From IMG/VR virus record IMGVR_UViG_3300045988_175861: a stretch of 50,843 nt of DNA; one strand, given 5' to 3'. Made by a program: the position numbers and the translations under genes. Positions within the stretch are counted from its first letter, which is position 1. Every line of letters begins with the position of its first letter. A model generated the notes under the pieces. That model was not told the DNA's origin and ran no database searches. It was given only the letters and a program-made list of their open reading frames with translations. Below are positions 1 to 50,843 of this stretch, one piece after another. The DNA comes from a virus.

Positions 1-119
1 CATAAACGGTAAAAGAGTAACTGATTATTCAGATGATAATCTAAAAAATATTATAAAAAGTATAAATACAGTTAAGCATTGTACTATACTATCATTTATT
101 GCAAAATTTAAAAAAAAAG
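1..119. repeat. Terminal overlap, copy 1 (identical to 50725-50843)
   Basis: Read by eye as an exact 119-nt match to the other end of the window. It lies inside a CDS that reads through the junction in frame. Confidence 0.9.
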
Positions 120-487
120 TAGAGACAGAACTTGATACGTATTTTCCTTCAGAATTTACGAGTGCGAAAGACAAAGAGGCTTATGATAATATTAAGCGAC
201 GCACACTGCTGGTACTTGATGGCATAATAACTGGAAACAATAATGCTAAATTAGTACAAGAGATAGATGATGCTATGCTTAATTTATATAAGCCTAAGTC
301 TTTCATTGGCAGTAAGTCAGTAGAAGTAGAATATGATAAACAGTTTGAAACCGCTTGTTTAATATTGCTACAAAAAACTGGCGCAAATGCTAATAATTTA
401 ACAACACTGCAATTCTATAATTCTATGCAAGTTATTAAAAAGCAAGCAGAAACAGAATTAAAGTATACTAAAAAGAAGAGAAGTTGA
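2..487 (+). CDS. 3' part of a wrap-around CDS that starts at 50444 (255 aa in total); hypothetical, tail assembly chaperone candidate by position only
   Basis: The frame opened by the ATG at 50444 continues through the 119-nt overlap into frame 2 of the window and stops at 487. The 275..487 ORF in the track is its tail. It lies directly upstream of the tape measure gene. Confidence 0.75.
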   Translation: MNGKRVTDYSDDNLKNIIKSINTVKHCTILSFIAKFKKKVETELDTYFPSEFTSAKDKEAYDNIKRRTLLVLDGIITGNNNAKLVQEIDDAMLNLYKPKSFIGSKSVEVEYDKQFETACLILLQKTGANANNLTTLQFYNSMQVIKKQAETELKYTKKKRS

Positions 488-633
488 CTCGGATGATTAA
501 TTTTAATTAAAAGTTTCGTATTTTGTTTTATTATTAATATTATTTTATTACATTAGCGTCAGAGTAAATCTGGAGCGACCCAGGCTATCCTGGAGACAAT
601 TTTAAGTAATTACATATTGAGCAAAAGCAAAAA

Positions 634-3600
634 ATGGCAGGTTCTAACCCAGTATATTATAAAGACCTGATTCACCCAGATGATTCGATTGAGCAGCTGA
701 TAAAGCAACTTACAGAGGTGAAAGGCATATATGATGATGTAACATCTTTAATTAAAAAGAATGCTACAGAAATTCAATCTGCTTTGAAGGGTATAAGCGG
801 AGCCACTGCTGAGAATAGGGAAACTATAGGCAAATACGCTAATGATGCTGCTAAGCTAGAAAGACAATTTACAGAATTGAGCAATTCTTCTAAAATTCTA
901 GAAGGCAATATACAAGGGCTGAACATAACTAAGCAAAAATCAGCAAATTTAACCAAGCAAGAAATACAGTTCATTGAATCAGCAAAAGGCTCATATAAGG
1001 AAATGGAGGCCGAATTAAAACTTGTGACTGATAAGCTTAAAAGCATGACACAAGAGCAAGCCTTATCATCAAATGAAGGAGCTAAGCTGATAAATAGAAT
1101 AATTGAGCTGAAAGATAGAATGAGAGCATACGATGATGCTATCAAACTTAAAATTCAGTCTCAAATAAGGTATAATGCTGAAAACCAAGCAGCAAATGCT
1201 TCTGAGAGTGCTAGAAAAACTGTATTGGCTGAAATGGCTGCTCTTGAAGAAAAACTAGCATTCGCAAAATCAGAAGAAAATGTACAACTTAAATTATATA
1301 CCCAACAAATAAGAGAAGCTAACCAAGAGGCCAAACTACAAGCTCAAATAGCTAATTCTGCAGAAGGCTCTTATAATAGGCTATCAGCACAGTATTCACT
1401 GAACAAAATAAAGCTTAACCAGATGAGCAAGGAAATGCGCTCGTCTACAGAAGAAGGCAAAGCTCTTGAAAAGCAGACAGCTGAGATTTACGCTGAAATG
1501 ATTAGACTGCAGGAAGCTACTGGTAATTACAGGTTATCTGTAGGTAACTATGCACGTTCTTGGAATGGACTTGGAGTTGCTGTATCACAGGTTGTACGAG
1601 AATTACCGGCTGCTGCGGTATCATTGAATACATTCTTTTTAGGTATATCTAATAATATACCTATACTTATGGATGAAATAAATAGGTTAATAGCACAGAA
1701 TAAAATACTGCAGCAACAAGGAATGCAAACTGTAAGCGTTTCTAAAGCCATCGTAAAATCGCTATTTAGCTTCAATACAATTCTTGTAATTCTTCTTACA
1801 GTATTTTCAATGTATGGAAAGCAAATTACAGAATTCATTGGAAGAATGTTTGCAGGTACTAAAGTGACTAATGACTATAAAACTGAGCTTCAAAAACTCA
1901 TTGCAGTTAAGAAAAATTTGCTTGATGCTGATATAAAAGGGCAGAAAAATGCTACAAGAGAAATAGTTCATTTGAAATTATTGAAAAAACAAGCAGAAAA
2001 TACAAACCTAAGTTATAAAGAAAGAATCGCTGCTGTAAATGAATTACAAAAAACATATCCTTCATATTTTGGCAATGTAAGTAAAGAGGCAATTTTAAAT
2101 GGACAAGCAAAAGATTCATATGGGCTGCTTGCTAAGTCTATATTAAATGCTGCACGAGCTAAAGCGTATGAAGATAAGATTGTAGAAAACACAAATAAGA
2201 TAATAGACCTTAGAACTAAAAAAGTAGGTCAACTTACAAATGCTGAACTCGCAAGAAGAAAAGCAGAAAAGTTAAAGCAAGAAGGAACAACAGGTAGAAC
2301 AGCATTTGATGTATTGGCTGCTGGTTCTGCAACTGCTGGTGGAGCAAATTATGCTACTCAGCAATCTGTTGCTATACAAACATTAACTGACAATGTAAAA
2401 TTATATGGTGATCAGGCACAAGCTACTGAAGACCAAATACAAGCTTTGGTTAGAGCTAATACACGGCTGGCTATTTCTGCTAGTAAACTTAATATTGCTG
2501 GGCCTGATACTAAAGGTATTAAAGGAAGAGAACCAAGGCCTAGAGACACAGAAGATACACTTGATAGTCTGTCTAGGCAAATACATAAATCTTATGCTAA
2601 AAGCATAACTGACTTAGAAAGAGAAGAATTAGAAAACCAACGTCGCGATAAGATTGATGCGTATAATGCAGAAGTAGCTGATTTGTATGCCAAGTATAAC
2701 AAAATACAGCGTATAATTGATGGCCAAGATTCTAGATACAAAACCCTCACAAAAGAACAAATGCAACAGGCTATAGCAGCCCAAGAAGAAGTTGTAAAAG
2801 CTACAGAAAATATGCAGTCTGAGCTTACTGAGTTTTTAGAAAGGCAGTGGTACGCAAGACAGGAGAAGCAATTGTCTATTGAAGGTAAAACTACTGAGCT
2901 ACTACTTAAGTCTGCTAAAAAAGATACACAAGAAGAATTAACGCTTAGGCTAAAGCTGCTGGAGATAGAAAAGAAAATAGCATTAGCGAAGAATAAGCAA
3001 CTTCCAAAGTCAGAACAGCAGAATGAAGCAGATATAATCGCTGGCTACAATAAAGATATTGATTTGACGATGGGAGAATACAATCTCTATGATTTTGACA
3101 AACAGCAAGAGGTTGAAGCCACAAAATATGAAATAACAAAAAGAAGCGAAAACAGGCTAACGTCATTCAGACTTAAGCAAGAACAAGACAGATGGAAGAA
3201 ATTGTTAAGCCTGTCCAAATCTGGTATGATAGAAATGTCGGATGCAGAGATAGAAATTGCAGAGAATACTATAGCAAGGCTTGACAGGGAGATAAGTGAA
3301 GCAGATGATGTAATAAGCAGAATAGGAGAAAGAGGAGCATTTGGTGGAATATTAGAAGCAATGGGGCTTGACGATGATCAGATTGAAGCACTTGAAGAAG
3401 CGGTGAGTGTAGTAATAGATAACATAAAAAGTATTGCTGACGCTGAGGTTGAAGCTGCTGAAAAGGCTTTAGACGCACAGAGAGAACGTGTAGACATGGC
3501 CAAAAAAGTGTATGAAACTGAACTGGAGGCTAGAGCCAATGGATATGCCAATAATACTGCCATCGCTAGAAAAGAGCTTGAAGAAGAGAAGAAAAGAGAA

Positions 3601-4218
3601 AGGCAGAAAGAACAAATGCTTATAGAAGCGCAGAGAAGACAAGAAGCTATAAACTCACTTACTCAAGCGTCTTCACTCATAACAGCAAGCGCAAATATAT
3701 GGTCATCGCTTTCAGTTATACCTATAATAGGGCCAGCTTTGGCATTAGCGGCTATAGGTACTATGTGGACTTCATTTGCTGCAGCGAAGATAAGAGCTAG
3801 GCAGGTAACTCAGCAAGAAGAAGAGTATGGAGAAGGTGGTATAGAGTTCTTAGAAGGCGGATCGCACGCATCTGGAAATGATATTGATTTAGGCGTTAAG
3901 AATAAGAAGAATAAGAGAATGAAGGCTGAAGGCGGTGAAGCGCTAATTGTGATAAACAAGAGGAAAACAAGCAAGTATAAAAAAATGCTGCCTAGCATCG
4001 TAGATAGCCTAAACAAAGGGAACTTTGAAGATAGATTTGTAAATGCTTTTTCAAGTGCAGATGATATAAGCATTTCAAGTAATCAGCGTGCTGTCGATTT
4101 GTCATACATAGAAGACCAAGTTGAGCAAATCAAAAAACAAGGAGAAAGAAAACTTGTAGTTAAGCCAGACGGCTCAATAGTAGAAATTGATGGTAAAACA
4201 ATAAGATTAATTAAGTAA
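634..4218 (+). CDS. Tail tape measure protein
   Basis: 1194 aa. Long charged coiled-coil regions flank hydrophobic segments (LPAAAVSLNTFFLGISNNIPILMDE, NTILVILLTVFSMYG, IIGPALALAAIGTMWTSFAAA). It is followed by tail-tip and fibre genes. Confidence 0.85.
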   Translation: MAGSNPVYYKDLIHPDDSIEQLIKQLTEVKGIYDDVTSLIKKNATEIQSALKGISGATAENRETIGKYANDAAKLERQFTELSNSSKILEGNIQGLNITKQKSANLTKQEIQFIESAKGSYKEMEAELKLVTDKLKSMTQEQALSSNEGAKLINRIIELKDRMRAYDDAIKLKIQSQIRYNAENQAANASESARKTVLAEMAALEEKLAFAKSEENVQLKLYTQQIREANQEAKLQAQIANSAEGSYNRLSAQYSLNKIKLNQMSKEMRSSTEEGKALEKQTAEIYAEMIRLQEATGNYRLSVGNYARSWNGLGVAVSQVVRELPAAAVSLNTFFLGISNNIPILMDEINRLIAQNKILQQQGMQTVSVSKAIVKSLFSFNTILVILLTVFSMYGKQITEFIGRMFAGTKVTNDYKTELQKLIAVKKNLLDADIKGQKNATREIVHLKLLKKQAENTNLSYKERIAAVNELQKTYPSYFGNVSKEAILNGQAKDSYGLLAKSILNAARAKAYEDKIVENTNKIIDLRTKKVGQLTNAELARRKAEKLKQEGTTGRTAFDVLAAGSATAGGANYATQQSVAIQTLTDNVKLYGDQAQATEDQIQALVRANTRLAISASKLNIAGPDTKGIKGREPRPRDTEDTLDSLSRQIHKSYAKSITDLEREELENQRRDKIDAYNAEVADLYAKYNKIQRIIDGQDSRYKTLTKEQMQQAIAAQEEVVKATENMQSELTEFLERQWYARQEKQLSIEGKTTELLLKSAKKDTQEELTLRLKLLEIEKKIALAKNKQLPKSEQQNEADIIAGYNKDIDLTMGEYNLYDFDKQQEVEATKYEITKRSENRLTSFRLKQEQDRWKKLLSLSKSGMIEMSDAEIEIAENTIARLDREISEADDVISRIGERGAFGGILEAMGLDDDQIEALEEAVSVVIDNIKSIADAEVEAAEKALDAQRERVDMAKKVYETELEARANGYANNTAIARKELEEEKKRERQKEQMLIEAQRRQEAINSLTQASSLITASANIWSSLSVIPIIGPALALAAIGTMWTSFAAAKIRARQVTQQEEEYGEGGIEFLEGGSHASGNDIDLGVKNKKNKRMKAEGGEALIVINKRKTSKYKKMLPSIVDSLNKGNFEDRFVNAFSSADDISISSNQRAVDLSYIEDQVEQIKKQGERKLVVKPDGSIVEIDGKTIRLIK

Positions 4219-4219
4219 T

Positions 4220-6502
4220 ATGCAACCAGCAAAATATAGGTATTATATAGATGATGTTGAAGTATTTCCTCATACTAAAGATTTGGTAAAAGAATTTAGA
4301 AGAGAGAATGACGAGCAGTATTTTTCTGTGTCCATAACAGGAGATATAGTGCTATGGAATGCTGACGCAAAAAAGATATTCACAGCAAATCTTGATAAAG
4401 AATTTAAGTTTGTCATCACAAAGGACGGAGTTACATATCATACAGCTAGATTTACAAAGTCTGATTGTGATATGGACTTTTCAATATGTAGTTGCAAAAT
4501 TAAGCTTACTACAGACGATGTATATTCAATACTAGAAGCAAAAGCCGAAAATGAATATGATTTGATGAAGCTTAATATCAATAAGCAAAATCTTAGAATG
4601 CTTAAGCATCCTGCAATACAAGTGTATGTGCCAGGAGAAAACTCTATTGGATGTATAAAGCCATTGACTACATATTGGGAAACTGAAGTGGTTGAAGCAA
4701 CTGAGAATACTGATTTGCTTAAAAACAAATATCATTTTGCGGAAGCTTCAAATTTTAAAAACATAGTAGTCAATCCAGGAGGCGGTTCTCCAAGCGTTAT
4801 TGCAACTACATACTTAGGCACACTAGAAAAGACTTCATTTGTAGAAGAGCTAGGAGATGGTGCTATACAGGAAACCCAAAGACAGTTTGGAACATTCAGG
4901 CCGATTAACAACACATCGTATGTTATTTACGTGCAATTTGACAAAGTGATTAACCAGCCTAGCACTGGAAGCCCAACGACATACAGAACATCACTGTATC
5001 AAATAAAGCATGAAGCAAGGAATGAAGTATACTTCCAGTATAGAGATGGCAATGTACAGGATGAATCAAGATGGCTAAATGATACATTTACTGTATCAGC
5101 AGTAAGTGGAGAAGCTAGTGGAAGCTTTGGTTGTGTGTATTCAACAAAGCCAATATTTGCTAGATTTATAACCGACTCTGATACATACAATGTTTCAAGT
5201 TCCACGTTCGATATTCCTGTAGATGATATAGCAGAAAATAATTTCAACTATAGAAAATGTGCTCCTTTTGAAGTATCATCAAGAGCTGAGAATATTTTTA
5301 CTATATCATCACAGGAACAGGCAGAGGCTACTAGATGGGGCATAAATGATAACGGCAAATATTTTTTGCCACCTAAAAAGGGTGTATTATATGTGCCAAT
5401 AGCAAAGAATATATGGACTAATATCTCATACTGGTTTGATACGAGTAAGTTCTCGTATGTAAAGAACAAGTATAATTCGATGGTATCAAATGTGATAGTA
5501 AAAGATACATACGAAATAGCATCATGTATAAATGCCTTACTAAAGGAGATGAAAGTCAATTTGACTTTTGCTGCTACTACAGAATACAGTGAATTTTTAT
5601 TCTCAGAAACAAACCCAGTATCTGGCTATTACGTACGGCTGTATTTAACGCAGATAACGAACATACTAAAAAGCAATTACGACCAGCCAGCCCAAAAGAT
5701 GCCAACATCGTTCAAATCAATTATGGATATGCTGGCGCAAACTATGAAGTGTTACTGGTTTGTAGAAAATGGCAAACTTAGAATTGAAAATATAGCATAC
5801 TTCTTGAACGGTGGAAGCTATTCACAGCAAAATGAAATATCAGTTGATTTGACTAAGTCTATTGACTTAAGAACAAAACTACAACTTGACTATGCGCAGT
5901 CACAGTTTTCGTATGAAAAAGAGGGCTTAGCTTCTAGGTATGAATTTGAATTTTCAAATGGAAGACAAAGTGAAGGCTTCGAAGGGAGGCCAATAAATGT
6001 AAACAACAAATACTGCAAAGACAGCAAAAAGGAAAGTATTTCAGTTGGAAATTTCGCAGCTGACGTAGATATGATGATGCTAGACCCAGGTGAATTTTCA
6101 AACGATGGCATAGCAGTTTTAGCAGCTACTAAGGATACTATGAATAATTTATCAGTATCAAAATCTACTGTAAAGTTATCTGATAGCGACCAAGAAGTAG
6201 CCGAGTTTGAAGAAACTGTAAACAACGCATACTTCTCATGGCCATATTTAGAAGAATACTATATGTATGACATATCAGGAAATGACATCGAAATTGAAGA
6301 TTTTGTGAACATAAATGGCAAGTTCTTAAACCCAAAAGGAATACTGAGAATATTAAAGCAAGAAGTTAAGTTTCCAGTTGATGAAGACTTAGACCCGTAT
6401 AAGTTAATAAAAACAGAAATAGGAAACGGGGTTGCTACATCGATAAAGATAAATCTTGATAAAAGACAAGCAACAGCAACGCTAATATATAAACCATTTT
6501 AA
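4220..6502 (+). CDS. Virion protein, distal tail / tail-tip candidate (by position)
   Basis: 760-aa ORF that starts 2 nt after the tape measure stop. I recognise no motif, so the function is inferred from synteny only. Confidence 0.55.
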   Translation: MQPAKYRYYIDDVEVFPHTKDLVKEFRRENDEQYFSVSITGDIVLWNADAKKIFTANLDKEFKFVITKDGVTYHTARFTKSDCDMDFSICSCKIKLTTDDVYSILEAKAENEYDLMKLNINKQNLRMLKHPAIQVYVPGENSIGCIKPLTTYWETEVVEATENTDLLKNKYHFAEASNFKNIVVNPGGGSPSVIATTYLGTLEKTSFVEELGDGAIQETQRQFGTFRPINNTSYVIYVQFDKVINQPSTGSPTTYRTSLYQIKHEARNEVYFQYRDGNVQDESRWLNDTFTVSAVSGEASGSFGCVYSTKPIFARFITDSDTYNVSSSTFDIPVDDIAENNFNYRKCAPFEVSSRAENIFTISSQEQAEATRWGINDNGKYFLPPKKGVLYVPIAKNIWTNISYWFDTSKFSYVKNKYNSMVSNVIVKDTYEIASCINALLKEMKVNLTFAATTEYSEFLFSETNPVSGYYVRLYLTQITNILKSNYDQPAQKMPTSFKSIMDMLAQTMKCYWFVENGKLRIENIAYFLNGGSYSQQNEISVDLTKSIDLRTKLQLDYAQSQFSYEKEGLASRYEFEFSNGRQSEGFEGRPINVNNKYCKDSKKESISVGNFAADVDMMMLDPGEFSNDGIAVLAATKDTMNNLSVSKSTVKLSDSDQEVAEFEETVNNAYFSWPYLEEYYMYDISGNDIEIEDFVNINGKFLNPKGILRILKQEVKFPVDEDLDPYKLIKTEIGNGVATSIKINLDKRQATATLIYKPF

Positions 6503-6513
6503 TACATGATACT

Positions 6514-9500
6514 ATGGCAATAGCAATTAAATTAAATGGAGCTAATAACTACAATGTACTTCCTTTCTACAGCAGCAAGGAATACTGGCACTCTAAACGC
6601 TGGTATACGTATGGGCAGATATGCCCAGTCGCTGCCAGAAAAGACTACTTAGTTCCTTTCCAGTTATATTTTACAAGAGATGTAGTTTCTACTTCTGGTA
6701 ATATCACGCTTGATATTAAAAGAGTAAATGACGATTTTACAGTTAAATCATTTACTCTTAATCATTCATTTATACATACGCCGGAGTATGTTATAATAAA
6801 ATTTCCTGAGCAGCAAATAACAGCATTGCCACTTGGCTTATACTACTACAAGGTAACCTACCAAGAAACTAATGATTCTGGTATCGCTCAAGGAGAAGCT
6901 CTAGAAGCTTATTCAGATATTATTAGCATAATGGACGATGAGAGTGATTTCGTTAGACTGGAATACTGGAATGCATCAGATATTATTACAAATGGCTATA
7001 CAATAAGCTTTGCAGATAATTTTAAATTTGTAAGTTATATTCACTCTACTATAGCTAAGCCTGATTACGAGTTCGAAGAAGAACTGACAAAAAGGCTTGG
7101 CTACAAGTTCATTGAAACACAAGTATCGACCAAAGTTTATAAATTTAATTTCTTGGCTACTGAAGCAAATTGCGATGCAATGCGTATAGCTAGAATGTGT
7201 GATTACATAAAGTTCACAACATCACTTGACGTGTATAACGCACTCTACATGTCATTCGAAGTTGCTTGGCAAGATTATGGTGATGTAGCGAATCTCACAG
7301 TAGAATTTGAGACAGATACCATCATACAAAGACTTGAAAGCTTTAAAAGAAGTGACGTAGCAAATTTTTATAATGCGCTATTGTATAATATCAATGAGCC
7401 AATTTTGTTTGATTATGATACAATAGCGCAATACTATAGTGATTTTTCTGGGCAAGGCAAAATGATTAGAGAACTTGACCAGATAACTGTCGATGACATT
7501 ACTTCAACATCCACAATGCCAATTGATTTAGGCCAAGGTGCTGCTAAGAAAATAGCCATTGAAGAAATATTCTCTAAGTACTCAGCATTCAATGAGTATT
7601 TTGGCTTTGATGAAGTAAATAATGCAGTATACGTAAAAGGTAATAGGAGCTTTTATACCATGCCACTTGGCGATATTATAGCAGGAGGATATGATGAAAG
7701 CCCAGGTTCTGTCGTAAAGGTAGAAAGGCTTACAGACATAGGTGATGTAAGACCTGATAGCTTAAATGCAAATGACTTATTGAAATATGATGGCACAAAC
7801 TGGGTTACTATTCCGCTCGCTAGCATTTCTAGTAAAATTGACAAGTTAACTGACATTAATGATGTTACACCTATCAATTTAACTGCTGGCGACTTGCTGA
7901 AGTATGACGGCTCAAAATGGGTTAACATACCAATGGCTAGTATATCTGGTAAAGTAGAGGGTATAACAGTAAATAACAGTAACTACTATCCTGAGCCTGT
8001 TACTAAGCTTATTACATTGCCAGACTTAGCTATTCCTATCAAGAATATGGCTGACGCTAGCGCAGCCGAATTAACTGTTGGGTCTAAAATAGCATTTATG
8101 ACTGCAGCAGGCCAAGATAGAAGGGCCACACTGGAAAGTATATTCAACCTGTATTCACAGCTACATGGCTTCTTTGAACTGGATACAGTAAACAATGCTA
8201 TCAAAGTTAAAGAAGGAAGAACACTTTATACAGATGGTGAAATCGTTGCTGGTGGCTATGGAGAAGGAAGCGGAGGTACAGCAATCGAGCGTTTGACAGA
8301 TATAGGAGATGTTGTAACTACTAATTTAGCTACTGGTGACTTATTGAAATATGATGGTACAAACTGGGTTAATATACCAATGACTAATATATCTGGCAAA
8401 GTAGAGGGTATAACAGTAAATAACAGTAACTACTATCCTGAGCCTGTTACTAAGCTTATTACATTGCCGAATTACCCCACCACATTGCCAGCAAGTGACG
8501 TGTATTCTTGGGCCAAGCAGCCGAACAAGCCGAGTTATTCGTTTGATGAGTTGTCCTCTCATCCTACTACGCTGGGGGGATATGGGATTACGGATGCTTA
8601 TACGAAAACGGATGCGGATAGCAGATATTTCAGACATATCGGAGATACGTATGAAGATGGCAGAAACACAGGATGGATAGGATTTGGTACTGGTACTTAT
8701 ATTAACGCTTATCCTGATGGAATTGCACATAAAATATACTCTTATGGACAAGTAACATCGTTTAATTCAAGTTATTCAAGGCTTGAATTGTATTCTACTC
8801 ATACATCATCAGATCCAAACGATGGCAATAATGGCATACAATTTAGATCAGGATGGAATGACGATAAGAAAAGCTGGCGAATGCTTCTTGATGAAGTTAA
8901 CTATCTTCATTATACAGATAACCGCTACGTCAACAAGGCCGGGGATACGATGACGGGAACATTGTTATTTAATGCAAATTCCAGCATTGACCTTGTATAT
9001 ATTCCAAGAACCAAGTCTGCTATCAGTTTTAATAACGCAGGTTCCAATAGAATTGGAATTAACTTCACAGACGGAGACGGTAACCTAAGAATAGCTAAAA
9101 CTGATATTAATCAAGACTGGGTAAGTGGGGACGTAAATATTCTTTTAGGGTCTAATAATTATAAAGTTTGGCATGCCGGCAACAAACGAGACATGTTCTC
9201 AAGCATGAATGAAGCCTTTACCACATGGGGAAACGAGCAGGTAATCAGTGTCGAAGGAGATGCAAACACATACTATCCGGTGGTTATTACAATAAACCAC
9301 TCAAAAACATGGAACAGTAGGATCGCCATACATAAAAACTTAGGAAGCAGAACACCTTCTTATCCGGGAAATCATGGTAGTGGCACTTCATCCATGTGGG
9401 CCATGTACGAAGGACGTTATAGCGGTTGGGACGGAAACAGCGGATATATCGTTACAAAATATGTTAGACAACCATATGCCAACTTAATATCAAAAGCTGA

Positions 9501-10689
9501 ACATGCTGGTAATTCTGTCGGTGCGCTTGTTGTGTATCTAAGAGGCGGTGGATGCGAATATACGGTATGCACTGATTATCGCGGAGGTATAAACGTGTAT
9601 TACGAAAGAACGGAAATTAGCGGTGATAGTAATTATCCTGTCTATGTAGAGCCGACCACGTCCGTAGGTAATCAAGGGGTATTAAATCTTGTATCTTACG
9701 ATTACTTAGTTCAAAAGGCCGTTAGATTGGAGACCCCTCGCACAATATTCAGTAAGCCTTTTGACGGCACAAACAATGTAACAGGAGGAGCTAAGTTTAA
9801 TGCTATCTGCATTGAGACAGATAACAACGGAAATGATAGCGGAAGACGTAGTGAGATAAATAATTACATAGGTCCTCTGCAGTTACAGCAAGCTTCTCCT
9901 ATTGATATACACATGTGTATGGGTGGCGGCAACGTCGGCATAGGCACTACATCGCCAAGTTATAAGCTTCATGTAGATGGAGATATTGGGGTAATCGGAA
10001 ATGTGACAGCAGACGGAACTATCTACTTCCAAGGTCTTTCAGGCGGCAACGAGCGCAATTTGCTATACCAGCAAATGGCGGATAACGACATGTTCCGTAT
10101 CAGGTGCGGTGGCCCGTCAAATCAAGGCTGGGTAGAGATTGCAACAGCGAATGACGGCACAGAGCCTATCTATGTAAGGCAATACACAGGTGAATTTGCA
10201 TCGATTACAAGAACTTTAACTCTGCTGGATGGAAGTGGCAATACATATGTTCCTGGCAATTTCTATGCTACAGGCGAAGTCGCAGCTGGAAGTGCTTCTG
10301 ATTTGAGGCTAAAAGAAATACAGAAAAGGCCTAGCTATGCTAACAGGCTATTGAAGATGGGCCTAGTTAGAGACTACTACTTCAATGATTTAGCAAAATC
10401 AAGAGATGTAAGAAAAGTTGATAATGACTTGCACACAGGTATGATATACCAAGACGTATTACCCGTGCTATCAAGCATGTGTGGTGTCGATGATGATGGA
10501 TATGGTAAACTTAATTATATAAAACCAGATTTTATATGTACAATAGCTGGCGCCACACAGGATAATACCATTGAGCTGATTAAAGTAAATACCAGAATGT
10601 CAAAACTGGAAACAGCTATAAGGCATCTAAAACGTAAAATCAATAAGCTAGAAAGGAAATTAAGCTACGAACAAGCTTCAATTCAATGA
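6514..10689 (+). CDS. Tail fibre / receptor-binding protein with C-terminal intramolecular chaperone (peptidase S74-like) domain
   Basis: 1391 aa. Three LTDIGDV..L..GDLLKYDG.NWV.IP repeats, a YSWAKQPNKPSYSFDELS..LGGYGITDAYTKTDADSRY fibre motif and a GDTMTGTL collar motif. The C terminus reads SASDLRLKE...HTGMIYQDVLPVL...KLNY...AGATQ followed by a coiled coil, typical of autocleaving S74 chaperone domains. Confidence 0.85.
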   Translation: MAIAIKLNGANNYNVLPFYSSKEYWHSKRWYTYGQICPVAARKDYLVPFQLYFTRDVVSTSGNITLDIKRVNDDFTVKSFTLNHSFIHTPEYVIIKFPEQQITALPLGLYYYKVTYQETNDSGIAQGEALEAYSDIISIMDDESDFVRLEYWNASDIITNGYTISFADNFKFVSYIHSTIAKPDYEFEEELTKRLGYKFIETQVSTKVYKFNFLATEANCDAMRIARMCDYIKFTTSLDVYNALYMSFEVAWQDYGDVANLTVEFETDTIIQRLESFKRSDVANFYNALLYNINEPILFDYDTIAQYYSDFSGQGKMIRELDQITVDDITSTSTMPIDLGQGAAKKIAIEEIFSKYSAFNEYFGFDEVNNAVYVKGNRSFYTMPLGDIIAGGYDESPGSVVKVERLTDIGDVRPDSLNANDLLKYDGTNWVTIPLASISSKIDKLTDINDVTPINLTAGDLLKYDGSKWVNIPMASISGKVEGITVNNSNYYPEPVTKLITLPDLAIPIKNMADASAAELTVGSKIAFMTAAGQDRRATLESIFNLYSQLHGFFELDTVNNAIKVKEGRTLYTDGEIVAGGYGEGSGGTAIERLTDIGDVVTTNLATGDLLKYDGTNWVNIPMTNISGKVEGITVNNSNYYPEPVTKLITLPNYPTTLPASDVYSWAKQPNKPSYSFDELSSHPTTLGGYGITDAYTKTDADSRYFRHIGDTYEDGRNTGWIGFGTGTYINAYPDGIAHKIYSYGQVTSFNSSYSRLELYSTHTSSDPNDGNNGIQFRSGWNDDKKSWRMLLDEVNYLHYTDNRYVNKAGDTMTGTLLFNANSSIDLVYIPRTKSAISFNNAGSNRIGINFTDGDGNLRIAKTDINQDWVSGDVNILLGSNNYKVWHAGNKRDMFSSMNEAFTTWGNEQVISVEGDANTYYPVVITINHSKTWNSRIAIHKNLGSRTPSYPGNHGSGTSSMWAMYEGRYSGWDGNSGYIVTKYVRQPYANLISKAEHAGNSVGALVVYLRGGGCEYTVCTDYRGGINVYYERTEISGDSNYPVYVEPTTSVGNQGVLNLVSYDYLVQKAVRLETPRTIFSKPFDGTNNVTGGAKFNAICIETDNNGNDSGRRSEINNYIGPLQLQQASPIDIHMCMGGGNVGIGTTSPSYKLHVDGDIGVIGNVTADGTIYFQGLSGGNERNLLYQQMADNDMFRIRCGGPSNQGWVEIATANDGTEPIYVRQYTGEFASITRTLTLLDGSGNTYVPGNFYATGEVAAGSASDLRLKEIQKRPSYANRLLKMGLVRDYYFNDLAKSRDVRKVDNDLHTGMIYQDVLPVLSSMCGVDDDGYGKLNYIKPDFICTIAGATQDNTIELIKVNTRMSKLETAIRHLKRKINKLERKLSYEQASIQ
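7942..8021 (+). repeat. 80-bp direct repeat inside the tail fibre gene, copy 1
   Basis: ATATCTGG(T)AAAGTAGAGGGTATAACAGTAAATAACAGTAACTACTATCCTGAGCCTGTTACTAAGCTTATTACATTGCC. One mismatch to copy 2. Confidence 0.9.
8389..8468 (+). repeat. 80-bp direct repeat inside the tail fibre gene, copy 2
   Basis: Same sequence 447 nt (149 codons) downstream, in frame. GC content jumps immediately after it. Confidence 0.9.
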
Positions 10690-10714
10690 TTATGTTATTA
10701 AAAACTTAAAAGAT

Positions 10715-12001
10715 ATGGCAAATTCAAATGGAATAATCACAGCGCCTGTTAGGCTATTAGCTGACGTTTCATCAGTGCTTGGCGTCGCAGGTAATCTTGG
10801 CTACTTGTGTTCCAACGTGCATGGGAGAACTAATAAGTGGAGCCATGCAAAGCCGATTAGGAACTCATCAAAAAGTGCTATTTCATTTTCATCTGACTTG
10901 ACGAGGGTTAATGGTCAAGTATGGGGCATGCTGCCACCGAAGCTTATAAATAATAAAATATACTTTAATCAAATGGCATACGCTATTATTAATAGCAATG
11001 GTGAATCGACGCAATATCCAAACTGGGTATACCAACCACCTAGAGGAGGTGAAAATGAGCCATACAGGCTATTGGACTTTAAAGGATATAATCACAGAGC
11101 TCAGCAGCCATTTAGTACAGGCATACAAAATGAGCAGACAGAGTATAATCTATTTGACATTGAAACACTTGTATTCTATTTTATGGCCATGCAGGGCTCT
11201 GATTTTTCGCTGCCAGATTTCATGGGTGCATTTACAGAATATTATTTTACTGTCGAGATATACGTTGAAAGCGGCACTCCATGGTATGCTATGACATCAC
11301 CTACATATAAATACAAATCAGCACGAAGGATAAGCGAGATAACAGACTGGGCTGAGTACATAACATTAAATATTAATGAAATATGGGATACAGCATCTAT
11401 TGTCAACAAGACTGTGTACGCAGTATTAGGAATGCAAAACTACAGTGGCTCCAACCCAGAATCAAATTCTGGCATAATCGCTCCATGGACTAAAGGGTCA
11501 AGCAATTATCCATTCTATAAACCTATAAAATTTGTAAATTACTTCAACAGGCAGTTTAGCTCATACCAATATGCATTTAATTTAATAAACACAACTTGGT
11601 ATAATGTAAATGACTATGAGCGAGTTAGCCTAAGAGGCACTAATGTATTCATATTGAGGTGTAGAATGCAAAGAAAGGAAAAACCTTTATATATAGTACC
11701 GCAGTATCCATCTGGAGTACCGTCGAATACTAAACAAGTCAAAATAAGAGCTACGATATCAGGCTCATACACAAACCAGGTATACGCTACACCGTGCAAC
11801 GATACATCAGGCTTCCCGACTGTACAGTATATACGCATAGAAAGTTCTTCTGAATGGGAACCACAAGATATATGCCTTAAGTTTGATGCTCTTATAAGAG
11901 TTGGGCAAACTAATACAATTGCTATAGAAGCGACAGCCGACGATGGAAAAACATGGGTAATGCTTGACGCAATTGGTGTGAACATAGTTTCTAATAACTA
12001 A
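10715..12001 (+). CDS. Hypothetical protein, tail-associated by position
   Basis: 428-aa ORF directly downstream of the tail fibre gene. No motif recognised. Confidence 0.6.
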   Translation: MANSNGIITAPVRLLADVSSVLGVAGNLGYLCSNVHGRTNKWSHAKPIRNSSKSAISFSSDLTRVNGQVWGMLPPKLINNKIYFNQMAYAIINSNGESTQYPNWVYQPPRGGENEPYRLLDFKGYNHRAQQPFSTGIQNEQTEYNLFDIETLVFYFMAMQGSDFSLPDFMGAFTEYYFTVEIYVESGTPWYAMTSPTYKYKSARRISEITDWAEYITLNINEIWDTASIVNKTVYAVLGMQNYSGSNPESNSGIIAPWTKGSSNYPFYKPIKFVNYFNRQFSSYQYAFNLINTTWYNVNDYERVSLRGTNVFILRCRMQRKEKPLYIVPQYPSGVPSNTKQVKIRATISGSYTNQVYATPCNDTSGFPTVQYIRIESSSEWEPQDICLKFDALIRVGQTNTIAIEATADDGKTWVMLDAIGVNIVSNN

Positions 12002-12091
12002 ATTGTATAGCCTGACTGGTTAAAATAAGTATATAGAATAAAACTATATATAAATATTTAGTAAAAATTTTTTTTATTCAAATTTAGTATG

Positions 12092-12099
12092 TATATTTA
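12092..12099 (+). promoter_or_regulatory. -7-like promoter box TATATTTA
   Basis: Lies in the AT-rich 119-nt gap upstream of 12121. One mismatch from TAnnTTTG. Confidence 0.3.
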
Positions 12100-12120
12100 A
12101 ACTGTTAAAAATTTTAAGCA

Positions 12121-12444
12121 ATGACAGCACAAGAAATAACAATAAATGTTGGGAATCTGCAATCAGTTACATACACTGATGCTATTGCAGATGATGGTAT
12201 TTTGTTGCTAAAAGCAAATACATTGAGAAAAAGTGAAAATAAAGTTTTCCAGTTTACAGGCCAAGTATTTTTCAAAGAGACAAATAAGATAATTGGCACA
12301 TTCAGTTATTATAACGAAGGCAATGCATCTTTCAATGCAACAGTTACAATTACTGATGTGAGCCAAGTTACTAAGTACGATGAAGCATTTAGCCTAATGG
12401 TTAATTCAGTTAGTAAATTTGAAACAATCCAAGTTATAGAATGA
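12121..12444 (+). CDS. Hypothetical protein
   Basis: 107-aa ORF preceded by a TATATTTA box. Its stop overlaps the next start (ATGA). Confidence 0.6.
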   Translation: MTAQEITINVGNLQSVTYTDAIADDGILLLKANTLRKSENKVFQFTGQVFFKETNKIIGTFSYYNEGNASFNATVTITDVSQVTKYDEAFSLMVNSVSKFETIQVIE

Positions 12445-12899
12445 AAAAGATAGAAGCAAAACAGTTATCAGAAATTTTCTCTAACAAACAGTTTAGTTTT
12501 TCAAAGTTAGAGAATGCAACTGCAATCATAGTTATTAAATTACAAATCAGTGTAGACCCAATTGCAAAAGAGCTAGAAGAAGCTAGAAAAACTGCATTGG
12601 AATCACTAAAGACGGACGAGTTTGAAAAGCTTACTGAGAAAGCAACATCTGGTGAACTCAAGATGTATACCCCAGAAGCAGCTAGATATAACAAGTTGAG
12701 TTCAGAAATAGCTGAAAAGCTAGAAGAGATTTTGAAAGATAAGGCAGACGAGGAAGTTGAGATTAACACAAAAATTACAGAGAAGCAATTCTTTGAAATT
12801 CTTGAATCTAACAAAACAAGCCTCACTGGTGATAGCTTGAAGATTCTCTATACTCTCATAGTAGATGCAACTAAAAAAGATGAAGACCCTAAAAAATAA
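12441..12899 (+). CDS. Hypothetical protein (acidic, helical)
   Basis: 152-aa ORF translationally coupled to the upstream ORF. Confidence 0.6.
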   Translation: MKKIEAKQLSEIFSNKQFSFSKLENATAIIVIKLQISVDPIAKELEEARKTALESLKTDEFEKLTEKATSGELKMYTPEAARYNKLSSEIAEKLEEILKDKADEEVEINTKITEKQFFEILESNKTSLTGDSLKILYTLIVDATKKDEDPKK

Positions 12900-12905
12900 A
12901 AAAAC

Positions 12906-13034
12906 ATGAAGAAGCTATTTGCATATTTGATAGGAAGCCAAAACTCAAATAAGAGAGGTACCAGCAATACTAGGCAGATAGCTTCTTCAAGTGACAATAA
13001 AGCTTGTAAAGCGTGTAAACGCGCTCCAAGATAA
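12906..13034 (+). CDS. Possible small basic peptide (42 aa)
   Basis: Hand translation gives MKKLFAYLIGSQNSNKRGTSNTRQIASSSDNKACKACKRAPR. It fills an otherwise empty 170-nt gap and is below the size cut-off of the ORF track. Confidence 0.3.
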   Translation: MKKLFAYLIGSQNSNKRGTSNTRQIASSSDNKACKACKRAPR

Positions 13035-13069
13035 TCAACAAATTATTAATCTAAACTTAATTATGAATT

Positions 13070-13555
13070 ATGGGAACTGAAATGACAATTTCCGACTATG
13101 CTGCCATTAAGGAGCTAGAAAATGAGCATCGTGATGGCTGGGGTTCAGCAACGGCTCTGTGGGTAATAGTAGCAGCTATTATCGTTTTTGCAATCGTCTA
13201 CAATTGGACGAAGAACTGTAATGAAAAGGTTCAGTTTGCTGTTGGCATGTCCAGAATGGAAGGCCGCTTGAATTGTATTGAACCTAACGTTGACTTTATC
13301 GGTAAACAACTCTATGCAGCTAATGGAGCAATCTCTGCTACTGTGCAAGGCGTTGGCGATATGAAGTCGAATTTTGACAATCAGTTATTCCAGTTAAACC
13401 GTGAGGTTTTCTTTGAAGCAAATCATTGCTGCAGACGTGATGGACGTGGACGTAGTGGTGGTTGCTGTGGAGGTGGTAACCGAGAATTTGCTCAGACACA
13501 AAACTATACGCTTGCCAGCCAAGGCGTAACAGTTACTGAGCGTTGCGTTAATTAA
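13070..13555 (+). CDS. Membrane protein with Cys/Gly/Arg-rich C-terminal tail
   Basis: 161 aa with one hydrophobic helix (ALWVIVAAIIVFAIVYNW) and a C-terminal CCRRDGRGRSGGCCGGGNREF segment. A strong hairpin follows. Confidence 0.65.
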   Translation: MGTEMTISDYAAIKELENEHRDGWGSATALWVIVAAIIVFAIVYNWTKNCNEKVQFAVGMSRMEGRLNCIEPNVDFIGKQLYAANGAISATVQGVGDMKSNFDNQLFQLNREVFFEANHCCRRDGRGRSGGCCGGGNREFAQTQNYTLASQGVTVTERCVN

Positions 13556-13567
13556 TGCTGTCCAACA

Positions 13568-13630
13568 AAGAGGAGAAAAAGCTTAATGTGAACTAGTCTG
13601 CACAATGGCTTTTCTCCTCTTAATTTTTAT
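13568..13630 (+). terminator. Hairpin terminator (about 13-bp stem, 25-nt loop, T-tract)
   Basis: AAGAGGAGAAAAAGC ... GCTTTTCTCCTCTT followed by TAATTTTTA. It lies directly after the 13070..13555 CDS. Confidence 0.6.
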
Positions 13631-13652
13631 TAACTGATAAAAAATATATACA

Positions 13653-13943
13653 ATGATAACCTCTGTATTTGATGCAAAAATGAAAGTTGCCAAGTTGGCA
13701 TGTACAACTGGCATGATTGCTGGTTCATCATTCGATATAACAAGAATGAATGAATTGGTGGAATACTTGATAGACGGGGCCAATTTGCCAAATCTTGCAA
13801 CTGGCCAGTCAGCAAATAAGCTTATTGTAAAAGAATACGCTATAGACTGCCTGTCAAATTTGTGTGAGGCCTCTGGTATATCAGTTACATCAAAAAATGC
13901 GTCAGTATTGACTGACTGGATATTAAATGGCATAATCAAATAA
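13653..13943 (+). CDS. Hypothetical protein
   Basis: 96-aa ORF, co-oriented and tightly spaced with the following genes. Preferred over the antisense ORF 13583..13981. Confidence 0.55.
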   Translation: MITSVFDAKMKVAKLACTTGMIAGSSFDITRMNELVEYLIDGANLPNLATGQSANKLIVKEYAIDCLSNLCEASGISVTSKNASVLTDWILNGIIK

Positions 13944-13951
13944 TTTCTACC

Positions 13952-14356
13952 ATGGGATTGTTCGATAAAAATAAACAACATTGCAATTTGAGTTTTTCAA
14001 CTAGGCAAGAAGCATTTACGTATATGCTTGGCTATTTGATTAATGAAAAATGCCTTGAGCCAATGGAAGCAGCCAAACAGGCAAATGAGTTTGCTGAGAT
14101 ATTTGCTACAAATATGGGCATACCCCTTAAACTAGAGCCAGAGCCAAAAGGAGTTGACAAGTACATATCTATGGCTGAGAAAATTGGCAATTATATCGAG
14201 CAACATCCAAAAGTAGTTGAATACGGAATACCTGCATTGACATTTGTAGCTGGGCTATTTACTGGCAAGAAAGTTGAGCAGATAGAAGATAAGCATGATG
14301 GCCAAATGCCACCACCTCATGTAAATGAACAAATTGACTTCGATAAAATTGATTAG
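13952..14356 (+). CDS. Hypothetical protein with one C-terminal hydrophobic helix
   Basis: 134-aa ORF with the hydrophobic segment VEYGIPALTFVAGLFTG. Confidence 0.6.
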   Translation: MGLFDKNKQHCNLSFSTRQEAFTYMLGYLINEKCLEPMEAAKQANEFAEIFATNMGIPLKLEPEPKGVDKYISMAEKIGNYIEQHPKVVEYGIPALTFVAGLFTGKKVEQIEDKHDGQMPPPHVNEQIDFDKID

Positions 14357-14358
14357 TT

Positions 14359-14619
14359 ATGGCTTTAAGAAAAATTTATCTCGCTGTAGAATGCGCAAAC
14401 GACCAAGAGCGCGACGCAGTCCAAGGAATAGCAAATGAACTGTCAAACATGAGAGTTATGAATGCTAATTCCATAATTAAAATGATGCCTCTAGTTGAAA
14501 AGCATAAAGCAGAGTTTACTCAGCTTTTTCAAATGATAACTAGAGATGGCATTAGCTCATTGATGTCAATCAGAGGTGGTATGCTCATTGGCAAGTTAGC
14601 TAAAATCAATAAAAAATAA
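14359..14619 (+). CDS. Hypothetical protein
   Basis: 86-aa ORF, 2 nt after the previous stop. Confidence 0.6.
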   Translation: MALRKIYLAVECANDQERDAVQGIANELSNMRVMNANSIIKMMPLVEKHKAEFTQLFQMITRDGISSLMSIRGGMLIGKLAKINKK

Positions 14620-14624
14620 TTATT

Positions 14625-14891
14625 ATGGCTAGATTAGGAAAAGCATGTCCTGGTGACTGTAGTAAATGTGAAATGCTAAGAGATGGAGAAGTAGACATGG
14701 TTCCATGTATACTCGACCAGTTATTTCAAAGGCAGCAGAGACATGAAAAGATACTTAATGAAATTCTTAAGTATTCACAAAATTTAGAGGAAGACATGAA
14801 AGTCATGCCTCAATTAGTTTTAACTGGTTATTCAAGCATACAAGACAATATTGATGATGAGCAACCAGTAAATTCACCTGTTAAAAAATAA
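14625..14891 (+). CDS. Hypothetical protein (N-terminal Cys cluster)
   Basis: 88-aa ORF with CPGDCSKCEMLRDGEVDMVPC at the N terminus. Confidence 0.6.
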   Translation: MARLGKACPGDCSKCEMLRDGEVDMVPCILDQLFQRQQRHEKILNEILKYSQNLEEDMKVMPQLVLTGYSSIQDNIDDEQPVNSPVKK

Positions 14892-14895
14892 TGCC

Positions 14896-15348
14896 ATGGG
14901 AAGTATAGCTATTAAAAATGCTCTTCGGAAATGCAGAGAGCATAAATACGAAGAATACTATTCTGGAAAAGATAAAGATGGTTATTCTGAGTATGTTAAA
15001 AAGCATGGTTATCATTTTACAAATAGCCTAGCTGAATACGCAATTTGCAAGATGGTAAACGTGGTTGATGGAAAACACGGACGTTGGACCGTAGGCCAAG
15101 TCGTAGAAGCAATTGGAGCAAAACAGACAACTCATAAAGTTACGTGTGGTGACTTAGCTTATCAAGCAAATATGTATTATGCAGATTTATACCCAAAAGT
15201 TATAATTTCTGAAACTGCTTGTTTAGATGGAGCTTTAGCGATTGCAAATGACCCAGATGGCTATGAAGGCCAAATATTCTGCAGATGGGTAGCGGATGTG
15301 ATGACAGAAAGAAAAGATGTTGAATGGAAAAAATTCATTGAGGAGTAA
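14896..15348 (+). CDS. Hypothetical protein
   Basis: 150-aa ORF whose stop overlaps the holin start. Confidence 0.65.
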   Translation: MGSIAIKNALRKCREHKYEEYYSGKDKDGYSEYVKKHGYHFTNSLAEYAICKMVNVVDGKHGRWTVGQVVEAIGAKQTTHKVTCGDLAYQANMYYADLYPKVIISETACLDGALAIANDPDGYEGQIFCRWVADVMTERKDVEWKKFIEE

Positions 15349-15821
15349 TGCTTGAATTCATTGAAAATAAGGATATTAACGGACTGCTATTCTACGTAGC
15401 AGTCCGTATTGCTGTAGTTTTAGTTTGTTGGTTTTTCATGGCTGCTGCTAGCATGATAGATTTTTGGTCTGGTAGAGACGCAGCAAAAACGCTTGGAGAA
15501 CCAATTGATTCAAAAGGCTTCAGACGCACAATTATAAAAGTTGGAGATTATACACGAGTAATGCTATTTGCATTGATGTTTGACATTTTAGGAAGTTTCT
15601 TTTCGTTTTATGTACTGCCATTTGCTACTATACTATGTACAGTCGCAATCCTTTTAATTGAAGGAAAGTCTGTAAAGGAGAATTCAGCAAGGAAGAAAGC
15701 ACATGCAGCTGACGTACCTGATGTTGTCAAAAGAATTGTTCAGAGCTCAAACGTTAAACAAGCAATAGAATTACTTGACACAATAAAAATAGAATTAGAA
15801 AACAACAGTAAACAAAATTAA
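15348..15821 (+). CDS. Holin (Phage_holin_4-like)
   Basis: 157 aa with three hydrophobic helices. The signature ...DFWSGRDAAK...SKGFRRTIIKVGDY...LLIEGKSVKEN resembles the holin-4 family (E.xSIxEN end). It lies immediately upstream of the endolysin. Confidence 0.75.
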   Translation: MLEFIENKDINGLLFYVAVRIAVVLVCWFFMAAASMIDFWSGRDAAKTLGEPIDSKGFRRTIIKVGDYTRVMLFALMFDILGSFFSFYVLPFATILCTVAILLIEGKSVKENSARKKAHAADVPDVVKRIVQSSNVKQAIELLDTIKIELENNSKQN

Positions 15822-15822
15822 T

Positions 15823-16359
15823 ATGGCAGATGTTGAATTATTAGCTCCATTCATATTAAGCTGGGAGGGAGGATTTGTAAATGACAAAGACGACCTAGGT
15901 GGAGCTACAAACATGGGAGTAACAATAGCTACATACGATGCATATTGCAGAAAGAAAGGATATCCAAGGCCAACAGTAGATAGGCTAAAATCGCTTACTA
16001 AACACGAGTGGACAGAAATACTTAAAACAATGTATTGGGACAAATGGAGTGCTGACTTCATTAAATCACAGTCTATAGCAAATATACTGGTTGATTGGGT
16101 TTGGGCATCAGGCAAAAATGGTATTGTAATTCCTCAAAAGATTTTAGGTGTGAAGCCAGATGGTATAGTAGGCATAAAAACTTTAGCTGCTATTAATGGT
16201 TTTGAAAATCAGGAATCACTGTTTTTAAGCATAAAAAACGCTAGGATAGATTTTATAGACGGAATCTGCGCAAAGAGGCCAGTTAACAATAAATTTAAAA
16301 AAGGCTGGCTGAGGAGAATTAACTCTATTGGATGGGACTTTCTAAAAAACAATATATAA
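15823..16359 (+). CDS. Endolysin, glycoside hydrolase family 108 N-acetylmuramidase with PG_binding_3-like C terminus
   Basis: The N terminus ILSWEGGFVNDKDDLGGATNMGVT matches the GH108 EGGY.N...D.GG.T..GIT signature, including the catalytic Glu. The C-terminal part ends in GWLRRIN. Confidence 0.9.
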   Translation: MADVELLAPFILSWEGGFVNDKDDLGGATNMGVTIATYDAYCRKKGYPRPTVDRLKSLTKHEWTEILKTMYWDKWSADFIKSQSIANILVDWVWASGKNGIVIPQKILGVKPDGIVGIKTLAAINGFENQESLFLSIKNARIDFIDGICAKRPVNNKFKKGWLRRINSIGWDFLKNNI

Positions 16360-16372
16360 ATCAACCTATAAA

Positions 16373-16415
16373 TCAGCCTTGGCATACTAGATTTTGTCAA
16401 GGTTGAATTTTTTAT
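16373..16415 (+). terminator. Hairpin terminator after the endolysin
   Basis: 9-bp stem TCAGCCTTG/CAAGGTTGA (one G-U pair) followed by ATTTTTTAT. Confidence 0.55.
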
Positions 16416-16480
16416 ATAAAGTAATATTAACTATTAAGATAATATTAAATGCTCTAGAATGAGCCTAAAATAGTTTAAGC

Positions 16481-17089
16481 ATGAAAAGAAAAATCATAGT
16501 TATATTAATAGCCATAATTGGGTGTGCATCATTTGTATACAATTATAACAAGCTTTCAAAAGAAAACAAGCTTTTACAGAATAACCAAGAAGTTCTGTTG
16601 GCTAATAACAAATCGTATAAAGTACGTGATAGCCTCAATGCTATTAACGCAAAGTTGCTTGAGCTAAAGATGTCTGAATTGAAAAAATACAGAGAAGAAG
16701 ACTTAAAGTTAATTGATGATTTAAAACTCAGTAAATCTCAATTAGAAAAAATCATAAGCCTTAAAACAGAGACTATAAATAGCCTAAAAGCAGCACTTAA
16801 AGATTCTATTGTAAGAGATACAGTAACAAACCAAATTGACACACTTAAATGCTTCAATTACAAGTCTGTTTGGATTGACGTTGATGGGTGCATGCATAAA
16901 GATTCTGTAAATTTACAAGTCAAAAATAGAGAGAAGCTAAAGGTTATTGAAAGCTTAGAAAAGAAAAAATTCTGGTTTATGAAGTTACCAATTTGGCTAT
17001 TTGGCTACAAAAATAAGCAACTTGATGTAATAAGTTTCAATCCAAATACTACGATTACTGATATTGAGTATATTTCTGTGAGAAAATAA
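16481..17089 (+). CDS. Coiled-coil lipoprotein, spanin-like candidate
   Basis: 202 aa. The N-terminal signal carries a lipobox-like IIGC (MKRKIIVILIAIIGCAS), followed by a long coiled coil and a hydrophobic patch FWFMKLPIWLFGY. It is the last gene of the lysis region. Confidence 0.5.
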   Translation: MKRKIIVILIAIIGCASFVYNYNKLSKENKLLQNNQEVLLANNKSYKVRDSLNAINAKLLELKMSELKKYREEDLKLIDDLKLSKSQLEKIISLKTETINSLKAALKDSIVRDTVTNQIDTLKCFNYKSVWIDVDGCMHKDSVNLQVKNREKLKVIESLEKKKFWFMKLPIWLFGYKNKQLDVISFNPNTTITDIEYISVRK

Positions 17090-17179
17090 ACAATAATAAA
17101 CAATGATAAACAATTCTTTGTTTACAACTGAACATATTGAAAATGAACGAGTTAGCTATAAATAAACAATATAAACAAT
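17086..17179. repeat. Composite ATAAACAAT iteron element, copy 1
   Basis: Three boxes at an exact 10-bp period (17086, 17096, 17106), an inverted box (TTGTTTAC), then GCTATAAATAAACAATATAAACAATAA (boxes at 17162 and 17171). The same layout recurs at 38641-38733. Confidence 0.8.
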
Positions 17180-17428
17180 AAATTTGCTATTTGACTTAAA
17201 CTATAAAATGTGATTTTACAGTAGTTAAATAGATTAACATATTAAAAATTGACTTTTTATCTAGAGGCTTATAGGGAAATATAGTTTCTTTGTTCTTTTG
17301 TTTCTCTTCCATACTTAGAAATGTTGATGGTTTTATTGTTTATCATTGAAAATCAAGCAGTTAACTGAATTTCACAAAATAATATTTATTTTTATACAAA
17401 ATTATTTTTTCTTGTCAAAGGAAAGATT

Positions 17429-17436
17429 TATATTTG
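17429..17436 (+). promoter_or_regulatory. Bacteroidota-type -7 promoter box TATATTTG
   Basis: TTATATTTGCATTG lies 42 nt upstream of the 17478 start. The same extended sequence occurs at 42451. Confidence 0.6.
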
Positions 17437-17477
17437 CATTGTCAATCTCACAGAAATAGTAAATCATTATTAATTAT

Positions 17478-17876
17478 ATGGAACAGTTTGATATTAATAA
17501 AATCATTGAGCACTACAAACTAGACACTGATGAAGTATCTAAAGTGCTATTTCCGCATGTCAAATACCAAAAGTTGGCATTTGATAGAGTGATAAAAGGC
17601 GAATCATCATTAGATGTAGACCAGTTAATTGAGCTTGCTAAGTTCATAGGCGTGCCAACATATGAACTATTCAATATAGATGCATGGAAATGCCAAAAAG
17701 AGGACAATTGCTTAGTTTTCTTAAAAGGAGAATTTAAATGCAAACTAAATTATAATGGAGCGTTCTTAACAGTCTATAAGAATGGAAAGCAAGTAGCTCA
17801 ATTCATAGGAGCTAATGGCCTATATACAGTAGAAGAATTTATAAATTATATTGATACATTAACCAAAAATTATTAA
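17478..17876 (+). CDS. Helix-turn-helix (XRE/Cro-like) DNA-binding protein
   Basis: 132 aa. The N-terminal part ...LDTDEVSKVLFPHVKYQKLAFDRVIKGESSLDVDQLIELAKFIGVPTYELF resembles an XRE-type HTH. It is the first gene after a 388-nt regulatory gap. Confidence 0.6.
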   Translation: MEQFDINKIIEHYKLDTDEVSKVLFPHVKYQKLAFDRVIKGESSLDVDQLIELAKFIGVPTYELFNIDAWKCQKEDNCLVFLKGEFKCKLNYNGAFLTVYKNGKQVAQFIGANGLYTVEEFINYIDTLTKNY

Positions 17877-17881
17877 TTTAA

Positions 17882-18313
17882 ATGGAACCAATTAAAATTG
17901 AACTGCAAGTTTCATTGAATTTATCAGATGAGACAAAGAAATTTTTTGAAGGAGTAGTAACTGGTATTTTGGCAACTACTACAAGAACATGCGGATGCTA
18001 TATTCCTACTGTACAGACAGACATAGACCCAATTAAGCCTGCTGCAGAGCCTACTAAACCAATTGAGCCTGCTGCAGAGCCTACTAAATCTGTTGTAGAA
18101 GAAACTAAACAAGATAAACCTGCTGCAAAGTCTGTACAAACTGAAGCAAATGAAATTTCTATTGATGATGTACGTAAGCTTCTAGCTTCAAAGATTAATG
18201 ATAATCGTCCAGCAATTAAGGATAAGTTGTCTGAACTTGGAGCTCCAAGTGTAACCAAGCTTGACCCTGCTAAATATTCTGATTTTGTTTCATTCCTTAA
18301 TTCACTTTCATAA
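17882..18313 (+). CDS. Hypothetical protein with Pro/Ala/Glu-rich tandem repeat
   Basis: 143 aa. PIKPAAEPTKPIEPAAEPTKS is encoded by a 30-bp tandem duplication. Confidence 0.65.
   Translation: MEPIKIELQVSLNLSDETKKFFEGVVTGILATTTRTCGCYIPTVQTDIDPIKPAAEPTKPIEPAAEPTKSVVEETKQDKPAAKSVQTEANEISIDDVRKLLASKINDNRPAIKDKLSELGAPSVTKLDPAKYSDFVSFLNSLS
18031..18090 (+). repeat. 30-bp tandem repeat x2 inside a CDS
   Basis: AATTAAGCCTGCTGCAGAGCCTACTAAACC and AATTGAGCCTGCTGCAGAGCCTACTAAATC match at 28 of 30 positions. Confidence 0.9.
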
Positions 18314-18438
18314 TGCCTAAGAGTAAGACAAAAAGGCTGAGATACTTTGCAAATCAGTCAAGAAAGAAAGAGCCTTTGTATTTTTGGCATTTAAGCCAAG
18401 CATGCCATTTAATCGCTAAAGCATATAAATTACAATAA
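18313..18438 (+). CDS. Possible small basic protein (41 aa)
   Basis: Hand translation gives MPKSKTKRLRYFANQSRKKEPLYFWHLSQACHLIAKAYKLQ. There is a TAATG overlap with both the upstream stop and the downstream start, which suggests translational coupling. Confidence 0.45.
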   Translation: MPKSKTKRLRYFANQSRKKEPLYFWHLSQACHLIAKAYKLQ

Positions 18439-19643
18439 TGGGAACTACGTCTACAAAAATTCAAAACCATGAGCAAAGAGCGCATGCTCTTTTATCAGCT
18501 TCTGGAGCATCGCGTTGGCTTGCTTGCACACCATCTGCAAGGCTAGAAGAGCAGTTTGGTGATAAGAAAGAAAGTAGTTATGCAAAAGAAGGAACATTGG
18601 CTCATGAACTGTCAGAATTGTATTTAACTAGAGATGCTCTTGAAGCAATCTCTGATGATGAATATGATGCCAGATTGACAGAGATAATGGATAACGAACT
18701 CTTCAATGAAGAGATGTTCGATATGGTTCCTATATATACTGATTATTGTATAGACCAATTCAATGCTGCAAAGGCCCAGAATCAATATGCAGAGCTTATT
18801 GTTGAGCAGAAATTAGACTTAACTGATTATGTTCCTGAAAGCTTTGGTACATCTGACTGCACAATTATAAGTGATGATGTAATGGAAGTAATTGATTTGA
18901 AGTATGGAAAAGGTGTTCCAGTATATGCAACTTGGAATAAACAATTAATGCTATACGGATTAGGAGCTCTTAAAGCATTCGATACAATGTATGATATAAA
19001 TACTGTGAAACTTACAATTGTACAGCCACGTATTAATAATATATCTACATTTGAAATATCAGTAAAAGAATTGACTGACTGGGCTGAAACTGAACTTAAG
19101 AAAAAAGCAGCACTTGCGTTCGATGGAAAAGGTGAATTAGAAGCAGGTGATTGGTGTAAATTCTGTTCAGTTAAAGCAAGATGCAGAAAACTATACACTA
19201 AACAATTGGAGATAGCAAAGTTTGAATTTAAGCAACCAGATTTATTATCTGATGAGGAAGTTGCTGAAGTTCTTGAAAGAGCTCCACAATTAGTAGAATG
19301 GGCTAATTGCGTTGCAGAATATGCTAAGCAGAAAGCAATTGAAGAAGACTACTCTTGGCCTGGTTATAAACTGGTTGAAAGCACTAGTAGAAGAAAATGG
19401 AAAGACGAAAATGAAGTCATTGATACAATCTTTACGCAAATGCCAGAGTTATCAGAAGATGACATTTATGATATGAAGCTTAAATCAATAACAGCTATTG
19501 AAAAATTAGTCGGTAAAAAGGTATTTGAGCAGAAATTGTCATCGGCTGTAATAAAGCCACAAGGAGCTCCAATTCTAGTTCCTGAAAGTGATAAAAGGCC
19601 TGCAATTGGTATTGGCCAAGCTAAATTAGATTTTGCAGATTAA
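18438..19643 (+). CDS. PD-(D/E)XK (Cas4/DUF2800-like) exonuclease
   Basis: 401 aa with SDCTIISDDVMEVIDLKYGKG (D...D/E-x-K core) and Cys residues in the Cas4-type Fe-S pattern (WLACTPS ... CKFCSVKARC). It sits in the classic DUF2800-DUF2815-PolA synteny. Confidence 0.8.
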   Translation: MGTTSTKIQNHEQRAHALLSASGASRWLACTPSARLEEQFGDKKESSYAKEGTLAHELSELYLTRDALEAISDDEYDARLTEIMDNELFNEEMFDMVPIYTDYCIDQFNAAKAQNQYAELIVEQKLDLTDYVPESFGTSDCTIISDDVMEVIDLKYGKGVPVYATWNKQLMLYGLGALKAFDTMYDINTVKLTIVQPRINNISTFEISVKELTDWAETELKKKAALAFDGKGELEAGDWCKFCSVKARCRKLYTKQLEIAKFEFKQPDLLSDEEVAEVLERAPQLVEWANCVAEYAKQKAIEEDYSWPGYKLVESTSRRKWKDENEVIDTIFTQMPELSEDDIYDMKLKSITAIEKLVGKKVFEQKLSSAVIKPQGAPILVPESDKRPAIGIGQAKLDFAD

Positions 19644-19674
19644 CTTATAAATAAACAATTTAAATTTTAAAATT

Positions 19675-20226
19675 ATGGCAACAAACCCTACAAAAGTAAT
19701 TACTGGAAAAGTACGTTTTTGTTATGCTAACGTGTTCGTACCTACGGCTATTGAAGAAGGACAGCAGGAAAAGTACAATGTATGCGTACTTATTGACAAA
19801 AACGATGAAAAAACATTGACTGCTGTCAATGCAGCAATTGAAGCAGCAAAGCAAGCAGGTAAGTCAATGCTCGCTGACAAGAATGGCAAAATTCCTTCAA
19901 CTCTAAAAGTACCTCTTCATGATGGTGATGAAGAAAGAAGTGACGACCCAGCATTCGTTGGTAAGTATTTCTTGAATGCAAATTCAAATAGAAAACCAAG
20001 CATTGTTGACAAAGACTTAAACGAGATTATGAGCCGAGATGAGTTCTATTCAGGTTGCTACGGCCGAGCTTCACTCAGCTTCTATGCTTATGACAAGAAA
20101 AGTAAAGGCATCGCATGCGGCTTGAACAACTTGCAAAAGCTTGAAGATGGTGAAGCACTAGCAGGTGGTTCTTCTGCTGAGGAAGATTTTGGCGGTGATA
20201 ACGCTTATGATGACGAATTAATGTAG
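19675..20226 (+). CDS. ssDNA-binding protein (DUF2815-like)
   Basis: 183 aa. N terminus VITGKVRFCYANVFVP and an acidic C-terminal tail GGDNAYDDELM. It lies between the nuclease and the polymerase. Confidence 0.7.
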   Translation: MATNPTKVITGKVRFCYANVFVPTAIEEGQQEKYNVCVLIDKNDEKTLTAVNAAIEAAKQAGKSMLADKNGKIPSTLKVPLHDGDEERSDDPAFVGKYFLNANSNRKPSIVDKDLNEIMSRDEFYSGCYGRASLSFYAYDKKSKGIACGLNNLQKLEDGEALAGGSSAEEDFGGDNAYDDELM

Positions 20227-20251
20227 TCATTTTTCTTCGTTAACAAATGCT

Positions 20252-20285
20252 AAAGGCCATTGAAATATATGGCCTTTTATTTCTT
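20252..20285 (+). terminator. Rho-independent terminator
   Basis: 9-bp stem AAAGGCCAT/ATGGCCTTT with an 8-nt loop, followed by TTTTATTTCTT. Confidence 0.7.
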
Positions 20286-20391
20286 GGAATATTGGTGTAA
20301 CAGGCTGCACAGCTATCTTGCATTAGAACTTTTATTGCCATGACATGTAATGCAAGTTAGACAGGTACAAGTTCAAATCTTGTATATTCCA
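20286..20391 (+). ncRNA. tRNA-like RNA with canonical acceptor, D and T arms but a 51-nt extended helix in place of the anticodon arm
   Basis: 7-bp acceptor stem GGAATAT/ATATTCC and U8. D arm GTGT-AACAGGCT-GCAC with G18G19. T arm ACAAG-TTCAAAT-CTTGT with G53:C61 and T54 T55 C56 A58. 4-nt variable region, discriminator A, no encoded CCA. Nt 20312-20362 form an irregular long helix with a perfect 8-bp core (TTGCATTA/TAATGCAA) and a 22-nt loop. Confidence 0.55.
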
Positions 20392-20419
20392 CTATTTAAT
20401 CTAATATTAAAAGCAGGAA

Positions 20420-22393
20420 ATGGCAAAAGAATTATTCATTGACGTTGAGACTTATTCATCTAGAGACATTAAAACTTGTGGAGCCTATAAATATATTGAA
20501 TCTCCAGATTTTGAAATACTAATTGTAGGCTATGCTCTAGATGACAATGAACCGGTCATAGTTGATTTATTACAAGGAGAAGAACTACCAGAAGAATTTG
20601 AAGAAGCATTGTTTGATAAAAGCTGTAAAAAAATTGCTCACAATGCAGTATTCGAAAGGCTATCATTTAAACGAATTGGGTATGACATACCAACTAACGA
20701 ATGGCATTGTACAGCAGTGAAAGCAGCTACGTGTGGACTTCCTTTTTCTCTTGATGAAGTGTCAAAAAAGCTTGATTTAACCGATAAAAAGCTAGATACT
20801 GGAAAAGCACTTATTAAATACTTTTCATGCCCATGCAAACCAACTAAGATAAATGGTATGCGTGAACGAAATTATCCTGAGCATGCACCAGATAAATGGG
20901 AAATGTACAAAGAGTATAACAAATATGATGTGCTAGCAGAAAGAGAGATATACAGAAAACTAGAAAAATATGAATTGCCAGATTTTGAAAGGCAATTATA
21001 TTTGCTAGACCAGAAAATAAATGATAGAGGCATATTGGTAGATATGGAATTAGCAGAATCAGCAATTGCTGTAGATACAGAATATACAGAAATGCTGACC
21101 GAGAGAGCTAGAGAAATAACAGAACTTGAAAACCCAAATTCACCAAAGCAATTATGCCAATGGCTAACTCAAATAACAGGTGATGAAATTAAATCACTCG
21201 CAAAAGATGTTATACCTGGGTTGATTGAAAAGTATTCCTCAAACCCAGAGATAATAGAAATACTTGAAATTAGGCAAAAATTATCAAGGTCTTCAGTTAA
21301 GAAATATTATGCAATGCTGAACTGCGCTATGGATGATAATAGAGTAAGAGGCACATTTCAATTCTACGGAGCCAACAGAACTGGTAGATGGGCTGGAAGA
21401 CTGTTACAATTGCAGAACCTATCAAAAAACCATTTAAAACTTATAGAAACATCAAGAGAGCTTATTCGCAAACGCGATTGGGAAACTGTTGAAATTATGT
21501 ACGGCGATGTAGCTGATATACTATCACAATTAGTAAGAACAGCATTAATCGCTCCAGATGGACAAACATTCTCTGTTGCAGACTTCTCCGCGATTGAAGC
21601 TAGGGTTGTGTCATGGCTTTTTGAAGAAGAATGGAGATTGGAAGTATTTAGAGGTGATGGTAAAATATATGAAGCAGCTGGAGCCAGAATGTTCAATGTA
21701 CCAATTTCATCGATAACAAAAGGCTCAGATTTAAGAGCAAAAGCTAAAAATGCAGAATTAGCATTAGGATATGAAGGTGCATTAGGCGCAATGAAAAGAA
21801 TGGGCGGTGATAAGATGGGCATGTCTGATGTTGAAATGATGGATATAGTGAGAAAATGGCGCAAAGCCAATCCAAAAATAGTTGAGGGTTGGAGAATAAT
21901 AGAAAGATGCGCTCATGAAGCAGTAAGATACCAAAGACAAGTCATAGGGCCTAGAGGCTTAGTGTTTGATTGCGATGGTGATGTATTCACAATCAAGTTG
22001 CCATCTGGGCATACACTCTTCTATCGCAATCCTAGATTTAGAATTCGCGACACTGGATTTGGCCGTCAATCAAAAGTTTTATGCTATGATGGCGTAGTAC
22101 AAGAGACAAAACAGTGGGGTGATATTGATACTTATGGTGGTAAGTTAACTGAAAATATTGTACAAGCTATATCAAGAGATTTAATCGGATATGCAATGAT
22201 TAAGCTTGAAGAAAATGGTTATGGAATTACGATGCATGTCCATGATGAGTGCATCTGTGAAATTCCCAAAGATGGATGGGAACCTGATTGGCTGAGAGAA
22301 ATGGAGCGTATAATGGGAACTCCACCTGATTGGGCTTCTGATTTACCTTTGAATGCTGACGGCTACATAACTCCATTCTACAAAAAAGATTAA
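20420..22393 (+). CDS. Family A DNA polymerase with 3'-5' exonuclease domain
   Basis: 657 aa. ExoI FIDVETYS, motif A VADFSAIEARV, motif B RAKAKNAELALGYEGA, motif C ITMHVHDEC. Confidence 0.9.
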   Translation: MAKELFIDVETYSSRDIKTCGAYKYIESPDFEILIVGYALDDNEPVIVDLLQGEELPEEFEEALFDKSCKKIAHNAVFERLSFKRIGYDIPTNEWHCTAVKAATCGLPFSLDEVSKKLDLTDKKLDTGKALIKYFSCPCKPTKINGMRERNYPEHAPDKWEMYKEYNKYDVLAEREIYRKLEKYELPDFERQLYLLDQKINDRGILVDMELAESAIAVDTEYTEMLTERAREITELENPNSPKQLCQWLTQITGDEIKSLAKDVIPGLIEKYSSNPEIIEILEIRQKLSRSSVKKYYAMLNCAMDDNRVRGTFQFYGANRTGRWAGRLLQLQNLSKNHLKLIETSRELIRKRDWETVEIMYGDVADILSQLVRTALIAPDGQTFSVADFSAIEARVVSWLFEEEWRLEVFRGDGKIYEAAGARMFNVPISSITKGSDLRAKAKNAELALGYEGALGAMKRMGGDKMGMSDVEMMDIVRKWRKANPKIVEGWRIIERCAHEAVRYQRQVIGPRGLVFDCDGDVFTIKLPSGHTLFYRNPRFRIRDTGFGRQSKVLCYDGVVQETKQWGDIDTYGGKLTENIVQAISRDLIGYAMIKLEENGYGITMHVHDECICEIPKDGWEPDWLREMERIMGTPPDWASDLPLNADGYITPFYKKD

Positions 22394-22431
22394 AAAAATA
22401 ATGGCTTTCTACATATTAATCTATATAATAT

Positions 22432-24846
22432 ATGCCTACTATGCAAGTAGATAATTTAAAATATGATGGCATTCTAAATATTGCTACAGGCCTCAATGCA
22501 ACTAGTAAAGTTTGGAAAAATAAAAAGATACAATGGAGTGATTTTGTAAAAAAAGTATCAACTCCAACTGTAACTACAGAGACGTATAAGCAATTTATAA
22601 GTGCCAGTAAAGCTGACCAAGGAAAGATAAAAGATGTTGGCGGTTTTGTTGGTGGCTTTTTGACTAATGGAAGACGGAATAAAACAGACGTGCTATATCG
22701 TCAAATGCTAACACTTGATATAGATTTTTCTCACAATGACCTGTTTTGGGACTTTACAATGCTGTATGATTGCGCTGCTGTAATTCATTCTACGCACAAA
22801 TCATGCAATGACAAACCTCGTCATAGGCTACTGATTCCATTAGACAGAGAAGTATCTCAAGAAGAATACCAAGCTATAGCTAGAAAGATAGCAGGTGATG
22901 TAAACATTGATTTGTTTGACCAATCAACTTTTGATGTAAACCGTTTAATGTTTTGGCCATCAATATCTTGTGATTCTGAATACTATTTTGAATATCAAGA
23001 TGGCCCGTTCCTAAAAGCTGATTCTGTACTTAGTACTTATAATGATTGGCATAATACTGGTGAATGGCCAACAGCATCTGATAGCACAGACACAATACTT
23101 GCTGCTATAAAAAAACAAGAAGACCCAGAACAGAAAAAAGGTATAGTAGGTGTATTCTGTAGAACTTATACAATCCAAGAAGTAATTGAAACGTTCTTGC
23201 AAGAAGAGTATGAGCCAGCTGGAGAAGATAGATACACATACACAAAAGGTTCTACAGCAGCAGGGCTTATAGTATATGATGACAAATTTGTTTATTCACA
23301 TCATGGAACTGACCCAGCAGGAGGCAGATTGTGCAATGCATTTGATTTAGTAAGAATACACAGATTTGGCCATTTAGATACTGGCAAAGTACAAAATGAA
23401 ACAGAAAAGAAAAGCTTTAAGGCTATGGAAGAATTTTGTACCAAAGACGCAAAGACTAAACGCCAAATTGCAAATGAGAAATTTGCTGATGCCAAGTTTG
23501 AATTTGCACAAGACTTACCAGCAGAAGATATAGACCATGAAGATAATCTTGATTGGGTTGAACAGCTTGAAGCCAACACTAAAGGAGAATATGTAAATTC
23601 TGCAAATAATATAAATATAATAATACAAAATGATAAACTGCTTAAAGATGCATTTAGGTTCAATCTATTTGATAGCAAAAAATACATTACGCATTCATTG
23701 CCATGGAGGACTGTAGATGTAAGTGAGCCACTGAGAGATGTAGATTATGCAGGAATTAGAAATTACATAGAATGCGTGTATGGAATTGTTGCAAGTCAAA
23801 AGGTTGACGACTCTTTAGCTCTTGAGTTCGAAAAGAAGAAATTCCACCCAATTGTTGATTATATCAAATCTTTGAAATGGGATGGTAAAGAACGCGTAAA
23901 TAATTTGCTTATTGATTATTTTGGCGCTGATGATAATGCATACACAAAAGCTGCTATTAGAAAATTACTTTGCGCAGCAGTTGCTCGTGTATTCAATCCA
24001 GGATGCAAATTTGATTTAGCACTGATACTATCAGGTGAGCAAGGAACATACAAAAGTACATTTGTAAAAAAACTTGGCAAAGACTGGTTTTCTGACACAT
24101 TCACAACAGTACAAGGTAAAGAGGCATTTGAGCAAATTCAAGGTGCATGGATAATTGAAATTGCTGAACTTTCAGGATTGAAGAAAGCAGAAGTAGAAAC
24201 AATTAAGCACTTCATCGCAAAAAGAGAAGATGCCTTCCGTCCTGCCTATGGAAGATGTGTAGAGATATATCGTCGTCAATGCGTATTCTTTGGTACCACA
24301 AACAGTAAAGACTTTTTACGTGACCCAACAGGAAATAGGCGATTCATGCCAATAGATGTCAACATAGATTTTATTAAAAAATCAGTCAAAGACGATTTAA
24401 CTGATACAGAAGTAGACCAAATATGGGCTGAGGCATACCAAATGTATTTAGCTGGTGAGAAACTGTACCTAGAAGGAGAAGAGAATACTATCGCTGTAAT
24501 TGAACAGCATAAGCATGCAGAAACTGATGAACGCAGAGGCGTAATAGAAGAATATTTAAATACAAAATTCCCTGATAATTGGGCAAGCATGGACTTGAAT
24601 GAACGCCGTATATGGCTTGATGACCCATTATCTAAAGCAGGAACACATAAAAAAGAATTTGTATGCATAGCTGAAATTTGGTGCGAATGCTTAGGAAAAG
24701 AAAAGCCAGATATGACTAGATATAATACACGTGATATTAATGATATTATGAAGTCGTTAGCTGATTGGGAACCTGTAATGTCTACAAAGATTTTCAACAT
24801 TTACGGAAAACAAAAATACTATAAAAGAAAGGAAAGTCTATTATGA
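22432..24846 (+). CDS. Primase (AEP-like N-terminal domain) fused to a VirE/D5-type helicase
   Basis: 804 aa. N-terminal LTLDIDF, IHSTHKS and FDVNRLMFWP resemble AEP motifs. The C-terminal part has Walker A SGEQGTYKST and a VirE-like region (...WIIEIAEL...RPAYGR...FFGTTN...GNRRF). Confidence 0.8.
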   Translation: MPTMQVDNLKYDGILNIATGLNATSKVWKNKKIQWSDFVKKVSTPTVTTETYKQFISASKADQGKIKDVGGFVGGFLTNGRRNKTDVLYRQMLTLDIDFSHNDLFWDFTMLYDCAAVIHSTHKSCNDKPRHRLLIPLDREVSQEEYQAIARKIAGDVNIDLFDQSTFDVNRLMFWPSISCDSEYYFEYQDGPFLKADSVLSTYNDWHNTGEWPTASDSTDTILAAIKKQEDPEQKKGIVGVFCRTYTIQEVIETFLQEEYEPAGEDRYTYTKGSTAAGLIVYDDKFVYSHHGTDPAGGRLCNAFDLVRIHRFGHLDTGKVQNETEKKSFKAMEEFCTKDAKTKRQIANEKFADAKFEFAQDLPAEDIDHEDNLDWVEQLEANTKGEYVNSANNINIIIQNDKLLKDAFRFNLFDSKKYITHSLPWRTVDVSEPLRDVDYAGIRNYIECVYGIVASQKVDDSLALEFEKKKFHPIVDYIKSLKWDGKERVNNLLIDYFGADDNAYTKAAIRKLLCAAVARVFNPGCKFDLALILSGEQGTYKSTFVKKLGKDWFSDTFTTVQGKEAFEQIQGAWIIEIAELSGLKKAEVETIKHFIAKREDAFRPAYGRCVEIYRRQCVFFGTTNSKDFLRDPTGNRRFMPIDVNIDFIKKSVKDDLTDTEVDQIWAEAYQMYLAGEKLYLEGEENTIAVIEQHKHAETDERRGVIEEYLNTKFPDNWASMDLNERRIWLDDPLSKAGTHKKEFVCIAEIWCECLGKEKPDMTRYNTRDINDIMKSLADWEPVMSTKIFNIYGKQKYYKRKESLL

Positions 24847-25058
24847 TGTGTTATTTTATATACAGAGAAGAGGAAACACATAAACTTAAAACTCTTCTAT
24901 CATTGAACTTAGAATGCATACCGCAACAAGGTAATTGTATAGTGTTTAACAGAAAAAGCTATATGGTTAAGCAAGTTACACTAGATGCAAATCATGTTAA
25001 CTATGTAATAAAAATAGAGAGAATTAACAAAAATGTTGTAGAATTAAAACCTCAATAA
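24843..25058 (+). CDS. Hypothetical protein
   Basis: 71-aa ORF with an ATGA overlap with the primase stop. Confidence 0.55.
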   Translation: MMCYFIYREEETHKLKTLLSLNLECIPQQGNCIVFNRKSYMVKQVTLDANHVNYVIKIERINKNVVELKPQ

Positions 25059-25060
25059 AT

Positions 25061-25255
25061 ATGTTTGTTATTACTAGAGAAAAGCTCATATGGAAAGACG
25101 GCACGAGCGAAGTATTAGATTACAAGGGATTGGAAGAACAGCCTGTAGATGATATAGAGATACATAGACAAATGATTCATATGAGGCATAAAATGAGAGG
25201 GCATGAATTAGACAGAATATTACTAGAATACTATGAAAAGCCAGAAGAAAATTGA
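25061..25255 (+). CDS. Hypothetical protein
   Basis: 64-aa ORF, tightly packed in the replication operon. Confidence 0.55.
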   Translation: MFVITREKLIWKDGTSEVLDYKGLEEQPVDDIEIHRQMIHMRHKMRGHELDRILLEYYEKPEEN

Positions 25256-25538
25256 TAGTGAAAAACTGGTAGAGAGGAAACTAGTTGAAGGAGTTAAGCA
25301 AAACCACGGTATGTGTATAAAACTTACATCTATGATTGGGCTTCCGGATAGGCTATGCATATTTCATAGTGGTGTAGCACAATTCGTTGAATTAAAAACT
25401 ACTGGAGAAGAGCCAAGAAAAGTACAGCTGTATATACATAAAAAGCTTAGACAAATGGGTTTCAAAGTATTTGTAATAGATTCAGTTGCTGGCGTAAACC
25501 AATTTTTAGAACAGATAAATAATGTTAACAGAGAATAA
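25233..25538 (+). CDS. VRR-NUC domain nuclease
   Basis: 101 aa. GLPDRLCIFHSGVAQFVELKTTGEEPRKVQ matches the VRR-NUC G.PD....G...F.E.K..G..S..Q core. Confidence 0.8.
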   Translation: MKSQKKIDSEKLVERKLVEGVKQNHGMCIKLTSMIGLPDRLCIFHSGVAQFVELKTTGEEPRKVQLYIHKKLRQMGFKVFVIDSVAGVNQFLEQINNVNRE

Positions 25539-26961
25539 CTTGCATAATTATCAAAGAGCCGTAGTTGAGCATATAATAGATAATAAGTTTTGTGGAGTAT
25601 TCCTAGAAATGGGACTCGGTAAAACTGTATCAACTTTAACTGCGATTAACTATTTGATGAACGATTACTGCGAAATAAACAAATGCTTGGTTGTCGCACC
25701 AAAAAGAGTTGTGGAATCTGTTTGGGAAGAAGAGGCAGAAAATTGGGAACATCTTAGGCATTTGAGATTTTTAAAAGTAATTGGCAGTGAAAGACAAAGA
25801 GTAGCTGCACTCATGAAGCAAGCAGATATATATCTTATATCTAGAGATAATATTGCTTGGCTATGCGCATTTTATGGTGGCGCTAAACTTCCTTTTGAAA
25901 TGCTAGTAATAGATGAGCTCAGCTCATTCAAATCATATAAATCAATAAGGTTTAAAGCTTTGAAAGCATCAAGGCCATTCTTCAAAAGAGCAGTAGGGCT
26001 TACTGGCACACCAGCTCCTAATGGCTATATAGACTTGTGGGCCCAGATGTATCTAATTGATAGAGGTGAAAGATTAGAAAAAACAATAACGAGATACAGA
26101 GAAAGGTATTTCAGACCAGGTAAGACAAATGGGCATATAGTTTATAATTACAATCTTTTAAACGATTCTGAATACTTGATTAACAAAAAGATTGAAGATA
26201 TATGTATAAGTATGAAAGCGTCAGACTATATACAGATGCCGTTCAAGACTGACAATTATATAAAGCTAAGAATGCCAGATGCAGTTTATGAACAGTACAA
26301 ATCATTTGAAAAAGAAAAAGTATTAGAGCTGTTGAACCAAACAGAAACTGTAGAAGAGCAAGATGAAAATGGCAATTCTGTATTTGTAGAAAAGCCAGTT
26401 GAGATAAATGTAGTTAACGCAGCATCTCTATCTGGCAAATTGCTTCAGTTTGCAAATGGTGCTGTATATGATGATGACAGAATAGTTCATGAAGTGCATA
26501 AGATTAAGATAGATGCACTTGAAGAAATATTAGAAAGTAATGAAGGTAAATCTATACTTGTGGCATGGACATTTCAACATGATAGAGATAGGATAATGGA
26601 ATATCTTGCAAAATATGAACCAAGAGAGCTAAAAACAGGTAAGGATATAAAAGATTGGAATGAAGGTAAAATAAAATTTATGCTTGCTCACCCAGCATCA
26701 GCCGGGCACGGTCTTAACCTACAAACTGGAGGCCATATTATAGTTTGGTTTGGCCAAAATTGGAGTTTAGAATTATATCAGCAGTTTAATGCTAGGTTAT
26801 ATCGCCAAGGACAAAACGAGCATGTGATAATACATCATCTTATAATGAAAGATACAGAAGACGAATCAGTAATTAAGTCACTTCAAAATAAAGACAAAAA
26901 GCAAGAAGGTTTGATGCAAAGCATTAAAGCCAAGATAGAAAAGTATAAAAAGTTTATGTAG
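25522..26961 (+). CDS. SNF2-family helicase
   Basis: 479 aa with motif I EMGLGKT, motif II VIDELSSF, motif III GLTGTPAPN and motif VI QFNARLYRQGQ. Confidence 0.9.
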   Translation: MLTENNLHNYQRAVVEHIIDNKFCGVFLEMGLGKTVSTLTAINYLMNDYCEINKCLVVAPKRVVESVWEEEAENWEHLRHLRFLKVIGSERQRVAALMKQADIYLISRDNIAWLCAFYGGAKLPFEMLVIDELSSFKSYKSIRFKALKASRPFFKRAVGLTGTPAPNGYIDLWAQMYLIDRGERLEKTITRYRERYFRPGKTNGHIVYNYNLLNDSEYLINKKIEDICISMKASDYIQMPFKTDNYIKLRMPDAVYEQYKSFEKEKVLELLNQTETVEEQDENGNSVFVEKPVEINVVNAASLSGKLLQFANGAVYDDDRIVHEVHKIKIDALEEILESNEGKSILVAWTFQHDRDRIMEYLAKYEPRELKTGKDIKDWNEGKIKFMLAHPASAGHGLNLQTGGHIIVWFGQNWSLELYQQFNARLYRQGQNEHVIIHHLIMKDTEDESVIKSLQNKDKKQEGLMQSIKAKIEKYKKFM

Positions 26962-26962
26962 T

Positions 26963-27208
26963 ATGGTACTAGAAAGAAAACATATAAAAGCGATAAAGTT
27001 ATTAGTGATGGAGATTCTATATGCCAAACCTCATGGAGCGCTTGTTTCTCAAAAGGAATTATACTATATTGCGTATATTAACCTTGACTTCGTTCATTAC
27101 ACAGCAAAGTATCTTATAGAAAGACATATATATTCTATGATTAGAATGGCCGTTAGGAATAAAGCATACAGAAAATATACAAGGCTTGGCTACTATGAAC
27201 GCATTTAA
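26963..27208 (+). CDS. Hypothetical protein
   Basis: 81-aa basic ORF, the last gene before the modification operon promoter. Confidence 0.55.
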   Translation: MVLERKHIKAIKLLVMEILYAKPHGALVSQKELYYIAYINLDFVHYTAKYLIERHIYSMIRMAVRNKAYRKYTRLGYYERI

Positions 27209-27279
27209 AGATAAAGTTAATAATAATTAATTTAACAATTAAATAGTAGAAATTATTTTTATATACTAAAAATTTTTCT

Positions 27280-27287
27280 TATATTTG
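27280..27287 (+). promoter_or_regulatory. Bacteroidota-type -7 promoter box TATATTTG
   Basis: TTATATTTGCAATAAC lies 23 nt upstream of the carbamoyltransferase start, within a 100-nt AT-rich gap. Confidence 0.6.
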
Positions 27288-27309
27288 CAATAACAAAATT
27301 AAAATAATT

Positions 27310-29061
27310 ATGAAATACTTATTAATCACACTTGGTCATGGCTCATCAGCAATTTATATTGACGATGAAAAGAAAACAGTTATAGGGTACGAACAAGAAC
27401 GTCTATCTGGCATTAAGGCAGATAGCCAATTTCCTAAAGATGCGATAAATGAGATTATAAATAATGTTGGCTATATGGAAATGAAAGGCTGCAACATTTT
27501 TATTTCGCATTGGTTTAATCATCAAGATTCGCCAGCAGATATACTATATAACAAGTATATACAGGAGATTGATGCTATGAACCTAAGAGCATTATCTAGT
27601 AACATAATGCAAGTGAATAAATCATTTTCGCATCATGATGCACATGCGTATAGTGCATTGTCGTTCTTAAAATACAATAGGCCGTCATATAATAAGGAGA
27701 CTTATACGATTGTTGCAGATGGGTTTGGTAACAATGAAGAAGTATTATCGGTATATAAATCTGAAATAAATAATATAATGAGCCCTAAACTCGTATTAAG
27801 AGTTTCAGATTATAGAGCATCACTCGGTCTTATGTACCAATACGCTACTTCATTTTGTGGCATGAAAGAAAATCAAGATGAGTACAAGTTCCTAGGCTAC
27901 GAATCACATATAGATGAAGTGCTGTCGTTAGAAATGATTGATGCATTAGATTTTTATGTAGAAGATAATGTGAAAACACTGGAATCGTATGTACGCGGAG
28001 AAATGCTAAAAAAGTCTGCTGATAGAACAGTATGTAGAGAATGCAATCCAGATATGCTCATAGACACAAGTATGCTATTTGATGTAAGAATGCATTGGTA
28101 TGATATATTTAAAGAAGTGCTAAATATAGCAAACATAGATGTAAACGATACATTCAAAGTAAGATGTGTCATAGCTTACTTTATACAGCAATCAATAGAA
28201 ATATTCTTTGTGAGGCTTATAAATGAATTCAATATGCGAAATGTTTGCTTGGCTGGTGGATGCTTTTATAATGTTAAGCTTAACAACATAATATTAAGCA
28301 GAATAGCAGGTAACCTATGCATAATGCCATTGGCAGGCGACCAAGGAGCAGCAATTGGGATGTATACAGCATTTTCTAGAAAAATATTCAACTTTGGCAA
28401 TTTATGCTTTGGCAAACGACGTTTATACAATATTGAAAAATATGAAAGAAATAATGTAAAGGTTGTAAATTTAAAAACTCCTGGCATAATACAATCGATT
28501 GCAAGAGATATTTGTGATGGCAATATCGTAAATGTTGTGAGAGAAAACATGGAATTTGGTCCACGAGCTTTGTGTTCAACATCTAGTTTATTTCTGCCGA
28601 CTACTGAGAATGTTGCTAGAAACAATATGATGAATAAACGCAATGAGGTTATGCCATGCGCTCCTGTAATTTTATCAGGAAATGCGCATACTATGTTTTA
28701 TAGCAAAGATTTATCAAGAGTTATTGGTAGCTCAAAATATATGATTTGTACATTCGACTATATTAAGAAGTACTCTAAGCAGTATGGTGGCGTAATGCAT
28801 AAAAAGCCTTTAGAGAATGTATATACAGGAAGACCGCAAATCATTGAACCTGATTATATTGATACTGAAAATGATTTTATGTACAATTTGCTAACTGCTG
28901 TTGAAGATATATGTGATGCAAAATGCCTAGTTAATACAAGCTTCAATGCTCATGGCCGCCCAATTGTATTTGACACGATGGATATTATCCATAATTTCAA
29001 TTTTCAATGCGAGCATTCTCCATCTAACAAACAACCTATCTTATATATAATTAAAGGTTAA
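27310..29061 (+). CDS. NodU/CmcH/TobZ-family carbamoyltransferase
   Basis: 583 aa. N-domain motifs LGHGSSAIY, FSHHDAHAYSA and VADGFGNNE. C-domain motifs EFGPRALCSTS, KRNEVMPCAPV and VNTSFNAHGRPIV. All match the Carbam_trans_N and Carbam_trans_C signatures as I know them. Confidence 0.85.
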   Translation: MKYLLITLGHGSSAIYIDDEKKTVIGYEQERLSGIKADSQFPKDAINEIINNVGYMEMKGCNIFISHWFNHQDSPADILYNKYIQEIDAMNLRALSSNIMQVNKSFSHHDAHAYSALSFLKYNRPSYNKETYTIVADGFGNNEEVLSVYKSEINNIMSPKLVLRVSDYRASLGLMYQYATSFCGMKENQDEYKFLGYESHIDEVLSLEMIDALDFYVEDNVKTLESYVRGEMLKKSADRTVCRECNPDMLIDTSMLFDVRMHWYDIFKEVLNIANIDVNDTFKVRCVIAYFIQQSIEIFFVRLINEFNMRNVCLAGGCFYNVKLNNIILSRIAGNLCIMPLAGDQGAAIGMYTAFSRKIFNFGNLCFGKRRLYNIEKYERNNVKVVNLKTPGIIQSIARDICDGNIVNVVRENMEFGPRALCSTSSLFLPTTENVARNNMMNKRNEVMPCAPVILSGNAHTMFYSKDLSRVIGSSKYMICTFDYIKKYSKQYGGVMHKKPLENVYTGRPQIIEPDYIDTENDFMYNLLTAVEDICDAKCLVNTSFNAHGRPIVFDTMDIIHNFNFQCEHSPSNKQPILYIIKG

Positions 29062-29065
29062 TGCT

Positions 29066-29710
29066 ATGAAAAATACGTACTTCGTAGTTTTCTCTGGTGG
29101 TTGTTACAGTGGGAAAACAACTACCATGCAGAAATTCACAAAAGCTCTTGAGAATAAAGGAGTTAAAGTAAAAGTTTTAGATGAGATTGTAAGGAAGCAC
29201 AAGATACAATCTATTGATAAACTGAGAAAAAACCCAGTAGCTTATCTTGATTTTCAAAACAGAATAATAAATGAGAAAATAGAAGCTGAGTTATCATGCC
29301 TCAATGAAAATAGAAAACAAGTTGTAGTTTGTGATAGAGCAATTACTGATTCACTCTTCTATTTGCTATTCTATGTTGACAAAGCAAATTTGAATGAAGA
29401 GCAAATGGCACTCTACGCAAATTTGTATGAAAGTATAGACCAATATGCGAAAAGAGCATTCAGCGAGATATATGATTTGTTAATAGAATTTAAGCCAATC
29501 AATAAAAATGAAACTTATGATTCATACAGGCCAAAAAATATTAGCATAAATAAATATATTGAGTATAAGATGATAAACACTTTGAATGATGCTTACATGA
29601 ACACTTCTACAGACTTACAGGCTTTATATCTCGATTTGAATAAAGGCTCTTACGATGATTTACTTGAAGTAATAACGAATAATATTGCAAAACGATATGA
29701 CAAAGATTAA
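29066..29710 (+). CDS. P-loop nucleotide kinase-like protein (dNMP kinase or DNA 5-hydroxymethyl-pyrimidine kinase candidate)
   Basis: 214 aa. Walker A FSGGCYSGKTT, then VVVCDRAITDSLFY, which resembles the DR...D..Y lid region of dNK/AAA_28-type kinases. Confidence 0.6.
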   Translation: MKNTYFVVFSGGCYSGKTTTMQKFTKALENKGVKVKVLDEIVRKHKIQSIDKLRKNPVAYLDFQNRIINEKIEAELSCLNENRKQVVVCDRAITDSLFYLLFYVDKANLNEEQMALYANLYESIDQYAKRAFSEIYDLLIEFKPINKNETYDSYRPKNISINKYIEYKMINTLNDAYMNTSTDLQALYLDLNKGSYDDLLEVITNNIAKRYDKD

Positions 29711-30518
29711 ACATTTTAACAAGTTGAATGAATATATAACAAGCAATACTTGGAGAGTGTTCTTCAACCAGTTCTTAGACCAAATTCCGTACTCTGAATT
29801 AAGAGATAAGGAATATCTGGAAGTTATTGGAGCTACTTACAGAATACTGCCTGAAAACTATTTAATGAGTAATAACTCATCTTTAATCAATCCTAAAAAG
29901 TTATATGCATTGTTCAAATGGTATAAAAAAGGAGATAGCAAAGACACATCCATAGTACAATATTTTCCTGAATATGAGCATCGTGTTGATTTTTTCCATA
30001 GCGACTTCAATTCTAACTACGGAATATACGCATATAAGAAAAAAGGAATTGTAAGATGCGCGCATGAGCTGATTAAAAACAGAAATTCAAGACAAGCTTG
30101 CTTTATGATAAACAATAATGAAGCAATGTCTGAAGATTCTATTGATAAACTATGCACTAATGCTATAATGTTCTTCATAAGAGACAACATGCTCAACATG
30201 TGCATACAGATGCGCTCATCTAATATACTCACAATGCTTCCATACGACATATTTATGTTCTGTGTGTTCTATTATCAGGTTTTAGAAATGGTATCGTCAA
30301 AATACCATGACTTAGATACAGGTGTTATAACTATGCAAGTTGGCTCTCTTCACATGTACAAAAAAGATATGGAAGAAATAAAAAGTACAAAGCCTTTATT
30401 AAAAATTGGAATTGATGGCTCATATTTATATGGTGGTATGATACCTTATAGATACGCGCATACGAAGATTACTCCAGCGATTGAAAATATTCTCAAACAA
30501 CTAGCTGAAAATGGATGA
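29685..30518 (+). CDS. Thymidylate-synthase-fold pyrimidine C5 transferase, paralogue 1 (dCMP hydroxymethylase/methylase candidate)
   Basis: 277 aa. SNYGIYAY (YGxQW region), NSRQACFMINN (SRR...WNP region), catalytic-Cys segment KLCTNAIMFF, QMRSSNILTMLPYDI (aligns to QRSCDVFLGLPFNI) and GSLHMYKKD. Asp replaces the Asn177-equivalent residue. Confidence 0.75.
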   Translation: MQNDMTKIKHFNKLNEYITSNTWRVFFNQFLDQIPYSELRDKEYLEVIGATYRILPENYLMSNNSSLINPKKLYALFKWYKKGDSKDTSIVQYFPEYEHRVDFFHSDFNSNYGIYAYKKKGIVRCAHELIKNRNSRQACFMINNNEAMSEDSIDKLCTNAIMFFIRDNMLNMCIQMRSSNILTMLPYDIFMFCVFYYQVLEMVSSKYHDLDTGVITMQVGSLHMYKKDMEEIKSTKPLLKIGIDGSYLYGGMIPYRYAHTKITPAIENILKQLAENG

Positions 30519-30771
30519 TAATACCGATTTGCTGCTAAAATATGCCAAACAGAATAATGATTTTCTGAGGGCTATATACTCTCTTACAAAGCAAAATAAT
30601 GAATTGTTGAAATATATAAAGCAAGAGATAGATAAAGAATTTAGCTTAGAAAATCTCATAAAAGTGGAAAGCGTTATTTTTGTAGCAAATATAGTTGCTA
30701 ATATATTTTCAAACATTTTATATCATGATTTATTAGAAGACAAAAGTAAGTATAACAAAAAGCAAAAATGA
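30511..30771 (+). CDS. Hypothetical protein
   Basis: 86-aa ORF that overlaps both neighbours by a few nt. Confidence 0.55.
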   Translation: MDDNTDLLLKYAKQNNDFLRAIYSLTKQNNELLKYIKQEIDKEFSLENLIKVESVIFVANIVANIFSNILYHDLLEDKSKYNKKQK

Positions 30772-31265
30772 TTATGAAATTCTTAAAAACAAGAAATGTG
30801 AAAAGCCCAGTAAGAGGCACTGATAAGTCAGCAGGAATTGATTTTTTCATTCCAGAAGATTTTGAAATAATGAGATTATTTCCTGGTGACGATGTGCTCA
30901 TTCCGTCTGGAATTAAAGCCAATTTGCCAGAAGGTTTCATGCTGATGGCCGCAGACAAATCAGGTGTTGTTACATCAGAAAATGCTGTACTTAAAAGTGG
31001 AAGAGAGCCTAAAAAGGGCGCATTCAATTCAAATTTGATAATTGGCGCAAAGATTGTTGATGAAGACTATCAAGGAGAAATACACATACATTTAATAAAT
31101 GTTGGTAAGCATGAAGTTATGCTAAAACCTGGTATGAAGATTGCACAATTTATCTTAGTGCCAGTTGCATATGCTGCTTTAGAAGAAGTCGATAGCGAAA
31201 CTGAATTGTTCGATGCTAAGACAGCAAGAGCAGATGGTGGTTTTGGCTCTACAGATAAACGATAA
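30768..31265 (+). CDS. dUTPase-family (trimeric) nucleotide pyrophosphatase
   Basis: 165 aa with all five motifs: SAGIDFF, DKSGV, AKIVDEDYQGEI, MKIAQF and RADGGFGSTD. It has about 14 extra residues between motifs 2 and 3 relative to E. coli Dut as I recall that sequence. Confidence 0.85.
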   Translation: MIMKFLKTRNVKSPVRGTDKSAGIDFFIPEDFEIMRLFPGDDVLIPSGIKANLPEGFMLMAADKSGVVTSENAVLKSGREPKKGAFNSNLIIGAKIVDEDYQGEIHIHLINVGKHEVMLKPGMKIAQFILVPVAYAALEEVDSETELFDAKTARADGGFGSTDKR

Positions 31266-31278
31266 CACATAAGGTTTT

Positions 31279-31345
31279 ATTCTAGAGAGGCTTTTTATTA
31301 GGTCTAATATATTTCATTCTCAATTTGATTTAGCCTCTCTAGAAT
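31279..31345. promoter_or_regulatory. 14-bp perfect inverted repeat with 39-nt spacer
   Basis: ATTCTAGAGAGGCT (31279-31292) pairs with AGCCTCTCTAGAAT (31332-31345). No flanking T-tract. It lies between the dUTPase-family gene and the next ORF. Confidence 0.6.
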
Positions 31346-31375
31346 AGCCTAAGATAACTTAACTTATTTAAACAA

Positions 31376-31705
31376 ATGCATATGAAAACTATAATCGTAT
31401 GTTTAATGCTACTACTTGCTAATAGCTCATTTGCTCAAATATATATTGAAGATATTGATGAGAAAATAGAGCAATTGGTACAACAGAATAGAATACTGCT
31501 ACAAAAAGCTGATAGCCTTAATAAGCAATTAAAAATCATAATTGCAAGCAGACAAGAAGGTGATGCAATGATAAAAGCAAGACAGAATGAGATAAATTCT
31601 TTACTAGGAATAGTAAAAGTCAATATCGATATGATGTATGCTTTGCAAGATAGAAAAAGAATACTTCAACAGATAGAAAGCAATGGATGCAATAGTAATA
31701 AATAA
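31376..31705 (+). CDS. Secreted coiled-coil protein
   Basis: 109 aa. Signal-peptide-like N terminus MHMKTIIVCLMLLLANSSFAQ, then heptad-like sequence. Confidence 0.6.
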   Translation: MHMKTIIVCLMLLLANSSFAQIYIEDIDEKIEQLVQQNRILLQKADSLNKQLKIIIASRQEGDAMIKARQNEINSLLGIVKVNIDMMYALQDRKRILQQIESNGCNSNK

Positions 31706-31910
31706 TGTAATGCATGAATTATTGCTTAATAAAGATTTTATGCCTGGAAATGTAGCAATAAAAATGTGTGATATGTGTTCATTAAAAAGTTATTGTTGGA
31801 ACTTAAGCATTCCTGATATATGCGATACTTTGATAATGCAAGATGAGCATAAAAATGATTACAGGATGTTTAGAGAAATTGGCAAATTGCAAGGTTATTT
31901 CTTAGAATAA
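31683..31910 (+). CDS. Hypothetical Cys-rich protein
   Basis: 75-aa ORF with CDMCSLKSYCWNLSIPDIC. Confidence 0.5.
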   Translation: MDAIVINNVMHELLLNKDFMPGNVAIKMCDMCSLKSYCWNLSIPDICDTLIMQDEHKNDYRMFREIGKLQGYFLE

Positions 31911-31927
31911 TTAAACATAAAAAATGT

Positions 31928-32356
31928 ATGGCAAGAAAAACAGTGAATATTGACCCTCTTATAAATTCAGATTTATTCCTTAAGTTTGCAGGTCATTTTG
32001 CAGATAAGTTTAAAAAGCAAAATGGGTTTGGCAAATGGCTTGAAGAGTATAAGAGAATGGACAAACAAGGATTGTTCGAACCAGAGAAACTAAGGCAACA
32101 ATATATTCAAGTTATTAACAATAATTATAGACTTGGATTTGTACATAAACAAGCGATTGTGTATATTTGTGTACAAGCACTTGATGCCGTAAAATTTGGC
32201 ATAGAAACTAAGAATTATAGCATTTATGTAATATCAGGTGAAATAGCTATTGATGACAATGGATTGGAACTTAAAAATCTTAAGCATGATGACGCAATAA
32301 CTATTTGCAAATCTATGAATGAAGAAGCAGAAGAAGAATTATTTTATGTAAAGTAG
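31928..32356 (+). CDS. Hypothetical protein
   Basis: 142-aa ORF that starts with ATGGCAA. Confidence 0.65.
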   Translation: MARKTVNIDPLINSDLFLKFAGHFADKFKKQNGFGKWLEEYKRMDKQGLFEPEKLRQQYIQVINNNYRLGFVHKQAIVYICVQALDAVKFGIETKNYSIYVISGEIAIDDNGLELKNLKHDDAITICKSMNEEAEEELFYVK

Positions 32357-32361
32357 CAACT

Positions 32362-33060
32362 ATGATAGACAATACTATTAAAAACTTAATATTCTTAGAT
32401 GCAACTGATGCGTTTGAATATTTGTATGAATACATAATGAAATATGGAAAAAATACAAATATAGGGACTAAAGCTATATATAACGCTGGGTTTTATATAG
32501 CACAACCGCAAAGAAGACTTATAGAAACTAGATGGAGGAAATTCAGTATAACCTATGCAGAAAGAGAATGGCAATGGTATTTATCGCAAAATAGAAGTGT
32601 CAAAGACATAAAGAAATATGCCAAGATTTGGGATAAAATGCATGGAGGAGACAATATAGTCAATTCAAACTATGGTTGGCAATGGAACCGCAATGCACAG
32701 CTTGGAAAATGTATAGAACAATTAAAGGCAAACAAAAATACACGCCAAGCTTGGCTTACAATATTTGATGGTAAAGAAAAAGATGATTATGAATTTGACA
32801 CACCATGTACATTGTCTATAGGCTTTGATATACTACAAAATGAAAATGGCGATGATTTTCTCAATATGTGTGTAAACATGCGGTCTAATGATTTGATTTA
32901 TGGTTTTTGCAATGACCAATATTGTTTTTCTATGTTACAAGAATACGTTGCAAAAAAACTAGGTATCCGTGTAGGAACATATTATCATTTTGTTCATGAT
33001 TTACATATCTACGAAAAGCATTATAACTTAAAAGAAAAATATTATGAAAAAACTAGGTAA
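32362..33060 (+). CDS. Thymidylate-synthase-fold pyrimidine C5 transferase, paralogue 2
   Basis: 232 aa. NYGWQWN, NTRQAWLTIFD, catalytic-Cys segment DTPCTLSIGF, NMRSNDLIYGFCNDQY (aligns to QRSCDVFLGLPFNIAS) and DLHIYEKHY. Asp again sits at the Asn177-equivalent position. Confidence 0.8.
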   Translation: MIDNTIKNLIFLDATDAFEYLYEYIMKYGKNTNIGTKAIYNAGFYIAQPQRRLIETRWRKFSITYAEREWQWYLSQNRSVKDIKKYAKIWDKMHGGDNIVNSNYGWQWNRNAQLGKCIEQLKANKNTRQAWLTIFDGKEKDDYEFDTPCTLSIGFDILQNENGDDFLNMCVNMRSNDLIYGFCNDQYCFSMLQEYVAKKLGIRVGTYYHFVHDLHIYEKHYNLKEKYYEKTR

Positions 33061-33229
33061 AATTTTATGGGATTGTTTATGCTTTTTATATTTTTTCGTC
33101 TATGCATTAGGCTGGTTACTTCATAAAGTAGCAAGATTCCTATTAGCTATTAGCTATTATATTATGTTACAAAAAAGACCAGCAAATGATATTATGGAAA
33201 GCTTATTCAAATTCAGTAAATGGTTTTAA
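33044..33229 (+). CDS. Small membrane protein
   Basis: 61 aa with two hydrophobic segments (ILWDCLCFLYFFVYALGWLL, FLLAISYYIML). Confidence 0.5.
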   Translation: MKKLGKILWDCLCFLYFFVYALGWLLHKVARFLLAISYYIMLQKRPANDIMESLFKFSKWF

Positions 33230-33243
33230 AGTAGATTACGTGT

Positions 33244-34149
33244 ATGGCAATTACTAATAAAGAAGCAGCAAAATTCCTTCATGAAATAGAAGATTCAGAT
33301 TCTGAATATGACTCGCAGATGAAGGAAGAGATACGCAAGATACAAATTGAAGAAATGCAGGATGACCTTCTGCCAGAAGAAATGATGTCTGACAGGGCTT
33401 GGGGTTTTACTGTAAAGGCAGAAAGAGACGACAGCGGAGAGATGGTACGCGACGAATCTGGCAGACTTGTAATTACTAAAAGACCTGTCTTGTATGAAGA
33501 GAAAAAGAAAGAATGGGAAAATTACCTCATTAAAAAGAAGCAATTTGCAGAAAAGAACCAAGTAGCGAGTGAAAAGAGGCGTCTGCAAATCAAAAGAGAC
33601 GCGCTTGAAAATAACCTGAAAGACCTGAACAAAAGCCTGACGACTGAAGACAAAAAGATAATAATCAGTATAATGTCGGCTAAGTACCAGAACCTCATGG
33701 ATAAATCTCTCAATTACATTAATAATAGAATTGAGACACTGCTGAAGCCATATATTCCGCATATTGTGAAAAGCTGTTGGGCACAATATCCTGATATATT
33801 TAAAATAAATGACGGGTTCATGTATGAAGCTAGTAAAGAATATGGCAAATCTCTTGCTATATGGGTTACTCCTAACATTCCATTTTTCTTTTCAAAAGGA
33901 ACCGAAATGGATATGCTAAGAGAAACTAGTAGCGAATTTCTTTTCTACATTGATAAAGCAGTTGTTGCATATTATGAGCATAGAGACAAGTTAATTGATA
34001 TGCAATCCAAATATGCATTCAGGCTTACTAAGATTGATACATTTTTAAAGTTAGTTGAAAAGCATCCATTCTGGTATGACAAGTATGTCAAATGGCAAGA
34101 GCAGCAAAAAGTGATTAAAGAAATTGAAGATAAAAAACTTTCCTGTTAA
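33244..34149 (+). CDS. Hypothetical protein (last gene of the modification operon)
   Basis: 301-aa ORF with an acidic N-terminal half. A strong hairpin terminator follows. Confidence 0.7.
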   Translation: MAITNKEAAKFLHEIEDSDSEYDSQMKEEIRKIQIEEMQDDLLPEEMMSDRAWGFTVKAERDDSGEMVRDESGRLVITKRPVLYEEKKKEWENYLIKKKQFAEKNQVASEKRRLQIKRDALENNLKDLNKSLTTEDKKIIISIMSAKYQNLMDKSLNYINNRIETLLKPYIPHIVKSCWAQYPDIFKINDGFMYEASKEYGKSLAIWVTPNIPFFFSKGTEMDMLRETSSEFLFYIDKAVVAYYEHRDKLIDMQSKYAFRLTKIDTFLKLVEKHPFWYDKYVKWQEQQKVIKEIEDKKLSC

Positions 34150-34173
34150 TACTCCATACATTTTTAATTCTAA

Positions 34174-34212
34174 AAAGCCGACGGTCTGTGAAGATAGTCG
34201 GCTTTGCTTTTT
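34174..34212. terminator. Bidirectional hairpin terminator with GGTCTGTGAAGATA loop
   Basis: 9-bp stem AAAGCCGAC/GTCGGCTTT, 14-nt loop, T-tract on the + strand and A-tract upstream. It lies between convergent genes. Confidence 0.75.
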
Positions 34213-34281
34213 GCATTAAAATCGTTCCAGGAGAAAAAGCCATTTTGGCTCTGGGAAGTACGGTCAGGGGGCCTGGGATGA

Positions 34282-34728
34282 TTATTTCTTTACTGCTTTC
34301 CAAAGATGGTAAATACTGCCTTTCTCTGTTTGAATATACTGTTTTCCATAATCATTGTAAAGAATTTTGCACACCTGTGGCTCTAATGGTGGTTTACAAG
34401 TGTTTGCATATCTTACTGTGCATTCACTGCTTATTCCATCCCAATTTATCTGCAAATACCAATTATTGAACAAATCAATATATAGATTGTATTGAAATTC
34501 ATCTTCTTCATATGGGATGAATAGAGCTTCTATGAGACCATTTCTTTCATCCAAATAGCACCAATCGTCATCTATATGAAAGCCATTCTGGAAGCGCCTA
34601 TTTATATCATAGACAAACTTCATATTTGCTTCATCAATCATAGGTTCATCATCTTTCATGTAGAAAAATGCATCATTTGGAATTATGACCCGCTCTGCAT
34701 GGTCATAATTCATAGAATAATTTGCCAT
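34282..34728 (-). CDS. Hypothetical acidic protein (leftward early module)
   Basis: 148-aa ORF that starts with ATGGCAA, with a TATATTTA box about 90 nt upstream on the minus strand. Preferred over the overlapping + strand ORFs. Confidence 0.65.
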   Translation of the reverse strand: MANYSMNYDHAERVIIPNDAFFYMKDDEPMIDEANMKFVYDINRRFQNGFHIDDDWCYLDERNGLIEALFIPYEEDEFQYNLYIDLFNNWYLQINWDGISSECTVRYANTCKPPLEPQVCKILYNDYGKQYIQTEKGSIYHLWKAVKK

Positions 34729-34817
34729 AATTTTTTACTGTCTATCTGTGTATTATTCATCTAGTAATATGCAATATTTTTTACTGCAGCCTAGACTACA
34801 GGCTACATTTTAACATG

Positions 34818-34825
34818 TAAATATA
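34818..34825 (-). promoter_or_regulatory. -7-like promoter box (TATATTTA on the minus strand)
   Basis: The reverse complement of TAAATATA lies upstream of the 34728 start. A TTTTCTGTTAAT element sits at 34852. Confidence 0.4.
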
Positions 34826-35073
34826 GAAAAAATATTTGAATAACCAAAGAATTTTCTGTTAATTATTTGTTAAATATTATAAAGCCACATTCAATATAAA
34901 AATCAGGCATTGCTAATATCTTATCTAGATATTAACCAGCATACTAGATTTAGCCTAGATTTAATTTAAATACAAGAAACGATAAAACCCATTGGAAATT
35001 ATAAAAGTTTCTAGAAATAGCCCAAAATGACCTAAATTGAGTAGAAATATTATGTTTAATATAAATGGAGGCA

Positions 35074-35113
35074 CAAAAATATAGGCAGGCTATCTTCACA
35101 GACTGCCTGCCTA
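35074..35113 (-). terminator. Hairpin terminator (minus strand) with AGTCTGTGAAGATA loop
   Basis: 9-bp stem TAGGCAGGC/GCCTGCCTA with a 14-nt loop. The minus-strand transcript continues into TATATTTTT. It lies directly downstream of the 35167..36249 gene. Confidence 0.75.
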
Positions 35114-35166
35114 CTGGTTTTCACCTAAACTTAATTATGAATTATTTAAACAGAATGGCTGGTATA

Positions 35167-36249
35167 TTATTCAGCTGAATTTTCAGCATTTTCTGCAGCT
35201 TTGAGTTCACTGTCAAGCTTTTCTGCAAGTTCTTTCTTAGCTTCTTCAAGCTCTTCAGTCAATTTTGCCTTCTTTGCATTCAGCTTCTCAATCTGAGCAT
35301 CAATTTGTGAAATTCTCTTTTCGGCCAATTCGATACTCTTTTCAGGAGTTAATTCCTCTTTGTTTTTTCTGTTATGCAGTCTTTCCATATATTTGGCATT
35401 CAGCTTTGCACCTTCTTCATCAAGCTCTTCTGCCAATCTCAAATCTTTATTGTCTGACACTTTGTGAGAATATTTAACAGGGAGACCTAATGCTTTCTCA
35501 TCTTCTGTTTGGTCAATTGCAATTCTGAACAGAATTCTCTTGCCTCTCTTATCTGCTACTAGTGATACAACTCTACCAGTTTCAGTCTCTGCATTCTCAA
35601 TCTTTTCTCCAATTGCTCCAGTCTTCTCATAAGCAATTGTTTTGCCGACATGGACTGAATTCTCCTCAATTGCCTTGTTAATATCTTCTTCAGCCCAAGG
35701 TTCTTTTGGCTGTGAATTTTCAGATGACCTCTTAGTGCCTCTTGCTTTCTTCGGCAATTCAACAACTTCATCTTCAATCTTAATGAGCTGAGAATCTACA
35801 GCTTTCACAATTCTCCGGCCATCATCAAGCTTAATGGCATACATTACTTTGTTTGACCTCTTTTCCTCAATGATTGAAACAACTATTCCTGGTTCCCAGA
35901 TTGCAGTATTGAAAGGCACAACTTGGCATCTATGGCCAATTGTAGTTTCTTTCAATTTTGCTGCAAGCTCAGAGCGCTCTTGGTCAGTCATCTTCTTTTT
36001 TGTTTCCTTTGAGCCACCTTTGCCTTCATAAGAGGGGTTTATGCCACCATTTTCCTCAGCTGCTTTGATTGCTGCCTCTTCTTCCGGAGTAAGTGGAGCT
36101 TCTTCAGCTTCAGCTACCTCTTTGGCTTTTTGCTGTCTAGCTTCAAGGATTGCTGTGATTTGGTCTTTCACTTCTTGAGTAGTTTCTTCACTGTTGAACA
36201 TTTCATTCAATTTCTTTGAACTCATCTGATTTAAATTCTTTGTTGCCAT
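35167..36249 (-). CDS. Hypothetical highly charged protein with an internal duplication and C-terminal coiled coil
   Basis: 360 aa, monocistronic with its own promoter module and terminator. GIVVSIIEEKRSNKVMYAIKLDD and GRVVSLVADKRGKRILFRIAIDQ are two copies of a small beta-rich module. Confidence 0.75.
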   Translation of the reverse strand: MATKNLNQMSSKKLNEMFNSEETTQEVKDQITAILEARQQKAKEVAEAEEAPLTPEEEAAIKAAEENGGINPSYEGKGGSKETKKKMTDQERSELAAKLKETTIGHRCQVVPFNTAIWEPGIVVSIIEEKRSNKVMYAIKLDDGRRIVKAVDSQLIKIEDEVVELPKKARGTKRSSENSQPKEPWAEEDINKAIEENSVHVGKTIAYEKTGAIGEKIENAETETGRVVSLVADKRGKRILFRIAIDQTEDEKALGLPVKYSHKVSDNKDLRLAEELDEEGAKLNAKYMERLHNRKNKEELTPEKSIELAEKRISQIDAQIEKLNAKKAKLTEELEEAKKELAEKLDSELKAAENAENSAE

Positions 36250-36256
36250 AATTTTT

Positions 36257-36356
36257 AGTTTTTTAATTGGTTATTATTAGCTTTAATTTGTTATTGCAAA
36301 TACGATTGTTATTTTTTAATCTTGAAAGTATTTTAGAACTTTTTTCTGTTAAATAA
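36257..36356 (-). promoter_or_regulatory. Leftward promoter module A
   Basis: On the + strand: AGTTTTTTAATTG (36257), the complement of the -7 box CGTATTTG (36297-36304), TAATCTTGAAAGT (36317) and TTTTCTGTTAAATAA (36342). The order and 20/45-nt spacings match module B. Confidence 0.65.
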
Positions 36357-36399
36357 TGTTTATGATACCTTCAACTGTTTTTCTTTAATTATCACATTG

Positions 36400-36407
36400 C
36401 AAATATA
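36400..36407 (-). promoter_or_regulatory. -7 promoter box TATATTTG (minus strand)
   Basis: Reverse complement of CAAATATA, within the 36250-36496 intergenic gap. Confidence 0.45.
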
Positions 36408-36496
36408 CATGTTTCCTGATTGTATTTTGTTAATTGCAAGTTAAAATTTTCTGGTTGTCTGTTAAATTTTGTTTTAGCATTTGCTGTTATTTCAAA

Positions 36497-36748
36497 TTAC
36501 AACTCAGCCACTTTTTCTAAATTATAACATGCGTTTTCTAAGACTCTATGCATCTTGGACCTCATTTCAGCTTCACTGATAACATTTCTTTTGAATATTA
36601 TTATGAACTGGCAAGGACTAACTTCTATTATAACTGATGAGCCTGAAAGCTCAGTCTGTAAGTTATCTACAATTATGCTATAATCACTGTTTCTAAGTGG
36701 TGCAATTTCAAATCTATAGACTACACAATCTCCATTCTCTTGTTTCAT
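36497..36748 (-). CDS. Hypothetical protein
   Basis: 83-aa ORF, the last gene of the four- or five-gene leftward operon. Confidence 0.6.
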   Translation of the reverse strand: MKQENGDCVVYRFEIAPLRNSDYSIIVDNLQTELSGSSVIIEVSPCQFIIIFKRNVISEAEMRSKMHRVLENACYNLEKVAEL

Positions 36749-36771
36749 AATTCTCAGTGTTTTTTAAATGA

Positions 36772-37077
36772 CTACAATAAATTAACTTCTCCTTTTGTTA
36801 TATCAAAAATCTGTATACCACTCAAAATATGAAACTTACCATACTTTGCAAGTCCTTTATAATTAACTATTTTCTGTGCATAATATCTATTCTGAGCTTT
36901 GCTGTAATTTATTTGATAAATTGAAGAATACCCACAAACATATAATTTTTCTCTTTCAATAATTTCACAAGAAATTCTGTTAAGTTCTATATTTCCAGCT
37001 TTGCATTCTATTGCTGTGTCTTCATACATAACATGAAAAGGGACATCTTCTGGTCTTTTGTAAATAGCTGTTTTCAT
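36772..37077 (-). CDS. Hypothetical protein
   Basis: 101-aa ORF in the leftward operon. Confidence 0.6.
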   Translation of the reverse strand: MKTAIYKRPEDVPFHVMYEDTAIECKAGNIELNRISCEIIEREKLYVCGYSSIYQINYSKAQNRYYAQKIVNYKGLAKYGKFHILSGIQIFDITKGEVNLL

Positions 37078-37089
37078 AATTATTAGTTT

Positions 37090-37185
37090 TTAAATTCCAA
37101 ACAAATGATAACTTATGATACTTATAAGGAGCATAGCCAATCCTATGGCTATGCATATATCTCCTTCTTTTTTATTGCTCTCCAT
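37090..37185 (-). CDS. Possible small membrane peptide (31 aa)
   Basis: Hand translation of the minus strand gives MESNKKEGDICIAIGLAMLLISIISYHLFGI. It fills the gap between two leftward genes. Confidence 0.4.
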   Translation of the reverse strand: MESNKKEGDICIAIGLAMLLISIISYHLFGI

Positions 37186-37199
37186 GACTACCTGAATTA

Positions 37200-37472
37200 T
37201 TACAGCTTATATTCTATTACTTTGTGGGCAGTTCTTGACTCAAATGCATTATGAGCAAACCCAAGTGTAGATGCCAACCTTACTGCTTTTTTCAATTGTA
37301 TCATTATTTCAAATGCTGCATCTTGAGCATTGTGTTCAGCGATTGAAAAATCTCTGTTGTTGCTACATTCATTCTGTGTCTTTTCAGCATTCTCAATATC
37401 AGCTAAGCATTTATTGATTTGCTTCATTGTTGCCTTAATCTCTTTTCTGTAATCTTCTGTCAAAGTCTTCAT
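37200..37472 (-). CDS. Hypothetical protein
   Basis: 90-aa helical ORF, the first gene downstream of promoter module B. Confidence 0.65.
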   Translation of the reverse strand: MKTLTEDYRKEIKATMKQINKCLADIENAEKTQNECSNNRDFSIAEHNAQDAAFEIMIQLKKAVRLASTLGFAHNAFESRTAHKVIEYKL

Positions 37473-37479
37473 AACTGTA

Positions 37480-37577
37480 AGTTTTTTAATTGTTAGTATT
37501 CTTTTGTTTTGGTATTACAAATATACAGGATAATTTCTAATCTTGAAAGTTTTTATAGTTAATTTTCTGTTAAATAA
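37480..37577 (-). promoter_or_regulatory. Leftward promoter module B
   Basis: On the + strand: AGTTTTTTAATTG (37480), the complement of TATATTTG (37518-37525), TAATCTTGAAAGT (37538) and TTTTCTGTTAAATAA (37563). Confidence 0.7.
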
Positions 37578-37579
37578 CC

Positions 37580-37594
37580 ATGCCATTGTGGCAT
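37580..37594. repeat. Palindrome ATGCCA-TTG-TGGCAT
   Basis: Perfect 6-bp arms. It is the first member of the TGGCA/TGCCA motif family that fills 37580-38320. Confidence 0.7.
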
Positions 37595-37783
37595 TAAGCA
37601 TTAATTCTTATTTCCGCATAATCATGCCAGAATGTCATATTGAAACTATCTCAAATCAGTTATCATTTAACGGCTTTATAGTGCTGTTATGAATGCAATA
37701 TTGGTGTGATATCAAATCAAAATTGTAATGGCATCATGCACACAGGTGATAATGACAAATTGGCATGTTGCATACTTGTAGGG

Positions 37784-37802
37784 TGACAGGATGACAGGAT
37801 GA
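37784..37802. repeat. 8-bp tandem repeat TGACAGGA x2.4
   Basis: TGACAGGATGACAGGATGA read directly from the sequence. Confidence 0.8.
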
Positions 37803-38006
37803 AATTTGTTGATGATTGTTAACAATTTTGCCTTGGTGCCAGATTTAAAGTGAATTTGAATGCCTGAATGCCATCATCATTTTTCGGACTAGGAAATTAT
37901 GGTAAAATAACTGCTTATTGGCTAATTGCCATCATAGCAATTTTGAAGTAACATCAAACTTACAAGCTAATAACTATTATTATATTATTGCAGCAATTTC
38001 AAATAT

Positions 38007-38080
38007 GGCATAATGGCATCATGGCAATTAGCTCAATGGCATAATGGCATCATGGCAATTAGCTCAATGGAATAATGGTA
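38007..38080. repeat. 31-bp tandem repeat x2.4
   Basis: The unit GGCATAATGGCATCATGGCAATTAGCTCAAT is perfect at 38007-38037 and 38038-38068, followed by a degenerate partial third copy. Confidence 0.9.
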
Positions 38081-38124
38081 ACAAGAATAGTAATAAATTA
38101 TTACAAGTAAGGCATTTTGACATT

Positions 38125-38160
38125 AGGCCCCTTTGTGCCTGAGAGCCGGGGCCTTTATTA
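38125..38160 (+). terminator. GC-rich hairpin, terminator-like
   Basis: 7-bp stem AGGCCCC/GGGGCCT with a 16-nt loop, followed by TTATTA. The T-tract is weak and it is isolated in an ORF-free region. Confidence 0.4.
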
Positions 38161-38200
38161 TAAATAATATGATGATGAGCTCTTTGGCAATCAGACTTTT

Positions 38201-38264
38201 TTAAGTTTTTAGGCTTTTTATTAAGTTTTTTAGGTTTTTAAGTTTTTAGGCTTTTTATTAAGTT
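38201..38264. repeat. 27-bp direct repeat (37-bp period), T-rich
   Basis: TTAAGTTTTTAGGCTTTTTATTAAGTT occurs at 38201-38227 and 38238-38264, with TTTTAGGTTT between the copies. Confidence 0.9.
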
Positions 38265-38640
38265 ATTTGATTTAATATTTTCATAAGCAGGCCCATAGAC
38301 TAAATGGCAAAATGGCATTTTTGCTTCCAAAAAAATTTTAACTATATTTCTAAGTGTGAAAAATGTTTAATCAATTTTGAGCGCTAGATTTTAATAGCTT
38401 TAAATTGACATTTATAAGTCATCGTTTTTAGGCTAATTTCTTTTCCAGAATAAAATAAAGCATATCCAGACTGACTTTTAAGGCTAATTATAATATTTAA
38501 AGTCAACGCGTGCGTACAAAGGCATCGCTTTACAAACCAATATACCGTTTATCGGTCTGGTAAAAAGCCACAATCTAAAATTATCCCATATTTGGCATTT
38601 ATTTACTATCATAAAAAGTCAAGAAACAAGAATTTTTCTT

Positions 38641-38733
38641 GTAAACAATGATAAACAATCGTAAACAATGTATCGTTTATCGATAAGTGATTGATTTTCA
38701 ATAGAATAAGCTATAATAAACAATATAAACAAT
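38641..38733. repeat. Composite ATAAACAAT iteron element, copy 2
   Basis: Boxes at 38641, 38651 and 38661 (exact 10-bp period), an inverted variant box, then GCTATAATAAACAATATAAACAATAA (boxes at 38716 and 38725). The architecture matches 17086-17179. Confidence 0.8.
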
Positions 38734-38804
38734 AATTATTCTAATAAAAGGGGTTTAATTATATAAAAAGTATATATCGTATAAATAGGGGGTATATAAC
38801 GAAA

Positions 38805-38850
38805 ACGCGCAGGCACGCGTGCGCGTGTACGCACACACATGGGCACGCAC
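38805..38850. repeat. GC-rich alternating pyrimidine-purine tract (Z-DNA-prone)
   Basis: 38814-38841 (CACGCGTGCGCGTGTACGCACACACATG) is a perfect 28-nt Py-Pu alternation. Shorter alternating runs flank it, and it contains the palindrome GCACGCGTGC. Confidence 0.85.
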
Positions 38851-38865
38851 CTTTTTAGCGATTTT

Positions 38866-39300
38866 ATTGTTTACATTGTTTATCGACGTAAAATTGGACT
38901 GTAAACGACTGATTTTTAATCACTTACAAATAAACAATATTGATAAACAATGATTTTTTTCTGACAATTTAATATGTTTATTTTGTTTATACTGGAATTT
39001 TTCTTGTTCCACTTGTCAAAATTTATCAGTGTAAATTTTACAAAGTGACACTTTGTCATTGGACAAAAGTGGTAAAATGGAAAATATACAATTTCGTTTA
39101 TTCCATTTTACTATTAGCCAGCCTAGAAACTATGTGTCGTTCTACCACTTTGCTGTCAAAACTTTTCTTGAACACTCACAACTGGCCCGGACTTCCTAGT
39201 TTGCACTTTTTATTGTTTATCTTGTTTATTCTATTATAACTGACTGAAAACTAGCAAGTTAGCGATAAACAATGCTTGTTTACTAGAAATATTTATTGTT
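38866..39300. repeat. Dispersed ATAAACAAT boxes, both orientations (about 11 copies)
   Basis: Examples: ATTGTTTACATTGTTTAT (38866 onward), AAATAAACAATATTGATAAACAATG (38929 onward), TATTGTTTATCTTGTTTAT (39208 onward), GATAAACAATGCTTGTTTAC (39263 onward). Confidence 0.7.
39040..39056. promoter_or_regulatory. Perfect 17-bp palindrome ACAAAGTG-A-CACTTTGT
   Basis: 8-bp arms read directly. It is nested within a second imperfect inverted pair (CCACTTGTC / GACAAAAGTGG) and followed by a 10-bp-stem hairpin at 39072-39111. Confidence 0.6.
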
Positions 39301-39388
39301 CCTACAAAATTTTCTCTTTTTCTTACCACAGCCAATCATCATTATACTTTTTTAACTTAAAAGACTTTTTTAATTCGCAGCCTTTATT

Positions 39389-39396
39389 CATATTTG
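39389..39396 (+). promoter_or_regulatory. -7-like promoter box CATATTTG upstream of terS
   Basis: TTCATATTTGCATAAC lies 54 nt upstream of the 39450 start. It is one mismatch from TAnnTTTG but has the same TATTTGCA core as the other boxes. Confidence 0.5.
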
Positions 39397-39449
39397 CATA
39401 ACAAGCTAATAATGAGAATTTATATAAACATAACTTTTAGAACTGTATT

Positions 39450-40160
39450 ATGCAAGAAGACAGAACAGAAAAGATACTTGAATTGCTACCAGAAGTTGAT
39501 TCAAGGCACGCTAGAGTGGTCGGCAAGCTGAGGGAGCGAGCTATAGCTGAAAAGGTTGAAGATATTGACCAGAAGTATACAGCTGCCGAACTAGCAAGAG
39601 CGAAGCTTAGAGAAAAGCGAGCAATAGAAAATCTAGAGAGCAAGAAGGCAACAGAGAGAAAAATTGATGAATCTAAGCTAGCTGAGCGTAAGAAAAATCT
39701 TGACATTTTGGAATCAATTGAGACCGACCAAGCAGCGTCTGCAAAACTCTGTGTTCCTGAACACGCTCTTCCTCTGCTTGGAACTACTAAGCCAGAAGTT
39801 GCCAAGCTGCTGACTTCACTTAATATCAATCTCAATTTGGCACTTACTAAGCAGGATACAATGAACCTGCTTTCATCGCTTTTGACTTGTAATGAATCTC
39901 AGCTGAATGCTGTATATAACAATAAAAAAGTGCCAGTTGCCATTAAGACAGTCATAAAGAGGCTATTAGAAGACGCGAAACTTGGCAATATGGATACAGT
40001 TGAGAAGCTGTGGGATAGAGTGTTTGGAAAGTCTGGTATGGTTATAGATTCAACTGCATATACAAACCAGTCACAGATAGCACCTGGACTGCTACCAAAT
40101 ACGGTTGTATCAAGAGAGGCATACATGATAATAAGAGACACAATAATTGGAGACAGATGA
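39450..40160 (+). CDS. Small terminase subunit candidate
   Basis: 236 aa directly upstream of terL, with a charged coiled-coil N-terminal half. The C-terminal ...IKRLLEDAKLGNMDTVEKLWDRVFGKSG resembles the A..G.......L.DR..GK segment of small terminases. Confidence 0.55.
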   Translation: MQEDRTEKILELLPEVDSRHARVVGKLRERAIAEKVEDIDQKYTAAELARAKLREKRAIENLESKKATERKIDESKLAERKKNLDILESIETDQAASAKLCVPEHALPLLGTTKPEVAKLLTSLNINLNLALTKQDTMNLLSSLLTCNESQLNAVYNNKKVPVAIKTVIKRLLEDAKLGNMDTVEKLWDRVFGKSGMVIDSTAYTNQSQIAPGLLPNTVVSREAYMIIRDTIIGDR

Positions 40161-40186
40161 TAGCCTCTATGCGCCAAGCGCACTCT

Positions 40187-40217
40187 CGTACGTGCACATA
40201 CACACGTACACATACAT
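40187..40217. repeat. Alternating pyrimidine-purine tract (31 nt, perfect)
   Basis: CGTACGTGCACATACACACGTACACATACAT, preceded by the GC-rich GCGCCAAGCGCAC. It lies in the 91-nt terS-terL gap. Confidence 0.85.
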
Positions 40218-40251
40218 TAATATGAACTGATAGGCTTTAGCATCATATAAC

Positions 40252-41832
40252 ATGAACATAAGGAATTTTAGAAAAGAATCATTGGCTCAGATACAGGCAA
40301 AAGCATATAAAGATGTTAATGGCGAGGTTGACCCAAAGGAGTTGTTACGACTTGAGCTGCTAGCGTCTCTTGAGAAGTACACACGAGCTATGTTTAAAGC
40401 ACAGTATCATCGTTCATTTGTTGTGAATCAGCACCATAAGATGATATTTAAAGCTTTGCAGGATGTAGTAGATGGAAAGATAACAAAGTTAAAGATTAAC
40501 ATGCCACCTAGATATTCGAAAACAGAAATTGCTGTTAAATCATTTATCAGTTGGTGCTTCGCCCTCAATCCTGTATGCAGGTTCCTACATTTATCATATT
40601 CTGACTTGCTTGTGAATGATAACTCAGCCACAGTGAGAAATATTATGATGGAGCCACTGTATAAAGAGTTGTTTCCAGATGCTGCACTAGAGAAGGAGAA
40701 AGGGTCGTCTACTAGATGGAGGACAGTGAAAGGAGGAGAGCTGTATGCTGTATCAACACAAGGACAGGTTACAGGTTTCGGAGCTGGGCATGTTGATGAA
40801 GAGGAGAACTTGACAGAAGAAGACTACCAAGGTTTGACATTTGATAGTACGCTGAACGAAGTGCTGCATCTTATAGATGCAAGGACTAACATATTCAATG
40901 GAGCAATACTTATTGACGACCCAGTCAAGCCAGAAGATGCAGAATCTGATGTGGTCAGAGAAAGGATAAATCAACGGTTTGAGAATACTATACGTAACCG
41001 TACAAACTCTCGTAATACACCAATCATAATCATAATGCAAAGGCTACATGAGCATGATTTGTGTGGATACCTTGATGAGATTGAGCCAGGTGAATGGACG
41101 ACACTCTCGCTTCCAGCTATTCAGGTTGATGAAGAAGGTAACGAAAATGCTCTGTGGCCAATGAAGCACACACTTGAGGAGTTGCATAAGATGAGAGCAA
41201 TTAACCCGCTTGTGTTTGACACACAGTATATGCAAGACCCTAAACCAAAAGAAGGCCTTATGTATCCTGAGTTTAAAACATATGTACCTGAACAACTACC
41301 AACTGGTAGAGATGCCTATAAACGATGGAATTATACAGATACTGCAGACACTGGTGCAGACCATTTATGTAGTATTTGCTTTATAGATACACCTGAATAT
41401 GCTTATGTTACTGATGTATATTTTACTGATGCGCCTATGGAAGTCACAGAGCCAAAGACCGCCGAGATGCTAGCGCTTAATCTTACTGTAAAGGCTAAGA
41501 TTGAGGCTAACAATGGTGGGCGTGGGTTTGCAAGGTCAGTAAAGAAGCATCTTAGAGTTGATATGAGAAGCTTCAGATGCTCCATAGAGCCATTTACACA
41601 GACTAACAATAAGTATGTACGTATATACACGCAGTCAGCCAATGTTATGAATGATATTTTGTTCCCAATTGGTTGGGAGAAAAAGTGGCCAAAGTTCTAT
41701 AACGCACTTACAAGTTATAGAAAGGATAATAAGAAAAGAAGCCAGCACGATGATGCTCCAGATGCTCTGACAGGTGTATATGAAATGCATGCTTCAAGAG
41801 ATAGCAAAAGAGGCATTAAGCAGAGAAACTAA
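40252..41832 (+). CDS. terL: Large terminase subunit
   Basis: 526 aa. Walker A-like NMPPRYSKTE, Walker B AILIDDPVKPED, coupling motif IIIMQRLHEHDL and a C-terminal nuclease with HDDAPDALTG. Confidence 0.9.
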   Translation: MNIRNFRKESLAQIQAKAYKDVNGEVDPKELLRLELLASLEKYTRAMFKAQYHRSFVVNQHHKMIFKALQDVVDGKITKLKINMPPRYSKTEIAVKSFISWCFALNPVCRFLHLSYSDLLVNDNSATVRNIMMEPLYKELFPDAALEKEKGSSTRWRTVKGGELYAVSTQGQVTGFGAGHVDEEENLTEEDYQGLTFDSTLNEVLHLIDARTNIFNGAILIDDPVKPEDAESDVVRERINQRFENTIRNRTNSRNTPIIIIMQRLHEHDLCGYLDEIEPGEWTTLSLPAIQVDEEGNENALWPMKHTLEELHKMRAINPLVFDTQYMQDPKPKEGLMYPEFKTYVPEQLPTGRDAYKRWNYTDTADTGADHLCSICFIDTPEYAYVTDVYFTDAPMEVTEPKTAEMLALNLTVKAKIEANNGGRGFARSVKKHLRVDMRSFRCSIEPFTQTNNKYVRIYTQSANVMNDILFPIGWEKKWPKFYNALTSYRKDNKKRSQHDDAPDALTGVYEMHASRDSKRGIKQRN

Positions 41833-41863
41833 CATATTATTAACAATTCAAATCTTATTTATT

Positions 41864-42376
41864 ATGATTACATTTCTAGCAATTTTATCAGTAGCATTGA
41901 TTTTATTATTTTTGCTATTTACATGTGTAGGTGAAAGCTTTATGGATACACCTAATTCTATCAACCAGTTGTATTATGAATTTAAAAACCCATTCTATCA
42001 AGCTCCTATGTTCTTATATGCATTTTTCACTTTGCCGCCATTACTTGAAAGCTTAGCAGAAAACAATTTTCAGTTTTTAGGATTTTTATGGGTAATATCA
42101 ATGATTGTAACAGTAATGTTTCCAAAATATAGAAATAACGACAAGACAGTTAATCTAGTAGCAACAGCAACCGCGCTCATCTTAATATTCCTAATAACAG
42201 TTGCAGTATGTCCATGGTTACTGTTAATTTGGATTGTATGGCCAGTTTATGTAGTAGTTATGATGAAAAAGATGTTTGTAGGGTATAAGTCAATGGAACG
42301 GTTTATGCTTATTAAACCTCTGCTTATAGCACAAGTGATAACTATCATTATTACTAGTATACTGGTTTTCTTGTAA
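41864..42376 (+). CDS. Polytopic membrane protein (about 5 TM helices)
   Basis: I moved the start to the ATG at 41864, because the track ORF from 41774 overlaps terL. The sequence is hydrophobic throughout (MITFLAILSVALILLFLLF..., LVATATALILIFLITVAVCPWLLLIWIVWPVYVVVMM...). Confidence 0.65.
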   Translation: MITFLAILSVALILLFLLFTCVGESFMDTPNSINQLYYEFKNPFYQAPMFLYAFFTLPPLLESLAENNFQFLGFLWVISMIVTVMFPKYRNNDKTVNLVATATALILIFLITVAVCPWLLLIWIVWPVYVVVMMKKMFVGYKSMERFMLIKPLLIAQVITIIITSILVFL

Positions 42377-42400
42377 GCAATTGAAGTGCTAAATTTCTTT

Positions 42401-42450
42401 AAAACGGATAAAAATTAAGGCAATTGTCTTTCTTTTTATCCGTTTTAATT
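42401..42450 (+). terminator. Hairpin terminator (14-bp stem)
   Basis: AAAACGGATAAAAA / TTTTTATCCGTTTT with an 18-nt loop, followed by AATTTTA. Confidence 0.7.
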
Positions 42451-42451
42451 T

Positions 42452-42459
42452 TATATTTG
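42452..42459 (+). promoter_or_regulatory. Bacteroidota-type -7 promoter box TATATTTG
   Basis: TTATATTTGCATTG lies immediately after the terminator and 89 nt upstream of the 42548 start. Confidence 0.6.
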
Positions 42460-42547
42460 CATTGAAGAAGTCTCATACTTCGATTTATCACGATATTGGT
42501 GAAGGGAAGCCAGGTCGCTAGTATTAACATTATAAAAATTATTTATT

Positions 42548-43204
42548 ATGGGATTAAACTGTGGATGTCCTCCTGGAGCGCATATTGCTGACCTCAGTAT
42601 CGCTGAATGCAAAGAAAGCATGGGACAAGTACAAAAAGTAATTATCCAACGTATTAACAAAACAGCAGGAGAGCTGAATAGCGTAGCTGTTGCTGATATA
42701 GCAAAAAAAGCTACTATGACTCCGTTCTTTTCAGCAGCAGACGGAACTAAGATGGTTATTAGCCCTTATGTTCAGAACCCTACTACAGAACCTGGAGCAG
42801 CTCGTACATTCGGTGGTGGCAACCAGACATTGGGTGGTGTTGAAATTGTAATTGGCCGTGAAGCTACAACATTTGAAGGTATCATCTATCAAGAAAGCCA
42901 AGCTACTATTGCTACATTGAAAGAATATGCATGCGAAAACATTGGTGTATATCTGATTGATGAGAATGGTAATATTGGCTGTTTGGCAGATGATATTAGT
43001 ACGCCTACTAAGTATATGCCAATTCCTATTGGCAAGTTCTTCGTTGGTGATAAGAAATTAGGTGGTTTTGAAGAACCTGACAGCAATACAATTCAATGGT
43101 CATTCTTCCCTAACTGGAGTGATAATTTTGTAATTGTAAAAACAGCAGCATTCGATTACAATCCTTTAACTGATTTGGTTAATGCAAAATCAGCTGGAGG
43201 CTAA
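42548..43204 (+). CDS. Virion structural protein, major tail (tube) protein candidate
   Basis: 218 aa, first gene behind a strong promoter. Its size and beta-rich composition fit a tube protein, and no other major tail candidate lies near the tape measure gene. The function is inferred and not recognised from any motif. Confidence 0.4.
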   Translation: MGLNCGCPPGAHIADLSIAECKESMGQVQKVIIQRINKTAGELNSVAVADIAKKATMTPFFSAADGTKMVISPYVQNPTTEPGAARTFGGGNQTLGGVEIVIGREATTFEGIIYQESQATIATLKEYACENIGVYLIDENGNIGCLADDISTPTKYMPIPIGKFFVGDKKLGGFEEPDSNTIQWSFFPNWSDNFVIVKTAAFDYNPLTDLVNAKSAGG

Positions 43205-43217
43205 AAACATATAAGTT

Positions 43218-43430
43218 ATGGTAAAGGTTAAGGCAACAATGGTAGAGCTTGAAGTCAAAAAAGACGGTATAAAACGTTCTTTTGAGATTAAGCATGCAGA
43301 GAGAATTCTCAGTATGGGCTCTACACTGAATGGTGGTTGGGAACTGCCTGACGATAGTAAATACTATTACGACGAAGACAATGGCATTAGACTTAAAACA
43401 GATAAAGCAAATACTGCTAAAGCCGAGTAA
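43218..43430 (+). CDS. Hypothetical small protein
   Basis: 70-aa ORF. Its 3' end overlaps the 5' end of the portal ORF frame. Confidence 0.5.
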   Translation: MVKVKATMVELEVKKDGIKRSFEIKHAERILSMGSTLNGGWELPDDSKYYYDEDNGIRLKTDKANTAKAE

Positions 43431-45132
43431 GAAGCAAGTTATTCAGAAAGCTGTAAAAATGCAGAAGCGTATTCGTTTCCATTCAGAGACGAACATTGCT
43501 ATTTCTGATATAAACGCACCAACCCAGGACTTTTTGTCTTGGGTTAGTTCTTTGTTGCCAAAAGACAAATACAATATTTTCTTGCAGCTTTTTAAATTTC
43601 CATTGTCAACTCCTGCCGTAGTTGAGGACGTCTATAGAGAACTCGAAAGGGTTTTCTATAGTCGTAACTCATCTTCATCATTCCAGTTTACATCTTCTGA
43701 ATTACTGGAAGATTGGGCTGATTTTAGAAAAAACAAACTGTTTGAGCCAGAGGTTTGGAAAACAAGAGGCTGGAAACAGATGCAAGTTTCACCAAATAGC
43801 ATTTTGGTAATAGACTTGCCAAAAGAACAAACATCAGAGAGACCTGAGCCATATTTTTATTGGCTTGAAATTGATGATGTTATTGATTTTGAAAGCAAGA
43901 ACTTTTCTGATTTAGATTGGTTAGTGTTTAGGCAGCCAGAAAAACAGGTAGCAGTATTCGATGATACTTACATAAGGGTGTATCAGCTAAATGACAATAA
44001 TGAAATTGAATCACTTGTTACCGAGGCAGAACATGGTTTAGGCTACTGTCCTGCCAGATTTTTCTGGTCAAACTATCTAAATGAAAGGAACAAATATATA
44101 AAGAAGAACCCAATTACAAAAGAACTCTCGAATCTTGATTGGTTGTTGTTCTTCACAATTTCTAAGCAGCATTTAGATTTATACGCACCATATCCTATAT
44201 ATAGTGCATTTGAGGCTGATTGCAACTTTGAGAATAATGAAACAGGCGATTATTGTGATGGCGGCTTTTTGAGAAATTCAAAAGGCGAATTCAAATTGCT
44301 CAATGATGGCACAGTTGAAAAATGCCCATGCTGTGGTAATAAGCGAATAGCAGGGCCAGGTTCATTCATAGAAGTTCCAGTTCCAAACTCTGTTGAAGGC
44401 ATTGGAGATATGAGGAACCCAGTGCAGATAACTACTATTGATAAAGATTCACTTGATTATAACGTTGATGAATGTGTTAGGTTGAAAAATGAGATTATAG
44501 TATCAGTAGTAGGCTCTGGTGGTACTGTAAGTGAAAAAGAAGCCATAAATGAAACGCAAGTTGCAGCTAACTTTGAATCAAAAACGTCAGTGTTAAATGC
44601 GCTCAAAACTAATTTTGAATTAGCACAGAAGTTTGTTGATGATACAATATGCAAACTAAGATATGGCGAAAATTTCATATCATCATCTGTAAGTTGGGGA
44701 ACTGAATTCTACGTATTTACTGTAAAAGAACTGTATACTAAATATGAATTGGCCAAAAAGAATGGGGCCTCCAATTCAGAGTTAGACGCTATCACCCAGC
44801 AAATACTAGAAGTTGAATATAGGAACAATCCTCTTGTATTGCAAAGAATGCTAATTCTTAAGCAATTAGAGCCATATCCGCACAGCACTTTAGATGAAGT
44901 GTTAAAACTGTATGAAAAACAGTTATTAGATGAAAAACTGGTGAAACTTAAGATAAATTTTAGTACATTTATCGAAAGATTCGAACGAGAGAATATAAAC
45001 ATAATCGAGTTTGCATCTAATAGGCCATTTAAAGATAAGATAAACATTATAACCAAAAAATTATTAGATTATGTCAACGAACAAGAAACAATCAGTCCAA
45101 GACCTCGAAAAGGCGAAGAGCAAGTTGATTGA
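43381..45132 (+). CDS. Portal protein candidate
   Basis: About 584 aa, located between the terminase and the scaffold and capsid genes. The start is uncertain: ATG at 43330, 43381 or 43459. No motif recognised; the call rests on size and synteny. Confidence 0.55.
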   Translation: MALDLKQIKQILLKPSKKQVIQKAVKMQKRIRFHSETNIAISDINAPTQDFLSWVSSLLPKDKYNIFLQLFKFPLSTPAVVEDVYRELERVFYSRNSSSSFQFTSSELLEDWADFRKNKLFEPEVWKTRGWKQMQVSPNSILVIDLPKEQTSERPEPYFYWLEIDDVIDFESKNFSDLDWLVFRQPEKQVAVFDDTYIRVYQLNDNNEIESLVTEAEHGLGYCPARFFWSNYLNERNKYIKKNPITKELSNLDWLLFFTISKQHLDLYAPYPIYSAFEADCNFENNETGDYCDGGFLRNSKGEFKLLNDGTVEKCPCCGNKRIAGPGSFIEVPVPNSVEGIGDMRNPVQITTIDKDSLDYNVDECVRLKNEIIVSVVGSGGTVSEKEAINETQVAANFESKTSVLNALKTNFELAQKFVDDTICKLRYGENFISSSVSWGTEFYVFTVKELYTKYELAKKNGASNSELDAITQQILEVEYRNNPLVLQRMLILKQLEPYPHSTLDEVLKLYEKQLLDEKLVKLKINFSTFIERFERENINIIEFASNRPFKDKINIITKKLLDYVNEQETISPRPRKGEEQVD

Positions 45133-45520
45133 GCAAAAGGCTGGCCTTGAAGCTACAAAGAAAGATGGCAAATCATGGAATGATGCAAAACAAGCAGAGC
45201 TTGATAATTGTATTGCTATGATTGCAGATACTGATGATTTGATAGAAGAAGCAAAGGCGGTAGAAGCAGCTGAAGCAGCTAAATTTAAGCCTGAAGAAGG
45301 CACAGAAAATATGCTGCATCTTAAAGTTGTAAGAGGCAGACGTTTTAACCCAATGACTGGTAAAGAGCAATCTAAGCCTTACGTGCAAACATTCAATAAA
45401 GGTGAATGGGAGAATTTCAAAAAATTCCATGCATCAATAGGCTATACAATTCTTGAAGTATTGCATGACCCGTTTGGTGATGCTGCTCAATATGTAACAA
45501 AAACAGAAGAAAGCAAATAA
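45071..45520 (+). CDS. Hypothetical head-morphogenesis protein
   Basis: 149-aa ORF that overlaps the portal 3' end by 62 nt. The N-terminal half is charged and helical. Confidence 0.55.
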   Translation: MSTNKKQSVQDLEKAKSKLIEQKAGLEATKKDGKSWNDAKQAELDNCIAMIADTDDLIEEAKAVEAAEAAKFKPEEGTENMLHLKVVRGRRFNPMTGKEQSKPYVQTFNKGEWENFKKFHASIGYTILEVLHDPFGDAAQYVTKTEESK

Positions 45521-45537
45521 CAAAAAAACTCAAAGCT

Positions 45538-46491
45538 ATGTTAACAATTGAAATGCTCAGACAAAGTACAGCTTTAGCTGGTCTTCAAGAAGCCCAGTTA
45601 AATGCCATTGCTGAAATGTCTAGAAATGATGAAAATACTGTTATAGGTACTAAGATAGGTGCATTGCATGGTCAATATGATACTGATATTTTCACTATCA
45701 CTGGAATCAAAAAGAATGATGGAGAAAAAAGTTATGATTATGCAAAGCGTGTATTATCAGAATACAAACAGAAAGCTGGGTCTACATCTGATATTCAGGC
45801 AAAACTAGACAAAGCTAACAAAGAGGTTGAAGACCTCAAAAAGAAGATTGAGAACGGTGATGGCGATGCTGCATTAAAACAGCAGCTTAAAGATGCAAAA
45901 ACTCAAGTTACGCAATTGCAAACTCAACTTCAGACTAAAGAAACTGAGTTTACAACTGAGAAAACAAAACTTGAAGATGCAATGAAGCAGATTCATGTTG
46001 ATTATGCTTTTGAAGCTGCAGTCAATGGCTTGAAGTTCAAGGCTACAATTCCTGAAAGCGTACAAAAAGCTCTTATACAGACAGCAAAATCTGAAGTGCT
46101 TTCTAAAGGTACTCCTGATTTTATTGATGATGGAAAAGGTGGTAAGATGCTAGTCATGAGAGATGCAACTGGGAATATAATCAACAATCCTAAAGCAAAC
46201 TTAAACCCGTATTCTTTAAAAGACCTGGTTCTTGAATCATCTATTAAAGATGCAATTGACTTAGGCAAGCAACAACAAGGCGGTGGAACTGGTGGCCAAG
46301 GTGGCCAAGGAGGCCAAGGCGGAAGCGGCTCAATTATAGATTTATCATCTGCAAAGACACAACTTGAAGCTGATAAGCTGATTGATAACTATATATTCTC
46401 ACAAGGTATTACTAGAGATAACCCAGAGTTTGACAAGCAATTCCAGCAAATGAGAACAGAGGCGAATGTTGCAGAACTTCCAATTAGATAA
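45538..46491 (+). CDS. Scaffolding protein
   Basis: 317 aa, highly helical and charged (KKKIENGDGDAALKQQLKDAKTQVTQLQTQLQTKETEF), with a GGGTGGQGGQGGQGGSGS linker. It lies immediately upstream of the capsid gene. Confidence 0.7.
   Translation: MLTIEMLRQSTALAGLQEAQLNAIAEMSRNDENTVIGTKIGALHGQYDTDIFTITGIKKNDGEKSYDYAKRVLSEYKQKAGSTSDIQAKLDKANKEVEDLKKKIENGDGDAALKQQLKDAKTQVTQLQTQLQTKETEFTTEKTKLEDAMKQIHVDYAFEAAVNGLKFKATIPESVQKALIQTAKSEVLSKGTPDFIDDGKGGKMLVMRDATGNIINNPKANLNPYSLKDLVLESSIKDAIDLGKQQQGGGTGGQGGQGGQGGSGSIIDLSSAKTQLEADKLIDNYIFSQGITRDNPEFDKQFQQMRTEANVAELPIR
46291..46317 (+). repeat. 9-bp tandem repeat x3 (GGTGGCCAA) encoding GGQ repeats
   Basis: GGTGGCCAAGGTGGCCAAGGAGGCCAA read directly from the sequence. 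Confidence 0.9.
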
Positions 46492-46569
46492 CTAAAAATC
46501 AAGCTAGTAGTTGTAAAAGGGTAATGCACCATACTAGCCATATATTAATAAACTAAAAACTTTTAAACT

Positions 46570-47688
46570 ATGAGCTTAGTATTAACTCGCACACAGAACA
46601 TGAGAGCGAATTCAAATTTTGATAAGTTTGAATTTCGTCCCAGTCGGTATGGAGCTCTGAATGCTTTTATGGTGCAATCAGAAGACCCTACTGGTATTTT
46701 GACAGATGAGATTAAAGAGAAGGCAAGAATGTCAATCGGCAGCGTTCTCGAAACTCCAGTTATTGACTATGACGCTGATATTACTATTGGTAATACGCGG
46801 TCATTGACAATTGCAGATAGCGAAAATACTTCAAGAATGGTTACAATTAATTTTGCTACCTATTCTTGGGGATTCACAATCGCGCCTGCAATGTATATGA
46901 ACAATGAGATTAAGATTCAGAAAGACTTCGAAACAAAGATGATGAAATACATCTATGCTTTAGCGACGAAGTTAGACCAAGTTGCTCTTGCTCAGCTTGC
47001 AGCTGATAAAACCAAGGTAATTAAAAATGCTTTGTTATATGACAAAACTGGCAATGTAATTAATGCAAAGTGGTCAGAACGTGAAAACATTTTTGGTGAC
47101 CTTGAAGTTATCATGGGAGCTAATGACTTCTATGGCCAATTACATATCGTAGGTGACCCAGGTGTAGAGAGCATCATGAAAAAGTTGCAGCAACACGGAT
47201 TGTACAATGACGTAAATAAACAGAACGAGTTTGGTACGAAAATTGTACACCTGTCAAATAATATCGCGGCAGCTGCTGGTAAATACGCACAAGGCTATGC
47301 TATCAATTCAGGTTCACTTGGCTTGTTGCATCGCTTTGAGCGTGATTGCTTGCTTGGAACAGTTTCTGGTGATGGCCATGAATGGGGTATAGTTACATTG
47401 CCTATGCTTGGCCTGCAATGTGGAACTTATTTCTACGATTCAGTTGGAGATTACAATGCAATTGGTGGTGCGGCTACAGCCGACATGGTACGTACTCGTA
47501 AAGAGCACTACGGGTTCGCTGTAGATTTGGCATTTGTAACTGCATATAATAGTGATAAAGATACATTAGCTGGGCCTATTCTTGGCTTCAACGTATCAAG
47601 TGAAGATGCTGTATATGCTAAGCCAGTTGTAGTTATGAACTCAACTAAGAATCCGGTTAACACTAAAGAGGCAACAGCTGGTGCTTAA
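46570..47688 (+). CDS. Major capsid protein
   Basis: 372 aa. It follows the scaffold gene and is followed by a strong terminator. Size and composition fit an HK97-fold coat protein. No motif recognised by eye. Confidence 0.7.
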   Translation: MSLVLTRTQNMRANSNFDKFEFRPSRYGALNAFMVQSEDPTGILTDEIKEKARMSIGSVLETPVIDYDADITIGNTRSLTIADSENTSRMVTINFATYSWGFTIAPAMYMNNEIKIQKDFETKMMKYIYALATKLDQVALAQLAADKTKVIKNALLYDKTGNVINAKWSERENIFGDLEVIMGANDFYGQLHIVGDPGVESIMKKLQQHGLYNDVNKQNEFGTKIVHLSNNIAAAAGKYAQGYAINSGSLGLLHRFERDCLLGTVSGDGHEWGIVTLPMLGLQCGTYFYDSVGDYNAIGGAATADMVRTRKEHYGFAVDLAFVTAYNSDKDTLAGPILGFNVSSEDAVYAKPVVVMNSTKNPVNTKEATAGA

Positions 47689-47757
47689 TCTTTGCAAATA
47701 TACCGGTGTATAAATAAAGAGAATAATAACAGTTTTTCAAGTTGTTATTAGCTTTGG

Positions 47758-47797
47758 CAGTAGGCATCGGACTAAGTTCGGTAGCCTACTGTTTTTC
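47758..47797 (+). terminator. Rho-independent terminator after the capsid gene
   Basis: 8-bp stem CAGTAGGC/GCCTACTG followed by TTTTTCGTTT. A smaller hairpin AATAACA/TGTTATT lies just upstream. Confidence 0.7.
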
Positions 47798-47820
47798 GTT
47801 TAAAAATAATCTATTAAGCA

Positions 47821-49113
47821 ATGGTAAGAATTAATGATATACAGTCAGCAATGCTCCACATAGTAGGATGGGAACAAAGCTATAATACTACAGAAATACA
47901 AATATCTGATAGCTTGACACGCAGTGAATCTGGCATATATTTTCAGCAAGTACATCCACTTCTTACATTGCAGAATTTATCAAGCATAGCACCAGATTTT
48001 AGCAATGTTATATATGATGAGTATGATGCTAAGCGCGTATATAAAGCTGGGGAAGTAGTATCTTACAATAAACTTTTGTACAAATCATTGCAGCAGACAG
48101 AAGGCAATTCTCCAGATGATGCAAATTTTTGGGAAGAAACAAACCCATTTTCAGAATGGCTAGAAGGAAAATCAAAAGCTAGCATAACAAAAGCTATAAC
48201 TAGGTATGTCAATGATAAGATTGTAAAAGGGACGTATAAGCAATTATGCGAAAACAGGACATTGTTTGATTCTACTGGAAGACTAGTTGATACTATCAAA
48301 AATCAAGATAACATGGTTGGTTTTGAAATAGTTCCTGTTAGGTCAAAAGGCGTTACTACGAAAATAAACAAAATAGGGTTCCAATCAAATGGAACTGGAG
48401 AGTTTGACCTGTATGTATATAATTCTTCATTAGCCAATCCTTATAATGTCATACATGTAAATAAGAATAAACCAGGTTTTATGTGGATAATTACAGATGA
48501 TTTGTATTTACCGTATGAGACTGACGAAATAGACGCAGGCGGTAGCTGGTATATATGCTATAAACAATCTGATTTAGATTTAACGAACCAATTAGCAATC
48601 AGGAAAGATAAAGATTGGTCTAAAGAACCTTGCGGAAATTGCTCAAGAAGAGAATTACAAGCATGGCAAGCTTGGTCTAAATTTTTAGAAATACATCCTT
48701 TTAGTGTCAATGAGGAAGTAATAGATGGTGAAACGCTTTGGGATGTTGAAAACAATATATACGATTATACAACTAACTTCGGCCTTAACTTAGATATATC
48801 AGTCAAATGTGATATAACTGACTTCATAGTTGCACAAAAAATGCTATTCCAAGATGTAATAGCAAAACAAGTTGCAATAGACTTCCTTAGGGAATTTGCA
48901 TACAACCCGAATGTAAGAACTAACAGAAATTCAATCAATGCATCAAGAGTTGATATTCTATACGAAATAGACGGCGATTCTTCATCAATGAAAAAATCAG
49001 GCCTAAGCTATCAGCTCGATTTAGCATTCAAAGCAATTGGGCTGAGTACAGAAGGCATAGACAGAGTGTGTATGCCGTGCAAAAATAACGGTATAAGGTA
49101 TATGCATATATAA
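47821..49113 (+). CDS. Virion protein with CBM5/12-like carbohydrate-binding signature
   Basis: 430 aa. YKAGEVVSYNKLLYKSLQQTEGNSPDDANFWEE matches the Y.aGd.V.Y.g.lYka.......P.....W pattern of CBM5/12 modules. Confidence 0.6.
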   Translation: MVRINDIQSAMLHIVGWEQSYNTTEIQISDSLTRSESGIYFQQVHPLLTLQNLSSIAPDFSNVIYDEYDAKRVYKAGEVVSYNKLLYKSLQQTEGNSPDDANFWEETNPFSEWLEGKSKASITKAITRYVNDKIVKGTYKQLCENRTLFDSTGRLVDTIKNQDNMVGFEIVPVRSKGVTTKINKIGFQSNGTGEFDLYVYNSSLANPYNVIHVNKNKPGFMWIITDDLYLPYETDEIDAGGSWYICYKQSDLDLTNQLAIRKDKDWSKEPCGNCSRRELQAWQAWSKFLEIHPFSVNEEVIDGETLWDVENNIYDYTTNFGLNLDISVKCDITDFIVAQKMLFQDVIAKQVAIDFLREFAYNPNVRTNRNSINASRVDILYEIDGDSSSMKKSGLSYQLDLAFKAIGLSTEGIDRVCMPCKNNGIRYMHI

Positions 49114-49553
49114 TGAGCGCTATAGATAACATATTAGAAAAAATAACTGAGTTTAGAGATAACCTTGATGAATACATACGCCTCGAAATCATAGAAGACG
49201 AAGCGATGATTCTTGATATGAACTCTCAATCGCAGTTGTTTGAAAAAGGAATAACTAGAGAGGGCATAAGAATAGATAGCTACGCGCCATATTCTCCTAG
49301 AACCATACAGGTTAAACTCGCAAAATCACAGCCTACTAACAGAGTAACATTAAGAGATACAGGAGATTTTCAAGGTTCATTCGTGCTAATTATAAATGAA
49401 GATAGATTTTTTATTGATGCGACTGACTGGAAAACAAGTAAACTAGGCGAAAAATATGGTGAACAGATATTTGGGTTGACAGACGAAAATATGGAAGAAC
49501 TAGCTTGGGAATATTTATATCCTATGTTGCTTGATAAACTTAAAAGCTTATGA
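49113..49553 (+). CDS. Hypothetical head-tail connector region protein
   Basis: 146-aa ORF with an ATGA overlap on both sides. Confidence 0.6.
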   Translation: MSAIDNILEKITEFRDNLDEYIRLEIIEDEAMILDMNSQSQLFEKGITREGIRIDSYAPYSPRTIQVKLAKSQPTNRVTLRDTGDFQGSFVLIINEDRFFIDATDWKTSKLGEKYGEQIFGLTDENMEELAWEYLYPMLLDKLKSL

Positions 49554-50188
49554 AAAATAGAAAAGAGCCAAGTGTCAATGTAATATACAAAGACAACCCA
49601 GTAATGCTTGACAAAGTGTTGCAAGACATACAGATTGAGCTGATTGATAATATCAAATGGCTAAATTACGCTTTTGGACGTGCATACAAACTTGTAGAGC
49701 ATAGGCCGGATGGGAATAAGTTTATATATCCAGCTGTCTATAATGGGAAAGGCGAATACGTATCTGTTCTTCCAAATGATAATTTTGGTAATTTTTCCTG
49801 GTTTGACATTTACGACCCGCAGAACATTTCATATTTTACTCCTGGAATGCCACAGATTGAGTTCAATGGTGCATTAGTATTTTGGTATAATCTCAATTCT
49901 ATATATGAAGATACTAATGTATTATATACAGAAGAAATAAAGAATGAAATTATAAGCCTTATAACTACACCCGGTTTTGTAAAACAAGGAGGCAGAATAA
50001 CACTTGGAAAAGTATATGAACGATATGAAAATGTTTATAAGAACTATTCTATAGAAAAAATATATAACAATTATGCATATAAAGGCGAAGGTATCGCGTC
50101 AATCGATAAACAATTCTTCATGTATCCGTATGCTGCCTTAAGGCTTGAGTTTAGCATAGTTGCAAAAAACATTTGTAAAAATATATAA
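49550..50188 (+). CDS. Hypothetical neck/tail protein
   Basis: 212-aa ORF, translationally coupled to the upstream gene. Confidence 0.6.
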   Translation: MKNRKEPSVNVIYKDNPVMLDKVLQDIQIELIDNIKWLNYAFGRAYKLVEHRPDGNKFIYPAVYNGKGEYVSVLPNDNFGNFSWFDIYDPQNISYFTPGMPQIEFNGALVFWYNLNSIYEDTNVLYTEEIKNEIISLITTPGFVKQGGRITLGKVYERYENVYKNYSIEKIYNNYAYKGEGIASIDKQFFMYPYAALRLEFSIVAKNICKNI

Positions 50189-50189
50189 T

Positions 50190-50447
50190 ATGCCTACATT
50201 AACACAGATTATTATGGTTTCTCTCATTACTACATTTTCGATATTACTTATTGGAAAAATTGGTTTAAGAGATGCAATTATCGAGTATTCTCCAATACTT
50301 TTGATATCGAAGTTATTTGATTGTGATTTTTGTCTAAGTTTTTGGACATCTATGCTTTTTAGCATAATTTGTGTATGCTCAACTAATGATTTATCATTTA
50401 TGTTTGTACCATTTTTCTCTGCTCCAATTGTAAGATTCTTATTATGA
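50190..50447 (+). CDS. Small membrane protein
   Basis: I moved the start to the ATG at 50190, because the track ORF from 50160 overlaps the previous gene. Three hydrophobic segments and a CDFCLSFW motif. Confidence 0.55.
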   Translation: MPTLTQIIMVSLITTFSILLIGKIGLRDAIIEYSPILLISKLFDCDFCLSFWTSMLFSIICVCSTNDLSFMFVPFFSAPIVRFLL

Positions 50448-50843
50448 AAAAGATTATCTGTAATAAAAATATTATACAAGTTTATGACGGTATAGATGAG
50501 CTTCCTATAATAAATTTTCAGAAGTTTAATAAGTTTTTGCTTATCGATTCTGGCATAGGTTCTGATATAGATGATATTGACAGGCATGCTGTATATATTG
50601 CTAAGTTGATAAACACAGACAAGGCAAAAGCATTGCAGGAATTACAGAATATGCGGCAAAATATGTATATGATTAGTAGCGAAATATCTCCTAAATATAT
50701 GGCTTTTGCATCATTGATATATAGCATAAACGGTAAAAGAGTAACTGATTATTCAGATGATAATCTAAAAAATATTATAAAAAGTATAAATACAGTTAAG
50801 CATTGTACTATACTATCATTTATTGCAAAATTTAAAAAAAAAG
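50444..50843 (+). CDS. 5' part of the wrap-around CDS that ends at 487
   Basis: The ATG at 50444 overlaps the previous stop (ATGA). The frame stays open to the end of the window and continues in frame 2 at the window start. It is missing from the ORF track because it has no stop in the window. Confidence 0.75.
   Translation, partial: MKKIICNKNIIQVYDGIDELPIINFQKFNKFLLIDSGIGSDIDDIDRHAVYIAKLINTDKAKALQELQNMRQNMYMISSEISPKYMAFASLIYSINGKRVTDYSDDNLKNIIKSINTVKHCTILSFIAKFKKK
50725..50843. repeat. Terminal overlap, copy 2 (identical to 1-119)
   Basis: Exact repeat of nt 1-119. It fits circular closure or an assembler overlap better than a physical terminal repeat. Confidence 0.9.

What the first reader, a model, noticed from the sequence alone, without database searches (positions are those of the whole stretch)
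20286..20391. tRNA-like RNA whose anticodon arm is replaced by a 51-nt helix
Seen in sequence: the element sits between the SSB terminator and the DNA polymerase gene. Its canonical tRNA features are:
- a perfect 7-bp acceptor stem (GGAATAT/ATATTCC) and U8;
- a 4-bp D stem whose loop carries G18G19;
- a 4-nt variable region;
- a textbook T arm (ACAAG TTCAAAT CTTGT).
Where the 17-nt anticodon arm should be there are 51 nt instead. They fold into a bulged helix with a perfect 8-bp core (TTGCATTA/TAATGCAA) capped by a 22-nt loop, GAACTTTTATTGCCATGACATG. No canonical 7-nt anticodon loop can be drawn and no CCA is encoded.

The loop contains TTGCCAT. This is complementary to ATGGCAA, the start context of the adjacent polymerase gene (20420) and of at least seven other genes in this genome. 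That link is speculative.

Inference: the element could be a tRNA mimic, for example a decoy for tRNA-targeting defence nucleases or anticodon nucleases, or a substrate for the CCA-adding enzyme or RNase P. It could also be a regulatory RNA, or a tRNA gene disrupted by a small insertion.
Basis: seen in the sequence. Interest (0 to 1): 0.65.

Follow-up and report, generated by a model that had tools for sequence, protein, structure and literature searches.

The report
Non-decoding tRNA-shaped RNA before phage polymerase
This is a real tRNA-shaped RNA gene that cannot read codons, one member of a widespread family sitting just before the DNA polymerase gene of Bacteroidota phages; it is probably cut out by the host's tRNA-processing enzymes to separate two messages and release a stable RNA with a fast-changing arm.

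Summary
Window 20286-20391 (+) has a complete tRNA body, but 50 nt stand where the 17-nt anticodon arm should be: a 9-bp helix capped by a 22-nt loop. Rfam's tRNA model scores it 39.6 bits (cut-off 29), but only in a sensitive search of the local 351 nt. ARAGORN and both whole-window Rfam scans miss it.

It is not an oddity of this genome. A strict scan finds the same kind of element within 1 kb upstream of the family A DNA polymerase (PolA) in 97 of 146 related Bacteroidota-phage loci. It finds none in 74 Firmicutes-type control loci. Some relatives carry a canonical tRNA-Gln(UUG) at this spot.

- The acceptor, D and T stems covary and the tertiary-contact bases are kept.
- The 3' trailer reads C74-W75-A76 in almost every class. 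Genuine tRNA genes of Bacteroides phage crAss001 share the C74-W75 part.
- The central arm ranges from about 13 to 75 nt. It is swapped between near-identical phages, yet one arm loop is identical on two diverged scaffolds.

No intron model fits.

Best reading (about 0.45): a tRNA-derived element matured by RNase P and the tRNA 3'-end pathway. This punctuates the SSB-PolA transcript and releases a stable RNA that displays a functional arm. The TTGCCAT/ATGGCAA link has modest statistical support. Nothing could be tested at the RNA level.

The parts
20252..20285 (+). Terminator-like hairpin AAAGGCCATTGAAATATATGGCCTTT followed by TATTTCTT. It ends 8 nt before the element and would form the 5' leader that RNase P removes (base -1 is T).
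   Evidence: 9-bp stem with a T run; 4 terminator-like sites found against 0.7 expected in shuffles. Similar hairpins precede the element in relatives, seen in sequence.
20286..20292 (+). Acceptor stem, 5' strand (GGAATAT)
   Evidence: All 7 pairs show double compensatory changes across 31 family members.
20293..20311 (+). U8, G9, the D arm (GTGT / AACAGGCT / GCAC, with G18G19) and A26
   Evidence: T8 is invariant; G10, A14, A15 and C25 are nearly invariant in alignment A2.
20312..20361 (+). Enlarged central arm standing in place of the anticodon arm. It has an outer stem CUA/UAG with a U-U mismatch, a 9-bp helix (20317-20325 with 20348-20356) and a 22-nt loop (20326-20347).
   Evidence: Absent from the B. 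fragilis phage orthologues, which have CTAAT here.
20326..20347 (+). 22-nt loop GAACTTTTATTGCCATGACATG. The blocks CTTTT and TGCCATGACA are conserved among the four variants of this class. TTGCCAT is complementary to ATGGCAA.
   Evidence: in-class alignment; complementarity and duplex energies.
20362..20366 (+). Variable region CAGGT (U48 is the Levitt partner of A15)
   Evidence: Rfam alignment
20367..20383 (+). T arm ACAAG / TTCAAAT / CTTGT
   Evidence: All 5 pairs covary in the family, and T54, T55, A58 and the G53-C61 pair are conserved.
20384..20391 (+). Acceptor stem, 3' strand (ATATTCC) and discriminator A
20392..20394 (+). 3' trailer CTA. This is the family signature C74-W75-A76, in place of an encoded CCA.
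   Evidence: C74 in 34 of 36 classes, W75 in 36 of 36, A76 in 32 of 36; the same C74-W75 pattern in most genuine tRNA genes of phage crAss001.
20392..20419 (+). A/U-rich 28-nt stretch that would become the leader of the polymerase mRNA after 3' processing of the element
   Evidence: inference from the family (spacing mostly 21-32 nt)
20420..22393 (+). Family A DNA polymerase gene, starting ATGGCAAAAG
19675..20226 (+). Enc34-type ssDNA-binding protein gene (PF10991, formerly DUF2815), also starting ATGGCAA

Best explanation
The element is a tRNA-derived gene that has lost decoding ability but is still handled as a tRNA.

Proposed mechanism:
1. It is transcribed on the + strand with the replication genes and folds into a normal L-shaped tRNA body.
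2. Host RNase P cuts at G20286.
3. The tRNA 3'-end pathway cuts or trims at A73/C74 (20391/20392), and CCA is completed.

This has two consequences:
- It punctuates the transcript. The SSB message ends at its hairpin, and the polymerase message gains a new 5' end with a short, unstructured A/U-rich leader. That suits Bacteroidota, whose ribosomes make little use of Shine-Dalgarno sites.
- It releases a stable tRNA-shaped RNA of about 106-109 nt. Its enlarged arm displays a 22-nt loop with the conserved core UGCCAUGACA. The loop binds something specific, possibly AUGGCA(A) start regions. That partner is not identified.

Shown here: the structure, family membership, synteny, selection on the scaffold and on the 3' trailer, and the non-decoding arm.

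Inferred: the cleavages, the effect on polymerase expression and the loop's partner.
For: 1. The full tRNA body is present, with a tRNA covariance-model score above Rfam's cut-off.

2. The position is conserved. A strict scan finds such an element within 1 kb upstream of PolA in 97 of 146 Bacteroidota-phage-type loci, 0 of 74 Firmicutes-type genome loci and 1 of 25 distant viral loci. About 30 further loci carry variant forms seen by eye. Members range from gut and rumen phages to the marine Croceibacter phage P2559Y.

3. A canonical tRNA-Gln(UUG) occupies the same place in L016 and L201. This points to descent from phage tRNA genes.

4. The scaffold is under selection. In 31 diverse members 97.4% of cells pair and all 16 pairs show double changes. 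Sliding the partners by 1-3 columns drops pairing to 31-46%.

5. The 3' trailer is C74 (34/36), W75 (36/36, never C) and A76 (32/36) in an AT-rich background. I read C74 in about 21 of 23 genuine tRNA genes of Bacteroides phage crAss001. So the 3' processing site is under selection as in real tRNA genes.

6. In the L008-L014 class the polymerase AUG begins at position 76 of the element (A73-C-U-A-U-G). The start codon abuts the acceptor stem, so translation should need excision. The result would be a nearly leaderless mRNA, as in mitochondrial tRNA punctuation.

7. Relatives without the element solve the junction differently. In Clostridioides phage phiCDKH02 the SSB and polymerase genes overlap. 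Elizabethkingia phage TCUEAP1 has a terminator followed by a consensus Bacteroidetes promoter. The window has no such promoter consensus here.

8. The arm is functional, not junk. It is replaced between phages whose flanks are 94-96% identical (L136 against L105). The 25-nt loop TTCGGAAACCGTCTGTGGAAACCAA is identical on two scaffolds whose stems have all covaried.

9. Plant mitochondrial t-elements show that degenerate tRNA-like structures can define mRNA ends (PMC1920247, title and abstract).
Against: - There are no RNA data.
- A terminator-like hairpin lies between the SSB gene and the element. If it terminates efficiently, the element and the polymerase gene need a promoter that I could not find.
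- In Croceibacter phage P2559Y the element lies 558 nt upstream of the polymerase gene, so adjacency to that gene is not universal.
- RNase P needs only the acceptor and T arms. Punctuation alone therefore does not explain why the D arm and tertiary core are kept, or why arm loops are constrained in sequence.
- The elements in the covariation alignment were picked by a scan that required pairing, so the percentage paired is partly circular. The control loci and the Rfam scores are independent of that.
Confidence: 0.45

Rival explanations
1. A tRNA-scaffolded antisense regulator. The excised RNA, or the element while still in cis, uses its loop (CUUUU...UUGCCAU) to pair with the start codon region AUGGCA(A)AAG of the polymerase mRNA and of other phage genes that start AUGGCA, and so tunes their translation. 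The tRNA body only provides processing and stability. This resembles the RNase P-processed C4 antisense RNA of phages P1 and P7.
For: - TTGCCAT is complementary to ATGGCAA, the commonest start heptamer of this genome (8 of 56 ORFs, including the SSB and polymerase genes).
- The chance that a 22-nt loop holds that heptamer is about 6e-4 by my estimate from base composition.
- Four of 20 arm classes have at least 7 nt complementary to the AUG region of the next ORF: L117 11 nt, L022 10, L025 9, L017 and L041 7. The expectation from shuffled arms is 0.31 (p about 5e-4). With start regions permuted among classes, p is about 0.03.
- In L025 both CCAU motifs sit in predicted hairpin loops.
- The loop blocks conserved within the window's class, CTTTT and TGCCAT, are those that can pair with AUGGCA...AAAG. 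The variable bases lie between them.
Against: - The window's match is only 7 nt, and 6 nt in the closest relatives, whose loop changed (CUGCCAU) while the target did not.
- The polymerase start region ranks 9th of 56 by predicted duplex energy (-11.6 kcal/mol; p 0.03-0.06).
- The conserved GACA next to CCAU is not explained by pairing.
- Most short-arm classes (66, 74, 78 and 83 nt) have no such complementarity.
- The B. fragilis phages keep ATGGCAA starts but have no anti-start loop.
- Matches of 8-11 nt also occur at non-start positions in these AT-rich loci.
- The arm classes are not phylogenetically independent.
Confidence: 0.2
2. A decoy or sponge. The tRNA-shaped RNA titrates a host factor that recognises the tRNA body, such as a tRNA-targeting defence nuclease or modifier, or the arm mimics some host RNA. 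Its variability would then reflect an arms race.
For: - The arm is hypervariable and is swapped between near-identical phages.
- The full L-shape is conserved, beyond what RNase P minimally needs.
- Tandem copies occur in some phages (L019, L044, L053).
Against: - The anticodon loop, which anticodon nucleases recognise, is exactly what is missing.
- One phage RNA could hardly compete with the cellular tRNA pool for enzymes that act on bulk tRNA.
- A fixed position next to the polymerase gene across deep divergence is not expected of an accessory anti-defence gene.
- Pfam found no linked defence or anti-defence protein among the 40 ORFs scanned.
Confidence: 0.12
3. A DNA-level site. The loop region TTATTGCCATGACATG is a binding site for the protein that binds the ATGGCA/TGCCAT iterons of the 1.9-kb non-coding region, that is, an operator or replication site. 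On this reading its place inside a tRNA-like gene is incidental.
For: - The core TGCCATGACA fits the palindromic pattern TG-N-CATG-N-CA.
- Its complement TCATGGCAAT occurs twice in the iteron array (38019 and 38050), and ATTGCCATCAT occurs at 37924.
- TGCCAT recurs in the arms of several long classes (L017, L025 and, in the opposite orientation, L131).
Against: - A 10-nt match to a 2-kb region is expected by chance in about 3-5% of cases (my estimate).
- The site lies in a loop flanked by a perfect 9-bp inverted repeat, which points to an RNA hairpin.
- This reading does not explain the conserved tRNA scaffold or the trailer.
Confidence: 0.08
4. A decaying tRNA pseudogene or neutral remnant with no present function.
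For: Canonical tRNAs occupy the same locus in a few relatives, and the anticodon arm is destroyed in many different ways.
Against: - The scaffold stems are 97% paired with compensatory changes at every pair.
- The tertiary nucleotides and the C74-W75-A76 trailer are kept in 34-36 of 36 classes.
- Some arm loops are invariant.
- The strict scan finds the element in 97 of 146 related loci.
Confidence: 0.05
5. A genuine decoding tRNA whose anticodon loop carries an intron that is spliced out, or a miniature tmRNA.
For: - ARAGORN's intron mode proposes tRNA-Gly(gcc) with a 31-nt intron.
- CUUGCAU resembles a tRNA-Ala(UGC) anticodon loop.
- The reading frame GCC AUG ACA UGU AAU GCA AGU UAG exists in the arm (seen in sequence).
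Against: - The intron calls differ between near-identical relatives: Gly gcc i(37,31), Ala tgc i(38,26), Val gac i(32,25).
- 35 nt is far too short for a group I intron.
- There is no bulge-helix-bulge motif, because the putative 5' splice site lies inside a perfect 9-bp helix.
- Pfam found no splicing endonuclease or RNA ligase among the 40 ORFs scanned.
- There is no G3:U70 pair (A3-U70), the short frame is not conserved in L004, and ARAGORN and Rfam find no tmRNA.
Confidence: 0.03

Closest known systems
Plant mitochondrial t-elements and the mitochondrial tRNA punctuation model
   Same: A tRNA or degenerate tRNA-like structure lies between cistrons of one transcript. RNase P and RNase Z excise it and so define mRNA ends. 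In animal mitochondria this leaves leaderless mRNAs, which parallels the L008-L014 class, where the polymerase AUG starts at position 76 of the element.
   Different: Those are organellar systems. Here the setting is a DNA phage of Bacteroidota, the tRNA core is fully kept, and the arm appears to have a function of its own. Cleavage has not been shown here.
mascRNA / MALAT1 and MEN-beta tRNA-like 3' modules
   Same: The tRNA-like structure has a poorly conserved anticodon arm. RNase P cleavage makes the 3' end of the upstream RNA, which is protected by its own structure (here a hairpin), and releases a small tRNA-like RNA that receives CCA.
   Different: Those are eukaryotic nuclear long non-coding RNAs with no downstream cistron, and mascRNA is small (about 61 nt), not enlarged.
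C4 antisense RNA of phages P1 and P7 (Rfam RF01695)
   Same: A phage RNA encoded directly upstream of its target on the same transcript. It is matured by RNase P, and its loops pair with the translation start region of the downstream gene (my own knowledge of that system).
   Different: There is no sequence or covariance-model similarity: C4 is not among the Rfam matches up to E = 10. C4 is not a full cloverleaf, and the complementarity here is short and not universal in the family.
tRNA-like domain of tmRNA
   Same: Acceptor stem and T arm are kept, and the anticodon arm is replaced by a long helix leading to a functional insert.
   Different: There is no G3:U70, no conserved tag reading frame and no pseudoknots. 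The D arm is complete. ARAGORN and Rfam find no tmRNA.
Bacterial YrlA (Y RNA-like) RNAs
   Same: A non-coding RNA with a tRNA-like module (acceptor, D and T arms) and no anticodon; the fourth arm is a long protein-binding stem (PMC4201824, title and abstract).
   Different: In YrlA the RNA ends lie in the long stem and the acceptor-like stem is closed by a loop (a permuted topology, from my own knowledge). Here the ends are at the acceptor stem. No Ro/Rsr gene is present and there is no Rfam YrlA match.
Ordinary phage-encoded tRNAs, including the tRNA-Gln(UUG) at the same locus in relatives
   Same: Same genomic position, the same scaffold features and the same C74-W75 trailer; the D arm resembles that of the tRNA-Gln in L201.
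   Different: There is no 7-nt anticodon loop, so no decoding is possible.

Membership tests
tRNA (Rfam RF00005, canonical decoding tRNA) | Cloverleaf scaffold: 7-bp acceptor stem, D arm with G18G19, T arm with the T-psi-C loop, and a covariance-model score above the gathering threshold | tested here: met
   39.6 bits against a gathering score of 29, full model 1-71, but found only with lax filters. It is missed.
tRNA (Rfam RF00005, canonical decoding tRNA) | 5-bp anticodon stem closing a 7-nt loop with U33 and a readable anticodon | tested here: not met
   50 nt fold into a 9-bp helix with a 22-nt loop. ARAGORN in default mode finds no tRNA.
tRNA (Rfam RF00005, canonical decoding tRNA) | 3' end that can be matured to CCA | tested here: inconclusive
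   CCA is not encoded, but C74-W75-A76 is conserved and genuine crAss001 tRNA genes share C74-W75. Actual CCA addition was not testable.
Intron-containing tRNA (group I, or archaeal/eukaryal bulge-helix-bulge type) | Group I catalytic core (more than about 200 nt) inserted in the anticodon loop | tested here: not met
   The insertion is about 35 nt, and no intron family appears among the Rfam matches up to E = 10.
Intron-containing tRNA (group I, or archaeal/eukaryal bulge-helix-bulge type) | Bulge-helix-bulge motif at the exon-intron junctions, with a consistent intron position and anticodon among relatives | tested here: not met
   The junction lies inside a perfect helix. ARAGORN's intron mode gives Gly, Ala and Val at positions 37, 38 and 32 for relatives whose polymerases are 96-97% identical.
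tmRNA | G3:U70 alanine identity pair, a tag reading frame with a resume codon, pseudoknots, and detection by ARAGORN or Rfam | tested here: not met
   The pair is A3-U70. There is no tmRNA call, and the short frame in the arm is not conserved in L004.
tRNA-like processing signal (t-element / tRNA punctuation) | tRNA-like fold with acceptor and T arms, located between two same-strand cistrons | tested here: met
   It is syntenic in 97 of 146 related loci.
tRNA-like processing signal (t-element / tRNA punctuation) | Cleavage by RNase P at +1 and by RNase Z or exonucleases at the 3' end, creating the mRNA ends | not testable with these tools
   No RNA data. Indirect support only: the conserved C74 trailer and the AUG at position 76 in the L008 class.
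C4-type cis-encoded antisense RNA | Loops complementary to the translation start region of the downstream gene | tested here: inconclusive
   7 nt in the window. The family-level excess has p about 5e-4 against shuffles and about 0.03 against permuted start regions. The window's duplex energy has p 0.03-0.06.
C4-type cis-encoded antisense RNA | Homology to Rfam C4 (RF01695) | tested here: not met
   Not among the matches up to E = 10.

The most novel reading that the evidence does not exclude
These phages use the tRNA body as a natural display scaffold. The host tRNA machinery excises and stabilises the RNA, and the former anticodon arm is an exchangeable cassette that specifies a binding partner. 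In the window's class, a loop would silence or time a set of phage genes that start AUGGCA(A), polymerase and SSB included. In other classes, sequence-invariant loops such as GGAAACC-GUCUGU-GGAAACC would bind a protein or a host defence component. That would be a new class of phage regulatory or anti-defence RNA, built like the tRNA scaffolds used in biotechnology.
Probability: 0.2. Interest if true: 0.8.

Novelty: new variant of a known kind. Interest (0 to 1): 0.6.

Why it matters
- **Annotation gap.** Standard annotation misses these elements: ARAGORN and Rfam at default settings found nothing in this window. Yet they are present in most members of a large group of gut, rumen and marine Bacteroidota phages.
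- **Gene expression.** If they are processing signals, they would be a phage example of tRNA punctuation. That would show how polycistronic messages are turned into translatable units in bacteria that make little use of Shine-Dalgarno sites. One subclass would produce a nearly leaderless polymerase mRNA.
- **A possible new RNA class.** If the exchangeable arm is a specificity module, this is a new kind of phage regulatory or counter-defence RNA, and a natural precedent for tRNA-scaffolded RNA display.
- **Testability.** Cultured relatives exist: the B. fragilis phages BF503P1 and BF486P2, and Croceibacter phage P2559Y.

Tried and rejected
1. Standard detectors. ARAGORN in default mode found 0 tRNAs. 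Rfam in gathering mode and the sensitive whole-window scan found nothing. Only the local sensitive scan finds the tRNA model.

2. DNA similarity to GenBank phages. Megablast found no match. Distant blastn of the intergenic region gave only chance hits.

3. Intron models. ARAGORN's intron mode gives mutually inconsistent calls, so this was rejected.

4. tmRNA or a micro-ORF. There is no G3:U70, the frame is not conserved and no detector calls one, so this was rejected.

5. Repeated mobile hairpin. The arm helix pattern occurs only in this class, and arm B occurs once per contig, so this was rejected.

6. Antisense target for arm B. No conserved complementary site was found within the loci held, which run up to about 14 kb each.

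7. Host promoter between the terminator and the polymerase gene. No TTTG-N(18-22)-TAnnTTTG match is relevant: 5 genome-wide against 3 expected, all inside ORFs or on the wrong strand. The sigma-70 scan was no better than shuffles.

8. Public sequencing runs for transcript ends.

9. Literature. Four completed searches found no description of this family. The Bacteroides uniformis phage paper with the same replication module does not mention tRNA.

10. Prophage or host search in genomes. Close relatives appear only on phage-sized MAG contigs. Firmicutes prophages with the same module lack the element.

11. tRNA repair or splicing enzymes. Pfam found none among the 40 ORFs scanned.
Full report
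**1. The observation**

The sequence at 20286-20391 (+) is as described. It has:
- a 7-bp acceptor stem (GGAATAT with ATATTCC) and U8;
- a 4-bp D stem whose loop AACAGGCT carries G18G19;
- a T arm ACAAG-TTCAAAT-CTTGT;
- a discriminator A followed by CTA, not CCA.

The usual tertiary partners can all be read off the sequence: U8-A14, A15-U48, G18/G19 with T55/C56, T54-A58 and G53-C61.

Fifty nucleotides (20312-20361) stand in place of the 17-nt anticodon arm. They form a short outer stem (CUA/UAG) with a U-U mismatch and a perfect 9-bp helix (CTTGCATTA with TAATGCAAG). The helix is capped by the 22-nt loop GAACTTTTATTGCCATGACATG.

Detection depends on the search settings:
- Rfam's tRNA model matches over its full length at 39.6 bits (gathering score 29, E = 4e-7), with a 35-nt insertion in the anticodon loop. 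This appears only when 351 nt are searched with lax filters.
- ARAGORN, Rfam in gathering mode and the sensitive scan of the whole window all report nothing.

Routine annotation would therefore miss the element.

**2. Context**

The window is a phage genome of about 50 kb with about 35% G+C.
- Upstream lies an Enc34-type ssDNA-binding protein gene (PF10991), preceded by a DUF2800 nuclease gene.
- Downstream lie a family A DNA polymerase (PolA), a VapE-type primase-helicase and an SNF2 helicase.
- A terminator-like hairpin with a T run (20252-20277) ends 8 nt before the element.
- The closest GenBank phages are Bacteroides fragilis phages BF503P1, BF486P2 and relatives (polymerase 75% identical), then Croceibacter phage P2559Y at 54%.

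**3. It is a family**

I collected loci anchored on the polymerase from three sources: viral contigs, metagenomes and genomes. I then scanned the 1 kb upstream of the polymerase gene. The scan required an acceptor stem, a D arm with GG, and a T arm abutting the acceptor 3' strand.

| Group of loci | Loci with an element |
|---|---|
| Bacteroidota-phage type (polymerase at least 51% identical to the window's) | 97 of 146 |
| Firmicutes-type loci from genomes (at most 51%) | 0 of 74 |
| Distant viral loci (at most 49%) | 1 of 25 |

About 30 of the "negative" Bacteroidota-type loci carry variant forms seen by eye:
- the 66-nt form of the B. fragilis phages;
- a form with only two arms besides the acceptor stem (L036-L040 and relatives);
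- a 63-nt form (L024, L068).

Rfam scores for other members are 47-52 bits.

Total length runs from 66 to 124 nt, and all of the variation is in the central arm.

A canonical tRNA-Gln(UUG) sits at the same place in L016 and L201. The arms of the L020 and L033 classes still show that tRNA's anticodon stem (ACAGA...CCTGT). The family therefore most likely descends from phage tRNA genes at this locus.

The window's own scaffold is homologous to that of the B. fragilis phages: CACAGCTA-[arm]-TAG in both. Where they have CTAAT, the window has a 42-nt hairpin.

**4. What is conserved and what is not**

*Scaffold.* I aligned 31 diverse scaffolds with the arm removed (A2).
- 97.4% of cells pair.
- All 16 pairs show changes on both sides.
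- Pairing falls to 31-46% when partners are slid by 1-3 columns.
- T8 is invariant, and G10, A14, A15, C25, G53 and C56 are nearly so.

The members were chosen by a scan that demands pairing, so the percentage paired is partly circular. The zero hits in the control loci and the independent Rfam scores are not.

*3' trailer.* In 36 scaffold classes position 74 is C in 34. Position 75 is A or T in all 36 and never C. Position 76 is A in 32. The background is only about 15% C.

I checked genuine tRNA genes of Bacteroides phage crAss001 as a control. By my reading, about 21 of 23 also carry C74, usually followed by A or T, and only 2 encode CCA. The elements therefore keep the 3'-processing signature of real tRNA genes of this host group.

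*Central arm.*
- It is never a 5-bp stem with a normal 7-nt loop.
- Most arms are hairpins closed by a stem at the base.
- It changes far faster than its surroundings. L136 and L105 have flanks 96% and 94% identical and scaffolds 90-92% identical, yet their arms cannot be aligned.
- In the four variants of the window's class, 2 of 54 scaffold columns vary, against about 11 of 53 arm columns.
- The arm is nevertheless not free to drift. The loop TTCGGAAACCGTCTGTGGAAACCAA is identical on two scaffolds (AGTATAG... and GGAGCAG...) whose acceptor, T and arm-base stems have all changed with compensation.
- In the window's class the blocks CTTTT and TGCCATGACA are invariant while the bases around them vary.

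**5. Readings excluded**

*Intron.* 35 nt is too short for a group I intron. There is no bulge-helix-bulge motif, because the would-be splice site lies inside a perfect helix. ARAGORN's intron mode gives Gly(gcc), Ala(tgc) and Val(gac), with different intron positions, for relatives whose polymerases are 96-97% identical. Pfam finds no splicing endonuclease, RNA ligase or CCA enzyme among the 40 ORFs scanned.

*tmRNA.* The third acceptor pair is A3-U70. No detector calls a tmRNA. The short frame in the arm is not conserved.

*Pseudogene.* This is contradicted by the selection on the scaffold, the trailer and the loops.

**6. How it most likely works**

The conserved features are the acceptor stem, the T arm, the elbow and the C74 trailer. 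From established tRNA biochemistry, these are what RNase P, the 3'-end pathway and the CCA-adding enzyme read. The element is indifferent to what only the ribosome and most synthetases read.

I therefore infer that host enzymes excise the element from the replication-gene transcript. Three context observations fit a punctuation role:

a. In the L008-L014 class the polymerase AUG begins at position 76 of the element (A73-C-U-A-U-G) in at least seven sequence variants. The start codon abuts the acceptor stem, so initiation should need excision. The product would be nearly leaderless, as in animal mitochondria.

b. In most other classes the next ORF starts 21-32 nt after the element. That ORF is either the polymerase or a conserved 44-46-codon ORF that precedes it. 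The leader is A/U-rich.

c. Relatives without the element use other solutions. The SSB and polymerase genes overlap in a Clostridioides phage. An Elizabethkingia phage has a terminator followed by a consensus Bacteroidetes promoter, TTTG-19 nt-TAGCTTTG. The window has no such promoter before the polymerase gene.

Plant mitochondrial t-elements (PMC1920247) and mascRNA are precedents for degenerate tRNA shapes used as processing signals.

Punctuation alone does not explain the complete tertiary core or the constrained loops. I therefore add that the excised RNA is probably a stable molecule whose arm binds a specific partner.

**7. The TTGCCAT/ATGGCAA idea**

In favour:
- ATGGCAA is the commonest start heptamer in this genome (8 of 56 ORFs).
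- Across 20 arm classes, 4 carry at least 7 nt complementary to the AUG region of the next ORF. The best are 11 nt in L117, 10 in L022 and 9 in L025.
- Only 0.31 such classes are expected from shuffled arms (p about 5e-4). With start regions permuted among classes, 1.5 are expected (p about 0.03).

Against:
- The classes are related to one another.
- Most short-arm classes show nothing.
- The window's match is 7 nt, and 6 nt in its closest relatives.
- Its predicted duplex with the polymerase start (-11.6 kcal/mol) ranks only 9th of 56 start regions.
- Background matches of 8-11 nt are common in these AT-rich loci.

I rate this a live but unproven rival, at about 0.2. The P1/P7 C4 RNA is the nearest known analogue in mechanism, not in sequence.

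A DNA-level alternative also exists. The loop resembles the ATGGCA/TGCCAT iterons of the 1.9-kb non-coding region. That match is about what chance allows.

**8. Verdict**

- The feature is real and under selection. It is a new variant of a known kind (a tRNA-like element).
- Its family, its synteny with the polymerase gene and its cassette-like arm appear to be undescribed. Four completed literature searches found nothing.
- All functional statements are inferences from sequence. No RNA-level data were available.

Noticed in passing
window 37473-39449: A 1.9-kb stretch without ORFs. It holds at least 12 copies of an iteron built on ATGGCA/TGCCAT, including a tandem 31-nt unit at 38005-38066 and the palindrome ATGCCATTGTGGCAT at about 37580. 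It also holds many TAAACAAT repeats (38640-39280) and a GC-rich near-palindrome at about 38800-38850. It lies between the minus-strand genes (34282-37472) and the packaging genes, so it is probably an origin or a regulatory region.
   Followed up: partly
window 27310-33060: A cluster suggesting DNA base hypermodification: a carbamoyltransferase (27310-29061), an AAA_28 kinase-like protein (29066-29710), two thymidylate-synthase-like proteins (29685-30518 and 32362-33060) and a dUTPase/dCTP-deaminase-like protein (30768-31265).
   Followed up: no
L009 1976-2059; L010 2723-2810; L011 2710-2792; L012 2720-2805; L013 2772-2859; L014 2779-2861: A second, non-canonical cloverleaf of 83-88 nt lies upstream of the tRNA-like element in the L008-L014 class; a further partial copy is visible upstream in L012. 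It has a 7-bp closing stem (AGCUCGG with CCGAGCU), an arm GGACG-UAAUAGAAAG-CGUC, a variable middle hairpin, and a 5-6-bp arm with a 7-nt loop that abuts the 3' strand and shows compensatory changes. It has no GG or T-psi-C motifs and no Rfam match at E < 0.5.
   Followed up: partly
L006, L017, L022, L025, L036-L040 and L117, between the element and the polymerase gene: A conserved small ORF of about 37-46 codons with the motif F-(S/T/K)-G-T-x-x-E-C-x-x-Y lies between the tRNA-like element and the polymerase gene in several lineages. It is absent from the window.
   Followed up: no
L019 2300-2382 and L006 2767-2850 (also L175-L196): The arm loop UUCGGAAACCGUCUGUGGAAACCAA contains two direct GGAAACC repeats 6 nt apart. 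It is 100% conserved on two diverged scaffolds and occurs once per phage contig. No complementary target was found in the loci held, which suggests a protein-binding site.
   Followed up: partly
L200 (Bacteroides phage crAss001) 1682-5807, and 36 element classes: Genuine tRNA genes of crAss001 almost all encode C74 followed by A or T rather than CCA (2 of 23 encode CCA). The tRNA-like elements share this and add a strongly conserved A76. It may be a general 3'-processing signature of Bacteroidota tRNA genes. Host genomes were not checked.
   Followed up: partly
L003 (Croceibacter phage P2559Y) 2357-2443 and 2444-3000: This cultured marine phage has an unannotated tRNA-like element of 86 nt plus a discriminator (52 bits). 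It has G3:U70 and A73, the alanine identity set, and a 16-nt insertion after a UUGCAAA loop. A 558-nt stretch without any annotated gene follows, before the polymerase gene.
   Followed up: partly
L001 (BF503P1) about 2933-2940: In the B. fragilis phage orthologue the T-arm sequence TAAGTTTG matches the Bacteroides -7 promoter consensus TAnnTTTG exactly. No TTTG -33 box lies at the right distance, and the window's T arm lacks the match, so this is probably coincidence.
   Followed up: no
window ORF starts (for example 6514, 10715, 19675, 20420, 31928, 33244; minus strand 34728, 36249): Ten of 56 ORFs start ATGGCA, 8 of them ATGGCAA, making this the commonest start context. The loop of the element is predicted to pair better with several of these, and with the ATGG starts at 14359 and 43218, than with the polymerase start.
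   Followed up: partly

Follow-up and report, generated by a model that had tools for sequence, protein, structure and literature searches.

Organization of the block and its boundaries

The analysed window, a 50,843-nt stretch of viral DNA, contains a gene block that the initial annotation took to be an operon for the carbamoylation of hydroxymethyl-pyrimidines in phage DNA. This raises the question of which modified base these genes could produce, and by what steps. The claimed block was recovered with both of its boundaries. Eleven co-directional ORFs on the + strand span positions 27310-34149, all of them of the sizes stated earlier, and they are flanked by a conserved Bacteroidota-type TAnnTTTG box (5′) and a strong hairpin (3′):

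27280-27287, +: Bacteroidota-type -7 promoter box TATATTTG, then CA (read from the sequence)
27310-29061, +: 5-hydroxymethylcytosine O-carbamoyltransferase homologue, 583 aa, Kae1-like N-terminal and YrdC-like C-terminal domains (Pfam, PHROGs, homology)
29066-29710, +: P-loop nucleotide kinase, 214 aa, Walker A GGCYSGKTT, predicted kinase for modified dCMP (AAA_28, 2.7e-10)
29697-30518 (TTG start at 29685 possible), +: TS1, divergent thymidylate synthase (TS)-fold paralogue, candidate 5-hydroxy-dCMP synthase (alignments, fold model)
30511-30771, +: 86-aa ORF (no family hit; 6/19 clade loci)
30768-31265, +: trimeric dUTPase-family nucleotide pyrophosphatase, 165 aa (PF00692, 9.1e-18)
31376-31705, +: 109-aa accessory ORF, signal-peptide-like start MHMKTIIVCLMLLLANSSFAQ (no family hit; 3/19 clade loci)
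31683-31910, +: 75-aa accessory ORF, four Cys (window only among 19 clade loci)
31928-32356, +: 142-aa ORF (no significant family hit; 12/19 clade loci)
32362-33060, +: TS2, predicted T4 gp42-type dCMP hydroxymethylase, 232 aa (PF00303, Thymidylat_synt, 2.7e-24)
33044-33229, +: 61-aa hydrophobic ORF (17/19 clade loci)
33244-34149, +: 301-aa mostly helical protein, last gene of the block (17/19 clade loci)
~34174-34212, no strand assigned: hairpin AAAGCCGAC...GTCGGCTTT, then GCTTTTT, between convergent genes

The promoter box sits 22 nt before the carbamoyltransferase ATG, within an AT-rich gap of 100 nt. The motif alone is not enriched across the window (77 found versus 74 expected). Its position is conserved: in 12 of 21 related loci, the start of the carbamoyltransferase gene is preceded at a distance of 30-40 nt by TA(T/C)(A/T)TTTG and then CAG, and most of the remaining loci have one-mismatch versions. 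The hairpin folds with an energy of -20.1 kcal/mol (z = -3.65; 0 of 200 shuffles folded as well) and, with its T run, is likely to be a bidirectional intrinsic terminator. Inside the putative operon there is an intergenic gap of 110 nt (31266-31375).

Pfam profiles confirmed the five domain assignments with E-values far beyond chance (2.7e-10 to 6.5e-28 for four of them, and 8.7e-8 with Thymidylat_synt for TS1), and PHROGs agreed; of the profiles proposed in the initial annotation, Carbam_trans_N/C, Thymidylat_synt, dUTPase and AAA_28 matched. No glycosyltransferase or other recognisable modification enzyme is encoded in the rest of the genome. The six partners described as unrecognisable did not fare alike: the 61-aa and 301-aa proteins are conserved in 17 of the 19 clade loci each, while the coiled-coil ORF is found in three and the Cys-rich 75-mer in one. 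For the 301-aa protein, only 11 clusters were found among 5.8 billion proteins, and its AF2 model (pLDDT 69) gave no structural match; a 303-aa ORF occupies the same position in a compact form of the module (locus L069).

The carbamoyltransferase groups with an enzyme that modifies DNA

The 583-aa protein matches Carbam_trans_C (6.5e-28), Carbam_trans_N (1.3e-20) and phrog_1601 (9e-70). A 5-carbamoyloxymethylcytosine precedent mentioned in the initial annotation proved to be real: Yang et al. (eLife 2021, PMC8670742) describe an enzyme shown to make 5cmdC, and report that the residues at three positions separate modified-DNA-associated from TobZ-like enzymes. This characterised carbamoyltransferase is active on 5hmC and rejects 5hmdUTP; 5hoC was not among its tested substrates (PMC8670742). 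The window enzyme is 34% identical to it over the full length (E 8e-99), retains the metal motifs HHDAH, DGFG and GDQG, and has V/C/T at TobZ positions 408/421/423, where the characterised enzyme has I/C/T. An aliphatic residue, Cys and Thr at these positions are common to 49 of 52 related carbamoyltransferases. On the native contig of the characterised enzyme, as in the window, the carbamoyltransferase gene belongs to the replication module and follows shortly after a SNF2 helicase gene.

The TobZ, NovN and GdmN enzymes of antibiotic biosynthesis are built of the same two domains, and their carbamoyl-adenylate chemistry is expected here as well. Similarity to them is nonetheless weak (E 5e-17 to 6.5e-9, mainly in the C-terminal half), W408/G421/R423 of TobZ are V/C/T in the window enzyme, and their context is a biosynthetic cluster, whereas that of the window enzyme is DNA replication. 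Since the usual substrates of NodU/TobZ-family enzymes are sugars or secondary metabolites, and cyanophage homologues carry the annotation of auxiliary metabolic genes, the block might combine ordinary nucleotide metabolism with an unrelated carbamoyltransferase whose target is a glycan, an antibiotic-like molecule or a host metabolite (as has been proposed for cyanophage Nol-like enzymes), the DNA being unmodified or only hydroxymethylated. This is highly improbable: identity to the cyanophage enzymes is ~24% and partial, the window enzyme grouping instead with the characterised DNA enzyme, and the DNA-associated residue signature and the constant linkage to an N177D TS homologue also speak against it.

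TS2 as a predicted dCMP hydroxymethylase

The best PDB match of TS2 is T4 dCMP hydroxymethylase (1.3e-16), and its 12-position signature (E58/W80/Y94/L143D/C146/H147T/R166/S167/D169/G173/N177D/H207) is identical to that of T6 gp42. None of the 19 clade loci lacks TS2. Wherever the sequence around a carbamoyltransferase gene extends far enough (~50 of 62 loci), a gp42-type TS is encoded; the native contig of the characterised carbamoyltransferase (L075), Xp15 and Acinetobacter phages are among these loci. The pairing of carbamoyltransferase and gp42-type TS makes 5-carbamoyloxymethyl-dC a well-supported prediction for the product. With the full-length 583-aa homologue and the gp42 signature of TS2, the gene set fits the earlier proposal of a hydroxymethyl-cytosine pathway that ends with an O-carbamoyltransferase.

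Asn177 is missing from each of the two TS proteins, and their scores lie far under the thymidylate-synthase equivalog cut-offs, which indicates that they are not dTMP synthases and that uracil is not their substrate. The same observations count against a variant of the unmodified-DNA alternative in which uracil would be the target. The '-dU' product offered in the initial annotation as an alternative is excluded, because Asp replaces N177 in each TS protein and 5hmdUTP is rejected by the characterised carbamoyltransferase.

The kinase, the dUTPase-family protein and the known pathways

The P-loop kinase, found in 19/19 clade loci, matches phrog_2107 'thymidylate kinase' over its full length (2.3e-11) and has no detectable relation to the T-even kinases tested. 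The assignment of the 165-aa protein to the dUTPase family stands: the best PDB matches are dUTPases (1e-14), it scores 89.3 bits against NCBIfam dut (cut-off 103), and a ~21-aa insertion between dUTPase motifs 2 and 3 is conserved in the crown clade. No similarity to RB69/T4 gp56 was found, so a dCTPase role is only putative.

The T4/T6 pathway (dCTPase gp56, dCMP hydroxymethylase gp42, dNMP kinase gp1 and glucosyltransferases) follows the same logic of a TS homologue making 5hmdCMP before replication, a phage kinase and decoration of the hydroxyl group. It differs in that the decoration is glucose rather than carbamoyl and in that the window pyrophosphatase has a trimeric dUTPase fold, not a gp56-like one; T4 and T6 are Straboviridae, whereas the window phage is siphovirus-like, of 50 kb. 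The system of Yang et al. (PMC8670742, L075) is closer: its two-domain NodU/TobZ-type enzyme has the same metal motifs and discriminating residues, and is likewise linked to a TS homologue of the N177D/L143D/D169 type and to a P-loop kinase. The characterised type, Xp15 and the Acinetobacter phages have one TS plus a MazG-like pyrophosphatase and a dCMP deaminase; in the window, a dUTPase-family enzyme and a D169N-type TS paralogue replace the latter two. The MazG-like dCTPase and the deaminase were absent from the clade and the dUTPase is unlike gp56, so complete cytosine replacement is not assured.

The core module (carbamoyltransferase, kinase, TS1, dUTPase and TS2) is found in 18-19 of the 19 clade loci; it also occurs in six cultured phages of B. 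fragilis that are in GenBank. With the carbamoyltransferase-TS pairing and the 5-carbamoyloxymethyl-dC reading already published (Yang et al. 2021, PMC8670742), the novelty originally claimed for the gene set was overstated.

TS1, a divergent paralogue with a rebuilt pocket

Two TS paralogues had been claimed, and both are present; they are not equivalent, since TS1 carries D169N and has lost folate-pocket residues. Translated from TTG 29685 TS1 has 277 aa, and from ATG 29697, the form called in public data (P0001), 273 aa. It carries L143D, Cys146, D169N, G173M and N177D, W80 and G173 thus being lost; in alignments, D169N, N177D, L143D and C146 lie in or beside the gap-free R166-N177 block. 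D169N is diagnostic of flavin/O2-dependent 5-hydroxy-dCMP synthases, and nine of nine diverse natural variants tested made 5hodC (Lee et al. 2026, NAR, PMC13326640); the title of PDB entry 1bjg states that folate ring opening is disabled by D169N. RB69 gp48 and a Lazarusvirus homologue have likewise lost W80 and G173. These signatures suggest the cofactor pocket of TS1 to be rebuilt as in the flavin/O2-dependent synthases.

The 5-hydroxy-dCMP synthases of RB69, DLP3, HY126 (AfhB; PDB 9iqc/9iqu) and RL38JI share with TS1 the TS fold, Cys146, N177D, an acidic residue at L143, D169N, the loss of W80, a bulky aliphatic residue at G173 and an adjoining dedicated nucleotide kinase. The AF2 model of TS1 (pLDDT 87) has the TS fold; comparison of folds does not separate hydroxylase from hydroxymethylase. 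TS1 differs from these synthases in being only ~17% identical to 9iqc, in forming its own long-branched clade apart from the verified hydroxylases, in having no accompanying glycosyltransferase or NDP-sugar genes, and in co-existing with a 5hm-type TS and a carbamoyltransferase in anaerobe hosts; some of its members, moreover, have D169. N169 was present in 97 of 97 TS1 family sequences aligned; Asp stands instead in TS1 of the cultured B. fragilis phages and in a basal subgroup, and G173 loss, rather than D169N, is the earliest change common to the whole family. In this small family (mean column identity 46%), every residue for nucleotide binding and catalysis (Y94, R126, C146, R166, S167, D177 and H207) is invariant. 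E58 is replaced by a hydrophobic residue, so the mechanism should differ from that of T4 gp42.

TS1 might then be no hydroxylase at all, but a folate-independent dCMP/5hmdCMP-binding paralogue, the DNA carrying only 5cmdC; it could serve a nucleotide-synthesis complex as scaffold or channelling subunit, take the TS2 product as its substrate, or carry out O2-independent C5 chemistry. The separate phylogenetic position, the D169 members, the early loss of G173, the replaced E58 and the anaerobic host agree with this, whereas the invariant residues point to an active cytosine-nucleotide enzyme, and N169 in all 97 sequences, given the nine active variants of Lee et al., points to a hydroxylase. 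On balance we regard it as rather doubtful.

The TS1 family occurs only directly after the carbamoyltransferase and kinase genes in this phage clade. No other gene separates these three in any of the 19 clade loci, nor in the family members that diverge most; their frames overlap or nearly abut, and in P0047/L069 kinase and TS1 are fused. 5hoC has so far always been found to serve as a handle on which a group transferase acts, and the carbamoyltransferase is the sole transferase encoded. Together with the D169N signature, this strict contiguity would fit TS1 being the coupled partner of the carbamoyltransferase, its 5-hydroxy-dCMP leading to 5-carbamoyloxy-cytosine, an undescribed base, alone or alongside 5cmdC. 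Such coupling is unlikely: beyond this clade, members of the carbamoyltransferase family are accompanied by 5hm-type TS proteins alone, TS2 is kept in 19/19 loci, the activity of the characterised enzyme is known on 5hmC, known hydroxylases need O2 while the host is an anaerobe, and an enol/aryl-type carbamate would have to persist in DNA.

Proposed pathway

Taken as a whole, the block is probably the cytosine-hypermodification module of a closed ~50.7-kb gut Bacteroides-type tailed phage. From the observed homology, active-site signatures, synteny and co-occurrence we infer its catalytic steps, the extent of cytosine replacement and the TS1 product. The dUTPase-family enzyme would trim the dNTP pools and may supply dCMP, which TS2 would convert to 5-hydroxymethyl-dCMP with methylene-tetrahydrofolate. 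The P-loop kinase and host kinases would raise this to the triphosphate, to be put into DNA by the phage family-A polymerase. From carbamoyl phosphate and ATP the carbamoyltransferase would form carbamoyl-AMP and with it carbamoylate the oxygen of the 5-hydroxymethyl group, either in single-stranded DNA or at the nucleotide stage. The resulting 5-carbamoyloxymethyl-dC should block restriction enzymes. TS1 most likely makes a second C5-oxygenated dCMP (5-hydroxy-dCMP), which would enter the same kinase and carbamoyltransferase route.

This explanation has its limits: identity between the carbamoyltransferase and its characterised counterpart is no more than 34%, and B. fragilis, the host of the cultured relatives, is an anaerobe, while known 5hodCMP synthases need O2 and flavin (Lee et al. 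2026, PMC13326640).

TS1 is an unreported second TS-like enzyme beside the published carbamoyltransferase gene set, and a new element of the module. Its D169N signature and the lack of a glycosyltransferase suggest that, although its host is an anaerobe, two different cytosine derivatives may arise in this phage, one of them possibly a novel 5-hydroxycytosine that bears a carbamoyl group.

Organisation of the block and of the window genome

Bases 1-119 of the window are an exact direct repeat of bases 50725-50843 (119 nt). The window therefore corresponds to a closed genome (50,724 bp) with either circular permutation or terminal redundancy, in which tail, lysis-cassette, replication and packaging/head modules could be recognised. 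The replication module encodes an exonuclease, an SSB, a family-A polymerase, a primase-helicase and a SNF2 helicase; no tRNA genes were found in the genome. The eleven co-directional ORFs of the initial annotation were recovered between positions 27280 and 34212, with exactly the sizes reported there, and profile searches (Pfam, PHROGs, NCBIfam) confirmed all five of its domain calls:

27310-29061, + strand, 583-aa carbamoyltransferase (Carbam_trans_N and Carbam_trans_C)
29066-29710, + strand, 214-aa P-loop kinase-like protein (AAA_28)
29685/29697-30518, + strand, 277-aa thymidylate-synthase (TS)-fold protein, TS1 (Thymidylat_synt)
30768-31265, + strand, 165-aa dUTPase-family protein (dUTPase)
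32362-33060, + strand, 232-aa TS-fold protein, TS2 (Thymidylat_synt)

A megablast search of the block against GenBank phages gave no match, and relatives were found by protein-level searches only.

Transcription of the block had been proposed to start at a TATATTTG box at position 27280. Since this motif has 77 matches in the window versus 74 expected, a single box is of little meaning on its own. The sigma-70 promoter scan of the window was uninformative for Bacteroidota. The same element, TAnnTTTG-CAG, was nevertheless present 30-40 nt 5′ of the start of the carbamoyltransferase gene in 12 of the 21 related loci, the proteins of which are only ∼50% identical; one of the loci bearing it belongs to a cultured B. 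fragilis phage. The hairpin at the end of the block (∼34174-34212; -20.1 kcal/mol, z = -3.65) lies between convergent genes.

The genes from 34200 to 39450 are transcribed leftward, with inverted GC and AT skew, breaking an otherwise rightward genome. Besides numerous small ORFs, they include a gene for a highly charged protein of 360 aa (35167-36249), and none of them gave a Pfam match. Internal direct repeats of 110-176 nt (70-85% identity) were detected at 7732-8468, within the gene for a 1391-aa tail fibre, which suggests repeated domains.

The carbamoyltransferase

The precedent mentioned in the initial annotation, a 5-carbamoyloxymethylcytosine modification with an associated carbamoyltransferase from metagenomic phages, proved to be real. 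A purified metagenomic carbamoyltransferase, supplied with carbamoyl phosphate and ATP, converts 5-hydroxymethylcytosine (5hmC) in single-stranded DNA, 5hmdCTP and RNA to the 5-carbamoyloxymethyl form, and is inactive on 5hmdUTP (Yang et al. 2021, eLife, PMC8670742). The window protein exceeded the Pfam cut-offs for both domains (Carbam_trans_N, 1.3e-20; Carbam_trans_C, 6.5e-28) and aligned over its full length with this characterised enzyme (residues 1-571 versus 1-545; 34% identity, E = 8e-99). The HxxxH, DGxG and GDxG metal motifs were all kept. According to the same study (PMC8670742), the positions of TobZ W408, G421 and R423 separate enzymes associated with modified DNA from TobZ-like ones. 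Placed by their +13/+2 spacing rather than by alignment to TobZ, these positions read V/C/T in the window protein, I/C/T in the characterised enzyme and W/G/R in NovN; the combination of an aliphatic residue, C and T was found in 49 of 52 related phage carbamoyltransferases. By every sequence test applied, the window protein thus belongs to the 5hmC O-carbamoyltransferase family.

TS2 and the proposed route to 5-carbamoyloxymethyl-dC

Loci containing carbamoyltransferase homologues were collected from IMG/VR (58 loci) and from cultured phages (three loci). To these was added the 63.9-kb contig on which the characterised enzyme is natively encoded; this contig was not found in IMG/VR and was retrieved through the protein database. 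Every TS-fold ORF in these loci was scored at twelve active-site positions (thymidylate-synthase numbering). All loci with enough flanking sequence carried a TS protein with a signature identical, or nearly so, to that of T6 gp42 (E58, W80, Y94, L143D, C146, H147T, R166, S167, D169, G173, N177D, H207). In a subgroup of five loci (L039, L041, L043, L045 and L047), the TS gene lies directly 5′ of the carbamoyltransferase gene and its signature includes Q58 and E169 (QWYDCTRSEGDH) instead of E58 and D169.

The window has two N177D TS homologues, TS1 and TS2, linked to the carbamoyltransferase in the same block. TS2 is identical to T6 gp42 at the catalytic Cys146, at N177D (the residue of cytosine specificity) and at L143D (the position related to water access), and keeps the folate-pocket residues E58, W80, D169 and G173. 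Its best PDB match was the T4 dCMP hydroxymethylase (1b49; 1.3e-16). By every sequence test applied, TS2 is a member of the T4 gp42-type dCMP hydroxymethylase family.

An ordinary dTMP synthase role was considered for TS1 and TS2, as was uracil as the target base. Canonical ThyA has Asn177, Leu143 and His147, while both TS1 and TS2 have D177, D143 and T147; their best NCBIfam scores were 35 bits (TS1) and 80 bits (TS2), the cut-offs for the thymidylate-synthase equivalogs being 108-427. Both readings were rejected because the two TS proteins carry N177D. Of the two products initially envisaged, 5-carbamoyloxymethyl-dC (5cmdC) is favoured by homology and co-occurrence, and the dU counterpart is excluded. 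In the proposed route, dCMP would be converted to 5hmdCMP, which would be incorporated into DNA and carbamoylated to 5cmdC. For the window phage, this core route is well supported by the homology of its enzymes and by the co-occurrence of a gp42-type TS protein with the carbamoyltransferase in all loci with enough flank.

The putative kinase, the dUTPase-family protein and the remaining ORFs

The putative kinase has the Walker A motif GGCYSGKTT, scored 41 bits against AAA_28 (cut-off 27) and matched phrog_2107 ('thymidylate kinase') over its full length (2e-11). Its scores fell below the curated cut-offs of Pfam Thymidylate_kin (14.4 versus 27) and of the NCBIfam dTMP kinase model (23 versus 83). 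No sequence relative was found in the PDB, no similarity to RB69 gp45 was detected, and the tblastn matches included no gene annotated as a 5-hydroxymethyluracil DNA kinase. The order carbamoyltransferase, kinase and then directly TS1 is constant, even among members only 41-43% identical. In one contig (L069, 2147-3562; P0047), a single 471-aa ORF corresponds to a fusion of the kinase to TS1, in a compact module that runs carbamoyltransferase, kinase::TS1, dUTPase, TS2, a 303-aa ORF and a response-regulator gene. The existence of this fusion argues for a role of the kinase at the nucleotide level; having been seen in one contig only, it may be an assembly artefact.

The dUTPase-family protein matched PF00692 (9e-18), and all five motifs were apparent when it was aligned with dUTPases of solved structure and with E. 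coli Dut. Its score of 89.3 bits lies below the NCBIfam dut equivalog cut-off of 103, the level that implies dUTP specificity, and it showed no similarity to RB69 gp56 (T4 gp56 type). An insertion of ∼21 aa between motifs 2 and 3, just before motif 3, is conserved in the crown of the clade. Neither a homologue of the Xp15 MazG-like hydrolase nor a dCMP deaminase of the characterised type was found in the Bacteroides-phage-like clade to which the window belongs. The dUTPase-family protein may act as a dCTPase. The insertion (VTSxxAxxxxGRxPKxxA...) adjoins the base-recognition hairpin. It was present in the window and in L001, L006-L013, L018-L020, L038 and L050, which are the loci with Leu or Met at position 173 of TS1, and absent from L021-L023, in which TS1 has D169 and N173.

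Six further ORFs had been listed as partners of the pathway. Of these, the 61-aa and 301-aa proteins alone are conserved, each in 17 of the 19 clade loci; the other four were sporadic (present in 12, 6, 3 and 1 of the 19) and are probably accessory. The AF2 model of the 301-aa protein was helical and of low confidence (pLDDT 69, pTM 0.44), with no fold match below E = 0.03; searches of Pfam, PHROGs and NCBIfam gave no match to this protein. In three contigs of related phages, the region just 3′ of the module contains genes for an IBR/RING-between-RING-like protein (L072, 7994-8803), a Gad2-family protein (L074, 4387-5019) and a Sequestin-family protein (L070, 11913-12137).

TS1, a divergent TS paralogue

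The R166-N177 block of TS1 (MRSSNILTMLPYD) aligned without gaps, revealing D169N, G173M and N177D. Cys146 is kept, with Asp three residues before it (L143D); Leu replaces E58 and there is no Trp at W80, although the columns for E58, W80 and L143 shift among alignments and the reading of TS1 relies on the R166-N177 block and the Cys-3 position. The folate-pocket positions 58, 80, 169 and 173 therefore read Leu, no Trp, Asn and Met. In a set of 98 family members drawn from public metagenomes, all 97 that aligned had Asn at position 169, position 173 was Leu or Met throughout, the E58 position was always hydrophobic, and the nucleotide-binding and catalytic residues were all invariant. When 1.84 billion representatives were searched exhaustively with a profile, the family proved to be small and sharply bounded: a crown of about 19 clusters, nearly all with N169 and L/M/F173, is surrounded by a thin shell in which G173 is lost and position 169 is D or H, and farther out only classical D169/G173/D177 proteins were found. 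TS1 is restricted to the Bacteroides-phage-like clade.

The TS homologues of RB69, DLP3 and HY126 are reported to be flavin/O2-dependent 5-hydroxy-dCMP synthases by Lee et al. 2026 (NAR, PMC13326640) and by He et al. 2026 (PDB 9iqc/9iqu). In the study of Lee et al., D169N is the diagnostic residue, and all nine diverse natural D169N variants tested gave 5-hydroxy-dC (5hodC). The PDB entries 9iqc/9iqu are described as a 'monooxygenase dependent on riboflavin with dCMP and FAD', and according to the title of 1bjg the imidazolidine ring of folate stays closed with the D169N mutant of thymidylate synthase. Like TS1, RB69 gp48 and a Lazarusvirus homologue have no Trp at W80, and in both of them Val replaces G173; the E58 position of RB69 gp48 is ambiguous among alignments. 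TS1 has D169N, N177D and Cys146 together with an acidic L143 position, and thus has the residues by which the published work recognises 5-hydroxy-dCMP synthases.

Similarity searches were less discriminating. The AF2 model of TS1 (pLDDT 87) has the TS fold, and MilA, the T4 dCMP hydroxymethylase and 9iqc (TM 0.72, rmsd 4.3) were all matched at E = 1e-13 to 1e-11, so that hydroxylase and hydroxymethylase were not separated. By sequence, the T4 enzyme was a better PDB match (4e-9) than 9iqu (8e-6). The folate-pocket residues that TS2 retains are lost in TS1, and a folate-dependent hydroxymethylase is, on its sequence, very unlikely. In a neighbour-joining tree, TS1 formed a separate, long-branched clade apart from the RB69 gp48 and AfhB hydroxylases, indicating that Asn169 arose independently in TS1. 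Monophyly with the verified hydroxylases may not be required, since the D169N variants tested by Lee et al. were diverse. Oxygen, which the known hydroxylases need, bears on this assignment as well: the window terminase shares 70% identity with the terminases of B. fragilis phages, the next relatives come from human faeces, and the host is probably an anaerobe. Overall, the chances that TS1 is a dCMP hydroxylase of the flavin/O2 type appear roughly even. It is improbable that TS1 is an independently evolved, folate-independent enzyme that adds oxygen or another new group to C5 of dCMP, which the carbamoyltransferase would then decorate. Should 5-hydroxycytosine be made, the carbamoyltransferase would be the sole decorating candidate, because neither a glycosyltransferase nor any further modification enzyme could be recognised elsewhere in the window genome.

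The TS1 orthologue of Bacteroides phage BF503P2 (L001, 11459-12265), like those of L021-L023, has Asp169, with E58, W80 and G173 still lost. Asp169 was found in a basal subgroup as well as in the cultured B. fragilis phages; with respect to this diagnostic position, the isolates may therefore not be equivalent to the phage of the window.

Known carriers and significance

In its working, the block resembles the 5hmC carbamoyltransferase pathway already published and, by extension, that of T4. Where the characterised type has a MazG-type pyrophosphatase, the block has one of the dUTPase fold; it also differs by having no dCMP deaminase and by containing the additional paralogue TS1. The module of the characterised contig (L075), consisting of a carbamoyltransferase, a MazG-like hydrolase, a P-loop protein, a 5hm-type TS and a dCMP deaminase, was also present in Xp15, HHU4, Effie and MD-2021a, which are predicted from these genes to be carriers of 5cmdC. 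Xp15 gp37, annotated as a 'putative DNA polymerase subunit', starts with a Walker A motif, like a 182-aa protein of the characterised contig. With six B. fragilis phages, Xanthomonas phage Xp15 and the Acinetobacter phages HHU4, Effie and MD-2021a as cultured carriers, the 5cmdC pathway genes are widespread among phages.

The 2021 paper (PMC8670742), in which the enzyme came from a sewage metagenome and was assayed in vitro, is the only one in the searchable literature to mention 5cmdC; this literature contains no report of 5cmdC from virion DNA of an isolated phage, nor any on the DNA of the cultured carriers, one of which has been used in a phage cocktail. The novelty initially claimed for the gene set thus narrows: the main 5cmdC proposal had been published, and TS1 is the new element. 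This second TS-fold enzyme with a hydroxylase signature and the availability of cultured relatives are worth following up.

The cultured carriers make the natural existence of 5cmdC directly testable. DNA of this type would withstand many restriction enzymes, and may be mis-called or under-represented in gut virome sequencing. The presence of TS1 beside TS2 raises two further testable questions: whether one phage makes two differently oxygenated cytosines, and how an O2-dependent DNA-modification enzyme could be of service to the phage of an obligate anaerobe. If TS1 did add oxygen or another new group and the carbamoyltransferase decorated it, virion DNA would contain a base not described before, for instance 5-carbamoyloxy-cytosine, perhaps along with 5-carbamoyloxymethyl-cytosine; a TS1 reaction independent of O2 would, in addition, be chemistry new to the thymidylate-synthase fold.

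Follow-up and report, generated by a model that had tools for sequence, protein, structure and literature searches.

A probable cytosine-modification locus in a gut-type phage pairs a predicted canonical dCMP hydroxymethylase with a divergent TS-fold enzyme whose folate site is remodelled

We analyzed a 50,843-nucleotide stretch, hereafter the window, of the gut-type phage IMGVR_UViG_3300045988_175861 and identified two ORFs, P1 and P2, as the only ones with TS profile matches. Residue positions follow the E. coli ThyA numbering throughout. The two genes lie within the following locus:

27310-29061, plus strand: CT, an O-carbamoyltransferase of the NodU/TobZ type, predicted carbamoylase of hydroxylated cytosine
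29066-29710, plus strand: KIN, a P-loop nucleotide kinase, probably a dNMP kinase for modified dCMP(s)
29697-30518, plus strand: P1, a divergent TS-fold enzyme with the dCMP site and Cys intact and the folate site remodelled
30511-30771, plus strand: a small conserved ORF, 86 aa long, lying between P1 and DUT
30768-31265, plus strand: DUT, a trimeric dUTPase-family enzyme (Pfam dUTPase, 9.1e-18)
31928-32356, plus strand: a conserved protein of 142 aa, encoded immediately before P2
32362-33060, plus strand: P2, a predicted canonical folate-type dCMP hydroxymethylase (5hmdCMP synthase), from its Pfam TS match (2.7e-24) and residue signature

The 3' end of KIN overlapped P1 by 14 nt. An earlier, sequence-only reading had started P1 at a TTG at 29685; the start is most likely the ATG at 29697, which gives 273 aa as in the database proteins. 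Some of the related loci also had the 86-aa ORF, conserved at 61-97%; it had no family match in searches that included Pfam and PHROG. The 142-aa protein preceded P2 in many related loci and had no Pfam, PHROG, PDB or PADLOC match. In most of the related loci DUT lay beside the TS genes, and it matched the NCBIfam dUTP diphosphatase model at 1.9e-25, under that model's cut-off. Searches of the window recovered neither an Asn177-type TS nor a ThyX RHRxxS motif, in agreement with the earlier proposal that a canonical dTMP synthase is missing.

Both proteins matched PF00303 above its cut-off (P1, 8.7e-8, 32.1 bits against a cut-off of 24.3; P2, 2.7e-24) as well as PHROG 160, and the closest solved relative of both was the T4 dCMP hydroxymethylase (dCH; 4.2e-9 for P1 and 1.3e-16 for P2). 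The residue strings quoted by the sequence-only reading were all present in the translations, P1 reading ...IDKLCTNAIMFFIRDNMLNMCIQMRSSNILTMLPYDIFMF... and P2 reading ...DTPCTLSIGF...NMCVNMRSNDLIYGFCNDQYCF.... In the HMMER alignments 'LPYD' of P1 and 'FCND' of P2 fell on 'FRND' of T4, whose Asp is Asp179, the equivalent of E. coli Asn177. Asp at this position was found in 97 of 98 P1 homologues and 39 of 40 P2 homologues, and the catalytic Cys was kept in all members of both family alignments (n=98 for P1 and n=40 for P2, to which the residue counts below also refer). AlphaFold2 models of P1 and P2 (pLDDT 88.1 and 88.6) matched MilA, T4 dCH and AfhB, with a Foldseek probability of 1.00 for both against MilA, T4 dCH and TS. 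Both models are TS-fold, and both proteins have the cytosine-specifying Asp, which supports the proposal that they are cytosine-directed. The Leu143 position was also acidic in both, being occupied by an invariant Asp three residues before the Cys (D150 in the P1 alignment, A1, and D146 in the P2 alignment, A2). Arg166 was invariant (98/98 and 40/40), and Ser167 (97/98 and 40/40) and Arg126 (96/98 and 40/40) were nearly so. Since P1 and P2 were 30% identical over 126 residues, they are old paralogues, as the earlier reading had supposed.

P2 had the signature Glu58, Trp80, Asp143, Cys146, Asp169, Gly173 and Asp177, with Glu58, Trp80, Asp169 and Gly173 each present in 40 of 40 family members. 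It matched T4 gp42 and also MilA (1.1e-15), and its model superimposed on MilA with a TM score of 0.82. P2 shares all catalytic and folate-site residues and the truncated C-terminus with T4 gp42 and MilA, but forms a distinct gut-phage lineage with 23-26% identity to them in structure-based alignments. This signature indicates that P2 is most likely a conventional folate-dependent dCMP hydroxymethylase.

P1 has the fold, nucleotide site and Cys in common with T4 gp42 and MilA, but lacks Glu58 (T4 Glu60) and Asp169. Glu58 and Asp169 are needed for folate chemistry in TS and T4 dCH. The P1 states were Leu58, Tyr80, Asp143, Asn169, Met173 and Asp177. Across the family, Cys146, Thr147, Arg166, Tyr94 and the Tyr80 that replaces Trp were each found in 98/98 sequences and His207 in 97/98; Met, Leu, Ile or Val took the place of Glu at position 58 (98/98), Asn that of Asp at 169 (97/98), and Leu or Met that of Gly at 173 (97/98). 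With Glu58, Trp80, Asp169 and Gly173 all replaced family-wide, P1 was not counted among the folate-type dCMP hydroxymethylases, where P2 belongs. In the wider P1 clade MRSSN occurred in 106 of 116 proteins. Because about 10 of the 116 carry Asp or His at 169, including the MRSSD proteins of the cultured phages BF486P2, BF503P1 and BF503P4, Asn169 is not strictly required for the function of the clade. P1 is under strong purifying selection (dN/dS 0.058-0.069, compared to 0.064-0.102 for P2). It evolves faster than P2, with 45-55% identity to the window protein across the phage group against 63-74% for P2.

CT matched Pfam Carbam_trans_N (1.3e-20) and Carbam_trans_C (6.5e-28) and PHROG 1601 (9e-70), and aligned over its full length with the validated 5hmC carbamoyltransferase at 34% identity (E 8e-96; PMC8670742). 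The validated enzyme converts 5hmC to 5-carbamoyloxymethyl-C on ssDNA and 5hmdCTP, and its assays covered substrates other than 5hoC (PMC8670742); a member of the MetaGPA module would carbamoylate 5hmC, and not other bases, with carbamoyl phosphate and ATP. CT and the nucleotide kinase directly upstream of P1 reproduce the published 5hmC-carbamoylation module (PMC8670742), and this context explains most of the locus. A TobZ/NodU-type CT adjoining an Asp177 TS homologue, the arrangement of the MetaGPA module, is shared by the window and ~75 viral loci. In ~40 more distant viral loci CT lay beside a single canonical Asp177 homologue, and the loci closest to the validated CT likewise have a single canonical homologue, whereas in the window the homologue next to CT is P1, with its remodelled folate site, and P2, the canonical enzyme, lies 1.8 kb downstream.

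KIN matched Pfam AAA_28 (2.7e-10), PHROG 2107 ('thymidylate kinase') and, weakly, the TIGR00041 dTMP kinase model; its homologue in locus L102 had a Pfam dNK match, and a natural KIN-P1 fusion exists (P0047). CT, KIN and P1 were contiguous in every P1-type locus, including L101 and the unrelated 168-kb contig L016. Of the loci with a P1-type gene, 17 extended 1.8 kb or more beyond it, and 17 of these 17 also had a canonical hydroxymethylase. In L016 the partner hydroxymethylase was from a different, T4-like lineage. Three syntenic relatives without P1 (L074, L039 and L049) still had CT and P2.

Flavin-dependent 5hodCMP synthases, namely RB69 gp48, DLP3 gp80 and HY126 AfhB (PDB 9iqc/9iqu), were recently described, and Asp169Asn is reported as diagnostic of them; 9 of 9 tested Asp169Asn homologues made 5hodC (PMC13326640). 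P1 carries the published diagnostic (Asp169Asn with Cys146, Asp177 and an acidic 143; PMC13326640) in its MRSSN...LPYD and DKLC, while P2 retains Asp169 and falls outside it. We found by alignment that RB69 gp48, which is validated by experiment, and its homologues in Serratia 92A1, Acj9, phiM9 and P9VFCI, which were assigned by alignment only, had Phe58, Ala80 and Val173, and that phiM9 reads MRSQNMISVWPYD where P1 reads MRSSNILTMLPYD. Serratia phage 92A1 is a reported carrier of arabinosyl-5hoC. P1 (Leu58, Tyr80, Met173) likewise combines a hydrophobic 58, a non-Trp 80 and a bulky 173, a pattern derived in the present analysis and not taken from the literature. P1 and the 5hodCMP synthases thus have in common the TS fold, the catalytic Cys, Asp177, the acidic 143 and Asp169Asn, and in alignments neither has Glu58, Trp80 or Gly173; both also need, or are linked to, a cognate dNMP kinase. 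Positions 58, 169 and 173 changed in concert among ~150 representative relatives, of which 97 had Glu/Trp/Asp/Gly and 19 had non-Glu/non-Trp/Asn/non-Gly. Since about 97 of the 150 keep the four residues together, the P1 state is not ordinary drift.

Descent of P1 from the RB69/AfhB clade was not recovered: a neighbour-joining tree placed P1 with the CT-linked dCHs, apart from RB69/P0351, with weakly supported deep nodes; the top viral match of P1 by Foldseek (BFVD) was the CT-linked Xp15 enzyme; and hhalign put P1, P2 and the 5hodC set at roughly equal distances. From these comparisons P1 seems to descend from a CT-linked hydroxymethylase and to have arrived at the Asn169-type state on its own; with P1 outside the clade, the shared signature would be convergent. 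P1 also differs from the 5hodCMP synthases in that it keeps the dCH-like NSNYG, DKLCTN and SLHxY where the validated hydroxylases have FYGPR, EYPCT and SAHI, and in that a canonical hydroxymethylase is always present alongside it. We counted its position outside the clade, these dCH-like motifs and the clade members with Asp or His at 169 against a hydroxylase reading. The need for O2 was counted likewise: the oxygen of the known 5hodCMP synthases comes from O2 (18O2 labelling), whereas the only relatives of the phage in culture infect Bacteroides fragilis, an anaerobe. 5hoC usually goes with a glycosyltransferase, as do the 5hodCMP synthases, while P1 is partnered with a carbamoyltransferase; family searches of the window found no glycosyltransferase. 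This was also counted against, together with the modest identity of CT to a validated enzyme whose assays covered substrates other than 5hoC.

On balance, P1 resembles the hydroxylases by a sequence signature of few positions and is predicted to be folate-independent, most likely a 5-hydroxy-dCMP-synthase-like enzyme. As an account of the whole locus we tentatively favor, at somewhat short of even chances, a cytosine-hypermodification module in which P2 as hydroxymethylase and P1 as a hydroxylase-like (or other folate-independent C5) enzyme have different jobs. P2 would make 5hmdCMP from dCMP with methylene-tetrahydrofolate, KIN and host kinases would raise it to the triphosphate, and CT would convert 5hmC to 5-carbamoyloxymethyl-cytosine, as biochemically shown for its homologue. 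P1 would bind a dCMP-type nucleotide, with its Cys attacking C6, and pass its product to the adjacent, sometimes fused, kinase. Because the folate pocket is rebuilt as in RB69 gp48 and AfhB, this product would most likely be 5-hydroxy-dCMP, or else that of another folate-independent C5 reaction; we infer the cofactor and product of P1, and the hydroxyl used by CT, from such likenesses.

A less probable alternative, to which we give about one chance in four, is that P1 acts downstream of P2 as a folate-independent, Cys-dependent enzyme. Its Cys would add at C6 of 5hmdCMP or the carbamoylated form, the C5-methylene substituent (hydroxyl or carbamate) would be expelled to regenerate an exocyclic methylene intermediate, and another nucleophile or hydride would then be installed to give a further cytosine derivative. 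This would account for P1-type genes never occurring without a canonical hydroxymethylase and always lying beside CT and KIN, for an invariant nucleotide site and Cys next to a folate site filled by bulky residues, and for the persistence of CT and P2 without P1 in the three relatives, from which P1 would be an add-on to the pathway. That Asn, Asp and His interchange at position 169 is easier to reconcile with a cofactor pocket out of use than with a strict flavin contact, and a route that needs no O2 suits an anaerobic host. However, we know of no such substituent-exchange reaction for a TS-fold enzyme, and the replaced set (58, 80, 169 and 173) is that of the 5hodCMP-synthase clades. The KIN-P1 fusion suggests a monophosphate product awaiting phosphorylation, which is equally true of a primary product from dCMP.

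It is improbable that P1 is catalytically dead or regulatory, serving as a nucleotide-binding scaffold for the kinase and CT or as a heterodimer partner of P2, an arrangement that the earlier reading had raised. In the TS fold each active site is completed by Arg126' of the other subunit, and the retention of Arg126, the loss of the otherwise essential Glu58 and Asp169, the obligate canonical companion, the kinase fusion and the faster evolution of P1 would all suit such a role. Nevertheless, Cys146, Thr147, Tyr94, His207 and Asp177 are invariant in ~100 sequences at ~45% identity, dN/dS is as low as that of P2, and P1 keeps its nucleophile, which pseudoenzymes usually lose first; the T4-like partner in L016 argues against a co-evolved P1-P2 interface.

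Most doubtful is the earlier view of two folate-dependent C1 transferases, either a hydroxymethylase with an XP12-type methylase or one reaction carried out on dCMP by one enzyme and on CMP/dCTP by the other: both proteins do have Asp177, which directs XP12-type methylase and TS Asn177Asp mutants to dCMP, as well as the Cys, T4 dCH as top solved match and, for both Bacteroides-phage homologues, the GenBank label deoxycytidylate 5-hydroxymethyltransferase, but the P1 family lacks the Glu58, Trp80, Asp169 and Gly173 that dCH-like representatives mostly keep together, and methyl-forming enzymes combine a hydrophobic 143, which goes with methyl products, with a folate hydride-transfer site, whereas P1 and P2 have Asp143 and P1 has no folate site. 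Neither protein fits the XP12-type dCMP methylase, both having Asp143 and P1 also lacking Glu58 and Asp169; the proposed methylase pairing was not supported. The best reading is a hydroxymethylase with a hydroxylase-like enzyme and, if that reading of P1 is true, the phage may produce modified cytosine in two forms.

At ~51 kb, the window has the appearance of an almost complete phage genome. It carries T7-like replication genes (exonuclease, gp2.5-type SSB, PolA, primase-helicase and SNF2 helicase) along with a lysis cassette and terminase, portal and capsid genes. Its only annotated relatives were six sewage phages of Bacteroides fragilis (BF486P2 and relatives), to which its modification module is 68-70% identical at the nucleotide level. 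The module genes, at 27.3-33.1 kb, are all on the + strand and for the most part overlap or abut.

Genes of the modification module, in order
27310-29061, + strand: O-carbamoyltransferase (CT)
29066-29710, + strand: P-loop nucleotide kinase (KIN)
29697-30518, + strand: thymidylate-synthase (TS)-fold paralogue P1
after P1 and before the dUTPase-family gene, + strand: 86-aa ORF
30768-31265, + strand: trimeric dUTPase-family gene (DUT)
between the dUTPase-family gene and P2, + strand: three small ORFs, the last encoding a conserved 142-aa protein
32362-33060, + strand: TS-fold paralogue P2

Neither a third TS-like ORF nor a ThyX motif was found anywhere in the window, and Pfam scans of 30 window ORFs detected no glycosyltransferases or other transferases. 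The stretches 31928-32356 and 33244-34149 had no match in Pfam, PHROG, NCBIfam, PDB or PADLOC. A Bacteroidetes-type promoter motif, considered as host evidence, was not enriched in the window (3 found versus 1.5 expected). The nucleotide-metabolism block also includes a 109-aa ORF (31376-31705, +), kept in the closest relatives only, with a signal-peptide-like N-terminus (MHMKTIIVCLMLLLANSSFAQ) followed by coiled-coil-like sequence. Only at 34200-39450 does the window have minus-strand genes and an inversion of GC/AT skew; one gene there (35167-36249) encodes a 360-aa protein that is acidic, rich in Lys and Glu, and without a real family match. The stretch 634-10689 (+) includes ORFs of 1194, 760 and 1391 aa, all very large and without a Pfam match, whose products are presumably virion or tail proteins.

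P1 and P2 each exceeded the Pfam TS threshold, and every sequence string quoted for them in the sequence-only reading was present in their translations. The one correction to that observation concerned gene limits, since P1 probably begins at the ATG at 29697. HMMER placed 'LPYD' of P1 and 'FCND' of P2 on 'FRND' of the T4 enzyme, whose Asp179 corresponds to E. coli Asn177, so the proposed Asp at this position was confirmed; it was found in 97 of 98 P1 homologues and 39 of 40 P2 homologues. The catalytic Cys, also claimed earlier, was present in every homologue aligned. The suggestion that one of the two might be a methylase was rejected because both have Asp at the Leu143 position (E. coli ThyA numbering throughout). 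T4 dCMP hydroxymethylase (dCH) was the closest solved relative of both paralogues, and their AlphaFold2 models (pLDDT 88.1 and 88.6) matched MilA, T4 dCH and the new structures of AfhB, a flavin-dependent 5-hydroxy-dCMP (5hodCMP) synthase.

The two paralogues share 30% identity over 126 residues, and they are not equivalent in their active-site residues. The very large P2 family (at least 8000 matches, with 2,680 member sequences in one cluster alone) has Glu58, Trp80, Tyr94, Arg126, Asp143, Cys146, Arg166, Ser167, Asp169, Gly173, Asp177, His207 and Tyr209, the full dCMP-hydroxymethylase signature, and P2 is accordingly classed as an ordinary member of that family. The P1 family is small, with 98 clusters, all from phage contigs of ~50 kb. 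It keeps all nucleotide-site residues and the nucleophile, and has Met58 (or Leu58 or Ile58), Tyr80, Asn169 and Leu173 (or Met173).

Two TS homologues, RB69 gp48 and DLP3 gp80, make 5-hydroxy-dCMP with flavin and O2, and all nine diverse homologues tested that carry the diagnostic Asp169Asn residue made 5hodC (Lee et al., PMC13326640). P1 resembles these synthases in its motif MRSSN, which amounts to Asp169Asn. We aligned P1 with RB69 gp48 and its relatives from Serratia 92A1, Acj9, phiM9 and P9VFCI, all of which have Phe58, a residue other than Trp at 80, and Val173 (phiM9, MRSQNMISVWPYD; P1, MRSSNILTMLPYD). The residues at 58, 80, 169 and 173 varied in close step with one another in ~150 representative related proteins, indicating that P1 and the hydroxylases have a whole cofactor-site signature in common and not just one residue. 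The crystal structures of AfhB (9iqc and 9iqu) contain bound FAD and dCMP.

P1 follows the published sequence rule but does not appear to descend from the clade of these enzymes. In a neighbor-joining tree with weak deep support it adjoined the CT-linked hydroxymethylases, hhalign placed P1, P2 and the hydroxylase set about equidistant from one another, and among viral structures the P1 model best matched the CT-linked enzyme of Xanthomonas phage Xp15. Thus neither tree, hhalign nor Foldseek supported a place for P1 inside the RB69/AfhB clade. Its partners, CT and another TS-fold enzyme, also set P1 apart from the 5hodCMP synthases, as does the likely physiology of its host. In the P1 clade, position 169 is Asp or His in about 10 of 116 proteins, all of them without Glu58 and Gly173; those with Asp169 include the proteins of the cultured B. 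fragilis phages (MRSSD), BF486P2 and BF503P4 among them, and no cultured representative with Asn169 was found. A wider P1-like clade without Glu58 and Gly173 (loci L017, L018, L032-L034 and L101; database proteins P0231-P0237) likewise has Asp or His at 169, so this position is not fixed in the lineage; its loci have the order CT-KIN-P1-DUT-TS with a canonical partner. A separate case is Clostridium phage CPAS-15 (L105, MN417334.1; C. perfringens), where a kinase, dUTPase, glycosyltransferase and TS homologue lie in a row. This TS homologue (Leu58, Arg143, Ser147, Asp169, His173, Asp177) has a further unusual TS-fold active site in an anaerobe phage; with Asp169 and His173, it was dropped as an anaerobe-phage example of Asp169Asn.

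The pairing of CT with an Asp177 TS homologue is a module that Yang et al. (PMC8670742) tied to cytosine modification. Their CT converted 5-hydroxymethylcytosine (5hmC) to 5-carbamoyloxymethyl-cytosine on ssDNA and acted on 5hmdCTP, while 5hmdUTP was not a substrate. The window CT is homologous to that validated enzyme along its full length (34% identity, E 8e-96). A scan of IMG/VR with the CT family gave 79 loci. The distant ones, Xp15 among them, had a single TS homologue near CT with the canonical signature. A P1-type gene followed CT-KIN in the Bacteroides-phage group, in the unrelated 168-kb contig L016 and in the Logan contig L101, and these loci also had a separate canonical hydroxymethylase. 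Where 1.8 kb or more of DNA lay downstream of a P1-type gene, this partner was always present (17 of 17 distinct genes); two further P1-type genes, at contig ends, were outside the count. In L016 the partner came from a different, T4-like lineage and overlapped P1, and one database protein (P0047) was a KIN-P1 fusion. Syntenic relatives (L074, L039 and L049/L077) had CT and a P2-type enzyme and no P1. The P1-less relatives, the linkage to CT-KIN and the constant partner together indicate that P1 is an add-on to the CT/P2 pathway that moves with CT and KIN.

Three further observations concern these loci. L069 (IMGVR_UViG_638277118_000001, 55,770 bp) is probably Xp15 (AY986977.1), judged by equal length and the Xp15 TS match; this cultured phage appears to have CT beside a canonical Asp177 TS homologue. 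Its DNA is predicted to contain 5-carbamoyloxymethyl-cytosine, which could conveniently be tested in this cultured phage. A separate KIN-TS-CT clade (IMG/VR loci L053, L055, L057, L059 and L064) has a single TS homologue with Gln58 and Glu169 that retains Trp80, Gly173 and Asp177, and no second TS gene was found within 8 kb. Between the stretch 25522-34149 of the window and its closest relatives (L002/L003), CT, KIN, P1 and P2 were 81-86% identical; the neighboring helicase was 97-98% and a 301-aa protein 91-92% identical, with dS similar to that of the modification genes. The module has undergone either faster protein-level evolution or exchange between phages.

We tentatively favor a layered pathway in which P2 would be a hydroxymethylase feeding CT and P1 a hydroxylase-like, folate-independent enzyme. 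Our confidence stays somewhat limited because of the O2 need, the variation at 169, the lack of a glycosyltransferase in the window and the CT, which may prefer either 5hmC or 5-hydroxycytosine (5hoC). In known hydroxylases the oxygen comes from O2 (PMC13326640), and cultured relatives of the window phage grow on an anaerobe. Such a need in an anaerobic host may be the reason that an O2-independent hydroxymethylase is invariably retained, or may equally be a sign that P1 has another function. P1, with its constant partner, might act downstream on the P2 product, which we consider somewhat unlikely. A reading of CT, kinase and P1 as a mobile cassette that adds a base not known before, beside P2-derived 5hmC-type bases, is also rather unlikely. 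Such a base might be 5-carbamoyloxy-cytosine, formed by carbamoylation of P1-derived 5hoC, or the product of an O2-independent, folate-independent C5 reaction; abundant gut Bacteroidales phages would then have two chemically different hypermodified cytosines per genome. P1 is not a decaying pseudogene, which is excluded by its dN/dS of 0.06-0.07 and invariant active-site residues (against close relatives, P1 0.058-0.069, P2 0.064-0.102, CT 0.09-0.13), and a role as a non-catalytic partner seems improbable. That both are folate enzymes, as originally read from their shared Asp177, is very unlikely given the cofactor-site signature of P1. In the simplest history, a genome that already held, or later gained, another hydroxymethylase acquired a CT-KIN-hydroxymethylase cassette; the copy in the cassette, now free to change, would have converged on a hydroxylase-type pocket.

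The CT module has already been published and the P2 type is already known. In GenBank OP172667-OP172672 (Bacteroides phages BF486P2, BF486P3, BF494P1, BF503P1, BF503P2 and BF503P4), both TS-fold genes are named 'deoxycytidylate 5-hydroxymethyltransferase', a name that probably does not fit the P1 homologue; CT was missed, since it and the kinase are each called 'hypothetical protein'. Either P1 would show that the folate-to-flavin switch took place a second time, independently, or it would run counter to the Asp169Asn rule. If it is a hydroxylase, the switch had an independent origin in the TS superfamily, a hydroxymethylase and a hydroxylase occur side by side in one phage in what is apparently the first report of this, and CT may have a second substrate. 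How the switch happened was named an open question by the authors of PMC13326640, and a second origin, if true, would reveal which residues matter. Should P1 turn out to be no hydroxylase, the rule over-predicts and new TS-fold chemistry remains to be found in phages of anaerobes. Phages of the window type are very common in metagenomes, and the chemistry of their DNA therefore matters for sequencing bias as well as for how gut phages evade restriction and CRISPR; dual cytosine modification, possibly including a new carbamoylated base, is predicted in these very abundant gut phages.

Follow-up and report, generated by a model that had tools for sequence, protein, structure and literature searches.

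A gene-free control region with a probable replication origin as its conserved core in a gut phage of the Bacteroides type

The window analysed here is a stretch of 50,843 nucleotides (IMG/VR record IMGVR_UViG_3300045988_175861). The assembly is a complete, circular phage genome with a 119-bp overlap and represents a tailed phage of about 50 kb of the gut, Bacteroides type. More than 150 related contigs are found in IMG/VR, and the phage family is widespread in metagenomes of the human gut. In the cultured B. fragilis phages of this family nearly all genes are annotated as hypothetical, and a literature search for the family returned no described origin, packaging site or transcription map. 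The region of interest, 37473-39449, ends at the first gene of the packaging/structural operon (start 39450), whose 236-aa product is taken as the small terminase by position only. A gene-free gap of 0.9-2 kb is kept at the same position in all relatives, including the cultured B. fragilis phages. Alignment with related phages, as suggested in a first-pass annotation of this DNA, divided the region into a right half (38.3-39.45 kb), whose nucleotide sequence is conserved without a codon signature, and a left half consisting of a fast-evolving repeat field. The features are listed in Table 1.

Table 1. Positions of the features in the window.
Feature	Position	Strand	Remarks
Site A	17087..17365	+	fourth module, AT-rich spacer, degenerate inverted iterons
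VapE-family primase-helicase	22432..24846	+	proposed iteron reader via C-terminal winged helix
Leftward promoter module	37473..37575	-	serves 90-aa gene 37200-37472; activity predicted from consensus only
Variable repeat field	37576..38122	.	ATG[GA]CA motifs in both orientations, 8-bp and 31-bp tandem repeats
8-bp tandem repeat	37780-37802		2.9 copies
31-bp tandem repeat	38005-38078		2.4 copies
Box H	38123..38160	+	TTAGGCCCC, ~22 nt GC-rich, GGGGCC, then TTTATTATA
T-rich tandem repeat	38198..38268	.	period 37 bp, 1.9 copies
Iteron module B1	38645..38733	+	profile match E = 4.8e-12
Spacer between inverted modules	38734..38865	.	AT-rich part 38736-38802, 78% A+T; GC-rich part 38803-38852
Iteron module B1'	38866..38939	-	inverted partial copy facing B1; profile match E = 8.4e-5
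Stretch between modules	38940..39211	.	further iterons, palindromes, inverted repeat, 64-aa non-coding ORF
Iteron module B2	39212..39283	-	second inverted copy; profile match E = 1.6e-9
-7-like box CATATTTG	39391-39398	+	7/8 positions of TAnnTTTG; packaging/structural operon promoter, predicted from consensus only

No ATG-initiated open reading frame (ORF) of at least 70 aa is present in 37473-39436, which makes this the largest gap of its kind in the genome. The first-pass annotation had recognized about 2 kb without a credible gene, and this was borne out. The rest of the genome, described there as packed gene to gene, nevertheless has intergenic gaps at 17090-17477 (388 nt) and 34729-35166 (438 nt). 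The sole ORF of at least 60 aa (39045-39239, 64 aa, GTG start) is also open in the relatives L001 and L002, which follows from an alignment without indels across it. Replacement changes outnumber silent ones (about 14 versus 4, by hand count on the alignment), substitutions show no codon phase and a family match was not found; on these grounds the ORF was rejected as a gene. The longest stop-free frame comprises 88 codons and grows to 124 codons if TGA is recoded and to 96 if TAG is recoded. In comparison with L001, codon position 3 takes most of the substitutions in the flanking 236-aa gene (e.g. 16/22, 13/16 and 9/10 per 100 nt). Over 38300-39450 zero indels and no phase bias were observed, and 38600-38900 is only 1-4% different, again without codon phase and below the level of synonymous sites of the neighbouring gene. 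Since no long frame exists under any stop recoding and the substitutions lack codon phase, a hidden or recoded gene across the region was rejected.

Promoters read by the Bacteroides housekeeping sigma factor carry a -7 element, TAnnTTTG, and a TTTG-like element approximately 19-21 nt upstream. On the left side of the region, the minus strand carries an exact TATATTTG box (37518-37525), preceded by TTTC at a distance of 19 nt and by a conserved upstream TTATTTAACAGAAAA block. This module also occurs in front of the leftward genes at 36249 and 34728 and of their counterparts in L001 and BF486P2, and many Bacteroides phages match it with 75-80% identity. The CATATTTG box on the right side is conserved in L001 and L002, and BF486P2 and L109 have an exact TATATTTG box at the corresponding place. 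Both the leftward promoter and the terS promoter proposed in the first-pass annotation correspond to recognizable boxes. An exact rightward -7 box occurs nowhere in 37473-39449. Because the TAnnTTTG motif alone is not enriched genome-wide (77 found versus 74 expected), promoter activity stays a prediction.

The repeats and motifs listed previously (TGGCA field, 8-bp and 31-bp repeats, hairpin, iterons and palindromes) are all present. The T-rich repeat (family D5), given earlier as 27 bp, consists of 34-nt copies that are 97% identical and lie 37 nt apart. ATGGCA/ATGACA motifs occur at 15 sites in 37581-38317, reaching a density of up to 14 per 800 nt compared with a genome mean of 1.5 (sd 1.9). 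Relative to L001 the variable field is indel-rich with 22-50% divergence; BF486P2 also has a TGGCA field at this position, and relatives have lineage-specific tandem arrays in it that break short-read assemblies. Indeed, many assemblies break at this locus because of the tandem repeats just left of box H. Among near-full-length relatives, many contig ends are found 2.0-2.8 kb upstream of TerL. Those piling up at the locus fall within tandem arrays that are specific to the lineage, and one contig terminates in a Nextera adapter; they were therefore interpreted as assembly breaks and rejected as physical termini.

Box H contains a GC-rich hairpin (38125-38154, -14.3 kcal/mol, z = -2.7) that resembles a rightward terminator in this phage and is followed by TTTATTAT in this phage, BF486P2 and L003. 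Across 31 distinct relatives including BF486P2, two sequence boxes are kept at near-fixed spacing, box 1 (TTAGGCCCC) and box 2 (CCCC, then a TATA-rich stretch). In the BF486P2 record, box H is found at positions of about 29895-29945. The hairpin is significant in only four of the 31 (the window, L003, L014, which is BF486P2, and L105), indicating that the sequence rather than the pairing is conserved. Box H as a conserved hairpin was consequently rejected. Box H and the adjoining repeat field are found throughout the phages sharing this TerL, and they were not seen beside the iteron module of L203, a distant phage with an unrelated terminase.

An 89-nt module composed of AAACAA hexamers occurs four times in the genome, three times in 37473-39449 and a fourth time at 17090-17179. 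AAACAA density has only two peaks in the genome, at 38.6 and 17.05 kb, each with 8 hexamers per 300 nt (mean 0.62, sd 1.06). Exact hexamers number 15 in 38624-39281 and eight in 17088-17341, six per module, and TAAACAAT sites occur 25 times in the whole genome compared with 6.8 expected, 11 of them within 38642-39273. Module B1 comprises three direct AAACAA copies at 10-bp spacing, an imperfect inverted copy, CGTTTATCG, a central ATTGATTTTCAAT palindrome and, after these, two direct repeats at 9-bp spacing. The central ATCAAT-nnn-TTA of the module resembles the E. coli IHF consensus. B1 is nearly identical among the window, L001 and L002, and no other block of the region is as widely conserved in relatives; B2 is conserved in 21 relatives. 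The copy found at 17.1 kb had escaped the first-pass annotation, and it is the most informative fact on this element.

Modules in opposite orientation flank an AT-rich spacer at 38645-38939 (site B), and a reduced form of this arrangement is present at 17087-17365 (site A). At site B the inner iterons are located at 38718 and 38727 on the plus strand and, beyond the spacer, at 38867 and 38876 on the minus strand; an inverted repeat (I9) pairs 38716-38735 with 38864-38883 at 95% complementarity. Site A consists of the module at 17090-17179 on the plus strand with inner iterons at 17164 and 17173, a spacer at 17182-17285 (78% A+T) and inverted iterons at 17298 and 17336. A -7 box (17429-17436) and then the replication operon follow downstream of it. 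The same facing-iteron layout was observed in relatives, whose spacers mostly measure 105-130 nt with 11-38% G+C, usually 11-30%. The GC-rich part of the window's spacer includes 29 nt of perfect purine-pyrimidine alternation (38813-38841). Such a GC-rich tract is found only in the window, L001 and L002, and in weaker form in L012 and L143. As it is missing from most relatives' spacers, we rejected the alternating tract, which had previously been counted as part of the design, as a conserved element and regard it as specific to this lineage.

The stretch between B1' and B2 contains more iterons, at 38944-38951 on the plus and 38975-38990 on the minus strand, as well as TGACA/TGTCA palindromes at 39034-39060 and an inverted repeat formed by 39066-39086 and 39131-39151. 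Identity to L001 amounts to 83-89% here, with 11-17 substitutions per 100 nt that follow no codon phase, and indels are absent. Considering relatives with complete flanks, the module is present in 62/62 at site A and in 29/33 at site B, and the two sites are about 21-21.5 kb apart. Lineages without AAACAA modules at site B are represented by L144, L152, L153 and L155, and phages of the L152 type carry a different inverted repeat. A search of bacterial genomes with the module returned apparent chance matches only, plus phage-like contigs binned into Acutalibacteraceae/Clostridium MAGs.

A candidate for the protein that reads the iterons is the primase-helicase, which contains a Pfam VapE-like domain (E = 6.7e-84) and matches SaPI1 Rep1 (7pds_A) over aa 374-733 (phmmer E = 1.7e-72). 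Its last 148 aa (aa 657-804, window 24400-24846) are predicted to form a winged-helix domain. The AlphaFold2 model of this C-terminal domain (pLDDT 87) displays a helix-turn-helix and a beta-hairpin, and Foldseek aligned it with chains A-F of 7pds (E = 1.7e-5 to 1.2e-4, TM 0.67, 135-139 aligned columns). According to this model the C-terminal winged helix has the fold of the Rep1 domain. In Rep proteins the C-terminal winged helix reads iterons of 5-6 nt, and a Rep-type origin comprises 6-12 iterons around an AT-rich centre, at least two per side and in opposite directions (PMC9371898).

AAACAA-type phages retain the recognition helix (RY-TRDINDIMK) down to approximately 55% helicase identity; with 73-83% identity it ranks among the best-conserved segments in these phages. 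In BF486P2, sites A and B share a different module, and the two sites of this phage are at record positions 30318-30470 and 6780-6895. The helicase of this phage is 69% identical overall, and among all 30-aa windows of the protein conservation is lowest at aa 756-785, inside the winged helix; this covariation of iterons and winged helix represents one lineage switch only, that of the BF486P2 group. The winged-helix region is well conserved out to actinobacterial VapE proteins and could therefore also serve a general role. Distant 35-kb phages carry the same module at both sites beside non-homologous terminase genes: the module (nhmmer E = 1e-7 to 1e-8) is located upstream of a phrog_1482 TerS and a phrog_2 TerL, for which BLASTP detected no similarity to the window proteins. 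Thus, the terminase was excluded as iteron reader. The small Cro/CI-like protein gp132, encoded by the first gene after site A, was also considered. Its recognition helix is conserved across phages with different iterons and differs among phages with the same iterons, so gp132 was rejected as the reader; it does not covary with the repeat field either. Taken together, the covariation of the winged helix and the persistence of the module beside unrelated terminases point to the helicase as the probable iteron reader.

The arrangement was compared with known systems. As in SaPI origins with self-loading Rep/PriRep helicases, to which the primase-helicase is homologous and with which it shares the C-terminal fold, short iterons with a 6-nt core, about six per module, are opposed across an AT-rich centre, and primase and helicase are fused as in PriRep5 of SaPI5 (PMC9371898). 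The differences are also evident: SaPIs are satellite islands and this is a tailed phage of about 50 kb of the Bacteroides type. The SaPI origin lies immediately downstream of rep, whereas the sites here are at 17.1 and 38.6-39.3 kb and the helicase gene ends at 24846. Furthermore, each genome contains two sites, the iterons of every module are arranged in a fixed 3+1+2 pattern around the central palindrome, and the spacer is longer (about 105-130 nt).

Satellite phage P4 has two separated clusters of 8-bp iterons, ori and crr, which are bound by the C-terminal DNA-binding domain of the alpha primase-helicase. Two iteron clusters and a fused primase-helicase are thus common to both, but the P4 sites are 4.5 kb apart compared with 21.5 kb here, and the P4 domain was not among the Foldseek matches listed. 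The virulent headful siphovirus SPP1 of Bacillus has distant oriL and oriR origins with the same initiator-binding repeats and adjoining AT-rich DNA. It resembles the present case in having two distant sites with shared repeats, but its initiator G38P, loader and DnaB-type helicase form an unrelated protein system. Finally, lambda cosB and P1 pac are located by the small terminase gene and contain repeated protein-binding elements of both orientations, separated by an IHF-type site. The module here likewise adjoins the putative small terminase gene and has repeats in both orientations and an IHF-like centre; unlike cosB and pac, its repeats are present at a second locus and persist with an unrelated terminase.

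We conclude that the gene-free region is a composite intergenic control region whose conserved core is probably a replication origin. The core is read as an origin because the repeats differ where the winged helix diverges and because the module persists beside unrelated terminases; an AT-rich spacer with opposed iterons on both sides, the layout of a SaPI-type origin, was also found. The remainder of the 2 kb consists of the leftward host-type promoter, the lineage-specific repeat field, box H and the packaging-operon promoter. In the proposed mechanism, hexamers of the primase-helicase would use the winged helix to bind the iterons on both sides of the AT-rich spacer. They would then melt this spacer (38736-38802 is the proposed melting region) and load themselves as a pair of helicases, with no need for a dedicated initiator or loader. 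Priming by the N-terminal primase domain and extension by the phage family A DNA polymerase with the gp2.5-like single-strand-binding protein would follow. The genome may contain two such origins, or one origin and a helper site. We infer binding, melting and origin firing from sequence, and the GC-rich tract within the spacer of this phage is odd for a melting region. The primase-helicase gene is situated 5 kb downstream of site A and 14 kb upstream of site B, the two sites bracket the replication and early-gene block, and each is directly upstream of the promoter for a major rightward operon.

This last observation would also suit a reading that we consider rather unlikely, in which the modules are operator or enhancer arrays instead of origins and a phage DNA-binding protein, maybe the primase-helicase itself or some other shared protein, switches the promoters of the replication and packaging operons. 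The two sites precede the only two major rightward operon starts, the inner module lies about 60-110 nt from the -7 box at both of them, which fits an operator array equally well, and gp132, whose HTH matches are all sub-threshold, is encoded directly after site A. However, at least 12 sites across 300-650 nt, together with a fixed AT-rich spacer, would be unusual for operators, the recognition helix of gp132 does not follow the iteron type, and the covarying segment belongs to the winged helix of the helicase. Regulation and origin function can coexist. The first-pass annotation had proposed a control hub that could be an origin, packaging site, early/late switch, source of non-coding RNA or a combination of these. 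Of this, the conserved intergenic control region between promoters and the origin-like core were retained, the latter with the anatomy expected for a self-loading helicase and linked to the primase-helicase by comparison; a packaging role for the iterons and RNA genes were not. The labels "early" and "late" and the idea of a switch rest on gene content only.

A packaging recognition site (pac/cos), at which the repeats bind the small terminase and the DNA is cut nearby, e.g. in the GC-rich tract or box H, appears quite doubtful. The region would be well placed for this, immediately before the first packaging-operon gene, and the relatives of TerL include T1-like phages, Aaphi23 and streptococcal/lactococcal phages, which use headful (pac) packaging. 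Box H and the repeat field, moreover, go with this TerL and were not seen by the module in L203, and box H alone may be a pac site. A packaging role for the iteron repeats is nonetheless disfavoured: the module also lies upstream of non-homologous TerS and TerL genes, a further copy heads the replication operon, and the contig ends at the locus probably reflect assembly breaks in tandem repeats. The positional assignment of the 236-aa protein comes with no Pfam or PDB match and an AlphaFold pLDDT of 57, and its variable N-terminal half correlates with the repeat field no more strongly than the conserved half does (rho 0.54 versus 0.45). Highly improbable, finally, are one or more non-coding RNAs, for example a transcript running rightward across the repeat field and terminating at the box H hairpin with its downstream TTTATTAT. 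In a scan of 100-nt windows three reached z <= -3, two of which are opposite strands of one stretch (39023-39122; plus strand z = -3.6, minus strand z = -3.0), so that two stretches fold unusually. Against this, Rfam 15 gave no match at the gathering score genome-wide or at E = 1 in 37300-39600, ARAGORN found no tRNA or tmRNA, an exact rightward -7 box is missing and the hairpin structure is not kept in most relatives. Short repeats in either orientation make up the conserved blocks, as expected for DNA sites rather than RNA.

Returning to the origin reading, its position relative to the operon promoters raises a further idea. Because each site is just upstream of an operon promoter, loading of the helicase at both iteron palindromes could couple replication initiation to the early-late switch, like SV40 T antigen. 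The repeat field and box H would then be a separate, fast-evolving specificity determinant, perhaps for packaging or for exclusion between co-infecting relatives. We regard this combined proposal as distinctly unlikely; if true, replication-transcription coupling together with such a determinant would be a combination new for tailed phages of Bacteroidota.

An origin at this locus would be the first testable one for this gut phage family. The defined 89-nt module, the named reader domain and the natural specificity swap in BF486P2 yield direct predictions. If the region is indeed an origin, it would be usable for engineering Bacteroides phages and shuttle replicons. In addition, exchange of the replication block between phages with unrelated structural genes took place at junctions that are marked by the modules.

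The stretch from 37473 to 39436, described in the first-pass annotation as lacking a credible ORF, is the largest ORF-free gap in the window. The repeat families listed there are present, although the T-rich repeat given as 27 bp has a period of 37 bp. A missed gene can be ruled out: the longest stop-free frame spans 88 codons, recoding of TGA or TAG opened no long frame across the gap, and comparison with the related contig L001 revealed neither a codon-position bias in substitutions nor indels at 38300–39450. In the neighbouring gene for a 236-aa protein, the first of the packaging operon, substitutions were biased to the third codon position, as expected. A gap of 0.9–2 kb was found at the equivalent place in all 13 relatives located through the 236-aa protein, and 1660 nt are unannotated there in the cultured Bacteroides fragilis phage BF486P2. 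The right half of the gap is conserved at the DNA level, and 38600–38900 differs from L001 by 1–4%, below the silent-site divergence of the adjacent gene. Within the gap, only the TAAACAAT zone could be aligned with distant relatives. The feature is real, and its earlier description as a control hub is a fair one.

The identity of the window ends (1–119 and 50725–50843) over 119 bases shows that the assembly is a complete, circularly closed genome of 50,724 unique bp. Leftward-read genes are confined to 34282–37472; their promoter module is common to otherwise unrelated B40-8/B124-14-type Bacteroides phages (75–80% identity). The closest cultured relatives of the large terminase (70% identity) are the B. 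fragilis phages BF486P2, BF503P1 and their kin. The gene cluster at 27310–33060 suggests hypermodified DNA; the BF486P2 homologues of both thymidylate-synthase-family paralogs are annotated as dCMP hydroxymethylases.

Positions of the main features in the window
Feature	Position	Strand	Remark
Endolysin	15823–16359	plus	
Module copy	17090–17179	plus	Inside the 388-nt gap heading the replication operon
Replication block	from 17478	plus	DUF2800 nuclease, Enc34/gp2.5-like single-strand-binding protein, family A polymerase, VapE-type primase-helicase, SNF2 helicase
Nucleotide-metabolism genes	up to 34149	plus	
Carbamoyltransferase	27310–29061		
P-loop kinase-like protein	29066–29710		
Thymidylate-synthase-family paralogs (two)	29685–30518, 32362–33060		
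dUTPase	30768–31265		
Leftward promoter module (three copies)	34729–34830, 36250–36360, 37473–37575	minus	Serve the 3.2-kb leftward gene block
Box H	38123–38160		Two boxes: TTAGGCCCC; CCCC then TATA-rich DNA
Module copy	38645–38733	plus	Profile search
Module copy	38866–38939	minus	Profile search
Module copy	39212–39283	minus	Profile search
Packaging, head, tail and lysis genes	39450, through the origin of numbering, to 17089	plus	
Large terminase (TerL)	40252–41832	plus	

The left half of the gap (37600–38300) contains many indels and diverges fast. In relatives it is occupied by tandem arrays of unrelated sequence, where many assemblies stop; the pile-up of contig ends was rejected as a sign of physical termini, since the ends fall in these arrays. 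Separately, the IMG/VR contig 3300045988_153868 begins with a Nextera adapter fused to phage DNA (positions 1–58), which is therefore an untrimmed assembly artefact. The two sequence boxes of box H, a GC-rich conserved element, keep a near-constant spacing in 31 distinct relatives. Its hairpin is significant in only four of the 31, the window among these, and box H is therefore probably a protein site and not a terminator in general. No box H was seen next to the module in L203, the one sequence read among the distant phages with unrelated terminases, which makes a role as pac site possible. The repeat field to the left of box H did not covary with gp132, the first protein of the replication operon, and its correlation with the variable N-terminal half of the 236-aa protein was not specific to that half. 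The 236-aa protein can be called a small terminase by position only. The window carries no extra gene around the 236-aa gene ahead of TerL, unlike BF486P2, where an HNH endonuclease gene is inserted near the homologue (31621–32064), and contig L109, which has an additional 204-aa gene before it (2536–3150). Many indels relative to L001 occur at 40100–40200.

An iterated profile search delimited an 89-nt module in which three direct AAACAA repeats and an inverted one precede a central TTGAnnnTCAAT palindrome, with two further direct repeats after it. Its four copies lie at two sites, A (~17.1 kb, replication operon) and B (38.6–39.3 kb), where AAACAA reaches 8 per 300 nt compared with a genome mean of 0.62. 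Among relatives' loci with full flanks, the module is present in 62 of 62 at the replication operon and in 29 of 33 upstream of the packaging genes. A plus-strand module followed by a spacer and inverted iterons is the recurrent arrangement, with spacers mostly of 105–130 nt and usually 11–30% G+C. The GC-rich alternating tracts noted earlier within the iteron array do occur as a 50-nt tract in the window's spacer, but they are lineage-specific. The three longest perfect purine–pyrimidine alternations of the genome lie at 38813–38841 (29 nt), at 40187–40217 (31 nt, in the 91 nt separating TerL from the 236-aa gene) and at 41613–41633 (21 nt, within the TerL 3′ end). The lineage of L152, devoid of AAACAA modules, has at the equivalent position a 43-nt inverted repeat (L152 2551–2672; 98% complementary, 36-nt spacer) with a recurring AGTAAAAACTAC motif, which may represent a third iteron type. 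Multiple module copies were also found on contigs of GTDB species representatives, namely Acutalibacteraceae MAGs (L177, L190, L192) and a Clostridium MAG (L185); these are probably phage contigs misbinned into bacterial genomes.

The primase-helicase is a clear homologue of SaPI1 Rep1 (E = 1.7e-72; PDB 7pds, described as 'similar to D. nodosus vapE'). Its last 148 residues are predicted to form a winged helix-turn-helix (pLDDT 87), and this model matches all six chains of 7pds (at best 135–139 aligned columns, TM 0.67, E = 1.7e-5). In Rep, the C-terminal winged helix recognizes iterons of 5–6 nt; 6–12 of these surround an AT-rich centre, at least two per side and in opposite orientation, and the helicase self-loads at this centre (PMC9371898). 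The described layout fits both site A and site B. Both sites of BF486P2 lack AAACAA and share another module of ~90 nt; its primase-helicase is 69% identical to that of the window overall, and the least conserved 30-residue stretch of the whole protein (aa 756–785, identity 0.30) lies in the winged helix. In phages with AAACAA iterons whose helicase is only 56% identical, the helix-turn-helix retains 73–83% identity and is among the best-conserved segments.

Other candidate readers were excluded by comparison. The module also occupies both sites in L203 and L204, distant phages of 35 kb, although the small and large terminases encoded directly downstream of the second site have no detectable similarity to their counterparts in the window; this rules out terminase as the common reader. 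The 132-aa gp132 (17478–17876) resembles Cro/CI-type helix-turn-helix proteins over its N-terminal 65 residues (HTH_3 and HTH_26 matches sub-threshold). Its recognition helix does not track the iterons, being the same across phages with different iterons and different across phages with the same ones. For gp143, the C-terminal motif is conserved everywhere, and this protein likewise fails the comparative test. A regulatory role of the iteron sites, alone or besides origin function, remains the main rival, because both lie just upstream of operon promoters.

The core of the region is best read as an iteron origin at which a VapE-family primase-helicase loads itself. Hexamers of the helicase would bind to the iterons on either side, open the AT-rich spacer between them and load facing opposite ways, after which the fused primase would prime synthesis. 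SPP1 has two origins and P4 an origin with a helper site; either arrangement may apply to the two sites here. The finding is best read as an iteron origin of a known kind, occurring twice in this genome, which belongs to a family of Bacteroides phages that is widespread in the gut.

Follow-up and report, generated by a model that had tools for sequence, protein, structure and literature searches.

The question raised by this locus is which protein reads a nine-nucleotide box, ATAAACAAT, that recurs in two composite elements of the same layout in one phage genome, and what these elements do. The window (the whole 50,843-nt stretch of DNA that was analysed) is a circularly assembled contig with identical first and last 119 nt, which gives a genome of ~50.7 kb. 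Judging from sequence relationships, it represents a siphophage distantly related to the Bacteroides fragilis phages BF486P2, BF503P1 and BF503P4 (TerL 70% identical), apparently a lytic Bacteroides siphophage and not a satellite island. A long operon on the plus strand includes the TerS candidate (39450), TerL, the major head protein, the portal, tail genes, an endolysin and a DUF6549 protein, whose stop codon at 17089 ends the operon. A second operon, also on the plus strand, extends from 17478 to 34149, with genes for an exonuclease, a gp2.5-like SSB, PolA, an 804-aa primase-helicase, an SNF2 helicase and nucleotide-modification enzymes. The remainder comprises a minus-strand block without assigned function (34282-37472) and a non-coding region of 2 kb (37473-39449). 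Bacteroidetes-type -7 elements (TAnnTTTG) are found ahead of both operons, TATATTTGCA at 17429 and CATATTTGCA at 39389, and both composites therefore lie upstream of the two plus-strand operon promoters.

Other signals in these regions are few. A sigma-70 promoter and terminator scan gave nothing above shuffled expectation, and no intrinsic terminator was found between the late operon and the first element. When the composite was searched by eye and by pattern for canonical Bacteroidetes promoter or sigma-54 elements, none was detected inside it with one exception, an unconserved TAAATTTG overlapping the end of copy 1. Between 34.0 and 39.6 kb, neither tRNA scanning nor Rfam (E up to 1) returned anything credible, and the possibility of a structured RNA was set aside. 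In blastn searches against GenBank phages, the 2-kb intergenic region has no match, and the replication-side region has only weak matches, to six B. fragilis phages.

The initial annotation had proposed that the genome-wide count of the nine-mer be set against a shuffled expectation, and the count proves to be far above it: ATAAACAAT is present in 20 copies in the window, with 2.16 +/- 1.27 expected (about 2.2) and a maximum of 5 in 100 dinucleotide-preserving shuffles. The core TAAACAA occurs 46 times in the window, as compared with 21.5 +/- 3.9 in the shuffles (largest 32). Fourteen of the 20 nine-mers fall within two intergenic regions, 17086-17343 and 38651-39273. Together with the occurrence of the boxes and their layout in a large phage family (vide infra), where conservation had been suggested as a further check, this confirms that the ATAAACAAT element is real, strongly non-random and conserved.

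The ~95-nt composite first described from these boxes also exists, and all strings and coordinates given for its two copies match the sequence. The layout is the same in both, and the first box and the double box lie 76 nt apart in copy 1 and 75 nt apart in copy 2, as had been recorded. Copy 1 does begin at a stop codon, the TAA at 17087-17089 (ORF 16481-17089) lying inside its first box, and the ~300 nt said to separate it from the helix-turn-helix (HTH) gene correspond to 299 nt between the end of copy 1 and the start of the 132-aa ORF. The estimate of ~11 further boxes beyond copy 2 is roughly correct, with 9 exact TAAACAA in 38867-39282 plus degenerate ones. However, the composite is not the whole element, but the left arm of a module of ~300-650 nt. 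Each module consists of this left arm, an AT-rich spacer and boxes in the opposite orientation, with a Bacteroidetes-type promoter ~100 nt beyond. Module 1, on the replication side, has ~9 boxes and module 2, on the packaging side, has ~18, with a core of 7-9 nt. The features of the two modules are as follows.

17086..17114, plus strand: three direct iterons ATAAACAAT at 17086, 17096 and 17106, left arm of module 1 (10-bp period; a conserved column block in 18 diverse relatives)
17118..17125, minus strand: inverted iteron TTGTTTAC, module 1
17136..17148: degenerate copy ATTGAAAATGAAC of the ATTGA-N3-TCAAT palindrome, module 1 (aligns with TTGAAAATCAAT of relatives)
17162..17179, plus strand: double iteron ATAAACAATATAAACAAT, module 1 (9-bp period)
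17180..17280: AT-rich central spacer, module 1 (78% AT; sequence unconserved; proposed melting region)
17281..17300, minus strand: degenerate opposite-strand iterons TTTCTTTGTTCTTTTGTTTC, right arm of module 1 (relatives have ATTGTTTCTATTGTTTCTTTGTTTAC here)
17335..17357, minus strand: opposite-strand iteron ATTGTTTAT followed by the palindrome ATTGAAAATCAAG, module 1
17429..17436, plus strand: Bacteroidetes-type -7 promoter element TATATTTG(CA) of the replication operon (conserved in relatives)
38641..38669, plus strand: three direct iterons, left arm of module 2 (10-bp period)
38674..38680, minus strand: inverted variant iteron CGTTTAT, module 2
38690..38702: perfect palindrome ATTGATTTTCAAT, module 2
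38716..38733, plus strand: double iteron ATAAACAATATAAACAAT, module 2
38734..38863: central spacer, module 2 (first ~64 nt AT-rich)
38864..38883, minus strand: opposite-strand double iteron TTATTGTTTACATTGTTTAT, right arm of module 2
38930..38990: further iterons of module 2, forward at 38930 and 38943, reverse at about 38974 and 38983
39212..39282: further iterons of module 2, a reverse pair at 39212-39229 and a convergent pair at 39265-39282
39389..39396, plus strand: near-consensus -7 promoter element CATATTTG(CA) of the packaging/structural operon (read directly; TATTTGCA core as at 17429)

The order within the left arm is three direct boxes, one inverted box, the ATTGA-N3-TCAAT palindrome and two direct boxes. 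In module 2 the three direct boxes are GTAAACAAT at 38641, ATAAACAAT at 38651 and GTAAACAAT at 38661, and in copy 1 the palindrome position includes ATTGAAAAT at 17136-17144. The arms of module 2 mirror each other, 38864-38883 and 38716-38735 forming a 20-nt inverted repeat that is 95% complementary. Its spacer is only 62% AT because it contains a 52-nt GC-rich palindromic insert (38799-38850) that is shared only by close relatives, a hint that this module may melt less readily in the window. The nearest box is ~75-105 nt from the -7 element, and most boxes are 150-750 nt away.

To place these modules among related phages, loci were fetched from IMG/VR around 80 TerL homologues and 80 primase-helicase homologues, along with loci containing the exact double box. 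The 18-nt double box was discarded as a stand-alone marker; it is unspecific, and the IMG/VR scan for exact copies matched many unrelated AT-rich contigs, with related phages accounting for only 23 of 119 loci. An alignment of 18 diverse lysis-to-replication intergenic regions reveals a constant order. The stop codon is followed by three direct boxes at a 9-10-bp period, an inverted box CATTGTTTAC, ~8 nt, TTGAAAATCAAT, the double box TAAACAAAGAAACAATAA, ~90-110 nt of unconserved AT-rich sequence, three opposite-strand boxes ATTGTTTCTATTGTTTCTTTGTTTAC, ~100 nt, the TATATTTGCA promoter and, after ~45 nt more, the ATG of the 132-aa protein. The same-face spacing that had been emphasised for the boxes thus describes the window, where the period is 10 bp, but among relatives the period is 9-10 bp. 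Regions upstream of the packaging genes have the identical order in most relatives. On the replication side, 7-11 boxes occur in 520 nt in 70 of 73 relatives, where 0.2-0.5 would be predicted from the rest of each locus. An automated search of the window and its relatives recovered 106 distinct modules, 76 of which have a left arm with the arrangement >>><>>. Across the 106, the spacer has a median length of 107 nt (IQR 98-108) and is 79% AT, compared to 63% for the loci, and the right arm is made up of opposite-strand boxes (<<<). In two relatives, L187 and L050, the modules are near-perfect dyads, with a composite, an AT-rich core and a mirrored composite.

On the basis of the box, the family divides into lineages with TAAACAA, with GTAACAA or with none. 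The lineage of L050, L328, L373 and L377 keeps the dyad design with GTAACAA boxes. A GTAACAA cluster is also found in the distant relative L347, where it begins 19 nt past the stop codon of a primase-helicase 47% identical to that of the window, and in L331, whose primase-helicase is 30% identical, a GTAACAA dyad precedes the gene by 5 kb. Given these placements, the module shifts between intergenic sites yet stays with this replication gene set. A module that changes site, with a repeat sequence specific to the lineage, is what would be expected of an initiator-iteron pair. The isolates that lack the boxes, in both intergenic regions, are the B. fragilis phages BF486P2, BF503P1 and BF503P4. 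A k-mer search for a replacement iteron in BF486P2 yielded no clear motif, and its two regions share only a ~70-nt segment.

A candidate reader of the boxes is encoded in the replication operon, and its two relevant features are these.

22432..24846, plus strand: 804-aa primase-helicase PriRep (g22432), VapE-like SF3 helicase and SaPI1 Rep homologue; proposed initiator
24649..24843, plus strand: C-terminal winged-helix domain of PriRep, ~residues 740-804; proposed iteron reader

Residues 374-733 of PriRep match SaPI1 Rep (PDB 7PDS_A) with an E value of 1.7e-72, and the protein matches the Pfam VapE-like family PF05272 with an E value of 6.7e-84. Its N-terminal half matches PHROG primase families, so PriRep is a fusion like the PriRep of SaPI5. 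In an AF2 model of residues 700-804 (pLDDT 90.7), a helix-turn-helix is accompanied by a beta-hairpin wing, and the only significant Foldseek matches of this model are six 7PDS chains (TM 0.77-0.81, E 7.5e-5 to 1e-3), with generic winged helices far behind.

A presence/absence profile contained no gene that is found in all box-bearing genomes and absent from BF486P2, and the conserved positions changed in the box-lacking lineage were therefore compared protein by protein. Over whole proteins, the changed fraction is 0.03-0.05 for TerS, 0.01-0.07 for TerL, 0.15 for PriRep, 0.24 for g17478 (the 132-aa protein) and 0.34, the highest value, for g17882. The box-linked changes in PriRep concentrate at its C-terminus. 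When the shared proteome was divided into sliding 50-aa segments (n=498), the top four for box-linked changes all came from PriRep 721-800, in which 17 of 32 conserved positions are changed, compared with 0.129 overall. The winged helix (740-804) is 62-77% identical to that of the window in box-bearing relatives, and L187 and L098 retain this identity despite only 45% in the helicase segment that precedes it. BF486P2 has 47% in the winged helix and 64% in the helicase segment before it. At the putative recognition helix, box-bearing phages have TRYNTRDINDIM and BF486P2 has DRFNSRGIAEIM. This co-variation is supportive and not conclusive, since it amounts to essentially one lineage contrast, BF phages against the rest.

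The ligands that the initial annotation had put forward, the HTH protein at 17478 and the TerS candidate at 39450, are both probably wrong for the boxes. For TerS, so few conserved positions differ between box-bearing and box-lacking phages that the boxes are unlikely to be its sites; the HTH protein is equally conserved in the B. fragilis phages that have no boxes. The latter protein may nevertheless have a site of its own in the modules.

17478..17876, plus strand: 132-aa protein g17478, N-terminal XRE/Cro-CI-like HTH and C-terminal beta-sheet domain; candidate palindrome binder

The model of g17478 (pLDDT 88) has a five-helix domain of XRE/Cro-CI type plus a beta-sheet domain. Among its Foldseek matches are the N-terminal domain of TP901-1 CI, C.BclI and Stl (probability ~0.99, with E values of only 0.02-0.2), and its match to Pfam HTH_3 reaches an E value of only 0.06. 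In the BF phages, the protein is conserved, its putative recognition helix included. A perfect ATTGA-N3-TCAAT is found at 38690; the copy at 17345 has a single mismatch, and that at 17136 is degenerate. Counted over the whole genome, the palindrome ATTGAWWWTCAAT shows no enrichment of its own (4 copies vs 1.7 expected; 12 of 100 shuffles reach 4), and its support is positional: it has a fixed place in the arm across the family, the box-lacking BF phages included. Because g17478 is equally conserved in those phages, which keep TTGATTTTCAAT, the palindrome is a likelier site for it than the boxes are. It is suggested here, with low confidence, that g17478 may bind the palindrome and not the boxes.

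Of the functions first offered for the arrays (iteron-binding initiator, repressor/activator, or pac-site binding by the terminase), the iteron-binding initiator fits best, because the modules are two-sided, with boxes in opposite orientations around an AT-rich centre, and the phage encodes a SaPI Rep homologue. The TAAACAAT boxes are probably the iterons of two Rep-type (SaPI/PICI-like) origins, with the PriRep winged helix as their candidate reader. In such a scheme, the C-terminal winged helix of PriRep would bind the boxes on both arms and the SF3 helicase would load itself on either side of the AT-rich spacer (~100-130 nt), which would then melt. The fused primase, together with the phage PolA, gp2.5-like SSB and exonuclease, would take over after melting. 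The palindrome in the arm would probably serve as an operator for the XRE-type g17478, thereby linking use of the origin to the adjacent promoter. With two modules per genome, both may fire, or one may be mainly an initiator-bound site, as has been proposed for oriR of SPP1. Several observations count against origins at these sites. The initiator gene is at some distance, with module 1 5.3 kb upstream and module 2 13.8 kb downstream of it; the GC-rich insert of module 2 is unfavourable for melting; and the 9-nt boxes exceed the penta- and hexanucleotide iterons of SaPIs. In addition, the recognition helices of the two GTAACAA lineages are dissimilar, the box-linked changes of g17882 are clustered in N-terminal residues 5-19, and the modules keep a conserved distance of ~100 nt upstream of operon promoters, which would suit a transcriptional role equally well.

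That last point is the starting place for an alternative that we regard as unlikely, in which the modules are upstream transcriptional control regions whose arrays are coated by a phage protein (g17882, g17478 or another early protein) that activates, represses or loops the two plus-strand promoters and would co-regulate the replication and late genes. Both modules do head plus-strand operons, with their last boxes ~75-105 nt from the conserved TAnnTTTG; the first gene past module 1 models as an XRE/Cro-CI HTH protein, and a palindrome of the kind typical of HTH dimers is embedded in the arm. The boxes themselves, however, do not overlap the promoters, but reach 350-750 nt upstream, outside the ~60 nt within which operator sites would be sought, and a dyad of 9 to ~18 boxes about an AT-rich core would be an unusual layout for an operator. 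Of the two named proteins, g17478 is as well conserved where boxes are lacking. In favour of g17882 are its top whole-protein box-linked fraction and the clustering of its changes in a strand-plus-helix segment near the N-terminus, but no sequence-specific DNA-binding fold is recognisable in it. The strongest box-linked segment in any protein is instead the PriRep winged helix, and the iteron cluster of L347 comes directly after the PriRep ORF and does not head an operon in a similar way. A regulatory role is in any case compatible with origin function, and the two may well coexist.

Two further proposals assign the boxes to other proteins. The idea that they are sites of the terminase small subunit (pac or cosB-like) marking the start of packaging draws on the position of module 2, 170-800 nt upstream of the TerS candidate and TerL, and on the ends of truncated relative contigs, 19 of 57 of which fall at most 400 nt from module 2 boxes, as they would near physical ends. 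Assembly breaks would be an adequate explanation of these contig ends, because other ends fall in low-complexity sequence, such as promoter A/T runs and the PA repeat of g17882. The idea that repeat-induced breaks gather contig ends at both modules is not borne out: ends do cluster near module 2, but on the replication side they fall at those same A/T runs and PA repeat. A pac reading also fails to explain the copy adjoining the replication genes: an equally conserved module is present there, 22 kb away, in 70 of 73 relatives, and in distant relatives a module follows the replication genes, so that the boxes are not confined to a single site by terS. With TerS conserved alike in box-bearing and box-lacking lineages, we consider this proposal very improbable indeed. 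It is also quite improbable that the boxes are bound by a conserved host (Bacteroidales) DNA-binding protein, such as a nucleoid-associated or replication factor. Such a protein would account for the unusual constancy of the box sequence among phages with proteins of only 45-70% identity, and for the lack of an accessory gene found in all box-bearing and absent from box-lacking genomes. However, the lineage variants (GTAACAA, or none in BF phages) track changes in a phage protein domain, and a literature search found no Bacteroides factor with such a site.

Returning to the two Rep-type origins, a more elaborate version, possible but doubtful, gives the modules double duty, each combining a complete origin with an HTH operator and a promoter at the head of a long operon. 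Under this version, occupancy by the initiator might couple replication to the timing of middle and late transcription; or the late copy, bound by the initiator, might trap forks and so turn replication over to concatemer synthesis beside the packaging genes. Both variants share the doubt attached to the version as a whole. If the fork-trap variant is true, it would be a version of the SPP1 oriL/oriR logic that employs a self-loading helicase.

A literature search found no replication origin defined for gut Bacteroides siphophages. For a family represented by more than 100 gut-metagenome contigs, the modules would supply two concrete cis elements that can be tested, along with a named domain of the proposed initiator. 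The iteron variants offer a natural setting in which to follow the co-evolution of initiator and iteron specificity. The modules also mark the operon heads, and would be needed for a minimal replicon or for engineering.

Among known systems with some likeness to these modules, iteron plasmids of the RepA, pi and TrfA types also have repeated initiator sites beside an AT-rich unwinding element, but their iterons are ~17-22 bp and mostly direct, and are read by a non-helicase Rep with two winged helices that requires host DnaA and DnaB. A RepA-type plasmid origin was rejected, the phage boxes being 9 nt at a 9-10-bp period, and no RepA-like protein was detected in Pfam, PHROG and NCBIfam scans. 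In satellite phage P4, the C-terminal DNA-binding domain of the alpha primase-helicase reads octamer-sized iterons at ori and crr. Alpha belongs to a different primase/D5-type family, and the ori-crr distance and repeat layout differ from those of the phage. The likeness, which is one of description only, lies in a single multifunctional primase-helicase with short iterons in two separate places. Alpha is documented, as is the site cognate to it (PMC6092414).

The Bacillus siphophage SPP1 has two origins, oriL and oriR. In each, repeats are combined with an AT-rich unwinding element, and a single initiator binds the two; oriR has been proposed to stall forks, triggering the switch to concatemer synthesis (PMC6316719). 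The present phage resembles it in having two distant, similarly organised repeat-plus-AT-rich sites per genome, one of them in the late region. It differs in that gp38, the initiator of SPP1, is a non-helicase protein dependent on the loader gp39 and the DnaB-type helicase gp40, and the repeat sequences and their layout are unrelated, with oriL located inside gene 38.

Similarities to the SaPI/PICI system extend from the initiator to the site. SaPI and PICI origins are described as two oppositely oriented sets of short iterons about an AT-rich centre (PMC9371898, PMC6092414); in SaPIs, the iterons number 6-12, with no fewer than two on either side (PMC9371898). Their reader is Rep, a self-loading SF3 helicase, which uses its C-terminal winged helix for this purpose, and in SaPI5 the primase and Rep are fused. 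The phage shares the homologous SF3 helicase and the C-terminal winged-helix fold, a primase-helicase fusion as in SaPI5, and 9 or more short iterons in two opposite sets around an AT-rich centre. An origin directly after the rep ORF, another SaPI/PICI feature, is seen only in L347 and not in the window, where neither of the two modules adjoins the initiator gene. The host replicon is also different, a ~50.7-kb siphophage instead of a satellite island, and the boxes are 9 nt, compared with iterons of 5-6 nt. The fixed composite arm, the embedded palindrome and the promoter after each module also set the phage apart from SaPI/PICI origins. If the assignment is true, the SaPI/PICI type of origin, a self-loading helicase plus iterons, reaches the tailed phages of Bacteroidota, beyond the Gram-positive satellites. 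The origin type is already known; what would be new is its occurrence in gut Bacteroides siphophages, in duplicate, and with a composite arm that carries a palindrome and is followed by a promoter.

The two ends of the window carry the same 119 nt (1-119 is identical to 50725-50843), and the assembly is therefore circularly closed, giving a genome of approximately 50.7 kb. In the relatives (loci L002-L081), 57 contigs are cut short upstream of the gene for TerL, the terminase large subunit. Of these, 19 stop no more than 400 nt from module 2, the box array proposed as a Rep-type origin at the head of the packaging operon, and about 10 more do so within 900 nt of it. These contig ends may mark the physical ends of the genome, or the assembly may have broken in this repeat-rich region. 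Several features lie in or beside this module:

37580-38320, ATGGCA/TGCCAT box family, filling the left half of the 2-kb intergenic region
38124-38158, hairpin TTAGGCCCC...GGGGCCTTTATTATA, directly upstream of module 2
38198-38268, tandem pair of a 37-nt unit (TTTTTAAGTTTTTAGGCTTTTTATTAAGTT...), copies 97% identical
38799-38850, 52-nt GC-rich block with the palindrome GCACGCGTGC, inside the module 2 spacer

The ATGGCA/TGCCAT boxes, which include a perfect 31-bp tandem duplication (38005-38066), are a second repeat family unrelated to the module iterons. Similar CCATTTTGNC / ATGGCA boxes occur at the equivalent place in the box-lacking phage BF486P2 (L001 16990-17200), and the window's box region could be where packaging recognition takes place. 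The hairpin is preserved just upstream of module 2 in most relatives, as AATTAGGCCCCTGCCGCAGTGCCTGGGTGCCCCTTATATATAGTATATAG, and its fold energy is unexceptional (z -1.0 to -1.4). The GC-rich block, at about 70% GC versus 29% for the surrounding region, folds better than shuffled sequences, with z -2.8 and -3.8 for the two strands; of the relatives, only L002 and L003, the closest two, carry it, and it looks like a recent insertion.

Outside both modules there are six isolated ATAAACAAT copies (18937, 19651, 30108, 33072, 48560 and 50106), with the copy at 19651 located in the short stretch that separates the exonuclease gene from the SSB gene. The window also encodes a set of base-modification genes:

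27310-33060, base-modification gene set, with the following members
27310-29061, Nol-like carbamoyltransferase
29685-30518 and 32362-33060, two thymidylate-synthase-like proteins, annotated in BF486P2 as dCMP hydroxymethylases
within 27310-33060, AAA_28 kinase-like protein
within 27310-33060, dUTPase/dCTP-deaminase-like protein

This gene set suggests hypermodified pyrimidines in virion DNA which, if present, could also influence how the iterons are read.

The replication operon protein g17882 (17882-18313) is widespread, with 195 database hits. A 30-residue strand-plus-helix segment at the N-terminus, unlike between box-bearing and box-lacking phages, is followed by a Pro/Ala-rich (PAKPA-type) repeat linker of variable length, within which several metagenome contigs break, and by a strongly conserved C-terminal helical domain of about 50 residues (…GAPSVTKLDPAKY…).

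At the same two intergenic positions as the modules, the box-lacking B. fragilis phages have a different element of about 70 nt:

L087 4455-4545 and L001 (BF486P2) 17700-17790, shared element CCTATAATATAGG ... AAAGTTTCTAAGGAAAATAGTGAAAAC

Its presence at both sites indicates that the two-site arrangement persists despite the changed repeat sequence.
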